From an uncultured virus (IMG/VR IMGVR_UViG_3300027847_001048) (Duplodnaviria > Heunggongvirae > Uroviricota > Caudoviricetes): 64,000 nucleotides of DNA. The number at the start of each line of letters is the position of its first letter. The first letter of the stretch is position 1. The stretch lies in IMG/VR virus record IMGVR_UViG_3300027847_001048; one strand, written 5' to 3'. Position numbers and translations under genes: made by a program. This document shows, piece by piece, positions 1-64,000 of this stretch. The notes under the pieces were generated by a model, which saw nothing but the letters and a program-made list of their open reading frames with translations, had not been told where the DNA came from and made no database searches.

Positions 1-981
1 ACCGTCACACCTTATCTGACTGACTACACCTTCACTTGGGACATGCCCGAAGAGTTCGACAACGCTGGTACTGTCATCCCTGCCATCGGCAACTTGGAAG
101 TCACTCACACGGCGGTCCCAACTACCGCTTTCGGCAGCTACTATCCCTATGGGCAAGGCATTAGCATCACGCACGATTCAACCCTCTCGACCTCGTTTGG
201 CAGTCAAATAACAGGGATCGCACCGAATCAGATCGTAGCTATCACGTACAATGACAGCCAGCCGATAGCTCTACTGATGGCCCACATCAAGACCGTTCTC
301 GAAGCACTGCCATTAGCTAATGGCAGCACCGTTACGGTGACACTTGGCGGGGTCGATGCCAATGCAGTACAGAGTGACCCCACCGCTAATGTAATGACTC
401 AACTTGGAAGCCAAAGGCTCCTGTTTGATACGCCCACGTCTTTGAACTTGAACACTCCGGCCCCTGCTTCTTGGGGCTACACGGCGGCGTACAACGAATG
501 GCAGGTTGCATGGACCATTGGTGTCTCGGGGGAAGCTAACAACCCGAACCAAGACCAATCGCACGAACTGGTGCTCTCACGGATGAGCGTACATACCCCC
601 GAGGCACCCCCGCCTTTTTACAGCATCAGTTTTGAGTACGATTCCACGGCAGCCGCCGGTTCCGTGAATCCCGTGCAGAACGACATAAATGACCCCACGG
701 CAGGTGTAGTTTGGAAGTACGGGGTCAATGTCTCGATGATGGACCTAATGTATGCCATTGACGTTTCTGCTTCTTGGGGAGGTAGTGATACCCCGTCCAG
801 ATTCTCGACATTGGACGGGAACACTCGGGACGAAGTTCCCGGTGGAGTGGCCGGAGACTTTACACTCGTCGCATATGACTCAGAGGGCAACGTCGCCAAG
901 GCTCTGTTCCTACCAGCAATCCAGACATGGGATAGCACTGACACGGTGGTCCCAACCCCTGCGACATGGGACACAGTATAA
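1..981 (+). CDS. 5'-truncated hypothetical protein, probably virion structural (Thr/Ser/Gly-rich, beta-type)
   Basis: Frame 1 is open from base 1 to TAA at 981. The ATG at 43 is probably internal. Directly upstream of the giant structural ORF. Confidence 0.6.
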   Translation, partial: TVTPYLTDYTFTWDMPEEFDNAGTVIPAIGNLEVTHTAVPTTAFGSYYPYGQGISITHDSTLSTSFGSQITGIAPNQIVAITYNDSQPIALLMAHIKTVLEALPLANGSTVTVTLGGVDANAVQSDPTANVMTQLGSQRLLFDTPTSLNLNTPAPASWGYTAAYNEWQVAWTIGVSGEANNPNQDQSHELVLSRMSVHTPEAPPPFYSISFEYDSTAAAGSVNPVQNDINDPTAGVVWKYGVNVSMMDLMYAIDVSASWGGSDTPSRFSTLDGNTRDEVPGGVAGDFTLVAYDSEGNVAKALFLPAIQTWDSTDTVVPTPATWDTV

Positions 982-1093
982 CCATGCTTGGAGCACTTGA
1001 TGAAGCAGTTGATATTTGAGCTTTTTTGGATGGCCGGTGCCCCGATAGTCCCACTATACGGCACACCTTGTAGAGCACGGAGAGTCGAGTCTC

Positions 1094-4000
1094 ATGGCAA
1101 CAGATAAGGAACTGCTTGAAAAGTTGCGTAAGGCCCTCGAAGAAAAGGGCCATACGACAGCTTTGCGTGAACCGTGGCAAGAACACCTTGACCGGCATAC
1201 CTCTGTGTCTTCAACGGCGTCTTTGCAGGCGTCCGAGATCTTCTCGGACTTCGCTGGATCGTGGGCTGCTTCCTATCAAGTAGACCCCACCGCCACAGAT
1301 CTGGACAAGATCTCCAACGAGCGGCTGCCCCCTTCTCCTGCGAAGATGACCTCCAAGCTCGGTCTCCCGGGCTACCCCGAAGTCAACTTCATCCCGTACA
1401 GCCACAACACGAATCGTTTTGGCGTCAAGGGGCCATCTCTTTTAGGCCATCCGATCTCTTTCGAGGTCATCGGGCCAACCGCCAAGTCTCCCAACGTGGA
1501 CTGGCAGTGGTTTCTTCAAGAAGGCTCCAGTGAAGACCGCCTCTATTTGGATCTTGGGGCGAACCTCCAAGATCCAAATGGAAGCAGTGTTCTGGCTCCT
1601 TCGATCACCAGCCTGCAAGACGGTTATGGGGATCTCTACGGTGACAACAGTCAGGCCGGGATCTATGTCATCATCACCCAGACGGGTGAGAACTCCAAGA
1701 CGGACACCCAAGTAACGGGTGTTGGTGACGGCTACATCGCTCTGGAGGGCGTTGCAGGCCCGGGTGGGGGTCTCCGAGAGGCGATTCGTGCCAAGACCGG
1801 AGCCTCGAAGTATGAAATCTTCCGAGTTGTCTCCTGGTCAAACGACTACCTGCAACTCGATCCGGGTAAGCGGATTCGAGACCACTTTGACATCTCGGCC
1901 AGCACAGACCCGATCATCCGGTCGATCATGTTGGTTCGACCAAAGGCCACTCGAATGGTCTCCATCCCCGGTACAGGGGATGCGAAGGGACAAGAACGTG
2001 CCCTCGTTGTGGTTCCTCCCGAGCGGTCCCTCAACTCCGATCTGAAGCCTCCTTATGAGTACGACAACGCTGCTCCTGGCTCATGGCGAACCGAGGGGTT
2101 CTACGGAGCTTGGCCCGGTCTGGGTAATGGCGACTCAAATCTTTACGCTCAAGGGTCGTCTCTTCCGGTCCCTCGGATCGTGGGCCGGTCCCGGGCTTTG
2201 CTCCCATCTACTTTGGAAGTCCCTGGCGTACCCCCCAATCTTCTCGTACTCAAGGCCGCCACTTACTCGGGGGTTGAAGATGCGAGGGATGAGCTAAAGG
2301 CCGGGGATGTCATCCATCTCCATGAGGTCTATTCTGACGAACTTGCGGAGGTAGCTCCGAAACTGACCGCCTCACCACATGGTTGGTGGGAAGTAACCAG
2401 TGTTCCTGCCCGTGGGGGGACAGACCAGTTTATCCAGCTTCGAGGGATCGAGGAAGTAAACCCACGCACGGGTAAGGCTCACTTCGGTCCGTGGGCAATC
2501 GACGGGTCAGGCCAAGATCTCTCACAACCGGTCCCGCAGGTTTGGGTCAAGTTCACGATCCACAAGCCCATCAAAGACTTGTGGAGCAACACAGGTACGG
2601 GGTATCAGTTTGATCTGGACGCTCTGAAGAGCGCCCGCTTGACCAACTTGATTGACCCTTCTTGGGTCCGTGAGTCTGGTAAGGCCATTGAGATTGGGCA
2701 CGAAACGGTCTGGGCCAAGGCCGACAAGGCCATCTTCGATACCACGTCTTCACAGCAGGGTCTTTCTGGAACGAACGCAAACCCAGGCAGCTTGCTGGAC
2801 CTCGGTTTCCGAATGGTCCTCTTCCCCGCTATGGCGTCGGGGGATCATCTGGTCCCAGACTTCGCCAACCCGATTGATAGCCTGGAGGTTCGTTTAGATG
2901 AGGATGCTGCTGACGAACGGCAGTATCTCACTATCGACTATTCAGCAGGCATCGTGGTCCTCTCTCACTCCCCCAAGCTGGGGTGTGAGCTTGATCCTCA
3001 TGGGTTGATTGGGCAGATCACCGACTTGAACCCTCGGGGTGAGCTTGTTCTCTTTGCTTCCTGTGTTCCGTACTCGATGGAGATGGGACAGCTTGGATCA
3101 AGCATCCGAGTCACTTCGGGAGCGATGGAGCCCGACTGGTGCCTCCCCGATTCGACCCAAGCCGATGTCTATGGTGCCCGTCACCGTGTAGATATCAAGA
3201 CGGATGTTGATGGGGCACCACAGATCGTAGGCAGTCAGGTCTTGGGTCAATCCCTCGTCTTGGCGCTGGCTGTTCCAGCCACACCGATGGAGTTCAAGAA
3301 GTCCCTGGCGGCTTTCCCGGTCGCTGGTCACATCGAGATTCTTCAGTCGAGCGAGGCCCCGGCGTTTACCACAACGTCATCGACCACGGACACTATCCGA
3401 CTCTCGACGTTCTCCTATAACGGAGTGGACGTATACACAGACTCGGACGGCCCGTGGGTTCGGTTGCGAAATGTCTATGGCGGTGCGGACGCTGGCAATA
3501 GCGTAACGGTCAATCACGACGGGGAGTTCCTCGTCGTATTCCGCAAGGACTTCTACCCAGAGACCGTGATCGACTCCACGGGAGACTCTGACTTCTCCTA
3601 TCAGTTGGACACGACACACGGTTCTGCCAAGCGTACAAAGACCCTCCGGTTTGCTCACGCCAACCTGTTCGAGAACCTCGACGGAACCATCACGGTTTAC
3701 CCAACAGCCGTTGACGGACCAGCAGAGGAACTGCGGGCCTTCTTCCCACTTGGGGGGCCAGACGACACTGCTCGATTCCATTTGGTCCCCGAGACGCAGA
3801 TGTGGACCGCAGACAGCGGCCCGTGTCGGGATGATGGGGAGCATGAGGTCGGTATTGAGATCAAGCGGGGACGCTTCTTCTCGTCCATGCGAGTGGATGT
3901 TCGCCAAGACCACATGCGGTACTGGCGGTTCACCAACCTCGTATCGAAGCTGGAGCTTCAAGCACCACAAGGACTTGAGACGCCACCAGATACTTTCGTA

Positions 4001-7000
4001 GCCCACATCAACACCGGGCAGGATGCAACTCAACCCCTGCCTCCGCACTACATGGACTGGATGCCCCAATCTGAAGGGGCTCTCTGCGCCGTCATTGAGG
4101 GTTCAGTCATCTTCTCCAGAGGACTGGCCGAGCTTGGTAGTTCAGCGGTCTCGGCATCAACGGAAAGCGCCCGATTCGTTCTCAATGCCCGTATGTATAT
4201 GGGACTCGACAGTCAGTTCTTTGCTGGCCGCCCGTCTTTCCGTGATGAGTATGCACAACGAGACACCTTCCCGTCCCGTGGGTTGGAATCCCAGATCGCA
4301 GGTATTCTTGCAGAGGCCGAAGAAGGCCCCGCCAACCCGATCAACTGGTTCGCCCACACTGCCGAGGTGTGGAACAACGACCTCAATGCTGATCGGTGGG
4401 AAGTCCGAGCCAAAGAGCTACGTGAAGACGTAAACAACCACTACGGACGGCAGCGTCATGGTGGGATGGGCAAGATTGCTTCGTTCTACACGGACGCTCT
4501 TGAGTCCCCGAACTACAAAGAAGACACACGATTGGCCTTTACGGAACGTCAAGTTTCGACGCTCCCGACCAAGCCGTATCTGTTGTCTGATCCCATCCCC
4601 CAGGACGGGATGGCGTTCCCAGAGGGCTATCGGTACATCCTAACGGTCAAGTCGGCTGACCCGAAGAACGGCAACGCCTCCAAGTGGATCACTGCCCAGG
4701 TCATTAGTACCGATGAGATGCCGGTCACAACTGATCCAAATGTTGTTGCCCACTACCTCAACAATGCGATTTACGATGGCACCGTTTCCAACAACATCGA
4801 TGCAGAGTTGGACAACGCAGGGTTCTTCAAGACCCTTGGGGCGGGTGCTTCTTATGCAGCCGGTAACAGTCTTCTCGGGACGAGTACATTAGTATCCAAC
4901 CTGACCCGTAACCCCATGCTTACCCGGGATGAACGCCAGTTTTTGTGGTGCGGCCCCGGTGATCCACGACACCCCGAACACGTTATCGGAGGCTCCAACG
5001 ATACTGGTAAGGTTGCCCTGCTTTGCGGTGGCTGGGGTTCTGCTTCTGCTGAAAGTTCTGCTGGCAGCCATCGAGACTTTACTAATGTCGTTGTTGAGTT
5101 CACCCATACAGCAGACTTTGGAGACGCCGGGTGCTCTGGTTGTGAAGATCTGGCCGAGTTCCTTGGCGGAGACTTCGCTCTCGACCGGCCTACATGCGGG
5201 TTGTTCTTCGGAGGGCACGCATGGGAGACCTTCCAAGTCGGTGCCCAAGCCTACGGGACAGACCTTCCGATAGAGGGCTCGCAGCTATTCGTTGGCAGTC
5301 AGGTTTACACACTCACCGCCGATGACAACGTAGTACATCCCGACAAACCCTTCGTTGGCACCAATGTCCGTATTGCTTCGGGTGGTTTCGACACACTGAA
5401 GAACTTGGTTCGAGCAATCAGTACACACTCTGGGGACAGGGTGTGGATGTTCCTCCCTCCCGAGTACCTTCAGGACCAAACATCACAAGCCATTATTGAG
5501 AACGCTCCCGGTCACATTATTCGTCAAGAAGAAGATGTCACCCAACTCCGGTGGGTGGGTGGTCGTCAAAACGACCCGGCCAACCCGTGGTTGACGTTTT
5601 CGCAACCGGGCGGCGCTTCAGATCTACATGCCACTGTTTGGTGGTATCGCCCAGCCCCCGCAGTGAACACGGATGTCAATCCGTGGGAGTTTGGCAGTGG
5701 CTTGGACGGTAACAAAACCGAGGCCCGACTTTCGGATGCCCTCGGGTTCCTTCAGCGTGGAACCCCCCCGTTGGGTTCAATGGCCGGTTCCTTTCCCATT
5801 AGGGGCACCTATGGCGACACAGAGGCACTGGTCCTCGGGATGCCGAAGGGAGATAGCCCCTATTACAGTGGCCCCCAGGCAGGAACAGGGCTCCCGAAGA
5901 TTCACGGCAAACATGCCATCCCGGGCTACCTGGGACGGTGGGCGTGGGACATTGAGAACACCATTGATCCTATTGATGTCACAGACCCCACTACCGCAGG
6001 CATCGGTCAGATCCTTGCCACTTACGGTGTAGGGGCTCATTCAGAGAACCATTTTTCCAGCCAGTTGGCGAACCGTACCAGTTTGGAAATGGCGGGCGTG
6101 GCCCCCGATGGGTTTATCAACACGACGCCCCATCCCCACCATCTCCAAGTTGGGGATGAAGTCACTATCTCGGGCTCATCCCTCCAGCTTCCTTGGCTCG
6201 GTGAGCACAAAGCTCTGAATGGTCGCCATCGGGTGATCGCACTCTCCACCGACCAAGATGGGAACACAGACCCGTTCAAGTTCCAGATTGATCTGGGGGA
6301 CGGCACCGGCTCTGTAATCCAAGACCCAATCGACAACTTCTATGAGTTCCACGGTCTCGGGGAAGTCTCTGTTGGTAAGACCTTCCAAACAACGGATACC
6401 CGTTGTGGGTTCGGCGAACAGCAAACTGGCTACGAGTCCTTCCTTGTCTACGCAGTGGAACTGGATCGTCACGACACCGCAGCCCTTCTGAAGAAGAAAA
6501 CAGTACGGGACTTCATCGGAGTCGGGGACATTATCACTGGCCGCTCATTGAGCATCGCCGGGGATGAGACCTATCCGTTCGTTCCTGTTGAGGGGCAGCG
6601 TAACGATCCTTCGTTCCACGGCCTTGTCTTTGATCCTCTCGCTCCGTTGTCTCTGAAGACCGGGGCTGTGGATGAACAAGGCGCTCCGGTAACCGTAGAC
6701 AAGATCGGTAGCTCGGCCTTTACGTTCCTTGTCCATCGGACGATGAACACGGACCGGGCAGCATGGCCGAGTTCGGAGCAAGCCCAACTTGCATCGGCGC
6801 TCCCCAGTCACCTCCGAATGTCGGAAGTGCAGCCGTATGACTTCGGGTTCAGCACCCCAGACCGGGCGTTCCCGGTTGGTGAATCCTTCAGCATTTCGAT
6901 CATCGCTAATGCGAACGCCATCACGTCTTCGGGGACTTTCAAGAGCCTGTATTCCGCTTTGTACGGGATACATGGAAAGGGATACACAGGTACTTCGGCC

Positions 7001-10000
7001 ACCCCCGGTCTCGATGGCGGCTCTGTTACGTCATGGCCTGGAGAGTCTTCGATTCCCAACGCCATCTTCATGGCTGGCGGTCGGATCAACCTTCTGTCCA
7101 ACCTCAACCCAACGGCCCCCGCAGGGTTGGTGTTCTCATCACCGACGCCCGGGGTCTCCGACGTAAACGCAGAAGAGCGTTATGCCACGACCTACATTGA
7201 ACACGGGGTCTTTGTCTCTACGTTCAATGCCCATCATCCTTCTCCGCACTCGTCCTACAAGCTGCCTACTATTGGTGTTGGCGCTCCCCTCGATTCTGCT
7301 GGGCTCCATTCAGCGTTCTCCACTCTTCGGGGCAACACGGAAGCCCAGTTCAAGGGGGGATCTTCAATCGGTGGGGTGGGTGGTCTTCGGATCTCCGGTG
7401 ACGCCACCATATGGCTGAAGAATGTTCGGGGGATGGGCGGTAAGAACGCTTACGTCCGACGCTCTCCCACTATCTATTACACAAAGTCCCCCTCGGGTGC
7501 TCCTGCCCTCGGCAACACCACTACCGGTCCCATCACGTCCTTCGGTCGTGATGGTGTCTCGGGGCACACCCCCAGTGGGTTCTCTGCTTCCAAGCGGACA
7601 ACTGTAAATAGTGATGGAGCAACGCTCCATCTCCAAGAAGCGACGATTGAGATCGGCCTTACCAGGGCTGATCTTGCTTCATTCCGATACGCCACAGGCA
7701 ACCCCGAGTTCCCTGCGTTGCGAGACGATGTTCACGAACCCTTACAGGACCAAGACAGCGACGGTTATTGGGATGACCAAGGCGAGGGCGAGCGTATGCT
7801 CCACTACGCCAACGCCGTCGATTCCGTAGACCTCCCTGTTCCAGCCCGGTTCTTGACTGGCAGCTATCTCACGCTATCCCCCACCCAACCCCCTGGTTGG
7901 GATGAGGCAGGAAGTCCGAATACCCGGTCAAGCAGCAAGGTGCTTACGGATCTTCGACTTGACGAACAAGGTAACCCCACCCTCACCAACCCCAATGACG
8001 GGTCTTGGAGGATTACGGGCGTACCGATGATCACGGCGAGCTTCCGTACCTCTGGAAGTATCGACGGGTACGGTGCCTCGGTTTATCAGACTTTCCCCGC
8101 AGGGGATGGGATGAGCAGTGGTCCCGTTGTGGACACTACCTCTCCTGACGAGATCGTCCAGGGCACTGGTTTCCAGGGCATGTCTGCCTCGGCCTCCGAG
8201 TCTTCCATTGTGGCGGTTCTCCAAGTTCGGGTGGAGCGGTATTCCCTCATCTCGTCTAATCCCGCATTGGACGAGGGCAGCCTTTTCCATCACCAGTTCG
8301 TCCCAGAAAATGCAAACCCAGGCGAGTTCCGTGACGGGGAAGGCATCGCACTGGACTCTGTGTTGTCCCACACTTGGTCTATCTCCGCCGACCCGGGAGG
8401 GGACTCCCCCATCCTCGTTGCAGAGGTAATCGATCCAGGCGGTTCACCCACGGGTGCCCCGGCCTCTTTGCATGGCCTGACCTTCAACCCGAAGGTGTTG
8501 GCTTCTGGAGCCAACACGGTTCCTATGCGCTTGGTCCCGGTGTTCTCCCGCACCCCGCAGACTGATTCGATAGCAGGAATGGATACCCGTCTAATGGGCA
8601 TCCATTCTAATCAAACGCATCGTGGCGAAACTCGCAGCTTTGCGATGTTCACGGTCAAGGGTGTTGGCCGGTCTCCGGTTATCTGGGATACCGCACAAGA
8701 AACCTATTTGCGTGCGACGATCTTCTCTTCCCAGAGGGCAGACCGTCTGGATGATCTGATCAGTAGTCAGACGACCCAGGGTGTCTTCGAGAGAGACCAG
8801 ACTGGTCGAGTGAGCTTCGTTGGACACCCAGCCCGATTGGGCTTGGGCGTAGTCCTTGATGGAGGGCTCGGCCTTGTTTCAGCCCGAGCGTTCCGAGCGC
8901 AACCCAGGTCTCCAGTAACAGACACGGTTGGTTCGTTGACGGTATTCGGCCATAACGCCGCCTACCCGATGCTGAATCTGCTGAAGCCCCGGCAACACGT
9001 TGGAGTGGAGCTACCCTCTACCTTCAACACAGTTGAGTTCTACGAAGACACTGTAATCGTTGGGCCTCTTGGATCGTTGATCTTTGATGATGGTCGAGCG
9101 GTTCACGGCTTACCGGCGATGGACATCGCCGGTCGATATGCTTCGGCGTCATTCAAGTCGTCTCCACACCGTTTGGGTATTGGTGTCACCAAGGGGTACG
9201 CCGCTGCGGGCGCTCCTGGCGACAACTGGAGCATTGGAGACCTAATCACTCGGAGCGATACGCTGTTCCCGTTCACGGTAGCAGGTATCAAGTTCCATTC
9301 CCCAGGCGGGCTCGTTTACGAGCGTGCCTATCGCAGTATTGATGCGAGGACCGGTCCCAAGTCGATGTTCCTTGGGAAGAAAGCCCAGGCGGGTATCCGT
9401 GGGCTGGAGATTCCGTGGACTGGAGAATGTCTCTTGTTGCCGAAGGGGCCGCCGACGATTCACGGTAAAGGCCATGCCAACTGGCGCTGGACAAATGACA
9501 GCAGTGGTTGGGACTACTTTGACTTTGGAGAGGCGAACCGGGCCACGGGGCACACCCCCTTGGATACACCTCTTTACGAGTTCCACGGAGGCTATGGGCG
9601 AGGACATCTCGAACCCCACTTCCCCGTGCTTCCCGGGCCTATCTTCGACACGATGACCACATCGGGGGTCCAGACCAACCTTATCTCCCCAGACTCTTCC
9701 GCTGGGGTGTCACAGCACCGTGGACACCCAGGCAACGTCTACATGGGCTATCGCCACAGTTTGAGTCGAGATGATGGCGACATCTTCAAGACTTGGAATC
9801 ACTGGAATAGCAGCGCAGAATCTTTCACCAAGGTTGCTCGCCAACAGATGCGGGTTCTGGATGGGATGGTTTTGGAGGACGTGACTAACGGCACATTCTT
9901 CACTATCGGCGACATTGGCCGGATGGATGAGATGGTCAAGGGCACGATTGAGCTTGTGACCGACTTTGGGAGCGCCAACGTCGATTCGTGGGATAGTAAG

Positions 10001-13000
10001 ACCATCATCATTGTCGTTCAAGATTGGGATGACTACGTTGAAGAAGAAGATGGAGACGATGGTTCTGGGGACGATCTAATCACGTTCGTCATCTACTTCG
10101 TGGATGTCATCTCTGACCCAGAGACTCAAGTTCAGATCTCTGACGCAACGGACCCGGCAGAGAAGGCCAAAGAAACCGTCGATAACCTGCTTCAGTTTAT
10201 GGCATCTAATGACTGGTTCCGTGCTAACAACGTCGGTTGTGTCTTGGATCAAACTGGTTGGGACGAGAAGACGGTCCTCCGCTTCAGTGGTCCGGTTTCA
10301 GCAAGGCATGAGGCTACTTTCATTACCGGTAGCAGCGTTAGCCCAGTATCGGGGCAGGCTCCTTTCTCTCTCGTACCAAACAGCTTTAGTAACTACCGTT
10401 GGCACAGGGGAACTGGTAAGCCGGGGGAGACTTTAGAGCTTGGTCAGTGGGGCGGCGAGCGTACTGTGAAGCGGTCTTCCACAGGCGGTTCAGTAACAGC
10501 AGGTGGCGGCCAGCCCGGTACTACGGTGTTCCATTTCCTCCAGAACGCCCCCGAACAGGGCATTAGTGGTGGGAGCAACATTATTGCTCCCGGGGAGAAG
10601 ATCACCTTTGGTGTGTCTCCTGGGCCACCCGATTATCAACAGAACTCCACAAGGATTGGAGCATACTCCTACGCATCGCAGCTTGAGATTGATGTTAGTG
10701 ACTCCACCCTGACGGGTGTCACCATCGCTTTCAGCACCACCGACCCGAGCGTGGACCCCACACTTTGGGCGAGCGGCGCAGGGCACTGGCAAAGTAATGA
10801 GTTCAACCCTGGAACTTCTGGGGCCAAGGTACTCGTTGAGATCATCGGGGATGGGGACTCTTCTGGGGCCGCTGCGACTCCACAGCCGTTGTGGTACTAC
10901 GGGGTCACGTCCAGCGGGGACATCCTCGCAGGCGGGTCCGTCACCGTAACTGGGGGAACCTCGGCCAATGAGGTGGCTCTGTCGGTCCACCCGGGCAGCG
11001 GGTATCCTTTCCTCGACGTTGACGGGGCCGGTATTGTAAACGTCGGTATCGTCACTACTTATTCGATCCCCAGTAGCTACACCACCGACTACAACCTCCT
11101 TTATGAGTCGGTGGCTAAGACAGGGTTCCTCAACGTAATGGCACTTACCGCTGTTGCAGACACGCCTGGACCCTTCCAGTTCCAGATCGTCAACGGGGAC
11201 AATAAAGCGACCTTCATCAACTTGGTCCAGGCGTGGAATAACGCCCCCTGGCACGAAGTATTTGACTTCGCCAACTGCCCAGGATTGAACTACGCCCCCA
11301 TCGCCCGTCTTATCGGGCAAATCGAGCGGTATTCTGAAACCAGCAGCCAGACTTATTCTGGGCAGATTCCTGCTTATCCTTGGATCTGGGCTGTCGAGTT
11401 TATGACACGAGAGATCGGCCCCGATACATCCAATGGGGCCTTCTTTATGAAGAAGTCCAGTGGGGTTGATGGTAACGGTGATCCGATTTGGGACTACCTG
11501 ATGACTTTGGGTGAGGGAAGTTCCACCGAAGTCTTTATCAATGGGGGTATGGGACTCGACATCTCCAAAATAGAGGCAGCGGCAGAGGTCTATGGCGGTA
11601 CCGACCCTAACGGTGATGTAATCCCCGTTAGACCGTGGGACGCAGGCCCCTTCTGGGAGGGGTGGGAGATTGATGGCCTCATTATCGAACTGATCCCCTT
11701 CGTCAATGGTTACACCCCCGAGTTGATCTTCGATCTCAATGGGCACTATGACCCGACCAAAGACCTCTTTAGTACGCAGGAAGCCGGTTACGGCGACCGG
11801 GTTGACGGTGGGATGGTCCGGCGTAATCTGGCAGGACACCTGTATCGGGTCGTTCCAAACGTAGAGTTCGTGCCTGTGCTTGGTAAGCGTGGCGTGGACG
11901 GCGGCCTACTTCCCCCGTTGGCTAACCCCCATGATCCACAAAGCGTAATCCCCAGCGCAGATGCCGTCTTCTATTCTGCTGGCTACAACTTCCGTGGAGC
12001 TTCTTCACACGGGGTCGGGGACATTGGACGATCTCTCTACATCTGCGGGACACACAACTATGTCTACACTGGTTGGTGGACCATCATCGACGTGGTGGAA
12101 AACTACCCCCTTTCAGTATTTGATGACTTCACTCTTGGCCGCCCCGAGAATGGTGACCATTCTCTCCGTACCGTAGCGGTTCTTCGTAAATCGAATCGAG
12201 GGAACGGAACACGAAACCCGGCAGATAATGGGTTGAACCAAGGGGATGGGGCGCTGCCGTTGCAGTATCGACCACCCCGAGTCCGTATGGGGATGAATCA
12301 CCAAACCAATGGCTTCCCGCAGGGCGATAAGAGGGGAGCGACCCATTACGGCTTTTTCTCCCAGGGGTCCGTAACAGGAAAGCGGCCCGAATATAGCGAC
12401 TTGTGGTTGACAGTCACTTTGTCCAAGGGAGGCCCAACCGAAGCGTTACATCGACAACAGTGGCGTGTCCTCACAGACGATATGTGGGACGGGATCGTCT
12501 ACGACATCGACTCTGATGGAGTCATCTTCCCCCTCGCCGCGAACCCAAGTCTCCAGGTAACGGATGCTGTTAGCTTGGCGACGTACTGCAATCAAGACGT
12601 TCGTACCAACGGAAAGGCTGTCAAGTTCCCTGCCGGTCACACCCTAAGCAAGCCCTGGATCAGATGGCAGACCGACCACAATGTCTCTTCCGTGTACGGA
12701 ACAGCCGTGGTTGTCAGCTACAACACGAACGAACTGAAAACCTCTCCCCACGCCTCTGAATGGTTGTGCGGGCCGGGTGGTCGGTTGCAGATCAACTTCT
12801 TCTCCAACGCCTCTGTGGGATTTCAAGGCGGCGATCCGAGCGCAGGTGCCCAATACACTATGGGTGTTGGGTTCTTGTCCTTCACGGGCCACAACAGCGA
12901 GCTTGACGCCACAACGGGAGACCGAAACAATCACCTCTGGGCTCATCCTGTAAAGCTGTACGGGAGCCAACCCAGTGACGGCATCCTTGAAGTTGACGCT

Positions 13001-16000
13001 GGTATGCACGTCAACTCCGCAGCAGGCGGGTTGCGATGGGTGTTCTCGGCCCCTCTCGTTGAAGAAAACATTGGATCGTATCTGCATCTTACGAAGCCGT
13101 CCGTGTATCGCTTCTCGAAGAAGCTGGCTTCGCAGAAGAATGCCGATGTCTCTTACGAAGAGGACTTCCATTGGACCAGTGGATATCCCCGAGAGGGCGA
13201 TACTTACTGGAACTCTACGGACATCTTCCGAGTCAACCGCTGCCCGAACACCATGAACATGATGGTGGGTGGTGACTGTGAGACTTACTCACCGGAGATC
13301 ATCCGAGTGTACCCCTCTGCCGAAACGGAAATCGTTGACGAAGGGGCTACGGATAGCGGTCAAGGCCGGATGATCATGTACTCGCCGCTTGGCGTGTGGG
13401 GTAACTGGCCGGATAGTGCGACAGGATCGTTGCCCGCATCTGGTTCTGTCAATGAGCCTGTGATCTACGCTCTTCAGCCCATCGCCCGGGAACGCATCGT
13501 CTCTATCAAGGCGTCTGCTGGCAGTTCCAATGTGGTTCGGGGTGCGGGTTATGATCCGATCCAGGGGTCAATGAACGACTCGGGGTTGACCAACGACCGA
13601 TTGGGTCGAGGCCCCCTCTCCGGTGTTCACGTTCAAGAGCATATGGTCGGCGATGTGAGCAGTTCGCATGTCAGCCCCACTGGGATCATCATGTCCTCCC
13701 CGTGGTTGCTGTTATCTCGGGCAGATGCTCAACGAGCAGTGCCGCAAGCTGACGGCCCTTATTCGATAGCAGAGGCGGCGGAGGATCTTGGGCAAGCTGG
13801 GAACAACATTGGATCGAACTTCTTTGGGGACACAGCCAACTGGCTGCTGAACAGCCACGATCCAATCTGGGTGGACCCCGAGCACGGTGAATGGACTGGT
13901 GATCCACAAATCTCCAATGAAGCCCAAGATTCTTACTTCGGACTCGGACAGGTTCCTTCTTACTTCTACTCTCTCTATGCGTGGGCACCTGCGGGGCAGT
14001 GGTGGGAGACTTTGATTCCCAACCTCTCCGAGACGCAGGGTCAGTACAACGCAAGCTGTACGCCGCCGACTATGCGCTTTGATCTAACAGAGGCTTACAC
14101 CCAGGCCATGCAACCCGGTGGCGGAACCAACTCGCCTTACCCGAACCACGCCCCAAAGGGCGCTCGCCTAAACCGAATCTGGGTCAACTTCGGCGTGTGG
14201 GGTAACGAACCCCAAGGTCGGCATACACAGCTTGGTCTTCCCGGGTACAAACAGAGTGATAACACGACAGCGCCCAACGAGGTTCTTAGCGAATACCACA
14301 TGGCGTTCAACTTGGTCTGTGAGCTTCCTGGTTCACAGGCTCGACTGAAGCCCCGTGACCACACCTATGTCCAACTCAAGTGGGACACCTCCGCTCAAGG
14401 GGTCTATTACAATGACACTTATTGGTACGGGACTACGATTACGATCCGACACTCCGATACGATGGGCAACATACAGTCCCTCGTTTTTGAAGCTGTGGAG
14501 CAGGCTGACCTTACGGCACTGGACGGTGGGGGAGACCCACTGTACGAAACGTCCGACCATAACCTTGGTAGTATTGGCCCATCACAGACACTTGGGAAGT
14601 ATGTGGTCCCCCTTGACGCACCGGGTGTTGTCCCAAGCGTAAATCATGTGATCGCTGCTCGGAGGCTGGCGGCTGAAATCAACCGGGTGTCCACAATCGC
14701 CAGCGATCCCAACCACAACGACTATGACCCAAACCTCTCATCGTTCAACCTGACGGCTTACGCCGTGGGTACCCGGGTTCGGATTGAGGCCAATGTCCCG
14801 GGAGACTCTGGGTTCGAGATTCGGTCCCATCATTCTTACTACTATATCGTTGGGATGACGACGAGCCTCTACCAGCCGCCTCGTATGGTTCTGGAAGCTG
14901 GAAGCGTAGTTGACAACACGCCTACGGCGTTCCGCACTTTCCGAGGGGGCGCACCCACAGAGCTTCATACTGGAACGTGCAGCTTCCCCTTTGGGGACCG
15001 AGCACCCAACGCTTTGGCAACCTACAACGCTTCCCAGCTACACCATACGGACCAAGGCTCTCGGGCTCCCGGTGGCACGGTGGTCATTCCCCTGTACTGC
15101 AACCGTGAGGCAGGAGACCTAATGCCTAACGTCATGGAGCGGTATGTAGACGTTGGCCCGTATTCCGAGATTGGCTACGGCCAGTTGACTCCCGATTGGG
15201 CGTTGGGCAGCTATGAGTTTGGTTTCGGGGCGGGTGAATCTGAATGGCCGTGGAAGAGGACCACGATGCCAATCGAGAAAGCGGTGCTCCAGGGGGGGAT
15301 GCTGACAGTGATCAAGATGCTCCCTTGGTATCTTGGCGGGCATATGTGGAACCTCTCGCTGAATGACGCCAGCTTTTCCATGTATATGGGGAACGCCCAT
15401 ACGCCGGTTGTGTGGGGTGGTATCGACTTCGACACTGCCAACTCCAACCCAGGTGGGTTCCAAGGTGAGCAAACCGAACGAGGACAGTTCACGGCTCCAT
15501 TCCTCAAGCCGGAATACAGCATCGCTTTGGCGTCTTTGTTCCCACGCTTGTCCCGAGTCGGTGGTGGTGTCCGAGACACCTTCACGTCAGGATTGGTAGC
15601 AAATGGTGACATTTTCCGCCGCTCTGCTAATGGCACCACAGGGAACGGGCCAGCTTCTTTGAGTGCTGCTGCCATGACAGGGATTGTTGTGGCTCACAAC
15701 GCCACCAGTCCTCGCCCACCGCTCCGTACCGATGGCGGCCTTATGTTCGGCGCAGAGACATCACCCTCCTATCCCAATGACCAGGATGAGTCTTATGGGT
15801 ATACATCCAGCGGGCAAAGCGGTACGAGTAAGTTCTCTGCAAGGTCACCGGGAACTTGTCCTCATGCGTTTACGATTGCTCTTACTCCGGTCGGGGATCG
15901 CTTTGATCCACCAAGAGGCGAAGATGGGCATCGAGTCTCTGTGTCACCTCATGGGATTCATGCGGCCAAAGATCCGGTTTCCGGTGATCTCGTACCCCGG

Positions 16001-16366
16001 CCCTACTCATGGGATGGGGACCAGCGGCTTCCGTTCCACGGTAGGACTTTGCAGCCCTACACCGACCGACCCTTCAAGGTGGGCAACTGGTTGGATGAGG
16101 TACTGAAGGAATACGGGATCGCCACTCCTTCTGGGTCTATGTTGCCGCCCGGTGCCCGAATCTTCCTTGAAGTGGCGACAGGTCCAGGCCCCGGTGTTGT
16201 AAACGCCATCGACAAACAATACTGGATGGAAGGCCAAGATGAGTGGGCACGAGTCTCAAGTGGGTGTTGGGTCGGTAGTGTGAAATGTGCCTTTGATGTC
16301 GAAACGGCTGATGGCACAGCTTACACAAGAGATGTGAATGTTCTCGGCGATGAGGAGGATCGGTAG
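1094..16366 (+). CDS. Giant 5090-aa protein, probable virion/tail-associated structural protein
   Basis: 15.3-kb uninterrupted ORF with GGAGAG upstream. Gly/Ser/Thr/Asp-rich. Contains tail-protein-like segments (YLTIDYSAGIVVL; TTPHPHHLQVGDEVTISG...LNGRHRV). No catalytic motif recognised. Confidence 0.75.
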   Translation: MATDKELLEKLRKALEEKGHTTALREPWQEHLDRHTSVSSTASLQASEIFSDFAGSWAASYQVDPTATDLDKISNERLPPSPAKMTSKLGLPGYPEVNFIPYSHNTNRFGVKGPSLLGHPISFEVIGPTAKSPNVDWQWFLQEGSSEDRLYLDLGANLQDPNGSSVLAPSITSLQDGYGDLYGDNSQAGIYVIITQTGENSKTDTQVTGVGDGYIALEGVAGPGGGLREAIRAKTGASKYEIFRVVSWSNDYLQLDPGKRIRDHFDISASTDPIIRSIMLVRPKATRMVSIPGTGDAKGQERALVVVPPERSLNSDLKPPYEYDNAAPGSWRTEGFYGAWPGLGNGDSNLYAQGSSLPVPRIVGRSRALLPSTLEVPGVPPNLLVLKAATYSGVEDARDELKAGDVIHLHEVYSDELAEVAPKLTASPHGWWEVTSVPARGGTDQFIQLRGIEEVNPRTGKAHFGPWAIDGSGQDLSQPVPQVWVKFTIHKPIKDLWSNTGTGYQFDLDALKSARLTNLIDPSWVRESGKAIEIGHETVWAKADKAIFDTTSSQQGLSGTNANPGSLLDLGFRMVLFPAMASGDHLVPDFANPIDSLEVRLDEDAADERQYLTIDYSAGIVVLSHSPKLGCELDPHGLIGQITDLNPRGELVLFASCVPYSMEMGQLGSSIRVTSGAMEPDWCLPDSTQADVYGARHRVDIKTDVDGAPQIVGSQVLGQSLVLALAVPATPMEFKKSLAAFPVAGHIEILQSSEAPAFTTTSSTTDTIRLSTFSYNGVDVYTDSDGPWVRLRNVYGGADAGNSVTVNHDGEFLVVFRKDFYPETVIDSTGDSDFSYQLDTTHGSAKRTKTLRFAHANLFENLDGTITVYPTAVDGPAEELRAFFPLGGPDDTARFHLVPETQMWTADSGPCRDDGEHEVGIEIKRGRFFSSMRVDVRQDHMRYWRFTNLVSKLELQAPQGLETPPDTFVAHINTGQDATQPLPPHYMDWMPQSEGALCAVIEGSVIFSRGLAELGSSAVSASTESARFVLNARMYMGLDSQFFAGRPSFRDEYAQRDTFPSRGLESQIAGILAEAEEGPANPINWFAHTAEVWNNDLNADRWEVRAKELREDVNNHYGRQRHGGMGKIASFYTDALESPNYKEDTRLAFTERQVSTLPTKPYLLSDPIPQDGMAFPEGYRYILTVKSADPKNGNASKWITAQVISTDEMPVTTDPNVVAHYLNNAIYDGTVSNNIDAELDNAGFFKTLGAGASYAAGNSLLGTSTLVSNLTRNPMLTRDERQFLWCGPGDPRHPEHVIGGSNDTGKVALLCGGWGSASAESSAGSHRDFTNVVVEFTHTADFGDAGCSGCEDLAEFLGGDFALDRPTCGLFFGGHAWETFQVGAQAYGTDLPIEGSQLFVGSQVYTLTADDNVVHPDKPFVGTNVRIASGGFDTLKNLVRAISTHSGDRVWMFLPPEYLQDQTSQAIIENAPGHIIRQEEDVTQLRWVGGRQNDPANPWLTFSQPGGASDLHATVWWYRPAPAVNTDVNPWEFGSGLDGNKTEARLSDALGFLQRGTPPLGSMAGSFPIRGTYGDTEALVLGMPKGDSPYYSGPQAGTGLPKIHGKHAIPGYLGRWAWDIENTIDPIDVTDPTTAGIGQILATYGVGAHSENHFSSQLANRTSLEMAGVAPDGFINTTPHPHHLQVGDEVTISGSSLQLPWLGEHKALNGRHRVIALSTDQDGNTDPFKFQIDLGDGTGSVIQDPIDNFYEFHGLGEVSVGKTFQTTDTRCGFGEQQTGYESFLVYAVELDRHDTAALLKKKTVRDFIGVGDIITGRSLSIAGDETYPFVPVEGQRNDPSFHGLVFDPLAPLSLKTGAVDEQGAPVTVDKIGSSAFTFLVHRTMNTDRAAWPSSEQAQLASALPSHLRMSEVQPYDFGFSTPDRAFPVGESFSISIIANANAITSSGTFKSLYSALYGIHGKGYTGTSATPGLDGGSVTSWPGESSIPNAIFMAGGRINLLSNLNPTAPAGLVFSSPTPGVSDVNAEERYATTYIEHGVFVSTFNAHHPSPHSSYKLPTIGVGAPLDSAGLHSAFSTLRGNTEAQFKGGSSIGGVGGLRISGDATIWLKNVRGMGGKNAYVRRSPTIYYTKSPSGAPALGNTTTGPITSFGRDGVSGHTPSGFSASKRTTVNSDGATLHLQEATIEIGLTRADLASFRYATGNPEFPALRDDVHEPLQDQDSDGYWDDQGEGERMLHYANAVDSVDLPVPARFLTGSYLTLSPTQPPGWDEAGSPNTRSSSKVLTDLRLDEQGNPTLTNPNDGSWRITGVPMITASFRTSGSIDGYGASVYQTFPAGDGMSSGPVVDTTSPDEIVQGTGFQGMSASASESSIVAVLQVRVERYSLISSNPALDEGSLFHHQFVPENANPGEFRDGEGIALDSVLSHTWSISADPGGDSPILVAEVIDPGGSPTGAPASLHGLTFNPKVLASGANTVPMRLVPVFSRTPQTDSIAGMDTRLMGIHSNQTHRGETRSFAMFTVKGVGRSPVIWDTAQETYLRATIFSSQRADRLDDLISSQTTQGVFERDQTGRVSFVGHPARLGLGVVLDGGLGLVSARAFRAQPRSPVTDTVGSLTVFGHNAAYPMLNLLKPRQHVGVELPSTFNTVEFYEDTVIVGPLGSLIFDDGRAVHGLPAMDIAGRYASASFKSSPHRLGIGVTKGYAAAGAPGDNWSIGDLITRSDTLFPFTVAGIKFHSPGGLVYERAYRSIDARTGPKSMFLGKKAQAGIRGLEIPWTGECLLLPKGPPTIHGKGHANWRWTNDSSGWDYFDFGEANRATGHTPLDTPLYEFHGGYGRGHLEPHFPVLPGPIFDTMTTSGVQTNLISPDSSAGVSQHRGHPGNVYMGYRHSLSRDDGDIFKTWNHWNSSAESFTKVARQQMRVLDGMVLEDVTNGTFFTIGDIGRMDEMVKGTIELVTDFGSANVDSWDSKTIIIVVQDWDDYVEEEDGDDGSGDDLITFVIYFVDVISDPETQVQISDATDPAEKAKETVDNLLQFMASNDWFRANNVGCVLDQTGWDEKTVLRFSGPVSARHEATFITGSSVSPVSGQAPFSLVPNSFSNYRWHRGTGKPGETLELGQWGGERTVKRSSTGGSVTAGGGQPGTTVFHFLQNAPEQGISGGSNIIAPGEKITFGVSPGPPDYQQNSTRIGAYSYASQLEIDVSDSTLTGVTIAFSTTDPSVDPTLWASGAGHWQSNEFNPGTSGAKVLVEIIGDGDSSGAAATPQPLWYYGVTSSGDILAGGSVTVTGGTSANEVALSVHPGSGYPFLDVDGAGIVNVGIVTTYSIPSSYTTDYNLLYESVAKTGFLNVMALTAVADTPGPFQFQIVNGDNKATFINLVQAWNNAPWHEVFDFANCPGLNYAPIARLIGQIERYSETSSQTYSGQIPAYPWIWAVEFMTREIGPDTSNGAFFMKKSSGVDGNGDPIWDYLMTLGEGSSTEVFINGGMGLDISKIEAAAEVYGGTDPNGDVIPVRPWDAGPFWEGWEIDGLIIELIPFVNGYTPELIFDLNGHYDPTKDLFSTQEAGYGDRVDGGMVRRNLAGHLYRVVPNVEFVPVLGKRGVDGGLLPPLANPHDPQSVIPSADAVFYSAGYNFRGASSHGVGDIGRSLYICGTHNYVYTGWWTIIDVVENYPLSVFDDFTLGRPENGDHSLRTVAVLRKSNRGNGTRNPADNGLNQGDGALPLQYRPPRVRMGMNHQTNGFPQGDKRGATHYGFFSQGSVTGKRPEYSDLWLTVTLSKGGPTEALHRQQWRVLTDDMWDGIVYDIDSDGVIFPLAANPSLQVTDAVSLATYCNQDVRTNGKAVKFPAGHTLSKPWIRWQTDHNVSSVYGTAVVVSYNTNELKTSPHASEWLCGPGGRLQINFFSNASVGFQGGDPSAGAQYTMGVGFLSFTGHNSELDATTGDRNNHLWAHPVKLYGSQPSDGILEVDAGMHVNSAAGGLRWVFSAPLVEENIGSYLHLTKPSVYRFSKKLASQKNADVSYEEDFHWTSGYPREGDTYWNSTDIFRVNRCPNTMNMMVGGDCETYSPEIIRVYPSAETEIVDEGATDSGQGRMIMYSPLGVWGNWPDSATGSLPASGSVNEPVIYALQPIARERIVSIKASAGSSNVVRGAGYDPIQGSMNDSGLTNDRLGRGPLSGVHVQEHMVGDVSSSHVSPTGIIMSSPWLLLSRADAQRAVPQADGPYSIAEAAEDLGQAGNNIGSNFFGDTANWLLNSHDPIWVDPEHGEWTGDPQISNEAQDSYFGLGQVPSYFYSLYAWAPAGQWWETLIPNLSETQGQYNASCTPPTMRFDLTEAYTQAMQPGGGTNSPYPNHAPKGARLNRIWVNFGVWGNEPQGRHTQLGLPGYKQSDNTTAPNEVLSEYHMAFNLVCELPGSQARLKPRDHTYVQLKWDTSAQGVYYNDTYWYGTTITIRHSDTMGNIQSLVFEAVEQADLTALDGGGDPLYETSDHNLGSIGPSQTLGKYVVPLDAPGVVPSVNHVIAARRLAAEINRVSTIASDPNHNDYDPNLSSFNLTAYAVGTRVRIEANVPGDSGFEIRSHHSYYYIVGMTTSLYQPPRMVLEAGSVVDNTPTAFRTFRGGAPTELHTGTCSFPFGDRAPNALATYNASQLHHTDQGSRAPGGTVVIPLYCNREAGDLMPNVMERYVDVGPYSEIGYGQLTPDWALGSYEFGFGAGESEWPWKRTTMPIEKAVLQGGMLTVIKMLPWYLGGHMWNLSLNDASFSMYMGNAHTPVVWGGIDFDTANSNPGGFQGEQTERGQFTAPFLKPEYSIALASLFPRLSRVGGGVRDTFTSGLVANGDIFRRSANGTTGNGPASLSAAAMTGIVVAHNATSPRPPLRTDGGLMFGAETSPSYPNDQDESYGYTSSGQSGTSKFSARSPGTCPHAFTIALTPVGDRFDPPRGEDGHRVSVSPHGIHAAKDPVSGDLVPRPYSWDGDQRLPFHGRTLQPYTDRPFKVGNWLDEVLKEYGIATPSGSMLPPGARIFLEVATGPGPGVVNAIDKQYWMEGQDEWARVSSGCWVGSVKCAFDVETADGTAYTRDVNVLGDEEDR

Positions 16367-16369
16367 CCA

Positions 16370-17227
16370 ATGCGTGTACTTGTTGATCTAACGAGTCATG
16401 TGACGGCCCTAACGGGCTCGTTGCCCGACCCCGATCCTGTAACTGGAGTCCCCGGCACCCAACTTGGTGTGTCCGGTATTACTCAAGTTGAAAAGGATGC
16501 GGATCTCTATGTCCCCGTTCCTGTGAACGGGAAGTACATCGTTCCTATCCCCGAAGGACTATCGGTCCATGTGGATAAGGACTCTAAAGTGCTTCCTATT
16601 GATGGGAAGGATATCTCCAGCAAGGCGTATGCGGAGCTTCTGGCTCGATATCCGATGTATGGGCATATCTACTTCAACCCCTTGCTGACCGTCTCGAACC
16701 TTATGGAGATTGATCCGGTCAAGGAGTTTCGGGACAACTCGGTGAAGCCTCCAAGATGGTTCTCCGGTCGCTATCAGACTGGTAGGGCCGTGGAAAATCA
16801 CCCCCAGAATGGGAACGCTCCCAACTCAACGGCGGTGCTTCCGATCAATGCAACGGTTGATCCGGCACGCCCTGGGATGCTCATTACTGAAGAAATCGAC
16901 CTCACCCCCTATACCGGGGAAGCGGGGACGGACGAGTTCATGGCTTATTGGAGGATTTACGTCTTCGATACGAGCCATGACATTTCGGGAGGGTTGTTCG
17001 GACAGCACGCAGGGGTCAACGAACCCGCTATTCGTTCAATCATCGAGATAGATCAAGAACCTGAAGGGTTCACAACGTATTTGACGATTGACGATGGAGT
17101 GAACTGGTTTGAAGTTGGAAGGTTGGAACCCATCTCGTTTTGTTGCAAGGTTACCAAGGTACGCCTCGCTTTCCGAAACGACTCCCCAACCAAAATCCAT
17201 GTGGCTTCATTTGCCTTTATGTTTTGA
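16370..17227 (+). CDS. Hypothetical structural-module protein (285 aa)
   Basis: Tightly packed between two giant ORFs, with GAGGAGG upstream. Confidence 0.7.
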   Translation: MRVLVDLTSHVTALTGSLPDPDPVTGVPGTQLGVSGITQVEKDADLYVPVPVNGKYIVPIPEGLSVHVDKDSKVLPIDGKDISSKAYAELLARYPMYGHIYFNPLLTVSNLMEIDPVKEFRDNSVKPPRWFSGRYQTGRAVENHPQNGNAPNSTAVLPINATVDPARPGMLITEEIDLTPYTGEAGTDEFMAYWRIYVFDTSHDISGGLFGQHAGVNEPAIRSIIEIDQEPEGFTTYLTIDDGVNWFEVGRLEPISFCCKVTKVRLAFRNDSPTKIHVASFAFMF

Positions 17228-17244
17228 TATGAGTGGCGGGAAAC

Positions 17245-20200
17245 ATGGCTGAAGATTTCGGAAATGGCGCAAGTCGCACACTCTCTGCACTAATGAGGCA
17301 GTTTTCTGCCGTTGTATGGCAGAAGGGTAAGCCGCCGCTGGATTCGGAACTCAACTTGATGAGTCAAGTTGAGGCCGAACGACTGCGGCAAACTGTCAAA
17401 TCTGTGATGCACAGTGGATGGTTGATTGATCCGACGAGGACCAAGATTGACTTCAGTTGCTCTAAAGACTGGAGCAACTACTTCGTCTTCGGTAAGCAGA
17501 AGTCAGGAGAAAAGGAACCTCTCCTGTTTGCTAACGTCAATGGATGGGTCATTCCCGTTGCTGGCACTTTCACCGAGACTGAAGAAGAGAAGACAAACCG
17601 CATCCGTCTGAACCCGCCACCCGCAACAGACAGCCGGGTGGATTTGGTGTTCTTGGAGGCTTGGCAGACCCTTGTCGCCCCCAACCCGAGCGAGGCCAAC
17701 AAGCCCGCCGTGGATAAGGTCTGGAAGTACGGCAACGTCGAGTACGGCGGGTCGAATATCGAAGACGATCTGGAAGACCCGACTATTGGGTTCGAGACCT
17801 CCGAAAGATGTCAGATTCAATACCGCATCCGTGTCTATGGATCGGGTGCAGGTCTTGGTGCTGGTGTAGCTCTCGATAAGTATCCAGACGGTCTGGGAGA
17901 CCTCAACATTCTTGGTCAAGGTACACAGGACGCTCCTGTGGCTGGTTCCTCCTTCGCTAATGTGCGGGAGAAGTTGGATGACCCATCGCTTTGGCGTGCC
18001 GGTGACGGCGACCCAAACAATGCCTTGGGGACAATCGACGGCTACGTCTATGCTATCCCCCTCTGTGCAATCTTCCGGCGTAACACTAATACCTTTGTGG
18101 CTGTGACTTCGGCAGGGAACCCAAACCAGAACGGTGCCCTTGATCGAAACCCATCTACGGGACAGCTTGCGGACCCCCGAGAAGGGGCCAAGGCTCTTGC
18201 AGTTCCGACTTTGTTGGACAACCTGCTGGCCGATTCCTTGGGGACAGTACAAGTAACTGGTCTCATTGGATCTGGGTTTGATGACACGTTGCATCTCCCC
18301 GAGGGTCTTTTCCTTCAGGTTGAAGATGAGATCATCGGGATTTCAGAAGTAGACGTTACTACGACCCCCCCGACCATTACGTTAGAAGACCGTGGCCGTT
18401 ACGGAACCCACGCCACGACGCATTTAGCGGGCTCACCGATTCAGTTCTTCAGTGTCCGACCTGATGGGTTGTTCGCTGATGAGGTTCATCCAACTGATAT
18501 CTTGGATCTCCGACGAGCCGTGACTCCCGGCGAGTGGGATTACCACCGTCTTCTTGAACACAACATCGCCGCCCTGGCGAAGAATGACCTGCACTCCACC
18601 CATAAGAGGTCGGCTGCGGGAGATACCGAGGGTCCAGTCGTTGCCGAAGTCAGCTACATGCTGGCGGACGGGTCCACAGATGTTCCAAACCATACAGAGG
18701 GCTTGGACGGTCCAGACGGCACCCGAATCATCTTCTCCGATGCTTGCAGTGTGCAACAGCAGGTGACGTTGCTTCTCGATAATGATGCCACGCTCACCCA
18801 AGGTGCAGTCAATGATGAGTTCGACTCCAATGTTGGTTGGGATGTAGCACCAGACTTCAAGCCGAGCGGCTGGGTCAATAACGAGGGCAGCACCGGCTCT
18901 TGGACCAACGGATCAGTCATCTTCCTCCATATTGGGGGCGAAGACGGTAGCGGAGGCGCACGGGCGTCATTCCGTTCTGGGTCCGACAAGAAGGTGCGGT
19001 TCGTCACTCCCAAGGAACATTGGAAGACGGGCTACCCTACGGTAAACCCTCTGAACGGCAACCAATACCCCGTCACAGTGCAGTTCTTGGGGGCACCGGC
19101 TCACCAGCCGATGGCTCTCTATGAGCAAGACGTGGACGCCCACGCACTCAAGAAGCACCCGGGTCCGATGTACCCCTATCGACGGCTCAACTTCGAGTCC
19201 CCTTTCATCGTGTTGGGTGGTCTGCTTGATTCATCTTTACGCATGACTGGTCTGGCCGTTGCGACCAAGTACACCGCTATTGCACAGGCGGAGGGCTTCT
19301 GTGAGATCCAAGTTGATGTGAACTTCGACACCGAAGGGGTGTACCACACTACGGAACACGGACAGTTCGAGAACGACCCCTCCACGGTTTCTGCCCCACT
19401 CTTGCGGGGTAGCCGAACGCTATACGGCATGTTGACAGACGAGGGGAGAGACCGCACAGGCAAGTCTTCCGAAGTCTATGTAGTGCTTTATGGGGACAAT
19501 GCGTCAGGGGGTCGAGTCAACAATGGCTGCTTCCGAGTCATTGGGGCCGGGACAGCCGGATACACGGAGCACTCTGCTGATGATGCCTACTCTATTGTAG
19601 TGGCCCCTCTTGATCCAGAGTTCACTACGTTCGACACCACCACGGGCGGTGTTGTCACTGCCGAGTTCCGTTCCCAGTACACCAATGCCGAAGACGGTAA
19701 TGGACTGACAACCGGAGACCCTGCTCTTTGTATCGTATTGACCGACCTTGGCGGGTTGGCCGACCATCCTTGGAACAAGGCTCTTCTTGACGATACTGTT
19801 GGGGACTTTGATTATTCGTTCCCAATCGACGCAGCAAGTGGTCTGGTGAAGATCGACGCCAAGCTCGTTCTATCGACTACGCTGCTTTATCACCCGGGAC
19901 GTGGAGCTATGGCTCGCTTGCCGGATAGCCTCACCCGGTTCTCGCTAACAAACGCTGATAGCACCTACCTACGACAGTCTCCTGGGGCGCTTGACACCAC
20001 TTTCTCTGCGGCGTCTGGAACCCCAGGGAGCGAAACCTTCTTCGATCCAGTTCATGTCCAGCTTTGGAATCGTTTGCCGTCTTTGGGTTGGGATGCTCCC
20101 GTTGCTCCTGGCTACGGTGGCCGCATTGTTGCGAACACAGAGCAGGATCGAGACAACGAGTTGTTCATCGACCGTGGCAGTAAGACGGTAGTCTTCCGTC

Positions 20201-23200
20201 CGTACCGTTACCGTCAAATGACGTTGAACGGTATTACGGTTGGTCTGAACACTACTGTTGATCCCTGTGGTGGGGCAGTGGTTGAAGTGGGGCTGGACGG
20301 TAACTACCTCTACCCAGACACTACTCCCAAGGACGCCCACGAACTGTTCACAGGTAGCCTCGCTACTGGCAAGAGAATGGGGTTCCCCATTCCCACAGAG
20401 GCCATGCCTCGGTTTGGTCGCCAGGACATCCCTTACTTCCAAGACATCACAGGGAATGGGTCGGGGACTTTCCTTGCGGGCATCAACCATATGTTCTGCG
20501 ATTCGACCACGTTGAACAACGAGGTCTTCAAGATCATCGGTGGAGAGGACAACGAATCGAGTGGCTCCCAGGTCAAGCCGATATTCTTCCGAACCGGCAC
20601 CCCCCAGGATTATGGGCACGGCGGCACAGTCATCGGAATAGTGGACAACAAGCCCTACTACGAAGCTCGCAAGGTCTCTGATATCGATGAGTCCACCGAG
20701 AAGGGTACGGTTGTTCGCACCAAGTTCCGAACGGTTGTCTCCAGTGATTTTGGTCCCGGTCTTGACGGTATCCAACTGCCGCCGTATCTCGGAGTGGCCC
20801 GGTTGTACGGGGTCTACGACTACGATGATTACCAGTCGAAGGGTGGCCGCAGCTTTGAGTCAGATCGTGTGACTCTTGAGAATGACCCGGCTACGAATCT
20901 TCTACGCACGGATGCTACCGAGCAAACCTTGTTCATCATGCGGGATGGCGCACTCGATCTCACAGGCGAGACCGGGGACCATACCTATGTGATCCCCTCC
21001 AACGTCATCGATGTGACGCTCTCTCCGAAGCACAAGCTCAACGACTCGACCTCCCAAAAGGAGACTTTCAGGGACTTCGAGTACGTGGTTGAGATGACAG
21101 TGTTCGGGTTCTCCAAGGAATGGATCAACGGGAACAACTACGTGCTGGCTCGCCGTCACGATGCCCAAGGCAACTTGGTTTCCGATGGGGACAACGAAGA
21201 GTTGGAAGACCTCTCGATGGTCTTCCCCTGTGCTGCTTCACTGAACAGCGCAGTGTATTCACTCTACAACCGCACGGTCTACCAGGGTGACCCCTACATG
21301 ACCCGTGCTGGTGCGGTCCGAACGGTCTCCGACTATGAGCATCGCTACGGACAAGTCTCTGTTGCAAATGCCTACGAGCTTGTTCACCCGATCCAGCAGT
21401 TCAACGACCAGGGTGAGGCGCAGGTCCAGCTTCCGAACCCTCGGATGTTTGAAGTCTTGGCCTCTATGGACTTCTACACCACGCTTGGGACAGGTAAGAT
21501 CGGCGGCCACCTCTATCCAGGCACGTTGTTGGATGTTGGCTACACGGAAGACACCCTGAGTTCTTCTCGAAGAATCCCTGGATCATCCGACGACTCGGCA
21601 TGGCGAGTTCTGACCCGTGCCTTCACCGAAGGCCAGAAGACCAACAGCAACCGAGCAGAGGCAGAGATTCGGTTCCTTCCCGGCTCTGTTAGTGCGATGG
21701 ACGGGGCAACGATCACGATCACCGATCTGGACGGCCTCTCCTTTGACTTTACAGCGAGGGCTGCCCTTACTGATGAGGTTGTACTTGGAGAAGACGAGTT
21801 CCGTATCGTTACAGGATATCGTCCCCTCGTTTGGACCCAACAGTTGGACTTCCCCGCCCTGCTCCCCGGCGAAAGCACCTCTTTCACTATTGGTGCAGAC
21901 GGTAGCGGAGAGAACTACGAGACCCACATTCTGAATAACGCAGGACTTCGGTTCGGGAATACCGTAGACATCAATGCGATGACGGGGGCTGATTACCCAG
22001 AGAACTTGATAGTCCAGGCGCTCGTTACGAACGATAACGTCCTCAAGGTTACCGCTACCAACTCGGCGGCGATGGCTGTTCGACATCCTTCAGTCAAGGC
22101 CCAGCACGCATGGGACGGCACGGATGGGGTGGCCTCTACAGGAAGCGCCCCGGTCACAATCTTGGCGCACACTGCCCACACCAGCACTGCAATCACAGTA
22201 GCCGGGGCGGGTCTCAATGATGTGGTTCTGGTCAACATTCACGGGATAGACAGTGATAACGATGACGAATGGGACGGCCCCGTCTCTGGGATCATCGCTG
22301 ACGGCTATGTCTCTCAAGCGGGTGAGGTGAAGATACGTCTCACGAACACCACGGATGCAGATATCGCATTAGAAGATTCTGCTGTGACTTACGAGATTCG
22401 GGTCTTCTTCGCAGACGTGGAAGCCACAACGACTGATCCAGTCGCCCAGAACTTTGTCATTCGGGCTCTCGATACGCATCGGGACGTTGAACTCACAGCC
22501 AACCGCTTTGCCATAGCTGTCAATCGACGCACTGGAATGGGGAACGCTATTCAAGCGATGGCCGCTCATGCTGACATGGTTCGGTTGATTGGTGTTCCCA
22601 CAGGTGCCGAAGGCAACGGCTTGAAGGTAACGACCACCAGGGACAACTCGGGTGCCAACGTGGACGCCGCAAAGACGGTAGCGAGACTGTTTCAGATCGT
22701 TGTACCGCACTCCAACAACCTGCCCATTGATTCGTTCCTGGGGGCGGTGTTTACATCAGCCTATTTCCGAGGTGGTGCAGACATCCCTATGAACGCCGGG
22801 GACGGCACCAGTCAGATGGGTCTGACTGGAATGACGGACCGGTTCCCCTTGGGGATCTTGCTGCAAGACAGTGATTTCGTGTGCGAGAATCCGCTGAACG
22901 ACCAAGCTACGGCGATGAAGACCAGTCCTTCGGGGTTACGTCCGATTCAGACCATGCTTCCTTTGTCGGAACGTGGTGAAGAACACGACCGATTCATGGG
23001 TGAGCCGGGTGAGATGGTCAGCATGTCAGACGGCTCTATCTTGGTTTACACGCCGTTCCATGATGCCAACCGTCCGACAGGCACCCACAACTACCGTGTC
23101 TATCGTGGTGGCGGGGCCGTGATGGCGATGTCAGGCAAGAACCCAGGTGGCCCGGTGGATTGGGTCAGTGAGTCTCTGATCGCCCCCCTGAAGCCCGTTC

Positions 23201-23529
23201 TGAAGGCCGGAGCACTGTGTTGCAAGGCTATGTTGGTTCGGAACTTCGTGGAAGCCGCTTTTGCCGACCCAATGGAGGTCTCGGCGGGTGACGAGATCCA
23301 GATGATTATGATCACTCATGGCGTCCTTGGATCGGGGAACACCCAGAACAACGGCGTGATGATTGCTGGCACAATCAGTCCCACTGGTTATGGTGAAGGC
23401 TATGCTGCCGCAGACCGGTATCGTATCGACGGTAAGCCCATGATGGGCTCTGCCCACTCCAGGGCACATCGTCCGTTCGATGCTGTTGAGCCAGTGCCGC
23501 TCATTACTGATAACGATCCTATCGAGTAG
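17245..23529 (+). CDS. Large (~2094 aa) probable baseplate/tail protein
   Basis: N-terminal WQKGKPPLDSELN and RVDLVFLEAW resemble N-termini of phage baseplate/tail-fibre-base proteins. ATG at 17245 preferred over GTG at 17233. Confidence 0.7.
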   Translation: MAEDFGNGASRTLSALMRQFSAVVWQKGKPPLDSELNLMSQVEAERLRQTVKSVMHSGWLIDPTRTKIDFSCSKDWSNYFVFGKQKSGEKEPLLFANVNGWVIPVAGTFTETEEEKTNRIRLNPPPATDSRVDLVFLEAWQTLVAPNPSEANKPAVDKVWKYGNVEYGGSNIEDDLEDPTIGFETSERCQIQYRIRVYGSGAGLGAGVALDKYPDGLGDLNILGQGTQDAPVAGSSFANVREKLDDPSLWRAGDGDPNNALGTIDGYVYAIPLCAIFRRNTNTFVAVTSAGNPNQNGALDRNPSTGQLADPREGAKALAVPTLLDNLLADSLGTVQVTGLIGSGFDDTLHLPEGLFLQVEDEIIGISEVDVTTTPPTITLEDRGRYGTHATTHLAGSPIQFFSVRPDGLFADEVHPTDILDLRRAVTPGEWDYHRLLEHNIAALAKNDLHSTHKRSAAGDTEGPVVAEVSYMLADGSTDVPNHTEGLDGPDGTRIIFSDACSVQQQVTLLLDNDATLTQGAVNDEFDSNVGWDVAPDFKPSGWVNNEGSTGSWTNGSVIFLHIGGEDGSGGARASFRSGSDKKVRFVTPKEHWKTGYPTVNPLNGNQYPVTVQFLGAPAHQPMALYEQDVDAHALKKHPGPMYPYRRLNFESPFIVLGGLLDSSLRMTGLAVATKYTAIAQAEGFCEIQVDVNFDTEGVYHTTEHGQFENDPSTVSAPLLRGSRTLYGMLTDEGRDRTGKSSEVYVVLYGDNASGGRVNNGCFRVIGAGTAGYTEHSADDAYSIVVAPLDPEFTTFDTTTGGVVTAEFRSQYTNAEDGNGLTTGDPALCIVLTDLGGLADHPWNKALLDDTVGDFDYSFPIDAASGLVKIDAKLVLSTTLLYHPGRGAMARLPDSLTRFSLTNADSTYLRQSPGALDTTFSAASGTPGSETFFDPVHVQLWNRLPSLGWDAPVAPGYGGRIVANTEQDRDNELFIDRGSKTVVFRPYRYRQMTLNGITVGLNTTVDPCGGAVVEVGLDGNYLYPDTTPKDAHELFTGSLATGKRMGFPIPTEAMPRFGRQDIPYFQDITGNGSGTFLAGINHMFCDSTTLNNEVFKIIGGEDNESSGSQVKPIFFRTGTPQDYGHGGTVIGIVDNKPYYEARKVSDIDESTEKGTVVRTKFRTVVSSDFGPGLDGIQLPPYLGVARLYGVYDYDDYQSKGGRSFESDRVTLENDPATNLLRTDATEQTLFIMRDGALDLTGETGDHTYVIPSNVIDVTLSPKHKLNDSTSQKETFRDFEYVVEMTVFGFSKEWINGNNYVLARRHDAQGNLVSDGDNEELEDLSMVFPCAASLNSAVYSLYNRTVYQGDPYMTRAGAVRTVSDYEHRYGQVSVANAYELVHPIQQFNDQGEAQVQLPNPRMFEVLASMDFYTTLGTGKIGGHLYPGTLLDVGYTEDTLSSSRRIPGSSDDSAWRVLTRAFTEGQKTNSNRAEAEIRFLPGSVSAMDGATITITDLDGLSFDFTARAALTDEVVLGEDEFRIVTGYRPLVWTQQLDFPALLPGESTSFTIGADGSGENYETHILNNAGLRFGNTVDINAMTGADYPENLIVQALVTNDNVLKVTATNSAAMAVRHPSVKAQHAWDGTDGVASTGSAPVTILAHTAHTSTAITVAGAGLNDVVLVNIHGIDSDNDDEWDGPVSGIIADGYVSQAGEVKIRLTNTTDADIALEDSAVTYEIRVFFADVEATTTDPVAQNFVIRALDTHRDVELTANRFAIAVNRRTGMGNAIQAMAAHADMVRLIGVPTGAEGNGLKVTTTRDNSGANVDAAKTVARLFQIVVPHSNNLPIDSFLGAVFTSAYFRGGADIPMNAGDGTSQMGLTGMTDRFPLGILLQDSDFVCENPLNDQATAMKTSPSGLRPIQTMLPLSERGEEHDRFMGEPGEMVSMSDGSILVYTPFHDANRPTGTHNYRVYRGGGAVMAMSGKNPGGPVDWVSESLIAPLKPVLKAGALCCKAMLVRNFVEAAFADPMEVSAGDEIQMIMITHGVLGSGNTQNNGVMIAGTISPTGYGEGYAAADRYRIDGKPMMGSAHSRAHRPFDAVEPVPLITDNDPIE

Positions 23530-23536
23530 GAAGAAT

Positions 23537-23761
23537 ATGCCTTTCGTAAGCAGAGCCGAAATCGACCAGAAGGTGCTTGTTGCATCAATGGACACGTATA
23601 GGCAACGACTACGGCAAGCACTCCTTGATCCTGCCCTCACTGGTGACCAGCGGCAGAACATCAAAGAACGGCTCACTAATCTTGGACAGCCCAAGGTTTA
23701 CCGTGAAGATACACCACCACCACCCGGCGCTATCGAACTACCAGTAGATAACGAAATCTGA
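23537..23761 (+). CDS. Small hypothetical protein (74 aa)
   Basis: ATG at 23537 after AGGAAG, immediately following the large ORF. Confidence 0.6.
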   Translation: MPFVSRAEIDQKVLVASMDTYRQRLRQALLDPALTGDQRQNIKERLTNLGQPKVYREDTPPPPGAIELPVDNEI

Positions 23762-23814
23762 TTCGTTCGGTAGAGTACCCCGGCTAATACGACGATACTG
23801 TAAGGAGATCGACT

Positions 23815-24432
23815 ATGTTGAAGCATTATCTGGTAGCTACCGTTGCTGCTTTTCTTTTGATCACAGCCGTTCCGGCATCTGCCGAAACCCCAACTAATAC
23901 CGGCAATACTGCTGTTGCCACCACCACTGCCACCACCGGCAATACTGCCGAAACGGTGACAACTGCGGGCACCAACACTGCCAAGACGGTGACGACAGAA
24001 GCAACGGGCACAGCAGGCACAGTGGCTACTGGTGAAGAAGCCAAGCCTGACGCCACGTTTGAGGCTACGGGAGAGGGCCTGGAAGGTCAGCTTTCCGATG
24101 AGCAGATGACTCAGGCCGTTGACGCCATGATCCAAGCAGTGGGAGATGAAGCAGGACCATTCGCGTTCCTGGCTCTTCTCTGCATGTTCATAGGGACACT
24201 CCTGAAGAACATGGTGCTGCCCCGAGTGAACATGGACAAGAAGTGGACCCCAGTCGCTACGATGGGTGTGTCTTGTCTTGCTGCTGTTGGCTATTGCATG
24301 TGGGCGGGTGTTCCGGTGCTGGAAGCCTTACCGACCGTGGCTCTCGCTGTGGCAACCGCCGTTGGCGGCTACGAGATGGTCGTGAAGCACGTCATGGCGC
24401 TCGTCAAGTCAGACAAAGAGGCTGAAGCCTAA
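23815..24432 (+). CDS. Membrane protein: signal peptide, Thr-rich linker, ~3 C-terminal TM segments (holin-like topology possible)
   Basis: TAAGGAG RBS; signal peptide ending in ASA; TGNTA repeats; hydrophobic C-terminal helices. Confidence 0.7.
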   Translation: MLKHYLVATVAAFLLITAVPASAETPTNTGNTAVATTTATTGNTAETVTTAGTNTAKTVTTEATGTAGTVATGEEAKPDATFEATGEGLEGQLSDEQMTQAVDAMIQAVGDEAGPFAFLALLCMFIGTLLKNMVLPRVNMDKKWTPVATMGVSCLAAVGYCMWAGVPVLEALPTVALAVATAVGGYEMVVKHVMALVKSDKEAEA

Positions 24433-24471
24433 TACAACTCGACCCCGCTCTCTGCCCCCAGGGTAGCAGCG

Positions 24472-24510
24472 AAAAAAGCCCCTTACCGGTTCGCCGGTAA
24501 GGGGCTTTTT
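24472..24510. terminator. Bidirectional rho-independent terminator
   Basis: AAAAAAGCCCCTTACCGG-TTCG-CCGGTAAGGGGCTTTTT: perfect hairpin with A/T tails on both sides, between convergent genes. Confidence 0.9.
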
Positions 24511-24514
24511 AGTT

Positions 24515-24835
24515 CTAACTGTCGTCTTGTTTTCGCTGATAAGACTTGCGGTGGAAGACCGCTTGGGATGCGTGTTCACGGTGCGGCTGGTGATTCCGGT
24601 CTTCTGGGATTTCCAGGGTGTACCGCATCTTCCGCTTACCCCCAACCGCTGCAAGGAGCGTTCGTAACGCATCTGCGTGGGAACCCCCTCGACCGATGAC
24701 TTTGCCTACGTCTCTGGGATCTACTGTGAGTTCGAGAATACAGGTGCGTGACCCAACGACTTCCAGACACGATACTTGGTCTGGATAATCTACGATCTCT
24801 CGGATTACCACTTCAACTAACTGCGGCACATCCAT
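24515..24835 (-). CDS. khpA: KH-domain RNA-binding protein, KhpA/YlqC family
   Basis: IVDYPDQV...LELTVDPRDVGKVIGRGG...ALRTLLAA matches the KH_4 (KhpA) pattern, including the GxxG loop. Confidence 0.85.
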   Translation of the reverse strand: MDVPQLVEVVIREIVDYPDQVSCLEVVGSRTCILELTVDPRDVGKVIGRGGSHADALRTLLAAVGGKRKMRYTLEIPEDRNHQPHREHASQAVFHRKSYQRKQDDS

Positions 24836-24921
24836 GACGGTCTCTCCGTTACATTTTGATTATGATACAGCAAATCCAAGGATTGGAAATGCTGTTGGAG
24901 GCGGGGGGTATGGAACTTTGA

Positions 24922-25710
24922 TTAGAGCCAAGGCCGCTCTCTCCAGATACGACGGTAACTTCTCATTTGGTGGCGGGCGTACCTGCGGGCACCTTCACCG
25001 CTGCCATTATAGATCCTAAAGGCTTCTTGAGTATCGCCTCGGCTGCGTTTGTTGCACCGCCAGAGGATATAAGCCGCCGCACGTAGGTTGGTGAGGGGTT
25101 TCCACAGATCTTCCTTGGAGGAAATGCCAAGCTCCTTCTTGAGTGTTTCAAGCCACACTCGGGGGTAGATCTGGGTTAGCCCAATCTCCCCGACTTTACC
25201 AAAAGCCTTCTGTGAGCACTTCGATTCTCGGTACACAGTCAAAGCAAGAGCTTTCGGGTTGATGTCATATTCCCCGGCAGCTTGAAGAATCAAGCTGTCG
25301 AAGTTTTCGGGTGGTTGGATCTTGCAGTGTTCCGAGAAGCGTTCCTCGACTATTTCCCCGGCAACCTCCAGACAATCGTCTGCTTCATCACCTCCGCAGC
25401 ACATTGTCGTGACGCAACAATCGGGGCACTTGGCACAGTTGTCGAGGATGTACCTCTCATGCCATGAGAGGTCTTCCCAAGAAGGATCACTTATGTCCTG
25501 CGTGGAGACCTCGGTAGCCTCGACCGACACTTCACTTGGGAAGTAGTATTCCGGTTCCTCAACTCCGAGACTGATCGTGTACTCGCCAACATTGGAGAGT
25601 CCAGCGGTCCCACCACCGGGTTGGTGATAAGCGTTGTTGGTGTCACCCGCATCAGCGTTACCGGCACACGCATACAATAGGAACGAGAGGCATAGCGATA
25701 TAGTTCTCAT
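24922..25710 (-). CDS. Lytic transglycosylase (SLT domain) with lipoprotein-like signal
   Basis: YRES (catalytic Glu), GEIGLTQI, NLRAAAYIL and YNG motifs; N-terminal hydrophobic stretch ending in LYAC. Confidence 0.85.
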   Translation of the reverse strand: MRTISLCLSFLLYACAGNADAGDTNNAYHQPGGGTAGLSNVGEYTISLGVEEPEYYFPSEVSVEATEVSTQDISDPSWEDLSWHERYILDNCAKCPDCCVTTMCCGGDEADDCLEVAGEIVEERFSEHCKIQPPENFDSLILQAAGEYDINPKALALTVYRESKCSQKAFGKVGEIGLTQIYPRVWLETLKKELGISSKEDLWKPLTNLRAAAYILWRCNKRSRGDTQEAFRIYNGSGEGARRYARHQMRSYRRIWRERPWL

Positions 25711-25807
25711 CAGACTTCTCCGTGCAGCTTCCTTCAGACCCCAACCATACTCACTGGAGTTCAGAAGTTACCTACCACCTGCTATTGAAGGAAAACCTGG
25801 GAAGCCC

Positions 25808-26182
25808 TTATGCGAGCCCCTCTTTACGAAGAGCCGCACGAAAATCTGCATCGGAGCGGGCTTCTTGACGGGTGCGGAGTCCGTAGTCACGGGGGCGAGC
25901 CCGTTGTGAACCTTGGGAGTTCCATCGCTGACCTTTACGGAATCGACCCGCTTGCTGATCGCAAGCACAGGTGACCAGATCACGGGGCGAAACCCCCGGC
26001 ACCCAATCACGGTTGAAAGCACCATCCTCCCCGACTCGACGGACGTGGATAGCCAGATGTTTACGCCACTCACGAAGAGTACGCTCTCGTTCCAATGCTG
26101 CACGACGCATGGCGTCTTCTCCTATCATTTCCAGAACGGCGAACCGTTCAAGGGCTTGGGGGTCGATGCCCACGGGCGGCAC
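25808..26182 (-). CDS. Hypothetical Arg-rich protein
   Basis: ORF lies downstream of the minus-strand motif copy at 26284-26311. Start codon uncertain. Confidence 0.5.
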   Translation of the reverse strand: MPPVGIDPQALERFAVLEMIGEDAMRRAALERERTLREWRKHLAIHVRRVGEDGAFNRDWVPGVSPRDLVTCACDQQAGRFRKGQRWNSQGSQRARPRDYGLRTRQEARSDADFRAALRKEGLA

Positions 26183-26283
26183 CTTGATTTTTGACGGAAG
26201 CAGCCCACCTGCTCCCTAAACCATGCACATACGTTGGTGTTCTCCTACGTGTTGAGGTTCGAGGTTATCTCCGCCTCTCACAA

Positions 26284-26311
26284 CGTCTACCCCCGGTATC
26301 CGAAAGGTAAC
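26284..26311 (-). promoter_or_regulatory. 28-bp bipartite motif, copy 1 (putative promoter)
   Basis: GTTACCTTTCGGATACCGGGGGTAGACG on the minus strand. Confidence 0.75.
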
Positions 26312-26355
26312 AATAAATCATAAAACCCAATGATTTCAAGGACTTACGAAAGTTT

Positions 26356-26383
26356 GTTACCTTTCGATCCGTCAGGGTAGACG
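26356..26383 (+). promoter_or_regulatory. 28-bp bipartite motif, copy 2
   Basis: GTTACCTTTCGATCCGTCAGGGTAGACG. Confidence 0.75.
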
Positions 26384-26384
26384 T

Positions 26385-26472
26385 TGTGAGAGCGATGGCA
26401 TGGACGAAGCTGGGTGTAAGCCCCGCAGGGAACGTAAGTCGGGATGCCCGAAGTGCCGTCACCTCTCTTACA
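26385..26472 (+). ncRNA. Candidate small structured RNA 1
   Basis: The 5' and 3' ends pair (UGUGAGAG/CUCUUACA and GAUGGCAU/GUGCCGUC). Internal GGU-GUAA-GCC and UCGGG/CCCGA hairpins. Bounded by two motif copies. Confidence 0.55.
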
Positions 26473-26480
26473 CAGCCCCG

Positions 26481-26508
26481 GTTACTTTTCGGTACCCGGG
26501 GGTAGACG
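26481..26508 (+). promoter_or_regulatory. 28-bp bipartite motif, copy 3
   Basis: GTTACTTTTCGGTACCCGGGGGTAGACG. Confidence 0.75.
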
Positions 26509-26627
26509 AAATGAGGGTAGTCCGATTCGGTCGGAAACAGGGTCCAGAGCGAAGCCACCACCGAGAGGTCTGGGGCCGAGTGTTGACGGACAGGGAGAGA
26601 GTAGGCCGCTCCCAACTACCATCATTT
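26509..26627 (+). ncRNA. Candidate small structured RNA 2
   Basis: Terminal stem AAAUGA-G-GGUAGU/ACUACC-A-UCAUUU encloses several hairpins (CCGA/UCGG, ACC-GAGA-GGU, GGGAG/CUCCC). Confidence 0.6.
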
Positions 26628-26632
26628 TCCTC

Positions 26633-26660
26633 GTTACCTTTCGAGAGGCGAGGGTAGACG
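26633..26660 (+). promoter_or_regulatory. 28-bp bipartite motif, copy 4
   Basis: GTTACCTTTCGAGAGGCGAGGGTAGACG, 31 nt before ATG 26692. Confidence 0.75.
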
Positions 26661-26691
26661 AGGCAGGACACACAGCGAGAGGAAACAGAAC

Positions 26692-27663
26692 ATGGGTTCA
26701 TCAGACCACATCAAAGTTGCGGACCTTCACGGGATGCCCGTGCCAGACTTTTTCACCACCTGCTATTCGCTGACGGCGAGTCACTGCTGCGTGTGTGCAA
26801 CCCCTCTCCGAGATGCCTTGAGCGTCCAGCTAATGATCGGCCCTACCTGCCGTAAGCGGTACGGCTACCTCGATCTCCCCGAGAACCCCAACATGCCCGT
26901 GGCGTTGGGTCTGGTCGCTGCGTTGGAGCAGCAGGACAACATCAAGCCGATGGTGGTCCGCTACCTGCTCGCCAACCGGGACGACCCCCGAATGATGTGC
27001 AACATCTTGACGGCGTTCGCCAGCGTCCACTACTCCGACAAGACGTTGGTCTTGGCGGCTTCCCCCATCATCCGTGCGCTCGGTTACCCAAAGCTCGCTG
27101 AAAAGCTGGAGTGGGACCGCAGCGTGGTCCAGATCCGCAAGGATTGGGCAGCGAAGCGCATCGAAGTCTACACCCCCTACAACCGCCAGTTCGTTGTGGA
27201 CCTCCACAAGCTGACTGGACAGTCTGCCGAGAAGGTCTACAACGAGCGCAAGGACCGCAGCGGCAACGTCCGTCAGGGCAAGTTCAAGTGCTGGTCTATA
27301 CCGGAGCGATTCGAGGCCGATCTCATGGCCCTGATTCGGGGCTACTACGAGGGCGAGGCCATTTATGACGGTGAGGGCGTGAGCGTCATCCCCGGCCCCA
27401 CAGATGCCGAGAAGGCTGTCGCCGTGAAGGTGAAGGTCTCCCTGGCTTCCCAGGTTCGCATCGAGCCTGGAAGTACCTCCCGTGCCCGAGTGGCCGTGTT
27501 CAGCCCGCCCCCGTGGGAAGACGAGGCGTGCAAGGCGTTCGTGGACGGTGTTCGGAACATCCGTGGTCGCTCGTTCGACCGTGACCGCAAGTGCTGGACG
27601 GTTCCTGCCGCTGCCTTGCAGCGAGTCGAAGACTTGAAGGCCCAACATTTCGGAGCCGAGTAA
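26692..27663 (+). CDS. DUF6011-like Zn-finger protein with C-terminal HARP-like repeats
   Basis: CCVCATPLRDALSVQLMIGPTC (DUF6011 pattern); TPYNRQFVVDL and FVDGVRNIRGRSFDRDRKCWTVP (HARP/DUF5710-like). Confidence 0.65.
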   Translation: MGSSDHIKVADLHGMPVPDFFTTCYSLTASHCCVCATPLRDALSVQLMIGPTCRKRYGYLDLPENPNMPVALGLVAALEQQDNIKPMVVRYLLANRDDPRMMCNILTAFASVHYSDKTLVLAASPIIRALGYPKLAEKLEWDRSVVQIRKDWAAKRIEVYTPYNRQFVVDLHKLTGQSAEKVYNERKDRSGNVRQGKFKCWSIPERFEADLMALIRGYYEGEAIYDGEGVSVIPGPTDAEKAVAVKVKVSLASQVRIEPGSTSRARVAVFSPPPWEDEACKAFVDGVRNIRGRSFDRDRKCWTVPAAALQRVEDLKAQHFGAE

Positions 27664-27698
27664 GCCAGTTACTTTCTCGGAGTAAGCCAGTTACTTTC
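27658..27698 (+). repeat. 19-bp direct repeat (22-nt period) duplicating the upstream box of the motif
   Basis: GAGTAAGCCAGTTACTTTC at 27658 and 27680. Confidence 0.85.
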
Positions 27699-27717
27699 CA
27701 ACCCCCGAGGGTAAACG
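27690..27717 (+). promoter_or_regulatory. 28-bp bipartite motif, copy 5
   Basis: GTTACTTTCCAACCCCCGAGGGTAAACG, 22 nt before ATG 27740. Confidence 0.7.
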
Positions 27718-27739
27718 TCGCAGAGGAAGGAATAGCACT

Positions 27740-28264
27740 ATGTCATACTACACCATCCAAGCAGCAGCAGAGGCCGCAAGACTGGGTATCCCCTGGAAGG
27801 TCCGTCTGGAATACACGGGCTACAACGACAAAAACGCCAGCGGCAACAGCTACAAGTTCTGGGAGGCCAACGGCGTTCCAGGCTCTACGGCTGTCACCAT
27901 TCGCTACGGGCGCATCGGCTCGGCAGGGCGACCGCTCCAGAAGGATTGGAGCTACTTCGTTGAGAAGTTTCCCGAGAAGCAGGCCAAGGGGTACGACTAT
28001 GATTCCCGTACCCAAAGTGCCGTGGATCAGCCCGAGGCTACGCCCGTCACGACTCTGGCAGACGGCACGATCTCCGAGATTGAGGTCAGCCAAGTGGTCG
28101 CATCGACCTTCGGCGCAGGCCCCTACGGTCAGATCCGCAGCGTTCTCCGCTCGGTGATGAGCGGTACGGAGTGCTGGTCGGCCTATGACGAACACGGCAC
28201 CCTCATCATGCAGTTGCCCGAGGCTGGCGTGGAAACCATCAAGGAAGCGGTACTGGCAGTATGA
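27740..28264 (+). CDS. WGR-domain protein
   Basis: SYKFWE...VTIRYGRIGSAG...KQAKGY pattern. Confidence 0.8.
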   Translation: MSYYTIQAAAEAARLGIPWKVRLEYTGYNDKNASGNSYKFWEANGVPGSTAVTIRYGRIGSAGRPLQKDWSYFVEKFPEKQAKGYDYDSRTQSAVDQPEATPVTTLADGTISEIEVSQVVASTFGAGPYGQIRSVLRSVMSGTECWSAYDEHGTLIMQLPEAGVETIKEAVLAV

Positions 28265-30180
28265 GCAAGCAAGTTACCAGCCTCGCAGCCAAGCTCACCC
28301 AGGCACGGGACGCCTACTACAACGGCAAGCCCATCATGTCTGACCTTGAGTTTGACGTGATGGAAGACAAGCTGCGTAAGCTCGATCCAGGCCACGCCTT
28401 TTTCTCCAAGGTCGGCGCTGCTCCTGTGAGCGGTTGGTCCAAGGTCACGCACAAGATCCCCATGACCAGCTTGAACAAGGCCCAAGACGCCGACGATATG
28501 CGAACGTGGGGTAACGGTCGCACTGGCTACATCGCTGCCGGGGAGTTCATCTGGATTGAAAAGCTGGACGGGATCTCGATCTCACTCCGCTACGACAAGG
28601 GCATCCTGACCCAAGCTGTGACCCGTGGTGATGGCTCTGTGGGCGAAGACATTACCCGCAACGTCAAGCTAATGAAGGGTCTCCCGAGTCAACTCGCTGT
28701 TGATCCATCATGGTCAGGCTACGTTCGTGGCGAGATTGTCTGCCTCCGGTCTGACTTCGATGCTCACTTTCCCGGTGAGTCCAACCCTCGCAACACGGCT
28801 TCCGGTACTGCCAAGCGTCAGTCCGATCCACGTCCATGCGCTCACCTGACGGTGATGCCGTTCCAGTGCCTTCCAGACACGGGAATGTACGCCACCAAGA
28901 AGGGTGAGCTTACTGCCCTGCAATCCTTGGGGTTCACCCATACCCCTCAATGGTGGACAAGGGACTCCCTCACAGCCATCTTCGACACTTACAACGAGTA
29001 TGTGGCTACGAGGCGGGACAATCTGGACTACGAGATCGATGGGCTGGTGGTCAGCCTCAACGACAACCAGAAGTGGGAAGATGCCGGGGAGAAAAACCAT
29101 CGCCCCGCAGGATCAATCGCCTTCAAGTTTCCCCATGAGTCAGCCACAACCCGGCTCCAAGATATCATCTGGCAGGTCGGCAACTCCGGTCGTGTGACCC
29201 CCGTGGCCGAGTTTGATTCGGTGCCACTGGCAGGGGCCAACGTCCGTCGAGCGAGCCTCCACAACATCAGCAACATCGGACGCATCGCAAGCGAGGCAGG
29301 ACACACGGCACTGCGGAAGGGTGATCTGATCATGGTCAGCCGCCGCAACGACGTGATTCCATACGTCGAAGCCCTCGTCACGCCCAAGACAAGCGGTGCT
29401 TTGTTGTCTGTACCTCCCACCGACTGCCCGTGCTGCGGCACGGCGTTGCAGATGGACGGTGAGTATCTGGTCTGCAACGGCACGATGTGTTCGGCCCAGG
29501 TGTCGGGCAGCATCAAGCGTTGGGTCAAGAAGGTCGGCATCCTCGATTGGGGGACCAGCGTGATTGACGTTCTGGTGGACTCTGAACTCATCAAAGATCC
29601 AGCAGACCTCTACAAGCTCGACGAAACCACTCTCTCGGCTGTCCAACTTTCGGGTCGGCGGGTCGGCTCTGGTGCCAAGACCATGCTCGCCAACCTCCAC
29701 GCCAAGACCGATCTCCCCGTGAACGTGGTGGTCGGCTCGCTCGGCATCGACCTCATGGGTCGGTCAATGGTCAAGAAGCTGGTTGACGCTGGCTACGACA
29801 CCCTGGACGCTCTGGCGACCGCTACGGTCCAAGAGTTTGCTTCGGTGCCCGGTATGGGTCAGACGAAGGCAGAAGCCTTCCATAGTGGCTTCCACTTCCG
29901 CTCTGGTCTCATCAGCAAGCTGGTGATGAACGGTATCACCATCAAGGCTCCCTCTACTGGCTTCCTCAAGGGCATGACAGTCTGCATGACAGGCTTCCGT
30001 GACGCTGCGATGCACGATGCGATTGAAGCCGCAGGCGGGACCATAAAGTCGAGCGTTGTTCGTGACCTCGATTACTTGGTCGCCAAAGACCCAAGCTCTA
30101 CAAGCGGTAAGGCCAAGAAGGCCCGTGATCAACTCACACACATCGTCAGCATCGAAGATATGCAAAGCCTCTTGAGCTAA
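28261..30180 (+). CDS. ligA: NAD-dependent DNA ligase
   Basis: YYNG..IMSD.EFD, EKLDG adenylation motif, TRGDG.VGEDIT, VRGE, DGLV, Cys4 Zn finger, HhH region, C-terminal BRCT. Confidence 0.95.
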   Translation: MSKQVTSLAAKLTQARDAYYNGKPIMSDLEFDVMEDKLRKLDPGHAFFSKVGAAPVSGWSKVTHKIPMTSLNKAQDADDMRTWGNGRTGYIAAGEFIWIEKLDGISISLRYDKGILTQAVTRGDGSVGEDITRNVKLMKGLPSQLAVDPSWSGYVRGEIVCLRSDFDAHFPGESNPRNTASGTAKRQSDPRPCAHLTVMPFQCLPDTGMYATKKGELTALQSLGFTHTPQWWTRDSLTAIFDTYNEYVATRRDNLDYEIDGLVVSLNDNQKWEDAGEKNHRPAGSIAFKFPHESATTRLQDIIWQVGNSGRVTPVAEFDSVPLAGANVRRASLHNISNIGRIASEAGHTALRKGDLIMVSRRNDVIPYVEALVTPKTSGALLSVPPTDCPCCGTALQMDGEYLVCNGTMCSAQVSGSIKRWVKKVGILDWGTSVIDVLVDSELIKDPADLYKLDETTLSAVQLSGRRVGSGAKTMLANLHAKTDLPVNVVVGSLGIDLMGRSMVKKLVDAGYDTLDALATATVQEFASVPGMGQTKAEAFHSGFHFRSGLISKLVMNGITIKAPSTGFLKGMTVCMTGFRDAAMHDAIEAAGGTIKSSVVRDLDYLVAKDPSSTSGKAKKARDQLTHIVSIEDMQSLLS

Positions 30181-30322
30181 TGGCTCGCAGGTTCGCCCGC
30201 TTTGATCTTGGCGGGACGACCGTATTCTTCATGGGCAAAGTTTCACCCCAAAGTTTGCCCCTCAAACATTGAAAAACGCACTACTTCCAAGCATTTACGC
30301 TGGGTCTCTCAAATCGAAGTTA

Positions 30323-30351
30323 TTGACGGAGCCCCTCGAACGTGATAGGGT
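30323..30351 (+). promoter_or_regulatory. Sigma70-like promoter
   Basis: TTGACG-N17-TAGGGT with a TG extended -10, upstream of the GHKL gene. Confidence 0.45.
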
Positions 30352-30458
30352 GGTGTATGGGGTTAGGTTAGCTAACTCCCCGAAGAACCTGGGTTTTTCG
30401 GTCTTGAGCTTGATTCCGGTTCGGTCGGGGTCGTAACTATGCAAACATTGAGGAAACA

Positions 30459-31988
30459 ATGGGAAACAAACACGTCGAAGTCGATCTGAAAGGATTGGCG
30501 AAACTGCTCGAACGAAAGGGTCTGCACTGGCTGGCTCTTGAACTGCTCCAGAACGCTCTGGACACAAAGACCACCGTTATCGATCTCACGATGACGGCGA
30601 TCCCCAACCGCCCGATGGTGGAGTTGGTGATCACGGATGAAGATCCAGATGGGTTCCTCGACCTGTCTCACGCCTACACGCTCTTCGCCGAGTCTACGAA
30701 GAAGGACGACCCCGAGCTTCGTGGTCGGTTCAACTTCGGAGAGAAGTTGGTCCTCGCATATGCACTTGCGTATGGGGGAGAGGTGGAGATCTCCACGACC
30801 AAGGGAACGATCCTGTTCGATGATAGTGGACGGCACTCCAAGCGCCTCAAGCGTTCCGAAGGTAGCCAAGTCCGAGTCATCGCCAAGCTGACCCGAAGCC
30901 AGATGGCCGAGGTCGAGGCAGCGATCCTCTCGATCATCCCTCCCGCCGCCGTCGTGGTCACGTACAACGGGAAGCCACTCCAGACCCGTGTCCCGGTTCG
31001 GACCTTCACTGCGACCTTGCCTACGGTGAAGTCAGACAACGAGGGCATCCTACGTCCCACGAAGCGGAAGACCGAGGTCGAGGTCTACGAAGTCGTGGGC
31101 GATGAGAAGCCCACGATCTACGAGATGGGCTTGCCCGTCGTGGAACTGCTGGGTGACGACAAGTACCACGTCAACGTGAAGCAGAAGATCCCTCTCAACA
31201 TGGATCGGGACAACGTGACCCCGGGGTACTTGAAGAATGTGCGTGTCGAAGTGATGAACGCCACCCATGATCTACTCGACAAAGAAGAGGCCGCATCAAC
31301 CTGGGCTACGGAAGCTCTCGGTGACGACCGGATTGGGCAAGCCGCTGTCTCGTCAATCTTGGACCAACGCTTTGGAGAGAAGCGGGTTATCGCTGACCCC
31401 TCCGACCCCGAGGCTACCAAGGAAGCTGCCCGTGATGGCTGGACAGTCATCCCTGGAGGCACCTTTGGCGGGAAGCAGTGGGGCAACATCAAGCAGAACA
31501 CCAGCCGAGGCGGAACCCGCCCTGCTGGTCGTGTGACTGGCACGTCCTTTGGGACATTCAGTGCTGCCCGAAACCCTGTTCTGGACCCAAGCAAGTACAC
31601 CGATGGGATGAAGGAGTTGATCCCGTACATCATTCAAGTGGGCTTCCTGCTTACGGGTGGGGACATCGACGTGATCATCACGGATGATCGGGCTTGGGGT
31701 CATTCGGCCAACTACGAGGGCAGCGTGCTGACCCTCAACCTTGTTCGGAACGGACACAGCTTTTTCAACGACAAGACCCCCGCAGGGTTCGTCCGAGTCA
31801 ACTCGCTGTTGATCCATGAGTTCGCAACCCACGTCACCCGGGACCGACTCTCCAGCCAGTACCATTCGACCCTCGCTACCTATGGAGCCAAGCTCGCCGT
31901 GGCGGTAGCCACCATCGGCGCAGACCTTACGGACGCTTGGAACCTGGGCACGGGTTCCACTGCGGTCGATTGGGACGCCCCTATTTAG
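30459..31988 (+). CDS. GHKL (HSP90-like) ATPase with C-terminal metallopeptidase-like segment
   Basis: ELLQNALD, DEDPDG, RGRFNFGEK and EGSQV Bergerat-fold motifs; C-terminal LLIHEFATH. Confidence 0.75.
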   Translation: MGNKHVEVDLKGLAKLLERKGLHWLALELLQNALDTKTTVIDLTMTAIPNRPMVELVITDEDPDGFLDLSHAYTLFAESTKKDDPELRGRFNFGEKLVLAYALAYGGEVEISTTKGTILFDDSGRHSKRLKRSEGSQVRVIAKLTRSQMAEVEAAILSIIPPAAVVVTYNGKPLQTRVPVRTFTATLPTVKSDNEGILRPTKRKTEVEVYEVVGDEKPTIYEMGLPVVELLGDDKYHVNVKQKIPLNMDRDNVTPGYLKNVRVEVMNATHDLLDKEEAASTWATEALGDDRIGQAAVSSILDQRFGEKRVIADPSDPEATKEAARDGWTVIPGGTFGGKQWGNIKQNTSRGGTRPAGRVTGTSFGTFSAARNPVLDPSKYTDGMKELIPYIIQVGFLLTGGDIDVIITDDRAWGHSANYEGSVLTLNLVRNGHSFFNDKTPAGFVRVNSLLIHEFATHVTRDRLSSQYHSTLATYGAKLAVAVATIGADLTDAWNLGTGSTAVDWDAPI

Positions 31989-32010
31989 AGTCAGGGGCGG
32001 TCAAGGGGCA

Positions 32011-32418
32011 GTGGACAGGGTAAGGTGTTCTCCCATCACGGAGTTTACCGTGCCCTCCGCTGGCCTCGACCTTTTCCTCAAGTCCCCTCACTTCAAGCTC
32101 CGTATCACCGAAGCCGACAGCTACGCCCAGGAGGTTGGAAGAAACCCGTGGGCGGTTCGTGTCGCCTGGGTCTCTTTGACTGAAGGTCCGTTGGTGGCTC
32201 GCCGCTACCTCAAGAAGCGACGGGCTTACCAAGACACAGCCCCGTACCAGATGTACTGCCGCCTCATCGATGAAGGGATCTTCTCGGAAGACCCTCAAGG
32301 GGTCTACTATGAGTCTGCTCCAAAGTGGGAAGACGACGCTGGCACGATGGCATGGTTCAACACCATCATTCTGATTGCAGAAGGCATGGAGGTGCCACAA
32401 GACTTCCCTCGGCGGTAG
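32011..32418 (+). CDS. Hypothetical protein
   Basis: Co-directional ORF filling the gap between genes. Start uncertain. Confidence 0.5.
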   Translation: MDRVRCSPITEFTVPSAGLDLFLKSPHFKLRITEADSYAQEVGRNPWAVRVAWVSLTEGPLVARRYLKKRRAYQDTAPYQMYCRLIDEGIFSEDPQGVYYESAPKWEDDAGTMAWFNTIILIAEGMEVPQDFPRR

Positions 32419-32461
32419 CCTATCTATCGACCACTGTTTGTGGAACTGTGGAGGTAAGTCT

Positions 32462-33232
32462 GTGCAAAGGATCAAGCTCATACGATACGGCACTCTGACC
32501 GTCACCCCCGATACCAGGGATGTCCTTGAAGCTCTTGGCAACAAGGCCACAGAGGTAGGGTGGCGAGTTGGGTTTGATCCGAGCCCGTGGGCAGAGGATG
32601 ACGGAGCGCCCCGGTATCTTTCCCTCTCCCCCGCAGGCAGAGGCTTCAAGATCGAAGCCCTGCATGACCAGATCACAGCGCCCACAGCCTGTCTGGCGGC
32701 TCTCTGGAGCATGACCGTCCCACTCGGGTTGACTCCGTGGAACCGCTATCCGGTCCCCGGTCACAAGGACCACCAGTTCCACAACTTCGGGCCGTGGAAG
32801 CCTCTTATGGACCGCCTCTTGGCAGAAGGTCGTGGACACCTCGCATGGCCGTCCGTCTGTTGTGCTGCCCAAGTAGATGCCGGGATATGGAAAGGCGACA
32901 AGACCGTGGAACGCTTTGTTCAAGCGCAGCTACATCGGATTGGGTACAACGTCGGACCAGTCGATGGGATCATCGGTCCCCGTACAGCACAGGCTATCGA
33001 GACGATGGGCTTGTCTGGCATCCCTCTCAAACAGATTGCCGAAACTCTGGTTGACCGGGAGCCCCCCACCCCTTCCAAGCGGGATTCTTCTACCGGGCAC
33101 ATCGTTGTCCCGGGTCGTTCACTTTCCGTAGCGAGCTTCGGGGATGTACGGACGGTACAGACCAACAACGGAGTCAGCTTGGATGTTCGTGGGCGGGGTC
33201 GAGTTGTTGTAGATATCGGGGGGAGTCGATGA
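32462..33232 (+). CDS. Peptidoglycan-binding-domain protein with a degenerate peptidase-M15-like N-terminus
   Basis: GGAGGT RBS + GTG at 32462; VQAQLHRIGYNVGPVDGIIGPRTAQAI matches PG_binding_1. Confidence 0.7.
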   Translation: MQRIKLIRYGTLTVTPDTRDVLEALGNKATEVGWRVGFDPSPWAEDDGAPRYLSLSPAGRGFKIEALHDQITAPTACLAALWSMTVPLGLTPWNRYPVPGHKDHQFHNFGPWKPLMDRLLAEGRGHLAWPSVCCAAQVDAGIWKGDKTVERFVQAQLHRIGYNVGPVDGIIGPRTAQAIETMGLSGIPLKQIAETLVDREPPTPSKRDSSTGHIVVPGRSLSVASFGDVRTVQTNNGVSLDVRGRGRVVVDIGGSR

Positions 33233-33846
33233 TTGACCACCTATCATCCCTCTGGTCCAGACTCACGGGCAAGCCCCCCAAGATCCCTGAACCTGTGGAT
33301 ACTCCCAGCGCCGAGAAGATCCTCAAGAAAGTTGGGACCGAGATGCACAAGAAGCTGCACTCGACCTACGCTTCCTTGGCTCTGGCGTACATCGTAGAGG
33401 AATGTCAGAAGAAGGACTTTGAGACACCCCAGATTGCTTACTTGCTGTGGGTTCTCTACAAGTCGCAGAAGACATGGCCCACCGTAGATCGACACCAAAA
33501 GCGGTGTTTGGTTTTCTTCCTCAATCTCATCGTGAGGGCAGGGAAACTTCCCAACTACAAAACCGTGATAGAACCCCAAGATGGGGAGACCGAACTTCAG
33601 ATCAATGAGATCATCAAGACACTGGCGAAACGCTCAATAGACCTAAAGCAGATAGTTTTCAGTGGGTTAGTAGATATCTTGAAGAAGTACCAGAAGGAGT
33701 GGACGAGCCTTCATTCAGAGACCGCCTCCAAAGATATGCTCGGATATTTCTCGTACTCTTTCGGGGATCAGGCGAAGAATCGTTGGACCTTGTGGGGTGG
33801 TGAACCCGGGGATACTCTGCGACAGTATGCTCTCTTGAACTATTGA
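33229..33846 (+). CDS. Hypothetical protein
   Basis: ATGA overlap with the previous stop codon. Confidence 0.65.
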   Translation: MIDHLSSLWSRLTGKPPKIPEPVDTPSAEKILKKVGTEMHKKLHSTYASLALAYIVEECQKKDFETPQIAYLLWVLYKSQKTWPTVDRHQKRCLVFFLNLIVRAGKLPNYKTVIEPQDGETELQINEIIKTLAKRSIDLKQIVFSGLVDILKKYQKEWTSLHSETASKDMLGYFSYSFGDQAKNRWTLWGGEPGDTLRQYALLNY

Positions 33847-33895
33847 CGGGGGTAGATTCTCTTCGTGGCCGGGTAGATGCGGTAAGGAGGGAACT

Positions 33896-35494
33896 ATGGA
33901 CGACGACAATCTGGAGGCCGTACATAAAAGGCTGAAAGGACTGCGGGAACGCACGGACCTTTCCCTCCGATCCACGTCCCATTTGAAGGACACCTTCACG
34001 GGGTTCGACGGTCAAGAGCACCCTCTGAAACTCCGGTACTATCAAATCCAAGGGTTGCTCCACCTTGTCGCTATGAAGCGGTTTCTGTTGGGGGACGACA
34101 CCGGACTCGGGAAGACGCTCCAAGCCATCGCCGCCCTCTGTTATCTGTGGGAGAAGAACCCCAACCAGAAGGCCATCGTTCTGACCAACAAGTCTGCTGT
34201 TGAACAGTGGGCCGGTGAGTTTGATAAGTTCACCACGGGCGTCAAGGCCATCATCTGCAAGGGCACCCCGGCCCAGCGCAAGAAAGCCTACGATCTATTC
34301 GAGGCAACACTCGGTCCGACCGTCTTGATCATGGGCTATCGGTCAGCGGTTAGAGACATAGGGCTTCTCCAAAGCTGGACAGACTTCATCTTCATTACAG
34401 ATGAGGCAACCGCCTACAAGACCCCCACCACACAGATTCATCAGGTCGTTCGGCACCTCTCCCAGAACGCTGCTCGGACGTGGGCTCTCACGGCCACACT
34501 CATCAAGAACCACTTGATCGAGGGGTGGGGTATCTATCGGGTGGTGGTGCCTGGGTTGTTTGAGAGCACCAAAAACAAGTTCATGGTCAACTACTGCATC
34601 ATTCGGATGCAGAAGATCCCACGCAGCAACCGACAGATTCCGGTAATCGTGGGCTACCGAAAAACCGATATTGAACGCTTCAAGACCCGCATCGATGCGT
34701 ATTTCCTTGGACGCCCGAAGTTCACCGTAGCCAGCGATCTACCTGTACTCACACGCAAGGTGATCAAGGTGGACATGACCAGGGCTCAAAACCTCAAGTA
34801 TCAAGAAGCCCTATCGGGGCTGTTGGAGGTTGGGACTGGTCCTGACGCAGACCTCAAGGAGACCACCAAGCTCACGCAGATCATCTACTGCCAACAGATT
34901 GCTAATCACCTGGGGTTGATCGGCTGCGAAGGGGAGTCTTCCAAGCTCGATGCGCTCATCGAGCTTGTCAAAGAAGGGGACTTTGCCGATGAAAAGGTCA
35001 TCGTGTTTTCTCGGTTTAGGAAGATGATCGACATCATCTGCCCTGCTCTGGAGAAGGCAGGTATCGGGTACGCTCGTATCACGGGTAGCGAGACCGAGAC
35101 CCAACGCAAAGTGGGGCAAGACGCCTTCCAGACCCAGGATTCGGACACTCGGGTTATGTGCATTACGACAGCCGGGACCGAGGCGGTCAACCTGCAAGCC
35201 GCCAAAGCTGTTGTCTTCTTCGACTCCCCTTGGAGTGGTGGAGACTACATCCAAAGCGTTGGACGGATGATCCGTATCGGCTCCATCCATGATCGTTGCT
35301 ATGCCATACACCTCATCGCCAATGGCTCTGTGGATGAGCGGGTGATGGAGGTCTTGCACAGGAAGATGAAGCTGATTGAAGCTGTTATTGGCAAACGCAT
35401 CCAAGGTGAGGATGATGACGATGTTGAGATTATGGCCGACAACGACATCTCCGATATCTTCGATCTGCTTCAAGCAGACGCACGGGGGTCTTGA
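33896..35494 (+). CDS. SNF2-family (SF2) helicase/ATPase
   Basis: LRYYQ, DDTGLGKT, DEAT, LTAT, KVIVFS, EAVNLQAA, QSVGRMIRIG; TAAGGAGG RBS. Confidence 0.92.
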   Translation: MDDDNLEAVHKRLKGLRERTDLSLRSTSHLKDTFTGFDGQEHPLKLRYYQIQGLLHLVAMKRFLLGDDTGLGKTLQAIAALCYLWEKNPNQKAIVLTNKSAVEQWAGEFDKFTTGVKAIICKGTPAQRKKAYDLFEATLGPTVLIMGYRSAVRDIGLLQSWTDFIFITDEATAYKTPTTQIHQVVRHLSQNAARTWALTATLIKNHLIEGWGIYRVVVPGLFESTKNKFMVNYCIIRMQKIPRSNRQIPVIVGYRKTDIERFKTRIDAYFLGRPKFTVASDLPVLTRKVIKVDMTRAQNLKYQEALSGLLEVGTGPDADLKETTKLTQIIYCQQIANHLGLIGCEGESSKLDALIELVKEGDFADEKVIVFSRFRKMIDIICPALEKAGIGYARITGSETETQRKVGQDAFQTQDSDTRVMCITTAGTEAVNLQAAKAVVFFDSPWSGGDYIQSVGRMIRIGSIHDRCYAIHLIANGSVDERVMEVLHRKMKLIEAVIGKRIQGEDDDDVEIMADNDISDIFDLLQADARGS

Positions 35495-36315
35495 TGGGGG
35501 AAACACATCCTTACCCGGGGGGTGACGGGAAACCAGACTGCTCAACTTGTGGCGGAAGGGGTGCAATCTCAATCGAGGGGGCTATCCCTCCTGCGGTACG
35601 GCGGTGTCAATGCGTCTTGGTGCGGGACGTACTGGCGAACGTAGAGCAGGGCTGGAAGGGGTTGTCCAAAGCCAGGGTCATAGAAGACAGCGATCTCAAG
35701 GGGCTGACTGAACGGAATCTGTTGATCACGGGAGCGGACCGGGTGTTTAGACGCCACCTTCGTCACGTTGCTGTCCGTATGGGACCAGAGTGGAACTTCA
35801 AGGTTGTCTCCGATGCAGACCTCATCACGTCTTGGCTGGCTTCCGTAGCCCTCAAGGGTGGTGAGTTATTCGATCCAGATGCCGCTACCGTTTCGACTCG
35901 GTACATCACGTTGGTTGATCTAATCGATCCACCTCAACTCCTGGTTATCCGGCTCGGGGTGAAGAAAGCCCGCAACGTAGCGATGTCTGAAGTGTTGTTG
36001 GAGACGCTTACCCACCGACACCACAACAACAAGCCCACTTGGATTACAGACCAGCCGGATGATCCTCTCGGGGAGATGCACCGATGTTGGTCCACGGAAC
36101 TTACTTTGTATATGCAGGAATGGGACCACGTTATTCTGCGACAAGGCTTCGAGAATCTCGCTGCGAAGTCTCTCGCTGCGAAGTCTACTATCCACGCCCC
36201 TGCCAAGAAGAAGCCTGCGCCTCGTTCCCAGAGTACCAAGTCTAACCTGGGCTCTTTGATGGATAACGAGGACCGTGCAGACAAGAAGTTCAAGAAGAAG
36301 GGTGGGAAACGATGA
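35494..36315 (+). CDS. DnaC/IstB-like helicase-loader-related protein, P-loop degenerate
   Basis: N-terminal CSTCGGRG...CQC; LLVIRLG (in place of LLILDDLG); RHHNNKPTWIT. Directly upstream of DnaB. Confidence 0.6.
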   Translation: MGETHPYPGGDGKPDCSTCGGRGAISIEGAIPPAVRRCQCVLVRDVLANVEQGWKGLSKARVIEDSDLKGLTERNLLITGADRVFRRHLRHVAVRMGPEWNFKVVSDADLITSWLASVALKGGELFDPDAATVSTRYITLVDLIDPPQLLVIRLGVKKARNVAMSEVLLETLTHRHHNNKPTWITDQPDDPLGEMHRCWSTELTLYMQEWDHVILRQGFENLAAKSLAAKSTIHAPAKKKPAPRSQSTKSNLGSLMDNEDRADKKFKKKGGKR

Positions 36316-37889
36316 ACATCCTCCTGCGTTCTTGTCTAAAGGCCGACAAAGCCGATAACGAAGCCTTGCTGTTCCGCAACTATTTGATGTTCTCTGACTC
36401 GGGTCTCGGGTTCGATGTTCCCGAAGATAACGTGGTCTGGTCGTACATTGAAGAGTTCAGTCGTAACTACAACCACACCCCCGACTTGGTAACGGTCCGA
36501 AACCACTTCCAGCACATCGGAGAAGAAGGTGTCGTAGATCGTCTCGAAGTGATTGCGGCGTACACCCCTATTTTTCGAGGGGATTTCGAGTCTCGTCTCA
36601 ATGAGAAGGCCACGGAACGCAAGATCCGAACAGTCATAGAGGTACTCAAAGAGGCCAACTCTATCAATCAGATCGGAGTCGAAGTCCAAGAGGGTAGAGA
36701 TAAGAAGCTGTTGCGTGGTCCGGTAGCCGCTGTGCGGTACATCTTGGACCGCAGCCATGAGATCGTCTCCCCCACGCTCGGCGCACGGTTATCTGGTGAA
36801 GTTACGGGAGACGCCGAGGACTTCCTGGCTGAATATGACCGGGTGAAGTCAGACCCCTTGGCAGGCATCGGTCAGATGTCTGGTATCCAGCAGATGGATC
36901 ATGCCTTTCAGGGGGCGAAGCGTCAGGAGCTTTGGACCCATGCTGCTTTTACGGGAGGTCTCAAGTCTACTCTGATGCTCAACTGGGCCTACACACAAGC
37001 GGTTTACTACGGGCATAGCTCTTACATCTGTTCGTTGGAGATGCCTTACAAGCAAGACCGCCGCATCCTTTACTCGATGCACTCGCTCCATGAGAAGTTC
37101 AACCCGATTCGGGTGGACCTGGGTCTCCAATCAGACCTCAAAGTACCCCGTGGGCTTCTGTATCAGAAGATCCGTGACGGTGTTCTCGACGATGCCGAAG
37201 AGAAGTTCCTCAAGGAGTTCGTGGTTCCCGACTTTAGTGGGGGAGGCACCATCCCTTGGAAGCACGATCCAGATGGGGGTTACGGGAAGATCCACGTCGA
37301 GGTTTCCGATCCCGACAAGTCCGACTTCACCGTGGCGGATCTACGGTCTAAAGCGGAGATGACCTACAACAAGTCCCCCTTCTCCTTGATGTTCGTAGAC
37401 CATGCCGGGTTGATGGCACCTCGCAAGTGGGTGTCCAGCACGACGGAACGACTCAATGAGGTCATTCGGGATCTCAAACGGATGGCGTTGAGCTTCAACC
37501 GAGGCCAAGGGATGGCTGTTATCTCCTTGTTCCAGATCAACCGGGAAGGGTTCAAGGCCGCAGAGAAGAATGGCGGGAAGTACAACCTCACGCATCTCTC
37601 TTACGCCAATGAAGCAGAGCGAAGCTCGGACATTGTAACGACCACCTTCGTCAACGATGAGCTTCGCAAGCGGAACCGGGTTCTCTTCCAGTGTCTCAAG
37701 TCCCGTGACGACGCACCGTTCGAGCCGTTCGCTTCACGGGTAGAGTGGTCATGCAGAAGGTTGTTGACGAGCTACGGAGACAACATCGAACAGATTGTTG
37801 GAAAGCAGGACACGGGTAAGGGTAAATCGGCCACCTCTTCGCCTTACGAAGAGACAGGTAACTTGATTGATCTGGAGATGGAATCGTGA
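36312..37889 (+). CDS. DnaB-like replicative helicase
   Basis: AAFTGGLKST (Walker A variant), SLEM, FVDH, FQINREG, ERSSD, LKSRD. Confidence 0.85.
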   Translation: MNILLRSCLKADKADNEALLFRNYLMFSDSGLGFDVPEDNVVWSYIEEFSRNYNHTPDLVTVRNHFQHIGEEGVVDRLEVIAAYTPIFRGDFESRLNEKATERKIRTVIEVLKEANSINQIGVEVQEGRDKKLLRGPVAAVRYILDRSHEIVSPTLGARLSGEVTGDAEDFLAEYDRVKSDPLAGIGQMSGIQQMDHAFQGAKRQELWTHAAFTGGLKSTLMLNWAYTQAVYYGHSSYICSLEMPYKQDRRILYSMHSLHEKFNPIRVDLGLQSDLKVPRGLLYQKIRDGVLDDAEEKFLKEFVVPDFSGGGTIPWKHDPDGGYGKIHVEVSDPDKSDFTVADLRSKAEMTYNKSPFSLMFVDHAGLMAPRKWVSSTTERLNEVIRDLKRMALSFNRGQGMAVISLFQINREGFKAAEKNGGKYNLTHLSYANEAERSSDIVTTTFVNDELRKRNRVLFQCLKSRDDAPFEPFASRVEWSCRRLLTSYGDNIEQIVGKQDTGKGKSATSSPYEETGNLIDLEMES

Positions 37890-39160
37890 TCGTTACGGTA
37901 GCCCGCAAACCTCTCACCGGGACTGTGACTGCTTCGGTATTGAAGTACGGGACAGGAGCGTTGAATATCAACGCAACACGTATCGCCGCAAACGAGACCA
38001 TCTTGACCCACACGCAAGGTCGAGAAGCTGCCAACGCCGACCTCAAGGTGTACGGGAAGTATGCCGGGGGCTTCAAGACCCACCAAGCGCCTGGGCAGGA
38101 GCTTGGCCGATGGCCCGCCAACCTAATCCTCCAACATCTTGAAGGGTGTCGCTGCAAGGGTACTAAAGAGGTCAAAGGGGTTACGGGGGGGCCATCCTCT
38201 GGTGCCAACGCTTTCGGGCAGGATGCTGGGTGGAACGCTCACCAAAACCGTCCATCGGGCATTTCCCGCTACAACGATGAAGACGGCAAAGAAACCGTAG
38301 CCAACTGGATCTGTGCCGGGGGATGCCCCGTGGCTGCGCTTGATGAGCAGAGCGGCACCCTCAAGAGTGGTGCGATGAACAGCATCGCCAAGGGCGACCA
38401 ATACAACACCTACGGGAAGATGTATGAGCGCAGGGTGACGAGCCCAGCGAGCGAAGGTGGTGCGTCTCGATTCTTCAAGCAGATCGTGACCCTCGAAGAC
38501 TTGATCGAGTATCTCTACACGATGATCACCCCGGTTCACGTTGAAGGGGAGTCAATCGTCGTGATGGGCTTGAACGATTACGACTGGACGCAGCACGATG
38601 ATGAGTCCCTGCATGGGTTCATCGGTCGGGGGACACCGACTTCGGAGCAGTGCCGGGAGATCATGCGGTTCCTCAAGCCTGGGGCGCACGTCATGTTGAT
38701 GAGTCCCGAGGACCAACCGACCGGCCACGTCGGAGCGTGTCAGTTGGAGGATGACGGTTTCGAGATCCGTGATGCCATTCATGTTCTCCAAGGGCCTGCC
38801 CCTTTTGCCTATGTCGCCAAGCCTTCCCGTGCGGAACGTGGGGCTGGCAACAACCACCCAACCGTAAAGCCCGTAGGTATCATGGAGTTCTTACTCCGAG
38901 ATGTACCCAAGGATCATCCGGTGCTCGATCCATTTCTGGGGTCAGGTACGACGCTGCTGGCCTGCTTGAACACCAAGCACGATGGAATCGGTATCGAACG
39001 AGAGGAAGAGTACCTCCAGATTGCCGACCGTCGAGTAAGGGATTGGGACCGGCAGAACGTCGGGTGGGTCACAACAGAGATTGTATCCGAGGCGGCAGAG
39101 GAAGATGTCCCAGAGAGCGTGGGACTGGGTAGTTTGTTTGGGTTCGACGAGGCACCATGA
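37886..39160 (+). CDS. N6A/N4C DNA methyltransferase, C-terminal (SAM-binding) half
   Basis: ARKPLTGTV, GTGALNI, GRWPAN, GGASRFF, NHPTVKP, VLDPFLGSGTT, GIERE. No DPPY motif. Confidence 0.85.
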   Translation: MIVTVARKPLTGTVTASVLKYGTGALNINATRIAANETILTHTQGREAANADLKVYGKYAGGFKTHQAPGQELGRWPANLILQHLEGCRCKGTKEVKGVTGGPSSGANAFGQDAGWNAHQNRPSGISRYNDEDGKETVANWICAGGCPVAALDEQSGTLKSGAMNSIAKGDQYNTYGKMYERRVTSPASEGGASRFFKQIVTLEDLIEYLYTMITPVHVEGESIVVMGLNDYDWTQHDDESLHGFIGRGTPTSEQCREIMRFLKPGAHVMLMSPEDQPTGHVGACQLEDDGFEIRDAIHVLQGPAPFAYVAKPSRAERGAGNNHPTVKPVGIMEFLLRDVPKDHPVLDPFLGSGTTLLACLNTKHDGIGIEREEEYLQIADRRVRDWDRQNVGWVTTEIVSEAAEEDVPESVGLGSLFGFDEAP

Positions 39161-39252
39161 TTCAACTGTTACATGACGACTGCGTTGAACGCATGAAAGC
39201 TATGAAGGAGGCAAGCGTAGGGAGCATCATCTGTGATCCTCCCTACGGATAA
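39157..39252 (+). CDS. 31-aa methyltransferase N-terminal fragment carrying the catalytic DPPY motif (not in ORF track)
   Basis: ATGA overlap with the previous gene; translates MIQLLHDDCVERMKAMKEASVGSIICDPPYG*. Confidence 0.85.
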   Translation: MIQLLHDDCVERMKAMKEASVGSIICDPPYG

Positions 39253-39254
39253 AT

Positions 39255-40052
39255 GGCCTTGAGTTCATGGGCAAAGCCTGGGACAAGATCAATGAGCATC
39301 ACTCCCCAAGTCCCAACAGCACATACCCAAAGAATCGGAACCTAAAGGGCGTCCGTTACCATGAGTCTGACGGCGGTCGGATGCAGGAATGGCATCTTCA
39401 ATGGCTTCGTGAAGCGCATCGAGTTCTGCAACCCGGGGGAGCTATCAAAGCCTTCGGTGGCACAAGGACGTTTCACCGTCTTGCTGCTGCGATGGAAGCC
39501 GCTGGCTTCGTGGACATACGAATCGAAGTGTGGACCCACGGAAGCGGATTCCCGAAGTCTCTCAACATCGGAAAAGCCATTGACCGAAGCGGCGGCGCAC
39601 AGACCATTCAGTCGCACCAACTCAAAGGGACCACTTTTGCACAAACCCTTCGGTCCTACCGAAAAGCAGCAGGGGTGTCGAAGACCGAAATGGCATCTTG
39701 GTTCCCATACTCGGAAGTGACGAAGAACTGGGAACGGGTTGATGACGGACAGTTCCGAGTGCCCTCCGAAAGCGATTTTCAAGTGTTGAAGGACAGGCTG
39801 GGGCTGCCCGATTCTTTGTGTGAGGGTCTGTGGGCAGATGACCAACGGCAGCTTGTGTCTGATGAGGGGACCGACCGGAGAGGTGATGGCACGGTGATTG
39901 GCCTCGCCCACACCGGGAAGGTGTGGGCACCAGTCACCGAAGAGGCACAACTCTGGGAAGGATGGGGCACAGCGAACAAGCCTGCCTGGGAACCTGTCGT
40001 CGTAGGGAGGAAGGAAAATCCCGGTATCTCTTCGATGGATTATGCTGAATAG
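39255..40052 (+). CDS. Methyltransferase N-terminal half, continuation in a different frame, with XRE-type HTH insert
   Basis: GLEFMGKAWD...RVLQPGG..KAFGGTRTFHRL...GSGFPKS...EGWGTANKPAWEP. First ATG is at 39267, but homology begins at 39255. Confidence 0.8.
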   Translation, partial: GLEFMGKAWDKINEHHSPSPNSTYPKNRNLKGVRYHESDGGRMQEWHLQWLREAHRVLQPGGAIKAFGGTRTFHRLAAAMEAAGFVDIRIEVWTHGSGFPKSLNIGKAIDRSGGAQTIQSHQLKGTTFAQTLRSYRKAAGVSKTEMASWFPYSEVTKNWERVDDGQFRVPSESDFQVLKDRLGLPDSLCEGLWADDQRQLVSDEGTDRRGDGTVIGLAHTGKVWAPVTEEAQLWEGWGTANKPAWEPVVVGRKENPGISSMDYAE

Positions 40053-40075
40053 CAGTCGAGGAACCGGGGTGCCCT

Positions 40076-40405
40076 ATGAAGATGTTTTACCTAAATCGTG
40101 TCGAGGATGAGTCAGGTAAGTCCGGTACAGGCCGGGTTGCCCAAGGCTTTGTCTTCGATAACGGGAAAGTAGCTCTGACGTGGCTTTCGGACCATCCTTC
40201 CGTCACCGTCTATGACACTCTGGGCGAAGTTCGGGCTCTCCACGGGCACGAAGGCAAGACTGAAGTCATCATGGAACCTGACTGGAAGCGTGCGTTCCAA
40301 GAGTTGAAGTCGGCCCTTATGGACTTCGACCTCATGGAGACGCTGACTGACCGACTTCCAAAAGCAGGCGAAGCCGTGTCGTTGGTAGACAAGAACACCA
40401 AATGA
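40076..40405 (+). CDS. Hypothetical phage protein
   Basis: FYLNRVEDESGKSGTGRVAQG...HGHEGKT resembles a recurring small phage family. Confidence 0.7.
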   Translation: MKMFYLNRVEDESGKSGTGRVAQGFVFDNGKVALTWLSDHPSVTVYDTLGEVRALHGHEGKTEVIMEPDWKRAFQELKSALMDFDLMETLTDRLPKAGEAVSLVDKNTK

Positions 40406-40857
40406 TCGTGTCCCCAGACCACTACCTCATCACCGAGAGTGGTGAATATGTCTGGTCTCCCGAGAGGATAAAGGCGGCCTGGAAGTCGGCTTCCACAGCA
40501 CTGCTCCGCCTGACCAATGATCCAAAGTGGGCGAAAGTCGTGCTCATGGTTGGGATTCCAGCTTCGGGGAAGAGCACTTGGCTGAAGAAGAACCAGGAGT
40601 CGGATGCCATCTACTTCGACGCCACGTTCACCAAGAGCAGCGAGAGAGCCCCCATCATACAGATCGCCAAGGAAGCCGGGATGGTAGTTGAGGCGGCAGT
40701 AATGACTACGCCTATCGCTGTCTGCAAGGACCGAAACGCCTGTCGGCCCTCTGGTCGTCGTGTCCCCGATGACGTGGTTGAACTGATGGCTGCTCAACTG
40801 TTGGGCGATCCCCCCAAGAAGTCCGAGGGCATCGACCGGGTGTATTCAGCCCGGTAA
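40402..40857 (+). CDS. P-loop kinase (AAA_33 / polynucleotide-kinase-like)
   Basis: GIPASGKST, FDAT, RNACR...RRVPDDVV. Confidence 0.85.
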   Translation: MIVSPDHYLITESGEYVWSPERIKAAWKSASTALLRLTNDPKWAKVVLMVGIPASGKSTWLKKNQESDAIYFDATFTKSSERAPIIQIAKEAGMVVEAAVMTTPIAVCKDRNACRPSGRRVPDDVVELMAAQLLGDPPKKSEGIDRVYSAR

Positions 40858-40898
40858 CGAACCTATGGAACCTTTGATTAGTAATCGAAGGAGTCAAG

Positions 40899-41333
40899 AT
40901 GAGAACCATCACAGCGGCGGAACGGACACGCCTTATTCGATATGCAGCCAAGCTCCCCAAGGGCAACCCGAAGCGCCGTGCCGCTCTGCGATTGCTCCAA
41001 AAGGAGTCTGCCTCCGACGTTTCGTTACAGCAAGCGGTCCGAGAGTGGGTGGAGCAGATTGCGAAGTTGGTCCCCTACATAGATCAACGCACTGGAGAAT
41101 GGATTGGTGCATCTTTCACAGTCAATGGCTCTTTCGACGATGGGGTAGTTGAGACCACCGTTACGTTGAAGTTCACATGGGTCGGGCATGGTGTAGGTTG
41201 GCAAGTGTTCACCCAGCAGGGTGGGTATGGAAAACCCGAGCGGATCGACCGAGGTTTCCCCAAGCCGGGGGTTCGCCAAAAGGCGATTGCTCAAAAGATC
41301 GCCGATGTCTTGCACAAGGCGTCAAAGAGTTAG
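40899..41333 (+). CDS. Hypothetical protein
   Basis: AAGGAG RBS; basic N-terminal helix. Confidence 0.7.
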   Translation: MRTITAAERTRLIRYAAKLPKGNPKRRAALRLLQKESASDVSLQQAVREWVEQIAKLVPYIDQRTGEWIGASFTVNGSFDDGVVETTVTLKFTWVGHGVGWQVFTQQGGYGKPERIDRGFPKPGVRQKAIAQKIADVLHKASKS

Positions 41334-41794
41334 CTTGCAGGCTTCCACTTGGCGTTCTTGACCCAAGGGTGGCCGGTCCCTCTCCCACGGTGCCAATGAG
41401 AGTCCTCTTTGGACCACTTCAGACGGCCCTCTCCCCGCTTCCCCTTCTTGAGTGCATACTCGGCCTTCATCGCAGCCGAACGTCCCGTGTAGGGGCCGTA
41501 GACGGCTCGGGGAACCCACGGTCTGAACTTCTGTGTGTACTTGGCCCCGCCTTTGATCTCGCCATTGTGTTGGCGGATACGTCGAGCCAAGCTGGTCGTG
41601 CATCCCACGTAGAAGAATCCAGGGAGCTTATCGCCGGTTTTGCCGACCCGCCCCTGCTCGCTTTGGATCACGTACACCCAATAGGTGCTGTTGTCCTTCT
41701 TGCTCTTTGTGCGTCTACCCTTCCGAGTAGGACGACGGGGCTCCCCGTGTCTTTTGCGTGGGGCTGATCCGCTACGACGTTTCTTTCGAGCCAT
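41330..41794 (-). CDS. GIY-YIG nuclease, SLX1-like
   Basis: WVYVI...FYVGCT...RRIRQHNGEIKGGAKYT..FRPW...AMKAEYALK. Confidence 0.88.
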   Translation of the reverse strand: MARKKRRSGSAPRKRHGEPRRPTRKGRRTKSKKDNSTYWVYVIQSEQGRVGKTGDKLPGFFYVGCTTSLARRIRQHNGEIKGGAKYTQKFRPWVPRAVYGPYTGRSAAMKAEYALKKGKRGEGRLKWSKEDSHWHRGRGTGHPWVKNAKWKPAS

Positions 41795-41872
41795 CCTGCG
41801 GTTCCCTGCCTTTTAGTCGGGGTGACTTCTGCTGCGGTCTATCTGATGCCATACCTACTCCATCTAATAGAC

Positions 41873-41915
41873 AAATAAGAAAGGCCAGCCAGGAACGAGT
41901 CCCAACTGGCCTTTC
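41873..41915 (-). terminator. Rho-independent terminator after the FliO-like gene
   Basis: Minus strand GAAAGGCCAGUUGGGA/UCCUGGCUGGCCUUUC followed by UUAUUU; G-U pairs favour the minus strand. Confidence 0.7.
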
Positions 41916-41935
41916 AAGGAGCTTTGGTTGTGGGG

Positions 41936-42430
41936 TTAGTTCACGGTTGCTGAAGAAACCCCGATCTCGGTCAGATACGTGACACCCTTGGTCGAGGCGC
42001 TCAACAGGATTGTCCGGTTGTCCACCTCCACCAGCGTAATGCGGTGTCCTGACCCCAACTTGAGGTTCTCGATCACTCGCATACGAACGCCGTTGGTCAC
42101 GTTCACAGCAGGTGCTACCGATTGTGCCGCAGCGGGCTTCATCTTTGGACCCTTGGGCGCACGCTTCACCACCTTTCGGGTTTGGGCCTTCTTGATACGA
42201 ACCGCCGAGGTCGGAGCCTCTTTGGTTTGGGTCAAGGCGGCGATCTTTGCTGTCACCATGTTGACGACACCGATTGACTCAATCGCCAAGATGGCGTCCA
42301 AGATTTCGGGGTCGGTGCCGTACTCCGTAAAGGCGGTCTTCGCTCGGACTTTCCATTGTTTGCCCGTGTTCCACTTGACCGGACCCTTGGGGGTCTCAAC
42401 CGTTACAATGCTGGTTTTGGATGTTGCCAT
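41936..42430 (-). CDS. Protein with C-terminal FliO-like domain
   Basis: AAGGAG RBS before ATG 42430; MRVIENLKLGSGHRITLVEVDNRTILLSASTKGVTYLTEI fits the FliO cytoplasmic beta domain. Confidence 0.65.
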   Translation of the reverse strand: MATSKTSIVTVETPKGPVKWNTGKQWKVRAKTAFTEYGTDPEILDAILAIESIGVVNMVTAKIAALTQTKEAPTSAVRIKKAQTRKVVKRAPKGPKMKPAAAQSVAPAVNVTNGVRMRVIENLKLGSGHRITLVEVDNRTILLSASTKGVTYLTEIGVSSATVN

Positions 42431-42550
42431 GCAGTATCTCCTTGGTCGAATCCAATCGAATATGTCCATTAGGACAGGCGTGCCACAGGATGCAGCACTT
42501 GGGTTGTTGGGGGGAGGCTTTAGCTCCAAGACCTCCCGAAGTTCGGGGTC

Positions 42551-42579
42551 AATATGCTCACCCCTAAAGCTAATGTCAA
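42551..42579 (-). promoter_or_regulatory. Sigma70-like promoter
   Basis: TTGACA-N17-CATATT on the minus strand. Confidence 0.55.
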
Positions 42580-42599
42580 CCAACGAACTGAAGATTAGA

Positions 42600-42893
42600 C
42601 TAATCGAAACTGTCGGGCAGCGCCCATTCATCGCATTGATCCCCGACTTTCTCCCGTCCTTGCTTTATGAGATTGATTGCCAGACCACCCCGGTGCTTCT
42701 GCTGAAAATGCTCATCAAAGACATCTTGGAGCAGATTCATCAGGGCTTCTTCTGGGCCGAGATCTCCACCTGAATCTTCGTAGACGTATTCGACCGGGGT
42801 GTCTTCTTCATGCTCGGAAGGCACAATAACCACCCACCCGTTGCGTGTCCGACGAATGATGCAGTGGTAGTTCGGAACCTGTGGAGAAGTCAT
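42600..42893 (-). CDS. Hypothetical protein
   Basis: ATG at 42893 with AGGA upstream. Confidence 0.6.
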   Translation of the reverse strand: MTSPQVPNYHCIIRRTRNGWVVIVPSEHEEDTPVEYVYEDSGGDLGPEEALMNLLQDVFDEHFQQKHRGGLAINLIKQGREKVGDQCDEWALPDSFD

Positions 42894-43019
42894 AGCGATT
42901 CCTATCTGGCCCAAATCTTCAGGGTTTCTTCCAGCGTTTTAGCGATACAGATTGGATTCATTGTGTCCCCGTTCAGTAACGGTATCTTGATAGGCTTGAT
43001 AGGCTACTCACCAAGAGAG

Positions 43020-43079
43020 AAAACCCCGGTCGAAGCGCACCCCACCATGTACGAATGGGGTCGCTCCAACCGGGGTTTT
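43020..43079 (-). terminator. Long hairpin / terminator after the 43095-43907 gene
   Basis: AAAACCCCGGT...ACCGGGGTTTT enclosing further pairing (GCG/CGC, ACCCCA/TGGGGT). Confidence 0.7.
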
Positions 43080-43094
43080 AGTCCCTGGAGGGGT

Positions 43095-43907
43095 TTAGGC
43101 GGTGATGCCGAAGACCTCTTCGATGGTGGCGGTGCGAACACCGACCTCATCATCCTTGGCAGCGAGAGCGGCAGTACCACCCACCCGCAGGATGAAGTCC
43201 TCGCCCTTGCGGAGACGGTAGCTCTTGTAGCGACCGACAGGCAGCTTGCCCCGAAGCACTCGGGTTGCGAGTGCCTTGCCGCCCGACTTGGATGCCGGGA
43301 GGGAACCGTTGGCGGCTTCCTCGACAACCTTGTGGGCGATGCGAAGACCGGAGAGGTTGATGTCCCCGTCCTTGGGAGCCTTTTTGTCTCCCGTGCAATC
43401 GGAGCAGTGACACTCGATGCCCTGGTCAGCTACGCAGCGGTACACTCGACCGTTACGGACGTTCTCGCCATCCACAACCAGAGCTTCCCAAACGTGGTCG
43501 CTGGTGGACTCGCTGGTGCCGTTGAGGGTCCGGTTGAATGAATCCCGCAGGCCGTCGATGGCCTCGGTCACGTCAGCGACCGTCACGGTACGCTCGATGG
43601 CCTTTGCGCCACGCCCGTCCCAACAGGGCGTGTTGGCGAGTTCAGTGGCGATGGCCTTGATGCTCAAGGCGTTGAGCGCATCCAGCGAACGCTGAACGAG
43701 TGCCGGGTAATCGAACCCGGTGATGATGAGGTCGTGGACCACATGATCGCCGTATCGTTCCTTACGTCCGCCACGCTTCTCGCCGGGGGCGAGGCGTTGG
43801 GAGCCTTGGAGTTGGGTCACGATGCCAGTAAAGGTAGCGCCCTTGCGAGCACCCGCCAGATTGGCAGCGATGGTGGTGTTGTCTGTGTTGGCGTTGCAGT
43901 TTGCCAT
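43095..43907 (-). CDS. Hypothetical protein (270 aa)
   Basis: GGAG RBS; preceded by motif copy 6; contains a C-x7-CxCxxC cluster. Confidence 0.75.
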   Translation of the reverse strand: MANCNANTDNTTIAANLAGARKGATFTGIVTQLQGSQRLAPGEKRGGRKERYGDHVVHDLIITGFDYPALVQRSLDALNALSIKAIATELANTPCWDGRGAKAIERTVTVADVTEAIDGLRDSFNRTLNGTSESTSDHVWEALVVDGENVRNGRVYRCVADQGIECHCSDCTGDKKAPKDGDINLSGLRIAHKVVEEAANGSLPASKSGGKALATRVLRGKLPVGRYKSYRLRKGEDFILRVGGTAALAAKDDEVGVRTATIEEVFGITA

Positions 43908-43970
43908 GTCGTTAGCTCCGTTCCGTGGCCCTGTGGGCTCGGGGTAAGTGGGGTTGCCCCCGTTCTGTAT

Positions 43971-43998
43971 TGTCTACCCCGGTAGCTCGAAAAGTAAC
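43971..43998 (-). promoter_or_regulatory. 28-bp bipartite motif, copy 6
   Basis: GTTACTTTTCGAGCTACCGGGGTAGACA on the minus strand. Confidence 0.75.
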
Positions 43999-44063
43999 CG
44001 GGTTTGTTGAAAAAGTTTCCGTTTGTTTGGTACACAAGCCCCCTATATGCGGGCCTCACACAA

Positions 44064-44091
44064 TGCTTACCCCTAACTTTCGGAAAGTAAC
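44064..44091 (-). promoter_or_regulatory. 28-bp bipartite motif, copy 7 (GTAAGCA variant)
   Basis: GTTACTTTCCGAAAGTTAGGGGTAAGCA on the minus strand. Confidence 0.7.
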
Positions 44092-44114
44092 AGGAAACTT
44101 TCGGAAACTTTCTC

Positions 44115-44142
44115 GTTACCTTTTGATCCCCCAGGGTAAGCA
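44115..44142 (+). promoter_or_regulatory. 28-bp bipartite motif, copy 8 (GTAAGCA variant)
   Basis: GTTACCTTTTGATCCCCCAGGGTAAGCA. Confidence 0.7.
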
Positions 44143-44151
44143 TTGTGAAGG

Positions 44152-44289
44152 CGGGAGGGAACACCAACCGGCTCTGACGGTGACTGTAAGCTCGGTCCAC
44201 CGAGGGGATGCACCCGGCTCACACCCGGCTCTGCCCCAGCGGTCCAGCCCATGCAGCACACGCCAACTAAAAGAGTGTTCCCGACCCCG
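44152..44289 (+). ncRNA. Candidate small structured RNA 3, with repeated CCGGCUC
   Basis: Closing stem GGGAACAC/GUGUUCCC plus CGGG/CCCG; CCGGCTC x3 and CGGTCC x2; bounded by motif copies 8 and 9. Confidence 0.55.
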
Positions 44290-44316
44290 TTACTTTTCGA
44301 GGGGCGAAGGTAGACG
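44289..44316 (+). promoter_or_regulatory. 28-bp bipartite motif, copy 9
   Basis: GTTACTTTTCGAGGGGCGAAGGTAGACG, 33 nt before ATG 44350. Confidence 0.75.
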
Positions 44317-44349
44317 AGACAGGGCAGCGAAACACGAAGGGGATACGAC

Positions 44350-44643
44350 ATGGCACAGCAACTCAACGACCTCAAAGGCTCCGACGTAAACGCTGGTGTG
44401 GAGAACACGGGCGGCGGTGGTTTCGGCCTCACAGGGGCGGGCATCGACTTTTACCGGCTCCTGATGATCCGTCAAGCCCTCCAGGTTCAGATGCGGGGGA
44501 TGCGACTCTCCAACAAAGTGCCGCAGGGAACGACCCTGGCTCGTAAGCTCTTGGGCTTCCGTGGCAACAAGGAGTCACTGCTTCGGCAGGTGGACGAACT
44601 CATCGCCCGTATCCAGGCTGAACGGGACGCTGCCGCCCAATAG
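44350..44643 (+). CDS. Hypothetical small protein
   Basis: AAGGGG RBS; flanked by motif copies. Confidence 0.75.
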   Translation: MAQQLNDLKGSDVNAGVENTGGGGFGLTGAGIDFYRLLMIRQALQVQMRGMRLSNKVPQGTTLARKLLGFRGNKESLLRQVDELIARIQAERDAAAQ

Positions 44644-44647
44644 GTCG

Positions 44648-44675
44648 GTTACTTTCCTGCCCATCAGGGTAGACG
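44648..44675 (+). promoter_or_regulatory. 28-bp bipartite motif, copy 10
   Basis: GTTACTTTCCTGCCCATCAGGGTAGACG, 18 nt before ATG 44694. Confidence 0.75.
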
Positions 44676-44693
44676 GTGTAGGAGGAAGGCATC

Positions 44694-44864
44694 ATGTTCA
44701 TCGGCCCCAAACTGACCAAGAAGGAACGTGCCGAGTTGGCGAAACGGACAGCAAGTCCCGAGGTTCAAGACCTGCTCGCTGGTCTGCTCGACAGGAACCC
44801 ACACATCACGCTGATTGACCGTAAAGGACGGGAAATCAAACGACCCCGTAAGGCGAAAAAGTAA
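44694..44864 (+). CDS. 56-aa basic hypothetical protein (below the ORF-track cutoff)
   Basis: AGGAGG RBS; MFIGPKLTKKERAELAKRT...; TAATG overlap with the next gene. Confidence 0.7.
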   Translation: MFIGPKLTKKERAELAKRTASPEVQDLLAGLLDRNPHITLIDRKGREIKRPRKAKK

Positions 44865-45202
44865 TGGTTCCCGACCTGACCACTGAATACTTCTGGCACT
44901 GCGCCACAGCCGAGGGTTGGTCAACGACCGTCCAAGGCTCCAAGGGTGCCGAGTACACGGTGTCATGGAACAAGTGGGGTCACAAAAACCAGCACAACGT
45001 CCAGTACGACTACTCCTGCGACTGCAAGGGGTACAAGTTCAGCAAGGGTCAGGACTGCTCACACATCAAGCGGGTGAAGGCGAGCGGCGACCACTGCAAG
45101 TGGATGGAGTTTTCGGACGGTGGTGATGCCGTCGTCACGAACGGCGACCACCGATGCCCCGAGTGCGGGGATGCGGTTCACTCAATGGGGTGGGGAGTAT
45201 GA
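44864..45202 (+). CDS. SWIM Zn-finger protein
   Basis: GSKGAEYTV...SCDCKGY....CSHI; second CPECG knuckle. Confidence 0.8.
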   Translation: MVPDLTTEYFWHCATAEGWSTTVQGSKGAEYTVSWNKWGHKNQHNVQYDYSCDCKGYKFSKGQDCSHIKRVKASGDHCKWMEFSDGGDAVVTNGDHRCPECGDAVHSMGWGV

Positions 45203-45426
45203 ACAAAACCCGTGACGAGGCCGAGGACCAGATGCGAGCGCAACTGCTGGCCGAGGGTTGGGTCTACATTCCGACTCAAGGGCAGACTGTGGAAGAGAAG
45301 CGCCAGGAAGCCCTGGATTGCATCCTACTCGACAGCCAGCCCTTCACCGAGCGCCGAGAACGACTGATTCCCGCAGAGGGCACGCCAGCCCGTGCCATGT
45401 GGGACGAACTGATGGAGACACCATGA
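45199..45426 (+). CDS. Hypothetical protein
   Basis: ATGA overlap; GGGGAG RBS. Confidence 0.65.
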   Translation: MNKTRDEAEDQMRAQLLAEGWVYIPTQGQTVEEKRQEALDCILLDSQPFTERRERLIPAEGTPARAMWDELMETP

Positions 45427-46004
45427 TCCACTTCCTCAAATCAATGGCCTCAATGCAGGCCAGCATCGGCAAGCCCGAGGGTTTCAACTACTTCGGGACC
45501 GAGGACTACGTGTTCGACCGTGGGGTAGACCAGACGCTCTCCGTGCCATTGACCGAGGATGAACGCCTCTCCCTGTTCCGCAGCATCGACTGCTCTGGAC
45601 ACCGCTTCATGCAGAAGCAGTGCTTCCACAACGCTCAACTGCTGGCTCTGGACAACCCCGATCTGCAATACGTCGAAGGCTACGCCCAAGGCAACGCCAT
45701 CATGCCGGTCCACCATGCGTGGCTCACCCTCAACGGAAAGCTGATTGATCTGACGTGGCGCACTGACAAGCCCAACCACCAGGGCCGATTGAGCAATCGC
45801 ATCCTGGGTGTCATTCCCGAGGGGTGGCAGTACCGGGGCATCACGTTCAGTGCTGACGAGATCCGAGAGCGGATCGTGAACTCCGGTGAGACCCGTGCTT
45901 TCATCGGTGACTACACCCGCAGCTTTCCCCTGTTTCGCCAGGAGCGGGTAGGGTGGGAACCAATCCCTTTCAAGACCCCCGTTGAACTGCGAGACAACGC
46001 ATGA
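45423..46004 (+). CDS. Hypothetical protein with transglutaminase/papain-like Cys-His-Asp arrangement
   Basis: QCFHNA...YVEGYA...HHAW......IDLTW. Confidence 0.65.
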   Translation: MIHFLKSMASMQASIGKPEGFNYFGTEDYVFDRGVDQTLSVPLTEDERLSLFRSIDCSGHRFMQKQCFHNAQLLALDNPDLQYVEGYAQGNAIMPVHHAWLTLNGKLIDLTWRTDKPNHQGRLSNRILGVIPEGWQYRGITFSADEIRERIVNSGETRAFIGDYTRSFPLFRQERVGWEPIPFKTPVELRDNA

Positions 46005-46264
46005 GCAAGCGCAAACCGATTCCCGAAGAGAAGCCCATCTACGGTGTGAACCACGGAGCAGATCCGGCAACCTCTTTGCTTCGGGTGAAAAAAGCCGATG
46101 GCACTATGACCGACACTGTGTTCGCAGGGCTTGATCCTGGCGAAGTGGACGACCAAGCCAAACGGGCCATGAAGAAAGCCCTGGAGGACACCACGGATCT
46201 TCTGGAAGTCACGGTGGTCCTGGCTGCGTACTGGAAAACACAGACTGATCAAACCGTTCATTGA
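46001..46264 (+). CDS. Hypothetical protein
   Basis: ATGA overlap within the operon. Confidence 0.65.
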   Translation: MSKRKPIPEEKPIYGVNHGADPATSLLRVKKADGTMTDTVFAGLDPGEVDDQAKRAMKKALEDTTDLLEVTVVLAAYWKTQTDQTVH

Positions 46265-46273
46265 AACGGGGCG

Positions 46274-46301
46274 GTTACTTTTCGACCGTTGAGGGTAGAC
46301 G
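46274..46301 (+). promoter_or_regulatory. 28-bp bipartite motif, copy 11
   Basis: GTTACTTTTCGACCGTTGAGGGTAGACG, 18 nt before ATG 46320. Confidence 0.75.
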
Positions 46302-46319
46302 GGCCAACAAGGAGATCCC

Positions 46320-46874
46320 ATGCAGATTCACATGAATACATTTGTCGGTCGCCAGACACCGGAAAGCCGCTTCTCTCACTTCGAGGGTGAAGAGGGAGCC
46401 TTGATCGATTTGGTCGTATCCAACTTCGACACGGCCCGTGAAGGCTACCGGGAAGGCGTCTTGGAAGTCGATGTGAACCCGGTCGGGTTTCGCTCTGGCG
46501 TGGCGATGCTGGCCGATGGGGATACCTTGACCGGGGCTTTTGAGGCTCGACGTAACGGTGAAGACCCCCGCAAGGTGGTCGTGGTCAACGGTCGAGAGAA
46601 GCTCCCGGCCAAGAGCGTTACGGTCATCCTCTATGCCTCAACCGTGCTGGCCGAGGATACCAGCAACGAGCTTGAAGCCGTTGAGGGCAACTACGAGGTT
46701 GTCTCGATCAACGCCAATCCGTTCGATGGTGACGAGCCAATCGATCCGATGGTTCTAATGCACAATCACTTCGGTTCCACAGGTGGAACCGATACTAATC
46801 TGTCCGACGAGGACTTCGTTGCGCTGCTGCGTACCGGATTCGAGTTTTGGAAAGACAAAGCCATGTGTGGCTAA
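46320..46874 (+). CDS. DUF3228-like protein
   Basis: FVGRQ...GYREGV...FEARR.GE...VILY...EVVSINA....EPIDPM.LMHN; AAGGAG RBS. Confidence 0.6.
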   Translation: MQIHMNTFVGRQTPESRFSHFEGEEGALIDLVVSNFDTAREGYREGVLEVDVNPVGFRSGVAMLADGDTLTGAFEARRNGEDPRKVVVVNGREKLPAKSVTVILYASTVLAEDTSNELEAVEGNYEVVSINANPFDGDEPIDPMVLMHNHFGSTGGTDTNLSDEDFVALLRTGFEFWKDKAMCG

Positions 46875-46884
46875 TGGAGGTCCA

Positions 46885-47070
46885 ATGAAAGGATCAATCG
46901 CCAGAGAGGGTCGGCGCAAACTTGCCGAAGCTCTCGCAGAGGAACGTGCAAAGCGCACACCTCAACAACAACTCGCACGCCTGGACGAAATGTTCGGTAA
47001 GGGCAAAGGCGCAACCAAAGAGCGAGCGAAGCTCGCCAAGCTCACTGGAAAGGTCCAGAAGGAAAAGTAG
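46885..47070 (+). CDS. Small basic hypothetical protein
   Basis: GGAGGT RBS; RTPQQQLARLD..FGKG.GA.KERAKL. Confidence 0.7.
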   Translation: MKGSIAREGRRKLAEALAEERAKRTPQQQLARLDEMFGKGKGATKERAKLAKLTGKVQKEK

Positions 47071-47328
47071 ATGGCGGTACTTGGCCCAGACGGGCGATTC
47101 GCTGATGGAACCTCTCCCTACGAGGGAGAGACGGATGAAGAGATCCGTGAATCCATAAAGCAAGGCCGCTTCAAGGGCGGTGCCAAGGCCGTCCGTGTCA
47201 GCGGTGGTTACTTCACCGGGTCCAAGAAGGGGGACGACACCCTCCGAGACTTCCTGGGGGGCATCGGTGCTCTCGGAGGCATGGCAAAAGAGGAATACGA
47301 AGCCAAGCAAAAGGCCAAGAGCAAGTGA
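47071..47328 (+). CDS. Hypothetical protein
   Basis: Abuts the previous stop codon. Confidence 0.6.
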   Translation: MAVLGPDGRFADGTSPYEGETDEEIRESIKQGRFKGGAKAVRVSGGYFTGSKKGDDTLRDFLGGIGALGGMAKEEYEAKQKAKSK

Positions 47329-48002
47329 ACGAGCTACTCGATCTCTATGCGGACCTTACAGAAGAAGCCCGCAACGGTAGGTCTGCCGAGCAGTTCGCTT
47401 CAACGGTTTACCGTATGCTGGCCCTCTCGAACCAGGGCCATGAAATCTCTGTGGACCCCGGGGATGGCACGTTCGTTCTCGATGGCGTCTCCCGCACGGA
47501 CGAAGAGATTGAGGCCAGTAGCGTCGTCGTTTACATTGAAGAAGAGTACGGCTACCGCTATTGGGTCTGGCACACCGGGTTCTCTGCCACAGAGCTTGCC
47601 GAGTGGTGGCAAAAGCTCGATTCTGTGATGCGTTACTTCTACCACACCACGGACACTCTTCCCGGCTTGGTTCTGGAGAGCGTGAACTGCCCGGTCGAAG
47701 ACCTACGTGCGGTGTATAAGGACGACAAGGAAGCCAACATCGAAGCCTACATCGGTAGCTTGGCCCGCCCGACGTTCCATGAGGCGAACCAAGGTAAAGT
47801 CCCAACTTGGTTCTGTCACATGCACTGCGACGATGACAGCCTCCTTGTTGATGCCGAAGGCAATCGCATCACTCATGCTGGTCACGTAACTGATGAAATG
47901 GGCGATGACGATCCAGTCATACAAGCGAACAATGTCATCTCGGAACAAGCCAGTGCCGAGTACATGGCGAAGCTCGCTGAAGAACACGCCGAGTCACAGT
48001 GA
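47325..48002 (+). CDS. Hypothetical acidic protein
   Basis: GTGA overlap; ends one base before the 3' end of the convergent tRNA. Confidence 0.7.
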   Translation: MNELLDLYADLTEEARNGRSAEQFASTVYRMLALSNQGHEISVDPGDGTFVLDGVSRTDEEIEASSVVVYIEEEYGYRYWVWHTGFSATELAEWWQKLDSVMRYFYHTTDTLPGLVLESVNCPVEDLRAVYKDDKEANIEAYIGSLARPTFHEANQGKVPTWFCHMHCDDDSLLVDAEGNRITHAGHVTDEMGDDDPVIQANNVISEQASAEYMAKLAEEHAESQ

Positions 48003-48078
48003 TGGCTGGGGCGGGTGGACTCGAACCACCATCTCCCGGGTAACAACCGGGCAGGTTGCCAGTTGACCCTACACCCCA
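48003..48078 (-). tRNA. tRNA-Asn (GTT) with encoded CCA
   Basis: TGGGGTG-TA-GGGT..ACCT-G-CCCGG-TT[GTT]AC-CCGGG-AGAT-GGTGG-TTCGAGT-CCACC-CGCCCCA-G-CCA; 76 nt; G discriminator. Confidence 0.92.
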
Positions 48079-48401
48079 GCATCATCTTGTAAGAGTTCTT
48101 CAATAAAGGAAGACAAGGTGCTTTGATCCTGGGCTCCGTGAAGCTCGGACACGATCTCTCCGTCTTTGATGCCAAGGATGTAGGGGATGCTACGAATATC
48201 GTAGTCGTCGGCTACTTCGGGCGCTTCTTCTATGTCTACCCCGACGAAGAGCACCCGGCCAGCGTAGGCTTTCTCCAAGCCTTCCAGAGTAGCCTTTACT
48301 GGACGGCAAGGACCACACCATTTGGCCCAGAAGTCCACCACGACAGGCCATGCCGCATCGAGCACTACCTCGTCGAAGTCTTTATCTGTCACTGCAATCA
48401 T
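48069..48401 (-). CDS. trxA: Thioredoxin
   Basis: VVVDFWAKWCGPC and IRSIP motifs; GGGAGAGG RBS before ATG 48401. Confidence 0.93.
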   Translation of the reverse strand: MIAVTDKDFDEVVLDAAWPVVVDFWAKWCGPCRPVKATLEGLEKAYAGRVLFVGVDIEEAPEVADDYDIRSIPYILGIKDGEIVSELHGAQDQSTLSSFIEELLQDDAGV

Positions 48402-48613
48402 AGACCTCTCCCACCTGTGTGAGACCATAGAGAGATCTTTGATGGTGTTGGTATTCCGTTGATTGCTCCGTTGAGGTAACGGATTTCACCCAAGTTGGGA
48501 TCAGCCTTATGTCTAAACTCCCAAGACAGGGGGTTCTTATTTGGCACTACGCATGGAATCTGGTCATTTTGGACCACTGACAGGGTACTGATATTTGTCA
48601 GCAGGAGGATGCC

Positions 48614-49213
48614 GTGCCGAGGATCATTACACCATTCATGCCCTATCATGGCTGGATTGAAGTCGTGGCCGGTTGCATGTACTCGGGTAAGTCTGAAGAA
48701 CTTATCCGACGACTTCGACGTGCTGCGATTGCCAAGCAGAATGTCATGGCTTTCAAGCCTAAAGTAGACGATAGATACCACCCGACCAACATCGCAACTC
48801 ACCTTGGAGTGACCATTACGGCTCGGGCAGTCGAATCTCCCGATGAGATCTACGACAAGGCCAAGGAAGCCGACGTTGTTGGGATCGACGAGGCCCAGTT
48901 CTTCGATCCCAGCCTTGTTGAAGTGGTCGATCTAATGGCTACGCTGGGCAAGAGGATCGTTATCGCAGGGTTAGACCTGGACTTTAGGGGGGTGCCTTTT
49001 GGATCAATGCCCCATCTTCTCGCTTTGGCTGATGATGTAATCAAGCTCAATGCCGTATGCGTGACTTGTGGTGGACCGGCAACTCACACGTTCCGAACCA
49101 CCCCCAACCAGCAGTTGGTGGCTGTTGGATCAATAAACAGCTACGAAGCCCGTTGCCGTGTTCATTGGCTGGAGGGCTTCAAGTCGGAGGGGATCGGGGA
49201 TGCCAATCTATGA
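48614..49213 (+). CDS. tdk: Thymidine kinase
   Basis: GCMYSGKSEEL, IDEAQFF, AGLDLDFRG.PF, CVTC...YEARCR. Confidence 0.95.
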   Translation: MPRIITPFMPYHGWIEVVAGCMYSGKSEELIRRLRRAAIAKQNVMAFKPKVDDRYHPTNIATHLGVTITARAVESPDEIYDKAKEADVVGIDEAQFFDPSLVEVVDLMATLGKRIVIAGLDLDFRGVPFGSMPHLLALADDVIKLNAVCVTCGGPATHTFRTTPNQQLVAVGSINSYEARCRVHWLEGFKSEGIGDANL

Positions 49214-49415
49214 ATATCAATGCGAAAAGTGCAGCGAACGCCTGGAAGTGATGCAGCGCATATCAGAGGCCCCTCTCCAGAAGCACCTCAAGAAGCACTA
49301 TAAAGACAAAAAAGCCTGTGGGGGGAAGCTGAAGAAACTCATCTCACAGACCTCCTTTTCCCTCAAAGGAGGTGGCTGGGCAGCCGATGGCTATACGGGT
49401 GGGTCAAGTGATTGA
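49200..49415 (+). CDS. FmdB-family Zn-ribbon protein
   Basis: MPIYEYQCEKC...CGGKLKKLIS.TSF.LKGGGW. Confidence 0.85.
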   Translation: MPIYEYQCEKCSERLEVMQRISEAPLQKHLKKHYKDKKACGGKLKKLISQTSFSLKGGGWAADGYTGGSSD

Positions 49416-49445
49416 TACCCCAAACTGGCAACCGTCGTCGATTAT

Positions 49446-49674
49446 CAGTCAATAGGGTTACTGTATATGTAGATAGACAGCCGACTGAAGCGGCTGAGAT
49501 GCGATACAGATTCAGCCCATATTGATTGGGAAAGTTCATGGTCTCTAAAAAGCCATCGTCGTGTTGATTCTATCGTAGCACCCCCCGTTTTGATTCTGGG
49601 CACGCCAACCCCCTTTGACGATGTGAGTCGTGATCTCCCGTATTTCGGGGTCTCGATTCAGAGATCTCACGTCA
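49446..49674 (+). ncRNA. Candidate structured RNA or long 5' leader
   Basis: 83-nt interrupted hairpin at 49446-49528 and a second hairpin at 49616-49674; G-U pairs favour the plus strand. Confidence 0.45.
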
Positions 49675-49686
49675 TGGGAGTGGTGG

Positions 49687-51267
49687 ATGCACGAAATCAA
49701 CAACGACGAGATTTGGTTCCGATATGGGGATGAGATCGCTACTGTCCCACTCGGAAGAGAGGGTTTAGGTCAGTTACTCTCACATCACGGGTTCGCCCGT
49801 CCTTCGAGGCATGGCCTCGATAAGATCATCGCCAGGGTACGACAAGAAGGCGGCCCAGACACCGCCCCCCCGGCAGAAGACTTCAAGCCGACGCCGAAAG
49901 GCACACAAGACTACATTAGCAACCTTGCCGCAGGGGAAGACCCCTCTCCCGTTCCAGATACCCTGGAGGGAGAGGATGAGGGTTCCGATGGCATTGAGCT
50001 AACACCCCTCAATGTAGAGCAGCATTTCTACTTCTACGAGGAAGACACCGACGATTACCGAACCTTCATCCCACAGGCAAAGGGGTGGGTGCGTACATCA
50101 GGAGAAGTTCACCGTCTGGTCATCCAATGGTACTCCAACTGGGACGGCCAACCTGTCAGCTTGAATGGCATTAGCCGACGCACAGGGCTTCCCCGTGGTT
50201 GGGTCATCGGGTATCTCAAATCCCACGGTATCACGCACGATAGCGCCCCCTTCTCCGCTGAAGAGGTCGCCCTGCGAGGCGTTGAGGATCTGGCCCAGGA
50301 TGCCCTGGCATTGAAGTTTGGGGCGCTCGCCACCCGTACTGAAGAACTTTCCGCCAAGGAGACCACTGGAGCAGCACGTAAATGGTGGGACTTTGAGGCG
50401 TCCGTGTTGTCCAAGATTCAAGGGTGGATCACCGACAACGACGTTGAATACACCGTTCCAAAGCTCCGGCTGAACCGTGCCGAACGTCCCTACACCCTGG
50501 TTACGTCAGCCACAGACTTCCATTGGGGGATGCGCTCGTTTAGCGAGGAATCCGGCTACCACTACGACAGGAAAGAAGCGAAGAACCGTCTACGCCAATC
50601 CACAGAAGATCTGTTGAACAGAGCGCCGGGGCAGATGGAGAAGATCATTGTAGCCGTAGGCTCCGACTGGTTCCACGTAGACGGCCCTGGACCACTACCA
50701 ACCACTACAAGAGGAACCCCACAATCAGTGGACGGGACTCCTTTTGAGATCATGCTGACCGGAGCAGAACTGTGCCGAGAGCATATCGATATGCTCTCGC
50801 AGGTGGCTCCGGTCACTGTCGTCTTGATGTCGGGCAATCACGACCGACACAACTCCTACGCCTTGCTGCTCTATCTGATGGCTCTTTATGAGTCTTCAGA
50901 CCGAGTGGAGATCGTCAGGAACTTTAGAGCAAGGGTGTACCAGAAGATTGGAAACACCTTGGCGTGCTTTACACACGGAGACGGGGCAAAGGTGAAAGAC
51001 CTTGGCCCCATTATGTCAAAGGAAGCACGGATTGATTGGGGAGATACGACTCATCACGTTGCGTTTGGGGGGCACTTACACCACCAGCGCATACAAGAGG
51101 TCGGCGGGATTCGACATTATTTATTGCCTTCGTTGGCGGAACCGGATGCGTGGCACTCAGCCCACGGGTACGTGACCAGCCAGCCGGGTCTGATGGGAGT
51201 GATGGTTGATCTGACAGACGGACCAACCGGAACACTTTTTTGCCCCGTCAGGGAAGGAGGAACATGA
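49687..51267 (+). CDS. Calcineurin-like metallophosphoesterase with long N-terminal extension
   Basis: TDFHWG, GSDWFH, SGNHD, THGD, GHLHH. ATG at 49687 after GGGAG. Confidence 0.85.
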   Translation: MHEINNDEIWFRYGDEIATVPLGREGLGQLLSHHGFARPSRHGLDKIIARVRQEGGPDTAPPAEDFKPTPKGTQDYISNLAAGEDPSPVPDTLEGEDEGSDGIELTPLNVEQHFYFYEEDTDDYRTFIPQAKGWVRTSGEVHRLVIQWYSNWDGQPVSLNGISRRTGLPRGWVIGYLKSHGITHDSAPFSAEEVALRGVEDLAQDALALKFGALATRTEELSAKETTGAARKWWDFEASVLSKIQGWITDNDVEYTVPKLRLNRAERPYTLVTSATDFHWGMRSFSEESGYHYDRKEAKNRLRQSTEDLLNRAPGQMEKIIVAVGSDWFHVDGPGPLPTTTRGTPQSVDGTPFEIMLTGAELCREHIDMLSQVAPVTVVLMSGNHDRHNSYALLLYLMALYESSDRVEIVRNFRARVYQKIGNTLACFTHGDGAKVKDLGPIMSKEARIDWGDTTHHVAFGGHLHHQRIQEVGGIRHYLLPSLAEPDAWHSAHGYVTSQPGLMGVMVDLTDGPTGTLFCPVREGGT

Positions 51268-51268
51268 A

Positions 51269-52084
51269 GTGTCGTGTTACCGCAGAAGCAGTAGAAGAAG
51301 CAGTAGAAGTAGACTCCCGTTTGTAGCCTTGTTGGTGCTGGTCCTTGTAGGGAGCAGTTGTCGCTCCATACGGCACAGCCCTGCCTTGCCCAGAGACTCG
51401 TTTCTGTTTGTCATGCACAAGGTTCTATTCCGAACCTGCGTTGGAGATGAGTGCGAGACGGTCGGGGATGCCCGGGTCTATGGATCGGGCTTTGTTGTTC
51501 ATTCCAAGAACGGCGTTTCTTACGGGTTCACCGCAGCCCATGTTTGTGCCAAACCCAGGTTCAAGACCCCGGGGGATCACGTACAGGAAGACGGAACCGT
51601 CGTCGTACATAGCGTCAAAAACAGTATCAAGGTCGCCCTCTACGGCGGGGGCGTTCATCAAGCAGAAGTCATTGAACTTCACGAAGACGTGGACATCTGT
51701 GTCCTTCGTATTCCTGGGATTACTCTCCCAAGTGTGCGGTTTGCAAAGAGCAAGCCTTCACCGGGGGACAAGGTGTGGTCGTTATCTGCCCCCTTGGCGA
51801 CTTTTGAGCCTCACATGATCCCCCAGACAGATGGCTACGCTTCGGGAGATGTGCGGGAACTCCGGTCGCCCCTACCGGGTGGCGAAAGTGTTGTGTTCCA
51901 AGCCTTCACCATTCCCGCAGCGAGCGGAGTGTCTGGTGCCCCGATCTTCAATGAGAGTGCCGAAGTGATTGGCATGTCCATCATCGCCTTGACCCAGTTT
52001 GAGAACTTCGCACTATCCCCACCATTCGAGAGCTTGAAAGCCGTTTATGACAGCGTTGTGGCTAAAGCGAAACACGGAGATTGA
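51269..52084 (+). CDS. Trypsin-like (S1) serine protease, probably a lipoprotein
   Basis: GSGF, TAAHVC, DICVL, GVSGAP triad motifs; hydrophobic N-terminus ending in GSSC. Confidence 0.88.
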   Translation: MSCYRRSSRRSSRSRLPFVALLVLVLVGSSCRSIRHSPALPRDSFLFVMHKVLFRTCVGDECETVGDARVYGSGFVVHSKNGVSYGFTAAHVCAKPRFKTPGDHVQEDGTVVVHSVKNSIKVALYGGGVHQAEVIELHEDVDICVLRIPGITLPSVRFAKSKPSPGDKVWSLSAPLATFEPHMIPQTDGYASGDVRELRSPLPGGESVVFQAFTIPAASGVSGAPIFNESAEVIGMSIIALTQFENFALSPPFESLKAVYDSVVAKAKHGD

Positions 52085-52085
52085 C

Positions 52086-52409
52086 ATGAAAATGCAATCA
52101 ATACCCAAAGAGATCCAGATTGGGGCTCACACAATCACGATTGAACGTCGAGCAGGCTTGATCAATCACAGTTCAGCTTACGGGTTGTTCGATGCGACCT
52201 CGCTGGAGATCCAGATTGACGAGTCTCTTTCTGACACTTTGGCGTGGGAAACCTTTTGGCACGAAGTCATGGAGGCATTGAACTTCTTTTCGGAGGCGGG
52301 TCTTGAGCACAAGTCGATCCAAGTCATGGCCCTCCTTCTTCATCAAGTAGCAGGCTCCGTGTTCATCCCAGAAAACACCAAAGGGCCACCGGGCAGGAAG
52401 AAAAAGTGA
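52086..52409 (+). CDS. Small zincin-like protein (HExxE variant)
   Basis: IPKEIQIG...YGLF...IQID...TFWHEVMEAL. Confidence 0.6.
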   Translation: MKMQSIPKEIQIGAHTITIERRAGLINHSSAYGLFDATSLEIQIDESLSDTLAWETFWHEVMEALNFFSEAGLEHKSIQVMALLLHQVAGSVFIPENTKGPPGRKKK

Positions 52410-52413
52410 TGAC

Positions 52414-54453
52414 ATGAGAAAGAGCGGGCTGATTCTGATTCTGTTGATTGCAGCATGTAGTGACCAAGGTGTAGGCGTAGAAGACGCCGGACAACCTGTA
52501 CTTATCCTTCCTGATGCAACCGGGGATGTTCTTGTCCTTGACGTGGACGTGGGAGACACCGGCCCACACACAGGCCCCGAATACGACTACCAGCAGAAAT
52601 GCTGGCGTACCCAACTCTGGTTTTGCCCCGAATCCTTCCATGCTGACAACATGGCGCTCTATCGAATCGAAGTCGTCATAGATATCTGTGATGCCAGCGG
52701 AGAGCCCTGCACCCCAGAAGTGCCTCCAATCGAGACTTGCGTTTGGAACGTCATCTCCCAAGGGCAGTGTACCGAAGTCTTTGAGTGCAACCCCGACCCC
52801 AACATCAATCCCTTCTTGGGAATGGTGGATTGCGAGGTCGAGCAAGACAGCGGCCCGATGAACGGTCAGGCCCCTCTCTGGTGTAACAAAGGGCAACTTT
52901 ACACAGGCCCCTGCGAGCCCTGCACCGAAGAGATCTGTGATGGCCTGGACAACGATTGCGATGGGGACACCGACGAAGGCCAATACCCCTGTGAGTCCGA
53001 GTGCGGTCCTGGAATGGGAGCCTGCATGGAGGGGGAGATCCTGCTTTGTGATGCCCCCCTGTCTCAAGACGAGGCGTGCAACGACTTCGATGATGATTGC
53101 GACGGCGAGATTGACGAAGACCTGATCGAAGGGTGCAATACTCTGTGCGAAGACGGGCACAAGGTTTGCTTTACTGGACAATGGGGACCGTGTTCCGCCC
53201 AACAACCTTTTGAAGAAGCCTGCAACGGCTTGGACGACGACTGTGATGGTCTGGTTGATGAGGATCTGAACTGTGCCTGCCCACCCGAGTTGGTGGGTGT
53301 GCTCATGCCTTGTATGGAAGAGCCTTTGATTTGTGGTCAAGGGTGGAAGACATGCGAGTGCCAGGACGAGGCTTGCACCGAAACGAGCATGACCGAGTGC
53401 CATGCTTTCTGCTTCTACATCCCCACGCCGGGAGAGGTCTGTGACGATCTGCTCGGTGTTCCTATGGATGAGGTCTGCAACGGCTTCGATGATGATTGCG
53501 ATGATCTAATCGATGAGGGCTTGGTGGCAGATTGCTACACAGGTCCAGCGGGTTCGCTCGACGTTGGCATCTGCCAGGGCGGGCAGATGCTCTGTGAGCA
53601 GGGTCAGTGGGGTGGTTATCTCTCTCCCAATCTCCCCTTCATCCCAGACTTCTGCTCTGGCGAGACCCTGCCCCTGCCCGAAGATCTTTGCAGCGACCAA
53701 GACGAGAACTGCGACGGCCTCATGGAGAAGGTGATGGAGGATACAGACATCCTCTTCATTGTGGACGGATCTGGGTCGATGAACCCCCGCATCATGGCTG
53801 TGGTCACAGCCTTGTCGTTGTTCTCCCAGCATTATGAGGACCAGCAAGTAATCCAATGGGGTCTCGTAATGGGACCAAGCGAAGCGGGCCTTGGGGGTGA
53901 GCATCTTTACCTCGCCCAGAACCTCACTGATTTCGACCAGTTCTTTGCCGTACTGATGGGGGTGGACCAATCCGACCTCACGGGCGGGAGCGAGATGCTT
54001 CTCGACGCTTTGTACCTGTCCTTACACAATCTCCCAGGCGTAGACATTGATGCACTGCAAGTGCCCATACCTATGATGACGTGGCAAGGCGTTGGTGAGT
54101 CCATTCCTCCGAAGAATGTGTTTGAGATCAACTGGCGAGACGACACCAACCACGTTGTCATCTTGTTTTCAGATGAGATCGCCCAGACCTTCCTGGAGCC
54201 CGGTGTCACAAGCCAGATGATCCAAGACGTGGCCGCCGAGGCGGACGATCTTGCGATCTATCCATTCAGCCTCCCGGGGCACCAGTCCGACAGCCTTCAG
54301 GGATCGGGTTGGGGACCATTAGCGATTGGTGGGAGTTGGTGGCCGTTGAGTAGCAACGCCCCGCAGATGTTCAGCGCATTGATGCAGATATTAGATGAAA
54401 CCGCTTGTGGGGAAGGCCCCCAAGAGCAGCAGCAAGAGCAACAAGGACCATAA
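52414..54453 (+). CDS. Lipoprotein with Cys/Asp-rich metal-binding repeats and C-terminal VWA domain
   Basis: Lipobox LIAAC; about five E.CDG.D.DCDG..DE repeats; DILFIVDGSGSM MIDAS motif. Confidence 0.88.
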   Translation: MRKSGLILILLIAACSDQGVGVEDAGQPVLILPDATGDVLVLDVDVGDTGPHTGPEYDYQQKCWRTQLWFCPESFHADNMALYRIEVVIDICDASGEPCTPEVPPIETCVWNVISQGQCTEVFECNPDPNINPFLGMVDCEVEQDSGPMNGQAPLWCNKGQLYTGPCEPCTEEICDGLDNDCDGDTDEGQYPCESECGPGMGACMEGEILLCDAPLSQDEACNDFDDDCDGEIDEDLIEGCNTLCEDGHKVCFTGQWGPCSAQQPFEEACNGLDDDCDGLVDEDLNCACPPELVGVLMPCMEEPLICGQGWKTCECQDEACTETSMTECHAFCFYIPTPGEVCDDLLGVPMDEVCNGFDDDCDDLIDEGLVADCYTGPAGSLDVGICQGGQMLCEQGQWGGYLSPNLPFIPDFCSGETLPLPEDLCSDQDENCDGLMEKVMEDTDILFIVDGSGSMNPRIMAVVTALSLFSQHYEDQQVIQWGLVMGPSEAGLGGEHLYLAQNLTDFDQFFAVLMGVDQSDLTGGSEMLLDALYLSLHNLPGVDIDALQVPIPMMTWQGVGESIPPKNVFEINWRDDTNHVVILFSDEIAQTFLEPGVTSQMIQDVAAEADDLAIYPFSLPGHQSDSLQGSGWGPLAIGGSWWPLSSNAPQMFSALMQILDETACGEGPQEQQQEQQGP

Positions 54454-54465
54454 GTAGAGGTAGAG

Positions 54466-54834
54466 ATGAGTTCAGTAGGAGCAGTAGGCGGTGCAGCCGC
54501 AGCAGGCGGTGCAGCCGCAGCAGCAGGCGGCGGTGCAGCAGTAGGTGCAGCAGGTGCAGTAGGAGCAGATGCAGGAACAGCGTCAGGGAGTGTCTCTGTT
54601 GGGGACTCCAAAGGTGTTGCAAAGGCTGTTGATTCGGACGGGGCCGACCCCACTCAAGCATCCCAACCATCCCAGGTTCAACCAGGGCAGATTGGGATGA
54701 GCAGTCAAGACTTCATGCAGCTTCGACAGTCTTGCGTCCAACCGGCGCAGGAAGCTCCAGCGGTGGATCTGAACAAGATGCTGGAGTGGCTAATGGCAAT
54801 CAAAATGCTTGAAGCGATGAATGGGGCGAAATGA
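54466..54834 (+). CDS. Hypothetical protein with Gly/Ala low-complexity N-terminus
   Basis: AGAGGT RBS; VGAVGGAAAAGGAAAAAGGG. Confidence 0.65.
   Translation: MSSVGAVGGAAAAGGAAAAAGGGAAVGAAGAVGADAGTASGSVSVGDSKGVAKAVDSDGADPTQASQPSQVQPGQIGMSSQDFMQLRQSCVQPAQEAPAVDLNKMLEWLMAIKMLEAMNGAK
54472..54575 (+). repeat. Low-complexity GCA/GGT tandem repeats
   Basis: Iterated GCAGGCGGTGCAGCC-like units. Confidence 0.8.
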
Positions 54835-55058
54835 CTACGCTTCAATCATTGATTCGAGACCTAATCATCGCCTGCCTGGGGGCCAACTTCGTGCTCCTTG
54901 GGCTTGGGGCGATGTTTGGGGATCAGTCAATGGTTCTTATAGCGGGGTTGTCTTTGGCGGCCTGTGGGATCGGTCTGACTCTACGGGAAGCTAACGAAGG
55001 AGATTCTATAAGGGACGGTGAAGCCAGTGATTCCAAATCGAAAACCCAAGAGGACTAA
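54831..55058 (+). CDS. Small 2-TM membrane protein
   Basis: ATGA overlap; two hydrophobic segments. Confidence 0.6.
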   Translation: MTTLQSLIRDLIIACLGANFVLLGLGAMFGDQSMVLIAGLSLAACGIGLTLREANEGDSIRDGEASDSKSKTQED

Positions 55059-55248
55059 AGATGTGGATCACAAGGCACTCACAGAAGTGCAGATACGGGA
55101 TTGGATGGATCGAGCAGCAGTACGGGAGATCAACATATTCGATGATCACAACCAAATCATCAAAGTTCTTTGCCGAGCCTTGCTTGAGGCCCGGGGAGAA
55201 GACCCCTTCATGCCCCGTGACAAAAAGAGAGGGCAGCACAGAAAGTGA
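55018..55248 (+). CDS. Hypothetical protein
   Basis: Co-directional small ORF. Confidence 0.5.
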   Translation: MKPVIPNRKPKRTKDVDHKALTEVQIRDWMDRAAVREINIFDDHNQIIKVLCRALLEARGEDPFMPRDKKRGQHRK

Positions 55249-55305
55249 GTAGAAACCATGAAAGCCGACGCAGAAGCAGCGTTGGGAATCGAGTGAGGAT
55301 TCCCA

Positions 55306-55683
55306 ATGAGCAGCAACAGAAAAAACCAGAGAGCAGTAGACGTTTACCGCAGGATGAAGGACACCCAGCGACTCATTGAAGATGAGCTTCGTAGCAGAGG
55401 GATTGAACCGGACACCGCACGGGCAAATAACTACCGGACACCCACGACCCTTGAAAATGTCGGGGATGCCAACATTGTGGACATTAGTTGGGACGCCCGT
55501 GCAGAGCATCTCCCGACCGCCCCTATCCAAGTCAACTATTACAACCCCCCACCAGAGAAGAAACCCGCCTCCGGCGGAGACTACGCAGTGGTCTGCTTCC
55601 TTTCGGCGTTCCTTGGAATCGGGGGGTTCTTCGCCTTCTACGGCATCGTGTCCCTTATGGCACGCATGTTTAGGGGGTGGTAG
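55306..55683 (+). CDS. Hypothetical protein with C-terminal TM helix
   Basis: GAGGA RBS; hydrophobic C-terminus. Confidence 0.65.
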   Translation: MSSNRKNQRAVDVYRRMKDTQRLIEDELRSRGIEPDTARANNYRTPTTLENVGDANIVDISWDARAEHLPTAPIQVNYYNPPPEKKPASGGDYAVVCFLSAFLGIGGFFAFYGIVSLMARMFRGW

Positions 55684-56862
55684 ATGTGGAAGACCCTCCG
55701 ACACGTTGGTTATGGAGTCTGCTTTTGTCTCCTTCCCATCACGTCCTGTATCAGTGAGAACACTCTACATTCAGTCACATGCTGGCAGCCTTGCTATACC
55801 GGTGATCCACTAACCGAAGGGGTTGGGGAGTGTAGGGCCGGGGAGCCCCTCTGTGAAAACGACATCTACATCGAATGTGGGGGGGAGATCCTACCCACTG
55901 ATGAATACTGCGACGGCTTGGATAACGACTGTAATGGTAAAACAGACGATTACGTGTTGGATACAGGGATCAGCGCAAGCTGCGAATCCGATGTGGGGGA
56001 GTGCTCTGCCGGAACGCTTCAATGCGTAAAGGGTGCAGTTTCCTGTGGGGATTGGGTAGGACCGGAAGAAGAAACCTGCGACAACCTCGACAATGACTGT
56101 AACGGTCTGGTCGATGATGAGATCATCCTCGACTATTGCTACGAGGGAGAGGACGAAGACCTTTGGTATGGCATCTGCCATGCCGGGATTGAAGTCTGTG
56201 ACGCAGGAGCAGTTGTTTGTATCAACCAGCAGCTTCCCGAAGTGGAAGTCTGTGATGAGCTTGATAACGACTGTGACGGCTTTGTAGACGAGGATCTCTC
56301 CGAGGGTGAAGAGGTGGACATTGTGTTCATCTTGGATCGTTCCGGTTCAATGGGGTCTTACTTTGGCGATGTAGCTTCGGCCTCCCAGATGTTCGCTACG
56401 GCGTTCTCTGGTGTTCCCGAGTTCCGCTTCGCACTCGTAGGGTTGCCTGGGACTGGCACGACTGATCCAGAAGTCCTTTTAGACTTCACAGATGCAGCGA
56501 CCTTCTGGGCTGCTTTGGACACGATGAGCACCATCGGTGCAGGGCAAGAACCAAGCTACGATGCTTGTTACTTGGGAGCAACGGCAGGCTTGGGACTCTC
56601 TTGGAGGTCCGGTTCCCGTCAGTACCAAGTGCTGTTCACCGATGAGCAGGGTCAGAGTTACGACTCGCCCACAGTCACAGAGCAGATGGTTGCCGATGAG
56701 ATGGTTGCCGCAGGGCAAGTGTTCTACGGCTTCGTCAAGTCCACGTTCGACAGCTACTTCGATGACATCGCAAGCGCCACAGGTGGTCGGTTGTTCAATC
56801 TGGGTGACGCTGACGACATGGAAGAAGATCTCTCCGAGATGTTCTCCGAAGAGTGTTGGTGA
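55684..56862 (+). CDS. Second Cys/Asp-repeat + VWA lipoprotein (paralog-like)
   Basis: ITSC lipobox; three E.CD.LDNDC.G..D repeats; DIVFILDRSGSM. Confidence 0.88.
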   Translation: MWKTLRHVGYGVCFCLLPITSCISENTLHSVTCWQPCYTGDPLTEGVGECRAGEPLCENDIYIECGGEILPTDEYCDGLDNDCNGKTDDYVLDTGISASCESDVGECSAGTLQCVKGAVSCGDWVGPEEETCDNLDNDCNGLVDDEIILDYCYEGEDEDLWYGICHAGIEVCDAGAVVCINQQLPEVEVCDELDNDCDGFVDEDLSEGEEVDIVFILDRSGSMGSYFGDVASASQMFATAFSGVPEFRFALVGLPGTGTTDPEVLLDFTDAATFWAALDTMSTIGAGQEPSYDACYLGATAGLGLSWRSGSRQYQVLFTDEQGQSYDSPTVTEQMVADEMVAAGQVFYGFVKSTFDSYFDDIASATGGRLFNLGDADDMEEDLSEMFSEECW

Positions 56863-56878
56863 TGCGTAACTCCTTTTC

Positions 56879-57244
56879 TTGTCTCCGTGCCTTGGAGTAA
56901 TCGTGCTTCAATGGGCTGACAGGTTGGAAGACGCTCTCGCTTATGCGTTCTCCCACCTATTGATGCTGTTGATGTATCTCAATCTGGGTGATGCCTTATT
57001 GACCCTAATCTGGGTCAGGTTGGGCGTGGCTGAAGAGCTAAACCCCTTGATGGATCATTTGTTGGCAGCCGGAGGCTGGAGCTTCGTTATCTACAAGACC
57101 TTTCTGGTGAGTCTTTGTAGTTGGGCGTTGTGGCGGCATCGGGACCGGAAGACCGTGCGGTACTGTTTGCTGGGCTGTGTAGGCGTTTACGCCTACGTTG
57201 CGTCGATACACCTGCGGATTATTCAAGTGCTCTGTTGTAGTTGA
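56879..57244 (+). CDS. DUF5658-like membrane protein
   Basis: LNLGDALLT....G.AEELNPLM...F..YK. Start uncertain. Confidence 0.7.
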   Translation: MSPCLGVIVLQWADRLEDALAYAFSHLLMLLMYLNLGDALLTLIWVRLGVAEELNPLMDHLLAAGGWSFVIYKTFLVSLCSWALWRHRDRKTVRYCLLGCVGVYAYVASIHLRIIQVLCCS

Positions 57245-57295
57245 AGGGGGGTCAGTGGGGTTGTCATTCGGGTAGTTGTTTTGCGGAGACCTCTT

Positions 57296-58090
57296 ATGAG
57301 CCGACCGAAAACACCATCACGTCCCCAGCCCAAGTTGCAGCAGGCGATGGACACCCTCGTCCGATTGGCCTCGGACGGGATGCTGGAAGAGGCCCACTTC
57401 CAAGAGTTCCGAGACCGCTTCCAAACGGTCTCATTCTTCCACACCCGAAAACGCTTCGCTGAAGAGGTATCAGAGCCCCTCTTCACGGTGGAGTGGATGG
57501 ACTCTATGGCCCGTCTTCTCAAGGGCTATCGGGTCGTGGAGATCCTTTCGTACCGTGGGGTCTTGATCCAGCCGATGAACCAGCGAGGTATCGAGTGGGT
57601 GGGGGCCGACGAGCACCCCAAGCTGTCTGACGTTGGGGGAGGTCAACAGACGCTTCCCCCAACCCAACCTCTGATTAGACCCGCTGATCCCCGACAAGCC
57701 ATTGAAACGCTCAACCCTGATGTCGTGGTGATGCCCCGATTGAGAAAAGAGAACGACGATAGTGAGGTTTTGGGCCTCATGGCCGAACACAAGCTACCTC
57801 TCGTACTTCTTCGGGATAGCGGTTTGGAATGGGGCCGGGATCTCTGGACAGAGACCAAACAAGAGCCCTTTCATGTGAAGGGGGCTCTTCCACATCAACT
57901 TACGGTGGCCCTCTCTCAACAACGACCCGGTTTTTACTATCTTTATGAGGTTAGGCAGTGTTTTCCTTGGTTCCGAGATGTGCCTAACTGGCATGACGGG
58001 GACGTTAGGACATGGTTCGCCTTGCCTGCTGGGGCAGGGTTGGTAGTAGAGGGGCAGGTTGTTGCTGGGCCTCCTATGGAGAATCGATGA
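57296..58090 (+). CDS. Hypothetical protein, possible degenerate SAM-methyltransferase fold
   Basis: RVVEILSYRGVL...RGIEWVGAD resembles motifs I/II but lacks GxG. Confidence 0.55.
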   Translation: MSRPKTPSRPQPKLQQAMDTLVRLASDGMLEEAHFQEFRDRFQTVSFFHTRKRFAEEVSEPLFTVEWMDSMARLLKGYRVVEILSYRGVLIQPMNQRGIEWVGADEHPKLSDVGGGQQTLPPTQPLIRPADPRQAIETLNPDVVVMPRLRKENDDSEVLGLMAEHKLPLVLLRDSGLEWGRDLWTETKQEPFHVKGALPHQLTVALSQQRPGFYYLYEVRQCFPWFRDVPNWHDGDVRTWFALPAGAGLVVEGQVVAGPPMENR

Positions 58091-58224
58091 GTGAACAAGA
58101 ATCAAAGTACATTTGCTATGACTCCATGACACAGATCGGAACTATCGTTGAAGGCTTGTTGATCGTCCCACCAACCGAGGACACCCGCCCCGATGCGACG
58201 TTGCTGCCTTTCCCAGAGGTGTAG
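58087..58224 (+). CDS. Small hypothetical protein
   Basis: ATGA overlap; GGAGA RBS. Confidence 0.5.
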   Translation: MSEQESKYICYDSMTQIGTIVEGLLIVPPTEDTRPDATLLPFPEV

Positions 58225-58226
58225 AT

Positions 58227-58853
58227 ATGGGTCGAGGTCGGCGGCGAGCGGATCGAATCCGCCAAGAGATCCCAATCATTCAAGTCCTATACGACCTGGG
58301 CTACCGGGTTCGCTTGGACGGTGGAGATCGAGAGCAGCAGTTCCCTTGCGATCTGCACGGGGACGGGTCTGACAACAAACCGAGTGCTCGGGCCTACCCC
58401 GACACCAACTCTTGGTATTGCTTCGCTTGTTCCAAGCCCCGTGACGCCATTACCACCCTTCGTGACAGGATGGATCTGGGGTTCTCTGAAGCCTGCACGT
58501 CCCTGGAGAAGAAATACGGTCTCCCATCGTTGCCTTGGTCTGACGAAGACGGGGACGAGGACGCACAGAAGTACGAAACAATCTCATCGAACCTGCGGAC
58601 CATTACATTTGAGCAAGCCTGCTCTCGTATCCATGCACTCTTGGAGGCCCAACGGACAGACAGAGAAATCCCTTTGTTGGATCTCCTGGGGTTCTGGGAG
58701 GTCCATGACATGATCGTGTGGCGGGTCGAGCAGGAGCAGTGGGACTCTTCCGAGGGGATCTCCAGTATGATGAAACTGAAGGGTACGGTCTTGGAACAGA
58801 TCAAGCGGCGGGTGAAAGATGAAGGGGCTACGGAAGCTAAAGATCAGCAGTAG
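58227..58853 (+). CDS. Stand-alone CHC2 Zn-finger (DnaG primase N-terminal-like) protein
   Basis: CDLH...DNKPSA......WYCFAC...DAI......LGFSEAC. No TOPRIM domain. Confidence 0.8.
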   Translation: MGRGRRRADRIRQEIPIIQVLYDLGYRVRLDGGDREQQFPCDLHGDGSDNKPSARAYPDTNSWYCFACSKPRDAITTLRDRMDLGFSEACTSLEKKYGLPSLPWSDEDGDEDAQKYETISSNLRTITFEQACSRIHALLEAQRTDREIPLLDLLGFWEVHDMIVWRVEQEQWDSSEGISSMMKLKGTVLEQIKRRVKDEGATEAKDQQ

Positions 58854-59265
58854 AGAATGGGATGACCTCTTTCTTCTTCGGGCTACACCCAAAAAGGGTG
58901 ACCCGTGGGGTGTGCTGGCCCCCTTGAAGGGGACTCCGTGGGAACCTTTGATCCCGATCATCACAGGTGGGGCTTTCTCTCACGCTCTGAACGGTCATGT
59001 AATGCCCCTGGTGAATGAGCTTGGCCCACCCCCACATGCACTGTGGCGGAGGCTGCCAGACGAGTGGGCGTGGTGCGCCTTGAAGACCAACTTCACCTGC
59101 TTACTGGCACGGTCAATATGTCGCCCTTGTTCCGACTTACCAGAGTGTTATGAGGCCCCTGGTTTCGATAACCCCCTCCACAGCAACCTTGCCGGTTACA
59201 TAGCAAGAGCGTGGAAAGAGGGTCAATACGTGGTGGTGGTGGTTGGAGACGAGTTCAGTCTGTGA
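58819..59265 (+). CDS. Hypothetical Cys-rich protein
   Basis: C-x6-C-x6-CxxC-x5-C cluster. Confidence 0.65.
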   Translation: MKGLRKLKISSREWDDLFLLRATPKKGDPWGVLAPLKGTPWEPLIPIITGGAFSHALNGHVMPLVNELGPPPHALWRRLPDEWAWCALKTNFTCLLARSICRPCSDLPECYEAPGFDNPLHSNLAGYIARAWKEGQYVVVVVGDEFSL

Positions 59266-59338
59266 GGGGGTCAGACTGATGGGGTGAAGGGTAGGTTATC
59301 TGAAGCCGAGGCTTCCTATTAGAGCGAAGGAGATACTT

Positions 59339-62300
59339 GTGGATGCGACCGATTTTCTCACCGGGGAGAAAGATAGATCCGTAGGGCCGAAGCCTTGGAT
59401 GGCGGAGAAAACCCTCTCCCTTGTGACTAAATGGGGGTCAATCGGCAAGCCAGACGGCCCTGACTTGCCCGAAGCCTGGGAAGGCTCAACTGATACTATC
59501 ACCCAAGCGGCATCCGCTGAATGGGAGATGCTGGAACAAGTCGTGGATGCTTGCATCGAGAGCGGCCACTATGCCCTCGATTTGGAGACTACCGGACTTG
59601 ATACCCGTGTCTTCAACGGGGAAACCAGAGATAAGATCGTAGGTGTCTGTCTCTCTCCAGATGGGGAACGGGGGTACTACATTCCTGTTCGCCACAAGGA
59701 GGGTGTCGAACATAACGTCCCAATGTCGAAGGTACGGGCGGCGATGTTGCGGCTTGTGTCGTCCGATGCCGTGGCGATCTTCCACAACGCCAAGTTCGAC
59801 CAAGAGTTCCTTCAGTTCAATGGTGGTGTGCCGTGGGGAGAGTGGGACTCCCCAAAGACCTGGGAGGACACTATCATCCTGGCGTATCTTCGAGACTCCC
59901 GAGCGAGGGTGAAAGGTCTGAAGTTCCTTTCTGGGAAGGAGTTGGGCATGGAGATGATCGAGATCCATGAGCTTTACGGCCATGAGAAGACCAAGCGAGG
60001 TTTCAACTATGATTTCTCTGCTCTTGATCCATCTGCTCCCGAGGTCACTTGGTATGCCGCAGCCGACGCCATCTGCACCTACAAGCTGTGGGAGATATTG
60101 CATCCTCAAGTCGTCGCCCCAAAGGACCAAGGGCGCAATCAGAAAGGGATCTATGCGATTGAACGGGCGTGTCTAACCGCTACCCGGTGGATGGAACGCT
60201 GTCGTGTCCACACAGACCAAGAGAAGGTTCGCTCTCTCATCGGGCTTGGACAACGAGAACTGGTTGATTCCCTAAAGGAAGTCTACGAGGCAGCGAACAA
60301 AGCCTTGGGCCGGGACATCACCCCAACCTACTTTTACCTCGCTCTCCAAGAGATCCAGAAGAACAACCCCACCCTGGAGATCGGAGACGACAGTATTCCT
60401 CTCATGCAACTGTTGGAAGAGTCTCGAAAGAGGGCTTCCAACCCATTGATTGTTGCCAAGTATGAGGGATTGGGGGACAAAGCCGACCGCTTACCCCTCA
60501 CCGATAAGAAGGGACGGACGTGGCCCGCCGAATACGATGTAATGTCCGCCAAGCAGTTGGGAGTGCTGTTGGATGAGGTAGGCGTGCCGGGGTTGGTACG
60601 CACCGAGAAGTCCAAACAGGTCAAGACCAGTAAGGACGCTCTCGACAAAGCCTTGGATAAGGGAGGCAACAAGTTCCCTTGGCTCACCAAGATCAAGCGA
60701 TTCCGTGAGGTTCAGAAGGCTCTCTCCACCTATCTAATCCCACTGTGGGAGGATGCTGACCCCACCGATGACACCGTTCGTATCAACTTCAACGGCTTCA
60801 AGGTGGATACGGGTCGGTTCTCGGCACCGTCGAGTCGGAACCCCGGTCTCGATGGTGGAACCCGGTTCCCGATGCACGGGACACCTTCGACGTATGACCC
60901 CACACGCCCCCAATGTCTGTCTCGTATCCGAGAGTGTGTCACGCCCCGCTCTGGCCGGTTCCTCGTTGCTATCGATTACGCTGGTGAAGAACTCCGAATA
61001 GCGACCAACATCTCTGGGGAGCCGAGGTGGCTGACCGAGTTCTTCCGCTGCTCTGGTTGCGATATGCAGTTTGAGACCGGAGACGGGACGGATACCCCAG
61101 ACCCGCCCCCTCCCTTCTGTCCTCGCTGCGGGTCCGACAAGATTGGTGACTTGCACACCATGACCGGGATTGCTGTTTATGGTGAAGCCGCCCCAGACCG
61201 TCCTGACTGGAAGGCTCTTCGAGGTAACGCCAAAGCTACCAACTTTGCTTTGAGCTACGGAGGTGGTGGGTCTGCCGTTCAACGATCCGTAGGCGTGGAC
61301 AAGAACGAGGGTTGGAGAATCAAGCGGTCCTTTGACCAAAACTACCAAGGTCTGGTGTCGTGGTGGGGTCGTCAACATGCCTTTGCTCGAAAGCATGGCT
61401 TCGTAAAAACAGCCTTTGGTCGAGTGTACCCGTTGCCTGACATCTACCATGAAGACGGAGGGTTTCGGTCTAAAGCTGAACGGAACGCTGTGAACGGTCC
61501 TATCCAGGGAGCCGGGGCAGACATCATCAAGATTGCGATGGCCCTTATCTACAAGCACGTCAAGAAGAAGCAGTGGTTCGACAAGATCGACCTTATCGCC
61601 TGTATGCACGATGAGCTTGTGTTTGAGATTGATGCCTCCATTATCGAGGAAGCCATCGCAGACATTGAGCAGATTATGACCCGTAACCCTGTGATCTTGA
61701 GCAAACGGTGGGCAGTGCCTTTGACGACTGACGTTGAAGTTGGCCGAGATTGGACGGTTCCTTGGAACCTGACGAAGATGCTCCACGGCAAGAAAGAGTG
61801 GGAGCCTTCCTTGGCCCCTCATTTTCAAGGGGGTGTTGATCCAAAAGCCCCGGATGATCCAAAAGCCGTGAAACCCGACACGCAGCTTCCGCAAAATCCT
61901 CCAGGTCAGAATATCGATAATGCAGGAAACACATCTTCCGCCGATTATGGGCAAGAAGGTCTGCAAGGTTCAGAAGATTCAACGCATCTTTCTATGGAAA
62001 GGACACGAAGCGTGTCCCACCAAGAGTCAGAAGCCACCTCCGCTGGGGGATCAAAACCGGATTCAGTACCGGAAGGGCCAACCGAAGAATCTCTGCCAGA
62101 GATCCCCTTTCAGGCTGAACCCACGATCCGAGTAGCAAATGAGGTCTACACCTACCGAGTCACCAAGCTCTCATTGGACACGATGCTGACGCTTGCCGAG
62201 GTGATTGTGAAAAGCCGTCACCGAGGAACGACCAAGTTGATTTTAGTTGATTCCAATGGCGACCCACTCGATTGGCACTCCGAGACGGTATTCATAAATG

Positions 62301-62347
62301 AGACGGTATTCCACGTCCTCGCAAAAGAATACGGGTTGGGGCTATGA
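59339..62347 (+). CDS. Family A DNA polymerase with 3'-5' exonuclease domain
   Basis: DLETTGL, HNAKFD, YAAAD exonuclease motifs; TGRFS, DYAGEELRI, R..AKATNFALSYG, AERNAVN.PIQG..ADI.K, HDEL. AAGGAG RBS. Confidence 0.95.
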   Translation: MDATDFLTGEKDRSVGPKPWMAEKTLSLVTKWGSIGKPDGPDLPEAWEGSTDTITQAASAEWEMLEQVVDACIESGHYALDLETTGLDTRVFNGETRDKIVGVCLSPDGERGYYIPVRHKEGVEHNVPMSKVRAAMLRLVSSDAVAIFHNAKFDQEFLQFNGGVPWGEWDSPKTWEDTIILAYLRDSRARVKGLKFLSGKELGMEMIEIHELYGHEKTKRGFNYDFSALDPSAPEVTWYAAADAICTYKLWEILHPQVVAPKDQGRNQKGIYAIERACLTATRWMERCRVHTDQEKVRSLIGLGQRELVDSLKEVYEAANKALGRDITPTYFYLALQEIQKNNPTLEIGDDSIPLMQLLEESRKRASNPLIVAKYEGLGDKADRLPLTDKKGRTWPAEYDVMSAKQLGVLLDEVGVPGLVRTEKSKQVKTSKDALDKALDKGGNKFPWLTKIKRFREVQKALSTYLIPLWEDADPTDDTVRINFNGFKVDTGRFSAPSSRNPGLDGGTRFPMHGTPSTYDPTRPQCLSRIRECVTPRSGRFLVAIDYAGEELRIATNISGEPRWLTEFFRCSGCDMQFETGDGTDTPDPPPPFCPRCGSDKIGDLHTMTGIAVYGEAAPDRPDWKALRGNAKATNFALSYGGGGSAVQRSVGVDKNEGWRIKRSFDQNYQGLVSWWGRQHAFARKHGFVKTAFGRVYPLPDIYHEDGGFRSKAERNAVNGPIQGAGADIIKIAMALIYKHVKKKQWFDKIDLIACMHDELVFEIDASIIEEAIADIEQIMTRNPVILSKRWAVPLTTDVEVGRDWTVPWNLTKMLHGKKEWEPSLAPHFQGGVDPKAPDDPKAVKPDTQLPQNPPGQNIDNAGNTSSADYGQEGLQGSEDSTHLSMERTRSVSHQESEATSAGGSKPDSVPEGPTEESLPEIPFQAEPTIRVANEVYTYRVTKLSLDTMLTLAEVIVKSRHRGTTKLILVDSNGDPLDWHSETVFINETVFHVLAKEYGLGL

Positions 62348-62610
62348 CGAAAGCAGCACAAAACTTCATCGACCAGTACACCCGAAAGCTCTTGATTGAT
62401 TGGGCACACCATCAAATCACAAGCTCTTTGGACGACACGATTCCACCACCTCCCGATTTGGAGGTTTGCGGCGCTCACCAATGCGCCTATGGCTACGCTC
62501 CTTATGTGGAACATGCCATCTCCAAGGGCTGGCTTTCCAAAGACGGGAAGCGTCTTTTGGCAAAAGGTCTTGCAGTGGCTACTTCCGCTTTGAAGCGAGG
62601 TAGTGGATGA
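62344..62610 (+). CDS. Hypothetical protein
   Basis: ATGA overlap. Confidence 0.6.
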   Translation: MTKAAQNFIDQYTRKLLIDWAHHQITSSLDDTIPPPPDLEVCGAHQCAYGYAPYVEHAISKGWLSKDGKRLLAKGLAVATSALKRGSG

Positions 62611-63374
62611 GTGAAAAGAAGGATCTTCTGGGGTACTGCAACGAACACGGGGTGCCACCCCGCCAGTTCATGCAGACGTTCTGCTACCGCTGCCGGAACC
62701 ATGAGTGTTCCAATGCGTCGTGGGGAGGGTCTATCTGGCAGTCACGGATGAGGATTCAACAAGACAAGCTCTTGGACAATCCGCATTTTGCTCACCCAGA
62801 CAATCCGCAGTTCGACCATATCCGAGAGAGGGACTTCCCTTCTCTGCTTGAAAAAGCCATCCAACTGGAGATTGCTGACAAGCGGGGAGACTGGGAGATT
62901 CCCGAGGTAGCTATCACTGACAACAAGGTCATTAGAGCCAAAGGTGCTACCACGGATGCTGTTGACGAGGCAGTAAAAGCACTCGCCAAAGCTCAAGGGA
63001 AGATAGGGCCGAGTCTGCCCGACCGTCAACAAGCCGAGAAGGATGAGTTTCTGGAGCAGACTGTGGAGATGATGGGAGAGGATCTTCCAACCCCACCTGG
63101 GTTCCGCCCAGAATCCGAGGGTGCCGAAGTTGATGATCCAGATGTCGTGAAAACACCCGAAGAAACAAGACCCCCGTCGCCGGTTCGCTCTCTCAAGTTT
63201 TCCAACACGGCTATTCCCGACGAAGGTTTTGTGGTTGGAGGGGGAGAGACCCCTAAAAGGGAGCCGGAATCTGACCCGTGGGCTGTCCCAGAGAACCCGG
63301 GTCCGGTTGTAGACGTGGGAGCCAAAGTTCGCATGGGCCTGGAGGGCATGAAAGATGACAACAAAGATAAATAG
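62607..63374 (+). CDS. Hypothetical protein with N-terminal Cys cluster and Pro/acidic tail
   Basis: ATGA overlap; C...CYRCRNHEC. Confidence 0.7.
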   Translation: MSEKKDLLGYCNEHGVPPRQFMQTFCYRCRNHECSNASWGGSIWQSRMRIQQDKLLDNPHFAHPDNPQFDHIRERDFPSLLEKAIQLEIADKRGDWEIPEVAITDNKVIRAKGATTDAVDEAVKALAKAQGKIGPSLPDRQQAEKDEFLEQTVEMMGEDLPTPPGFRPESEGAEVDDPDVVKTPEETRPPSPVRSLKFSNTAIPDEGFVVGGGETPKREPESDPWAVPENPGPVVDVGAKVRMGLEGMKDDNKDK

Positions 63375-64000
63375 TGCTCTGAAATCAATGCTCGATGGCC
63401 TGGGGAAGATGTCCCCAGAGATTCTGGAGATCTTGGACCGTGCAAAAGCGGGGACAATCACCGAAGAAGCTGCGATGGAAGAGATGCTGGCGTTCATGTT
63501 TGCCAATCCCGAACTGGCAAAAGACTTCGAGGCGCTGGCTAATACGGTCACAGCACCCTTGAGGGATGCCCCCATAGCGACCATAGAGCCGCAGTGGTTT
63601 GACAAGATCGAGGAAGCCTTCACAGGCGGGGTTCCTATCTGGGAAGACCGCTCTGCTGAAGGGAAGCTCGCACGCTTCAACCCCTTGTATGAGGCGGCTG
63701 TTACTGAACGGTTGCAGTTTGACGGGGACATCCCTGAACTCCGAACTGGCCCCCTCCCCGAAGGGGCCGATCCTGCGGTGCCTATTGACACCCAGGCACG
63801 TAATCCGACAGCGATTGGCTTGATGTTGGAACAAGCAAGCACCGAGGTGGCTGAAGAGATCCAGGCTCTTTTGCCCGAACACCTCCAACAGACAGAACAG
63901 TTCCTTGAGGCCAAGAGCAAGTGTCTGGACCTGACCGAGCAGCACGTTGCCCTACCACCTGTTCCGCAACCCAAAGGGTACGAACCGGGAGAGCTTCCAG
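63355..64000 (+). CDS. 3'-truncated hypothetical protein
   Basis: Open frame MTTKINSALKSMLDGLGKMSPEIL... runs off the window end; GGAGG upstream. Confidence 0.65.
   Translation, partial: MTTKINSALKSMLDGLGKMSPEILEILDRAKAGTITEEAAMEEMLAFMFANPELAKDFEALANTVTAPLRDAPIATIEPQWFDKIEEAFTGGVPIWEDRSAEGKLARFNPLYEAAVTERLQFDGDIPELRTGPLPEGADPAVPIDTQARNPTAIGLMLEQASTEVAEEIQALLPEHLQQTEQFLEAKSKCLDLTEQHVALPPVPQPKGYEPGELP

Follow-up and report, generated by a model that had tools for sequence, protein, structure and literature searches.

Whether the short segments that separate tandem copies of a phage promoter are genes in their own right is the question raised by a locus in a 64,000-nt stretch of DNA (hereafter, the window) from an uncultured virus of the Caudoviricetes. 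The window is part of a huge phage and encodes a DNA polymerase A, a DnaB-like helicase, an NAD-dependent ligase, a thymidine kinase, and many unknown genes. The initial annotation described three co-directional copies of a motif, with segments of unique sequence between them, and a repetition of this layout at a second site; this was confirmed, the copies starting at 26356, 26481, and 26633 (spacing of 125 and 152) and at 44115 and 44289. Its coordinates omit the divergent copies at 26311(-), 44091(-), and 43998(-), together with a fourth ORF-less unit at 43999-44059(-). The window thus holds two back-to-back hubs, 26311(-)/26356(+) and 44091(-)/44115(+), and four ORF-less units of 93, 120, 142, and 61 nt, counted from the putative +1 (Table 1).

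The motif, with the consensus GTTACYTT-N11-RGGTARRC, occurs in 11 copies on both strands of the window, compared with a mean of 0.13 and a maximum of 2 in 30 third-order Markov simulations, and eight of the 11 sit at the two hubs. A pyrimidine-purine (YR) step occupies motif positions 32/33, which lie outside the search pattern, in 27 of 27 distinct copies collected from the window and three further loci, and by the usual start rule this sets the probable +1 at motif position 33. We conclude that the motif is a genuine phage promoter and that, as deduced from sequence, its start site is fixed; the units are individually promoted as had been proposed, each with its own promoter and putative start. 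Behind the 11 window copies there follow an RBS and ATG within 60 nt of that start in six cases, ORF-less units in four, and a 169-nt leader in one. A sigma70 scan made no call on the motif, which we take to resemble SigB/SigF (Group 3) sigma promoters. Some copies have a stem-loop directly upstream, with no consensus common to these stem-loops. Promoter scans of viral and genome collections returned only the phage's own record or lone chance-like matches, and no real match to the two hubs was found among GenBank phages; G001 carries the window's 11 copies again, with hub regions 100% and 99.98% identical.

Two further features of the promoter copies were observed. At 27668-27689, a 22-nt duplication gives a half promoter, consisting of the upstream box only, right before the copy at 27690. 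In addition, several of the tandem copies have their spacer or downstream box paired with the end of the preceding unit, such that the upstream box falls in a hairpin loop (window 26475-26503, 26629-26651, 44285-44306, and 43978-44003; G004 97998-98181).

Table 1. Promoters, ORF-less units, and adjoining features of the two hubs in the window (+1 positions are putative).
Feature	Position	Strand	Remarks
Likely terminator at the end of hub 1's left arm	24473..24510	-	Hairpin flanked on either side by T/A runs; from sequence, palindrome match
KhpA-like KH-domain RNA-binding protein, last gene of left arm	24515..24835	-	GRGG loop; PF13083 64.9 bits, cut-off 32.1
SLT transglycosylase-domain gene, hub 1 left arm	24922..25710	-	
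Hub 1 divergent promoter	26285..26311	-	+1 at 26279; 169-nt leader to ATG at 26110
Phage promoter, first of three tandem	26356..26382	+	+1 at 26388
Unit 1, 93-nt ORF-less transcript segment	26388..26480	+	Predicted 13-bp closing stem from +1, two inner hairpins; z -0.9; weak RBS only
Phage promoter, second	26481..26507	+	+1 at 26513
Unit 2, 120-nt segment	26513..26632	+	Predicted multibranch fold; z 0.0; one possible GTG micro-ORF start at 26580
Phage promoter, third	26633..26659	+	Short RBS-bearing leader to next gene
323-aa DUF6011 protein, first gene of right arm	26692..27663	+	
Phage promoter before WGR-domain gene and NAD-dependent ligase	27690..27716	+	
Promoter with hairpin leader to 270-aa gene 43095-43907	43972..43998	-	
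Unit 4, 61-nt ORF-less segment	43999..44059	-	Poorly structured; z 0.0
Hub 2 divergent promoter	44065..44091	-	+1 at 44059
Hub 2 promoter	44115..44141	+	+1 at 44147
Unit 3, 142-nt ORF-less segment	44147..44288	+	8-bp closing helix; best end-pairing among window units (p 0.02-0.03); z -1.1
Promoter with RBS leader to 97-aa gene 44350-44643	44289..44315	+	
Single promoter before 56-aa gene	44648..44674	+	
Single promoter before 184-aa gene	46274..46300	+	

The KhpA-like gene is presumably co-transcribed with hub 1, and tblastn found no match to it in 1.51 Mb of relatives. Elsewhere in the window lie ORFs of 5090 aa (1094-16366) and 2098 aa (17233-23529), the shorter lacking a Pfam match, and a lone tRNA-Asn gene at 48003-48078 (-) on the strand opposite to its neighbours. 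Cys/Asp-rich repeat proteins (PF11617) are encoded at 52414-54453 and 55684-56862, one of them with a vWA domain; such proteins are, we assume, typical of myxobacteria, a possible hint at the host.

The layout recurs at further hubs, where units are exchanged whole. A metagenome scan yielded 11 loci, of which two are hub 1 again, four are chance-like single matches, and five show two further hubs. One of these (L008, L010, and L017) has seven promoters, flanked on one side by an AAA+ gene and on the other by a long, divergently oriented acidic gene, which is read as the vWA partner of the AAA+ gene; the other (L012) matches hub 1 with 83% identity over 128 nt and differs in its units and genes. 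The tetranucleotide composition of L012 and L008 correlates with that of the window at 0.90 and 0.67 (relatives, 0.16-0.62), and L009 and L012 lie on one contig, which probably places the further hubs in this phage or a sister, an assignment that no sequence overlap proves. In total, 12 distinct units of 40-180 nt, largely devoid of ORFs and without extended similarity to one another, are strung between promoters spaced 72-212 nt apart, the centre of the repeat being variable. As the 12 are mutually unrelated, unequal crossing-over of one unit would not yield them.

Exchange of such units was observed directly. In L009, one unrelated 45-nt unit stands in place of the 79-nt unit, promoter, and 112-nt unit of L008, L010, and L017, with flanks 99.3-99.9% identical to those loci on both sides. 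Identity extends to one base past the upstream promoter and returns with the opening base of the downstream one; breakpoints at the promoter edges are explained by crossovers in the two conserved boxes, which at 8-9 nt are probably too short for an assembly join. The swap is a single event, seen in one of four assemblies. The two further hubs, the count of 12 units, the whole-unit swap, and the comparison across the clade given below are new here.

Several known systems invite comparison. In T4-like phages, the promoter early stem-loop (PeSL) elements have been described as repeated promoters that serve as crossover points for the insertion, deletion, and exchange of cassettes; they are sigma70-like, end in a Shine-Dalgarno (SD) sequence and start codon, and shuffle protein genes (PMC2839356, PMC4122927). 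The present promoter is likewise repeated and clustered in variable regions (eight of 11 copies at two hubs), and close relatives have likewise exchanged sequence with breakpoints in the element (L008 versus L009, one event). Unlike PeSLs, it is bipartite and of another type, neither sigma70-like nor T4 middle; an SD sequence and start codon are present behind gene-leading copies and absent behind unit-leading ones, and the stacked cargo is non-coding rather than protein-coding. Since the sigma70-type promoter and the SD sequence with start codon are both lacking, the system is not filed as PeSL. Coliphage T7 has three co-directional early promoters, A1-A3, in one fixed cluster read by host sigma70. 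As in that layout, promoters here are co-directional, about 125-150 nt apart, with non-coding spacers before genes and no terminators between; they differ from A1-A3 in their at least four hubs, phage-type consensus, 12 unrelated spacers, and exchange between strains. A CRISPR array or solitary repeat unit was considered and rejected, the repeat centre being variable, the spacing 72-212 nt, and no Cas family being present among 47 window proteins scanned. The literature search found no description of the promoter family or the units, and a word from unit 1 was absent from six supplementary files of PMC10690425 (files 1, 2, and 4 excluded).

Comparison with known RNA genes is similarly two-sided. 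Huge phages carry RNA genes, in the form of tRNA and tmRNA (PMC7162821), and in the related genome G029 the homologous promoter drives tRNA and tmRNA clusters; the units differ from these in having no Rfam family and no tRNA call by ARAGORN. Like a stand-alone sRNA gene, each unit has its own promoter and a putative start site, as judged from sequence; unlike one, it has no intrinsic terminator or defined 3' end that a canonical scan could find. KhpA and KhpB have been reported to bind bacterial sRNAs (10.1101/2023.10.30.564711), and the KhpA-like gene lies on the divergent arm of hub 1, whereas KhpB is absent among the 47 proteins scanned.

The RNA reading predicts structure, and the initial annotation held that each segment folds end to end beyond chance, which was not confirmed for its three segments alone. 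The minimum-energy folds of these segments do pair the 5' end with the 3' end, and this closure is significant for the three taken together (combined p of 0.024); the effect is nevertheless only modestly above chance, with no replication in the nine units outside that set (p of 0.22-0.34). The units' own-end pairing exceeded cross pairing in a permutation test (p=0.022), and at least seven expected end pairs were seen in 7 of 12 units versus 25 of 98 control stretches behind gene-leading promoters. Overall folding is ordinary: against shuffled controls, the three segments gave z of -1.09, -0.64, and -0.84 (-0.9, 0.0, and -1.1 from the putative start), the window units ranged from 0 to -1.4, and only two of the 12 units fell below -2, namely the 180-nt unit of L008 (z -3.7), which has a 30-bp closing stem with five G-U pairs, and a 55-nt segment (z -2.7).

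A canonical scan called no intrinsic terminator in 25700-27800, nor did it do so where units 3 and 4 end; the 3' ends may instead be processed ones. The covariance models of Rfam 15, run on the window and hubs, found only the tRNA-Asn and nothing on the units; weak miRNA and snoRNA matches fell on the divergent promoter pair. Searches of 1.5-1.6 Mb of relatives with blastn, nhmmer, and covariance models built on single sequences found no unit homologs on which covariation could be scored; these relatives are distant (4 of 10 neighbouring proteins tested also have no match there), and units 1 and 2 have no homolog in 50 clade records. With no terminator at hub 1, no significant folding in the window units, no family or homolog, and no covariation, the proposal of discrete functional RNAs was not upheld, and the suggested ribozymes, antitoxin mimics, and anti-CRISPR RNAs gained no support. 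RNA run X1 (0.20 of words) placed eight contigs of 151-249 nt at a depth of 2-4 on 25000-44900, none on the units and one at 26019-26267, behind the leftward promoter; being shallow, available as contigs only, and possibly containing DNA, this run is evidence neither way.

Resemblances among the units, and to known RNAs, were also sought. No shared motif survived correction (k-mers, family-wise P of 0.18-0.57; T-loop enrichment, P of 0.19), and a hairpin common to unit 1 and the 23S-like unit of L012 was matched in 1 of 200 shuffles but fails correction for the 66 pairs tested. That L012 unit holds a hairpin (1914-1933, - strand) equal to E. coli 23S rRNA 1275-1293 plus one extra G and followed by a U run; the match was reached in 1 of 3000 shuffles (family-wise 0.005), a significance that is overstated because shuffles break hairpins. 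As a general rule, rRNA mimicry was rejected, 11 of 12 units lying within the shuffle range against E. coli rRNA. Look-alikes of the hammerhead, RNase P, 5S, and group I/II RNAs, noted by eye, were dropped for lack of an Rfam match.

Relatives were found by way of the polymerase and the adjacent DUF6011 gene. The polymerase shares 53% identity with its counterpart in an uncultured phage of 485 kb and has 659 relatives at E<=1e-60 among 8000 candidates scored. Homologous promoters, each lineage having its own upstream box, gave 30 matches in G003, 59 in G004 (400 of 436 kb covered), 19 in G005, and 129 in G029, where 94 copies lead genes and others lead the tRNA and tmRNA clusters; the motif is absent from LR745208.1 (polymerase 53% identical), of which 145 kb contain no strong gapped motif. 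A sigma region-4 protein scored above the Pfam cut-off in four of five relatives tested, one of them as a sigma70-family protein, and no region 2 exceeded the cut-off in five records, so that the factor that reads the promoter is deduced rather than identified; no cognate sigma gene was located in the phage's own fragments. A candidate reader of the promoter family is a conserved protein of 201 aa (L253:1186-1791 and L258:1186-1791, from G029 and G004), which has two helix-turn-helix units resembling sigma region 4 and in which no region 2 was detected.

Promoter-led RNAs and leaders of several kinds were encountered in these relatives. In G029, promoters at C1:492758(-) and 501234(-) are followed by ORF-less units, 243 and 227 nt long, whose ends resemble terminators and which match no Rfam family, and the promoter at C1:491769(-), in L240, leads a transcript of about 60 nt that carries at its 5' end the anti-Shine-Dalgarno word ACCUCCUU, equal to the 3' end of E. 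coli 16S rRNA, and closes with a long hairpin and U run (z -7.1); it is a candidate 16S-tail mimic sRNA. In G004, an ORF-less transcript at C1:251178(+) (L106) has a T-arm-like 3' end and acceptor-stem-like end pairing, by eye, with no Rfam match, and a CTA-anticodon tRNA (Pyl per ARAGORN) lies downstream of one promoter copy at C1:241943-242033 (L094). About 800 nt with no obvious gene, by eye, precede an ortholog of gene 43095-43907 in L260 (G022:C1:43130-44030), and this gene-poor stretch may hold a large non-coding RNA. A 5' leader hairpin of the type GGGGC-AAAUGA-CCCC is found in 9 of 27 coding leaders in G003, with look-alikes in G005, G029, and L008:2706-2725; it is possibly a protein-binding or stabilising element of the clade.

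What, then, are the units? The sequences establish a phage promoter with an apparently fixed start, stacked units of 40-180 nt between the hub core and the first gene, and at least one swap of whole units. The reading that we tentatively prefer, with a probability of roughly 45%, is that the units are exchangeable mini-transcription units with a short non-coding RNA as cargo, in other words, small-RNA mini-genes. The lack of unit homologs, ordinary folding, missing terminators, and the presence of start hairpins in coding leaders all argue against an RNA function; the length of the units argues for it, since the tandem promoters of relatives need only 15-51 nt of transcribed spacer, and 90-180 nt exceeds what stacking of promoters requires.

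That stacking itself is the matter of interest is the strongest competing explanation, although we regard it as rather less than probable. Extra promoters would be kept to raise downstream transcription, and the segments would be spacers or 5' stabilising leaders moved by recombination. The ordinary folding and the absence of terminators at hub 1 are in keeping with this, and a spacing of 72-212 nt would suffice for separate polymerases. The best evidence comes from the AAA+/vWA hub: the AAA+ gene is matched in 14 of 50 clade records, and the divergent layout is kept in 8 of the 11 whose upstream DNA was read (the three weakest were left out). At the orthologous hub, G004 has 2+2 promoters with transcribed spacers of 15 and 35 nt, and G008 has 2+2 promoters whose 51-nt spacers duplicate one another, all of these spacers being unrelated to the L008 units; recurrence of stacking at one hub without conserved spacers supports dosage. 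No tandem promoters were seen by eye in the other six of these eight relatives (an automated repeat filter missed the G008 pair), and a tandem-promoter pattern built on another lineage's consensus with a 20-50 nt gap gave no match in the 50 clade records. Tandem ORF-less units are also far rarer per promoter match in relatives (2 of 59 in G004, 2 of 129 in G029, 0 of 30 in G003, and 0 of 19 in G005) than in the window (4 of 11), where they are longer as well, which goes beyond what dosage alone needs. Stacking does not account for units that are long and mutually unrelated, nor for an observed change that replaced units by new sequence and was neither plain loss nor duplication. Finally, upstream of the G029 ortholog of gene 43095-43907, a promoter leads a 227-nt unit, which ends in a long hairpin and U run, and such a terminator-like end would block rather than boost read-through; in G004, the corresponding position has a divergent promoter followed by an ORF-less stretch whose fold is not significant (z -0.7).

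It is unlikely, in our estimation, that the units are instead emptied gene cassettes, i.e., remnants of promoter-leader-gene modules in a hyperplastic region, with frames deleted or decayed, that are transcribed but neutral. Traces of such an origin can be found: purine-rich, RBS-like sequence starts most units; the unit behind L008 promoter 2674 resembles both the leader, with its hairpin, that precedes a gene of G005 (25 of 30 columns, E of 0.035) and the first codons of the next L008 gene (19 of 22 nt, E of 0.43); and RBS-ATG-stop minigenes occur in a G029 unit and in the leader behind 26311. Decay leaves unexplained, however, the 30-bp closing stem of the 180-nt unit and the own-end pairing signal (p 0.022). 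Moreover, direct repeats should delete neutral units, and yet the swapped-out pair is identical between L008 and L017 and between L017 and L010, which may be recent relatives.

As to coding content, four real genes gave anti-SD pairing of -6.0 to -9.8 kcal/mol, and by this reference the earlier statement that the segments contain no credible RBS-led ORF mostly stood: starts in units 1 and 3 pair at -4.1 kcal/mol or weaker, and in unit 2 one GTG, at 26580, reaches -7.0. That the units encode micro-proteins from weak or leaderless starts is nonetheless very improbable: this GTG opens 25 codons, RBS-like sequence precedes 21- and 40-codon frames in two L008 units, and an 85-codon frame spans 26400-26657, but the candidate frames continue through the next promoter, and the other starts pair at -4.7 kcal/mol or weaker.

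If the units are small-RNA mini-genes, their promoter would be read by a phage-encoded, sigma-like factor, and the RNAs would fold with paired ends. Their 3' ends would arise at a non-canonical stop signal, or by cutting of read-through transcripts at the closing stems and the U-rich promoter linker. Their role would then be that of trans-acting decoys, variable as a set, which engage RNA-binding proteins or nucleases of the host, possibly with help from the KhpA-like protein from the other arm of hub 1, a link suggested by position only. A more specific version holds that the phage has an integron-like repertoire of variable decoy RNAs, with cassettes bounded by the two promoter boxes, gained and swapped beside the hub core, and expressed with a phage-borne KhpA chaperone, at least one member copying a 23S rRNA hairpin; it is, on balance, doubtful. 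Any function of the RNAs is a candidate one, and the mini-gene, dosage, and emptied-cassette readings can each hold for different units.

The exact cassette swap extends PeSL-type shuffling past the T4-like phages. Even if the units are not functional RNAs, the promoter family is still a useful key to these genomes, given its fixed start and an upstream box specific to each lineage. If they are, huge phages would own an RNA arsenal of fast turnover that escapes gene callers and Rfam, and the promoter rule would allow candidates to be listed directly across a clade represented by more than 650 polymerase sequences in the protein search. A decoy repertoire, if true, would be the RNA counterpart of the swappable palettes of anti-defence proteins in large phages.

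What the first reader, a model, noticed from the sequence alone, without database searches (positions are those of the whole stretch)
39157..39270. Catalytic DPPY cut off by GGA-TAA-AT-GGC: candidate translational bypass or recoding
Seen: a translationally coupled 31-aa ORF ends ...DPPYG(GGA)-TAA; 2 nt later another frame resumes GGC-CTT-GAG-TTC-ATG = GLEFMGKAWD. Known: this MTase family normally reads DPPYGLxFMGKxWD contiguously, and T4 gene 60 bypassing takes off from a GGA codon followed by a stop and lands on a Gly codon. Skipping exactly 8 nt (Gly to Gly) restores the canonical sequence, and both flanks look intact. Caveat: the landing codon here (GGC) is not identical to the take-off codon. 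Alternatives are a -1 frameshift giving DPPYG-IN-GLEF, a separately made peptide, an inactivating insertion or an assembly error.
Basis: partly seen in the sequence, partly recalled or inferred. Interest (0 to 1): 0.72.

Follow-up and report, generated by a model that had tools for sequence, protein, structure and literature searches.

The report
Skipped stop in phage DNA methylase
A marine giant phage's DNA-methylase gene has a real 8-base break with a stop codon right after its catalytic motif; dozens of related genes carry similar breaks, often brought in by a selfish DNA-cutting gene, and ribosomes most likely jump over them, a way of reading genes known from very few natural cases and not yet tested here.

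Summary
The break is real: GGA-TAA-AT-GGC (39247-39257), with no indel in three runs' contigs. It recurs. In two searches that did not force a stop, 65 of 69 methylase loci with extra bases after DPPYG/DLPYG start with an in-frame stop (TAA, TAG or TGA). Pooled gaps are 4-15 nt, in all three frames, and end in GGN or AGY. Both flanks stay under purifying selection. That argues against a single frameshift, readthrough or decay, and for ribosomal bypassing from Gly to Gly.

In the sister subfamily, 43 of 68 gap genes (0 of 73 uninterrupted) follow one HNH endonuclease, often with a host 5' remnant: the T4 MobA/gene 60 layout. The window has no such nuclease. It does have a 13-bp hairpin ending in the take-off codon, whose 9-bp lower stem three relatives with 8-nt gaps share. 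[quoted passage not shown]

Bypass is inferred (0.7); no expression data. I found no paper on it, but this scan noted the same thing before on other DNA.

The parts
37886..39160 (+). C-terminal half of a beta-class N6/N4 DNA methyltransferase (AdoMet motif DPFLGSG, no DPPY), with a degenerate N-half segment inside; its stop overlaps the next start (ATGA)
   Evidence: PF01555 aa 313-380, E 6e-17; matches P0014 aa 209-293, 81-126 and 384-455
39149..39152 (+). GAGG, possible Shine-Dalgarno of the 31-aa ORF
   Evidence: sequence shows directly; function inferred
39157..39252 (+). ORF-a: 31-aa N-terminal piece ending in catalytic motif IV (DPPYG) and TAA
   Evidence: 74% identical to the start of uninterrupted P0038
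39216..39247 (+). RNA hairpin (9-bp lower stem, 4-bp upper stem) whose 3' arm covers the Pro and Tyr codons and the first base of the take-off codon
   Evidence: z -2.5 in the window, -3.2 to -6.9 in L274/L275/L276; 9/9 pairs in 4 of 4 8-nt-gap genes, at most 7/9 in 237 + 6 uninterrupted genes; P 0.0004 under synonymous resampling
39247..39249 (+). Proposed take-off codon GGA (Gly31)
   Evidence: role inferred
39250..39257 (+). 8-nt coding gap: stop TAA, spacer AT, proposed landing codon GGC (39255-39257)
   Evidence: same layout in L274, L275, L276 and in 85 clusters overall
39258..40052 (+). ORF-b: rest of the N-terminal (catalytic) half, resuming L-E-F-M-G-K; first ATG at 39267
   Evidence: PF01555 E 1e-05, phrog_67, homologues
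39602..39856 (+). In-frame 255-nt (85-aa) helix-turn-helix segment, absent from part of the population
   Evidence: joint 39601->39857 in X9 and X5; HTH_31 E 2e-04; 176-aa variant P0003

Best explanation
The gap is a miniature programmed translational bypass. The ribosome reaches Gly31 with the stop codon in the A site, and peptidyl-tRNA(Gly) lets go. The ribosome slides 8 nt, re-pairs at GGC through its two G-C pairs and resumes at CTT, giving one catalytic-half methylase with the normal DPPYG-L-E-F-M-G-K loop. In this clade the hairpin probably helps: zipping its lower stem as the mRNA leaves the ribosome would pull about 9 nt out and push the ribosome forward by about the gap length. The gap most likely began as the 3' end of a homing-endonuclease cassette that targets the conserved DPPYG codons. 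It would shield the invaded allele from cutting while bypass rescues the protein; the window's copy has no nuclease beside it. Shown: the anatomy, recurrence, selection on both flanks, nuclease linkage in the sister subfamily, hairpin conservation. Inferred: the hop, the hairpin's role, protection from cleavage, and a nuclease origin for this copy.
For: (1) Unforced searches: 65 of 69 real loci begin with an in-frame stop; the other 4 are in-frame 3- or 6-nt insertions. (2) Pooled 85 clusters: TAG 34, TGA 32, TAA 19; 4-15 nt; frames 32/27/26. (3) Landing GGN 63, AGY 21 (all after GGT), GTT 1. No earlier GG once L122 is re-read, and G makes up 4 of 187 spacer bases. (4) L073 and L293 have a second stop in the landing frame. 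(5) pN/pS upstream / first 11 resumed codons / further: 0.32/0.14/0.30 in gap genes, 0.33/0.14/0.25 in uninterrupted ones; 70 of 71 complete downstream frames reach the AdoMet motif. (6) In 74 of 76 TT..WD gap genes the first Met lies 11 or more codons past the landing, so the conserved resumed codons must be entered from upstream. (7) HNH gene directly upstream in 43 of 68 gap genes and 0 of 73 uninterrupted ones (p 8e-19). Host 5' remnant in 25 of 41 such loci. N-terminal piece median 47 vs 32 aa. This is the MobA layout. (8) Hairpin. (9) Six more close relatives of the window's gene show the other frame reading into G-L-E-F.
Against: No RNA, ribosome or protein data. Take-off and landing are identical in 18 of 85 and in the same wobble class in 30 of 85; the window's GGA/GGC pair is neither, whereas the gene 60 homologues are always wobble-matched. 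14 of 85 gaps pass an AGY triplet that serves as the landing elsewhere, so first-match scanning does not explain them. The long hairpin is missing from the 5 longer gaps of this subfamily and from the TT..WD subfamily (p 0.55). Three of its four carriers share an identical lower stem, which may just be inheritance. None of the 9 gap genes of the window's subfamily has the HNH or a 5' remnant; only L273 has a different nuclease beside it. Decay happens: L274 is reduced to 28 downstream codons, and cultured phages VnaP and H101 keep the HNH without a methylase body. In the window the -1 frame is open and an ATG lies 4 codons past the landing.
Confidence: 0.7

Rival explanations
1. Stop-triggered frameshift or readthrough: the ribosome stalls at the stop, shifts by -1 here (+1 or 0 in other genes) and translates the gap, adding a few residues (DPPYG-I-N-G-L-E-F here).
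For: The landing frame is open in the window and in 83 of 85 gaps. 3 of 79 uninterrupted homologues carry longer loops after DPPY, so the site can take insertions. The 4-nt gaps fit a +1 shift onto a Ser codon (14 clusters).
Against: It needs three different mechanisms at one site (frames 32/27/26, three stop codons). None of the 26 sites needing -1 shows a slippery heptamer (read by eye). Two gaps have a stop in the landing frame, about what chance gives (my count: 2 of about 45 eligible codons, against about 6% expected). It does not explain the second Gly-like codon at the end of 84 of 85 gaps.
Confidence: 0.11
2. Two separately made chains: the 31-aa DPPYG peptide and a protein re-initiated at ATG 39267 assemble without a covalent link.
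For: This enzyme is already split into two genes. An in-frame ATG lies 4 codons past the gap. In L093, P0029 and P0047 the GGA-TGA junction itself makes an in-frame ATG.
Against: G-L/I-x-F before that ATG is kept, with synonymous changes, in all 9 gap loci of this subfamily. Only 10 of 85 gaps have an in-frame ATG/GTG/TTG near the landing, 9 of them this family's own FMGK Met. The first resumed codons have pN/pS 0.14 upstream of any start in the sister subfamily.
Confidence: 0.08
3. Inactivating scar: a selfish nuclease breaks a dispensable phage methylase, and the flanks look intact only because the insertions are recent.
For: Gap genes scatter across the tree of the downstream part (41 changes for 69 rows against 48.3 shuffled; at least 22 forced). 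VnaP, H101 and L274 show decay.
Against: The element-borne N-terminal piece is under the same purifying selection as normal genes, and 70 of 71 downstream frames are whole. 25 TT..WD and 9 FMGK gap genes persist without the HNH. An element that only kills the gene has no need to carry a replacement start, or a hairpin with compensatory changes.
Confidence: 0.06
4. RNA- or DNA-level removal: a tiny intron is cut out, or slippage between the two GG repeats deletes the 8 nt in some molecules.
For: Most gaps are flanked by GG...GG or GG...AG, and removal between them always restores a Gly codon.
Against: The only fixed feature is an in-frame stop in three spellings, which is a signal for ribosomes. 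From established knowledge (recalled), 4-nt introns fit no known splicing route. No gap-less contig appeared in the three runs that cover the site (contigs miss rare variants).
Confidence: 0.04
5. Assembly or sequencing error.
For: None found.
Against: Same bases in three runs' contigs; the same 8-nt layout in L274-L276.
Confidence: 0.01

Closest known systems
Phage T4 gene 60 bypass within the MobA (HNH) homing cassette and its homologues (bioRxiv 10.1101/2022.08.31.505936: passages and part 2 of 7 read; 10.1101/2024.12.09.627546: abstract and first part of the introduction)
   Same: Gly take-off followed by a stop, Gly landing. HNH gene plus a replacement N-terminus of about 45 aa plus a bypass cassette inside a conserved gene. 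Nuclease lost in some lineages while the gap stays. mRNA pairing at the ribosome exit is proposed there as the driver.
   Different: Target is the DPPYG motif of N6/N4 DNA methylases, not topoisomerase. Gaps are 4-15 nt, not 50, and fall in all frames. Third bases are mostly unmatched and 21 of 85 land on AGY. A mini-SD is rare (6 of 85). The window's hairpin lies 5' and ends in the take-off codon. The window's leader peptide is 31 aa and has no nuclease beside it. I did not compare this HNH with MobA itself.
Streptomyces phage Hau3 terminase, two 10-nt gaps (PMC10732093: passages)
   Same: Short frame-breaking inserts in a phage gene, flanks contiguous in relatives, 5' stem-loop proposed as a stimulator.
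   Different: Triggered by the rare codon UUA and read as a life-cycle switch; the paper says bypass is supported but not proven. Here a true stop, Gly codons and a nuclease link.
Synthetic 'stop-hops' in E. coli (PMC5009743: passages)
   Same: Codons of one family flank a stop, and a few bases are skipped.
   Different: That 2016 review says no natural in-frame stop-hop was known; 32 of 85 clusters here are in-frame candidates. The window's own gap is out of frame.
Beta-class N6/N4 DNA methyltransferases (PF01555; DpnA, CcrM, M.MboIIA, M.RsrI as solved relatives of P0014)
   Same: Motif IV DPPY near the start, AdoMet motif near the end, same family profile.
   Different: Here the enzyme is in two genes in swapped order, and the catalytic gene is broken after DPPYG.

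Membership tests
T4 gene 60-type programmed bypass | Stop (or hungry) codon directly after the take-off codon | tested here: met
   GGA-TAA; 65 of 69 unforced loci
T4 gene 60-type programmed bypass | Take-off and landing codons identical or wobble-matched for one tRNA | tested here: not met
   Window GGA/GGC; 18 of 85 identical, 30 of 85 same wobble class; landing in the GGN box in 63 of 85
T4 gene 60-type programmed bypass | Coding gap of about 50 nt holding a take-off stem-loop | tested here: not met
   8 nt here, 4-15 nt in relatives; spacers fold less than controls
T4 gene 60-type programmed bypass | 5' stem-loop upstream of take-off | tested here: inconclusive
   Strong hairpin 39216-39247, conserved in 4 of 4 8-nt-gap genes but absent from other gap classes, and it overlaps the take-off codon
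T4 gene 60-type programmed bypass | Mini Shine-Dalgarno 5-7 nt before the landing codon | tested here: inconclusive
   6 of 85 overall; in the window the take-off GGA itself sits 5 nt before the landing
T4 gene 60-type programmed bypass | No premature landing site in the gap | tested here: inconclusive
   No earlier GG in any gap, but 14 of 85 pass an AGY; none in the window
T4 gene 60-type programmed bypass | Nascent-peptide signal | not testable with these tools
   Gap genes of the sister subfamily have longer, distinct leaders (Tyr at -17 in 32 of 73 vs 2 of 118), which may be founder effect; the window's leader is 31 aa
T4 gene 60-type programmed bypass | Fused protein shown by mass spectrometry or reporter | not testable with these tools
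   No expression data
MobA-like homing cassette | Homing endonuclease gene next to the gap | tested here: not met
   Window: no hit to the HNH profile. Sister subfamily: 43 of 68 vs 0 of 73; L273 has a different nuclease
MobA-like homing cassette | Element-borne replacement N-terminus with a host 5' remnant upstream | tested here: not met
   0 of 9 loci in the window's subfamily; 25 of 41 HNH loci in the sister subfamily
MobA-like homing cassette | Gap protects the allele from the nuclease | not testable with these tools
   Shown for MobA as cited; inferred here
Beta-class N6/N4 DNA methyltransferase | Motif IV (DPPY) and motif I (FxGxG) with the PF01555 profile | tested here: met
   DPPY in ORF-a, DPFLGSG in 37886-39160, PF01555 hits in both genes
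Beta-class N6/N4 DNA methyltransferase | Single chain, motif IV before motif I | tested here: not met
   Two genes in swapped order

The most novel reading that the evidence does not exclude
A widespread family of homing cassettes protects itself with neither intron nor intein, only a 4-15-nt 'stop plus spare Gly codon' patch in a catalytic motif. Ordinary ribosomes of many bacterial phyla hop over it using two-base re-pairing. In the window's clade a hairpin encoded by synonymous codon choice acts as a ruler that pushes the ribosome exactly 8 nt. Natural bypassing, including in-frame stop-hops, would then be common in phages and not a T4 oddity.
Probability: 0.5. Interest if true: 0.88.

Novelty: new variant of a known kind. 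Interest (0 to 1): 0.74.

Why it matters
The papers read here list few natural bypass cases: T4 gene 60 and its homologues, Magnusiomyces mitochondria, and candidate sites in one terminase. This site supplies 85 sequence clusters with gaps of 4-15 nt, all frames, three stop codons and mismatched landings. That is a natural mutational series for finding the minimum needed for a ribosome to take off and land. It also points to a third way, besides introns and inteins, for homing nucleases to sit inside catalytic motifs. Gene callers cut these methylases at the later Met and lose the catalytic motif (28 of 99 close relatives start there; some may be contig ends), so phage methylase repertoires are probably under-counted.

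Tried and rejected
No whole genome is held for the window; the nearest virus record G001 is an 85-kb fragment. No RNA holder was listed. Patterns forcing TAAAT were mostly chance: 5 of 14 loci real and 1 of 20. The idea that TAAAT is a fixed motif was dropped. Of 41 genome hits, 22 were real gap sites, 2 were uninterrupted genes with Trp after Gly, and 17 were chance.

Rows dropped before counting: 3 chance hits (L045, L056, L085). L061 (in-frame, no stop) is counted among the 69 but fell outside the clustering pattern; L309 and L144 (real 4-nt gaps) also fell outside it.

The IQ-TREE run did not finish; the FastTree result is used. No general hairpin was found in the TT..WD subfamily; only weak pairing of positions -10/-1 (28 vs 19 expected). 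DNA searches of cultured phages and plasmids with gap regions showed no intact gap gene: H1 was opened and is uninterrupted, the other hits were not opened. The HNH query found three records of two phages and no plasmid. The L273 nuclease had no match in five virus records, four of them fragments. No sigma-70 promoter was found in 37500-40500. The window's one tRNA gene is tRNA-Asn, not a suppressor. No structure or complex job was run.

Literature: eight searches and term look-ups in PMC5009743, PMC10885494, PMC2677866, PMC4351075, PMC3711429, PMC10732093 and the 2022 gene 60 preprint (passages only) showed no report of bypass at DPPYG. The library lacks most subscription journals. Supplements were not read; the cluster tables of PMC3711429 and the closed bioRxiv supplements could bear on novelty.

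Full report
Observation. The bases are as described: GGA at 39247-39249, TAA, AT, then GGC CTT GAG TTC ATG. The 31-aa ORF ends at DPPYG and is coupled by ATGA to the upstream ORF. The other frame runs open to 40052. Contigs of three public runs cover the site without an indel; X9 is not flagged as a possible source and bridges it. The fourth run does not cover the site. The window looks like a fragment of a marine giant phage: DnaB, SNF2, Pol A, NAD ligase and primase genes, holders mostly in seawater metagenomes, a nearest virus record estimated 16% complete at 85 kb, and a relative in a complete 436-kb genome.

The enzyme. ORF 37886-39160 is the C-terminal, AdoMet-binding half of a PF01555 methylase and has no DPPY. 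ORF-a plus ORF-b form the catalytic half. Of 120 listed homologues of ORF-b, 79 read through DPPY, and 76 of these have exactly three residues before F(M/L). Removing 8 nt gives that spacing. Among the 99 with the same half-length form, 59 are contiguous, 28 start at the later Met, 6 show the other frame reading into G-L-E-F and 6 are partial. Some Met-starts may be contig ends.

Recurrence. The first gave 63 loci: 3 chance, 4 in-frame insertions without a stop, 56 starting with an in-frame stop. The second, in the window's FMGK subfamily, gave 9 loci, all starting with a stop. Searches that forced a stop added more, including 22 of 41 hits in cellular genome assemblies of Bacillota, Bacteroidota, Cyanobacteriota, Thermotogota, Spirochaetota and others. 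After clustering at 90%, 85 of 88 insert clusters start with a stop (inflated by the forced searches), against 237 uninterrupted clusters. Stops: TAG 34, TGA 32, TAA 19. Lengths 4-15 nt; frames 32/27/26. Landing: GGN 63, AGY 21 (always after GGT), GTT 1. Spacers hold 4 G in 187 bases and no earlier GG once L122 is re-read.

The genes are alive. Uncorrected pN/pS on nearest-neighbour pairs is 0.32 upstream, 0.14 over the first 11 resumed codons and 0.30 further on for gap genes (60 pairs). For uninterrupted genes it is 0.33, 0.14 and 0.25 (99 pairs). 70 of 71 complete downstream frames reach the AdoMet motif. In 74 of 76 TT..WD gap genes the first Met is 11 or more codons past the landing, so the conserved resumed codons must be entered from upstream. 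L073 and L293 carry a second stop in the landing frame, which a shift or readthrough cannot pass. A ribosome hop from Gly to a Gly-like codon is the one mechanism that covers all classes. This is inference.

Where the gaps come from. On a FastTree of the downstream part (144 rows), gap genes are scattered: 41 changes against 48.3 shuffled, at least 22 forced. Their N-terminal pieces, however, are distinct and longer (median 47 vs 32 aa). Directly upstream of 43 of 68 TT..WD gap genes lies one family of HTH-NUMOD3-HNH proteins; 0 of 73 uninterrupted genes have it. The profile was built from 39 of the positives, so the negatives are the real test. Upstream of the HNH, 25 of 41 loci keep the host's old 5' end, cut at or before DPPY in 20 and fused to the HNH frame in 5. 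This is seen in 0 of 25 nuclease-less gap genes and 1 of 68 uninterrupted ones. The layout (host remnant, nuclease, replacement start, gap, host body) matches the T4 MobA/gene 60 cassette, where the bypass insert blocks nicking and the nuclease is sometimes lost. The window and the other 8 FMGK clusters lack this HNH. L273 has a different, divergent homing-endonuclease-like gene (phrog_3339, E 6e-10). The window shares the CCC Pro codon favoured by gap genes (57 of 76 vs 14 of 119; FMGK 7 of 9 vs 37 of 118). A nuclease origin for this copy is therefore likely but not shown.

A local RNA signal. The window folds a 9 + 4 bp hairpin at 39216-39247 that ends in the first base of the take-off codon. 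All four FMGK clusters with an 8-nt gap have the full lower stem, with one A-U to G-C change there and further such changes in the upper stem. No uninterrupted gene exceeds 7 of 9 pairs (237 clusters plus 6 same-subfamily genes). Synonymous resampling gives all 13 pairs in 0.04% of 20,000 trials. The stem cannot close while the ribosome sits on Gly31, so closing it would draw about 9 nt out behind the ribosome, in line with the exit-pairing driver proposed for gene 60. The sample is four genes, and longer gaps and the sister subfamily lack this hairpin.

Against. There are no expression data. Codon matching is poor (18 of 85 identical), and 14 gaps pass an AGY that is used as the landing elsewhere, so the hop may be inefficient or positioned by something not yet seen. 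In the window the -1 frame is open and a Met follows soon. Some copies decay (L274; VnaP and H101). Collection scans were capped, so the prevalence is unknown.

Known and new. It works like the gene 60 cassette but fails that family's matched-codon, gap-size and adjacent-nuclease tests in this window, so I do not file it as a member. Eight literature searches found no report of bypass in methylase genes. The 2016 review passage says no natural in-frame stop-hop was known. This scan's earlier notes describe the same phenomenon on other DNA. I saw them only after the recurrence, nuclease and hairpin results were in hand, and they are not independent evidence.

Verdict: real; most likely a miniature programmed bypass left by a homing cassette (0.7); new variant of a known kind; interest 0.74.

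Noticed in passing
window 39602-39856: An in-frame 85-aa helix-turn-helix segment is present in some contigs and absent in others of the same runs; a 176-aa protein without it is on record (P0003). L002 has an HTH-like insertion at a similar place (by eye).
   Followed up: partly
window 37886-39160: The C-half methylase gene carries a degenerate N-half segment (aa 256-303 match P0014 81-126) without DPPY and lies upstream of the catalytic half. C-half-like genes also lie near the gap genes in L271, L275, L276 and L277.
   Followed up: partly
L281, L283, L291, L310, L315, L317: Six near-identical gap-bearing methylase genes on six contigs of one Leptolyngbyaceae assembly, sharing 650-1500 nt of upstream flank: a repeated element or co-binned phage variants.
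   Followed up: partly
L273:2094-2945 (-): Divergent homing-endonuclease-like gene (zinc ribbon; DUF559-like look-alikes) next to an FMGK gap gene: perhaps a second nuclease family using the same site.
   Followed up: partly
L270, L273, L276 downstream frames: Intein-like insertions at Y-G/S-G-F-P-K in three gap genes (by eye; no Pfam Hint hit on the two of these frames that were scanned).
   Followed up: no
L039, L066, L077 just past the host 5' remnant: TTGAC...TATAAT-like promoter at the cassette's left edge (by eye), so the element may drive its own transcription.
   Followed up: no
G006:C1:100873-105763 (L448-L456): Six uninterrupted catalytic-half methylase genes of the window's subfamily within 5 kb.
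   Followed up: partly
L445 (Vibrio phage VnaP) and L444 (Pseudoalteromonas phage H101): Cultured phages carry the HNH (54-57% identical to L040's) with no methylase body after it; VnaP keeps methylase fragments on both sides. A ready source of the nuclease for assays.
   Followed up: yes
L282: A 5-nt gap in a contig binned as a Promethearchaeota archaeon; its nearest tree neighbour is a 421-kb viral contig, so the bin may mislead.
   Followed up: no
window 41330-41794 (-): GIY-YIG nuclease gene 1.3 kb downstream (PF01541, E 3e-10); no evidence that it belongs to the gap.
   Followed up: no
window 1094-16366 and 17233-23529: ORFs of 5090 and 2098 aa; the second has no Pfam or PHROG hit, the first was not scanned.
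   Followed up: no
window 48003-48078 (-): Single tRNA-Asn(GTT) gene.
   Followed up: no
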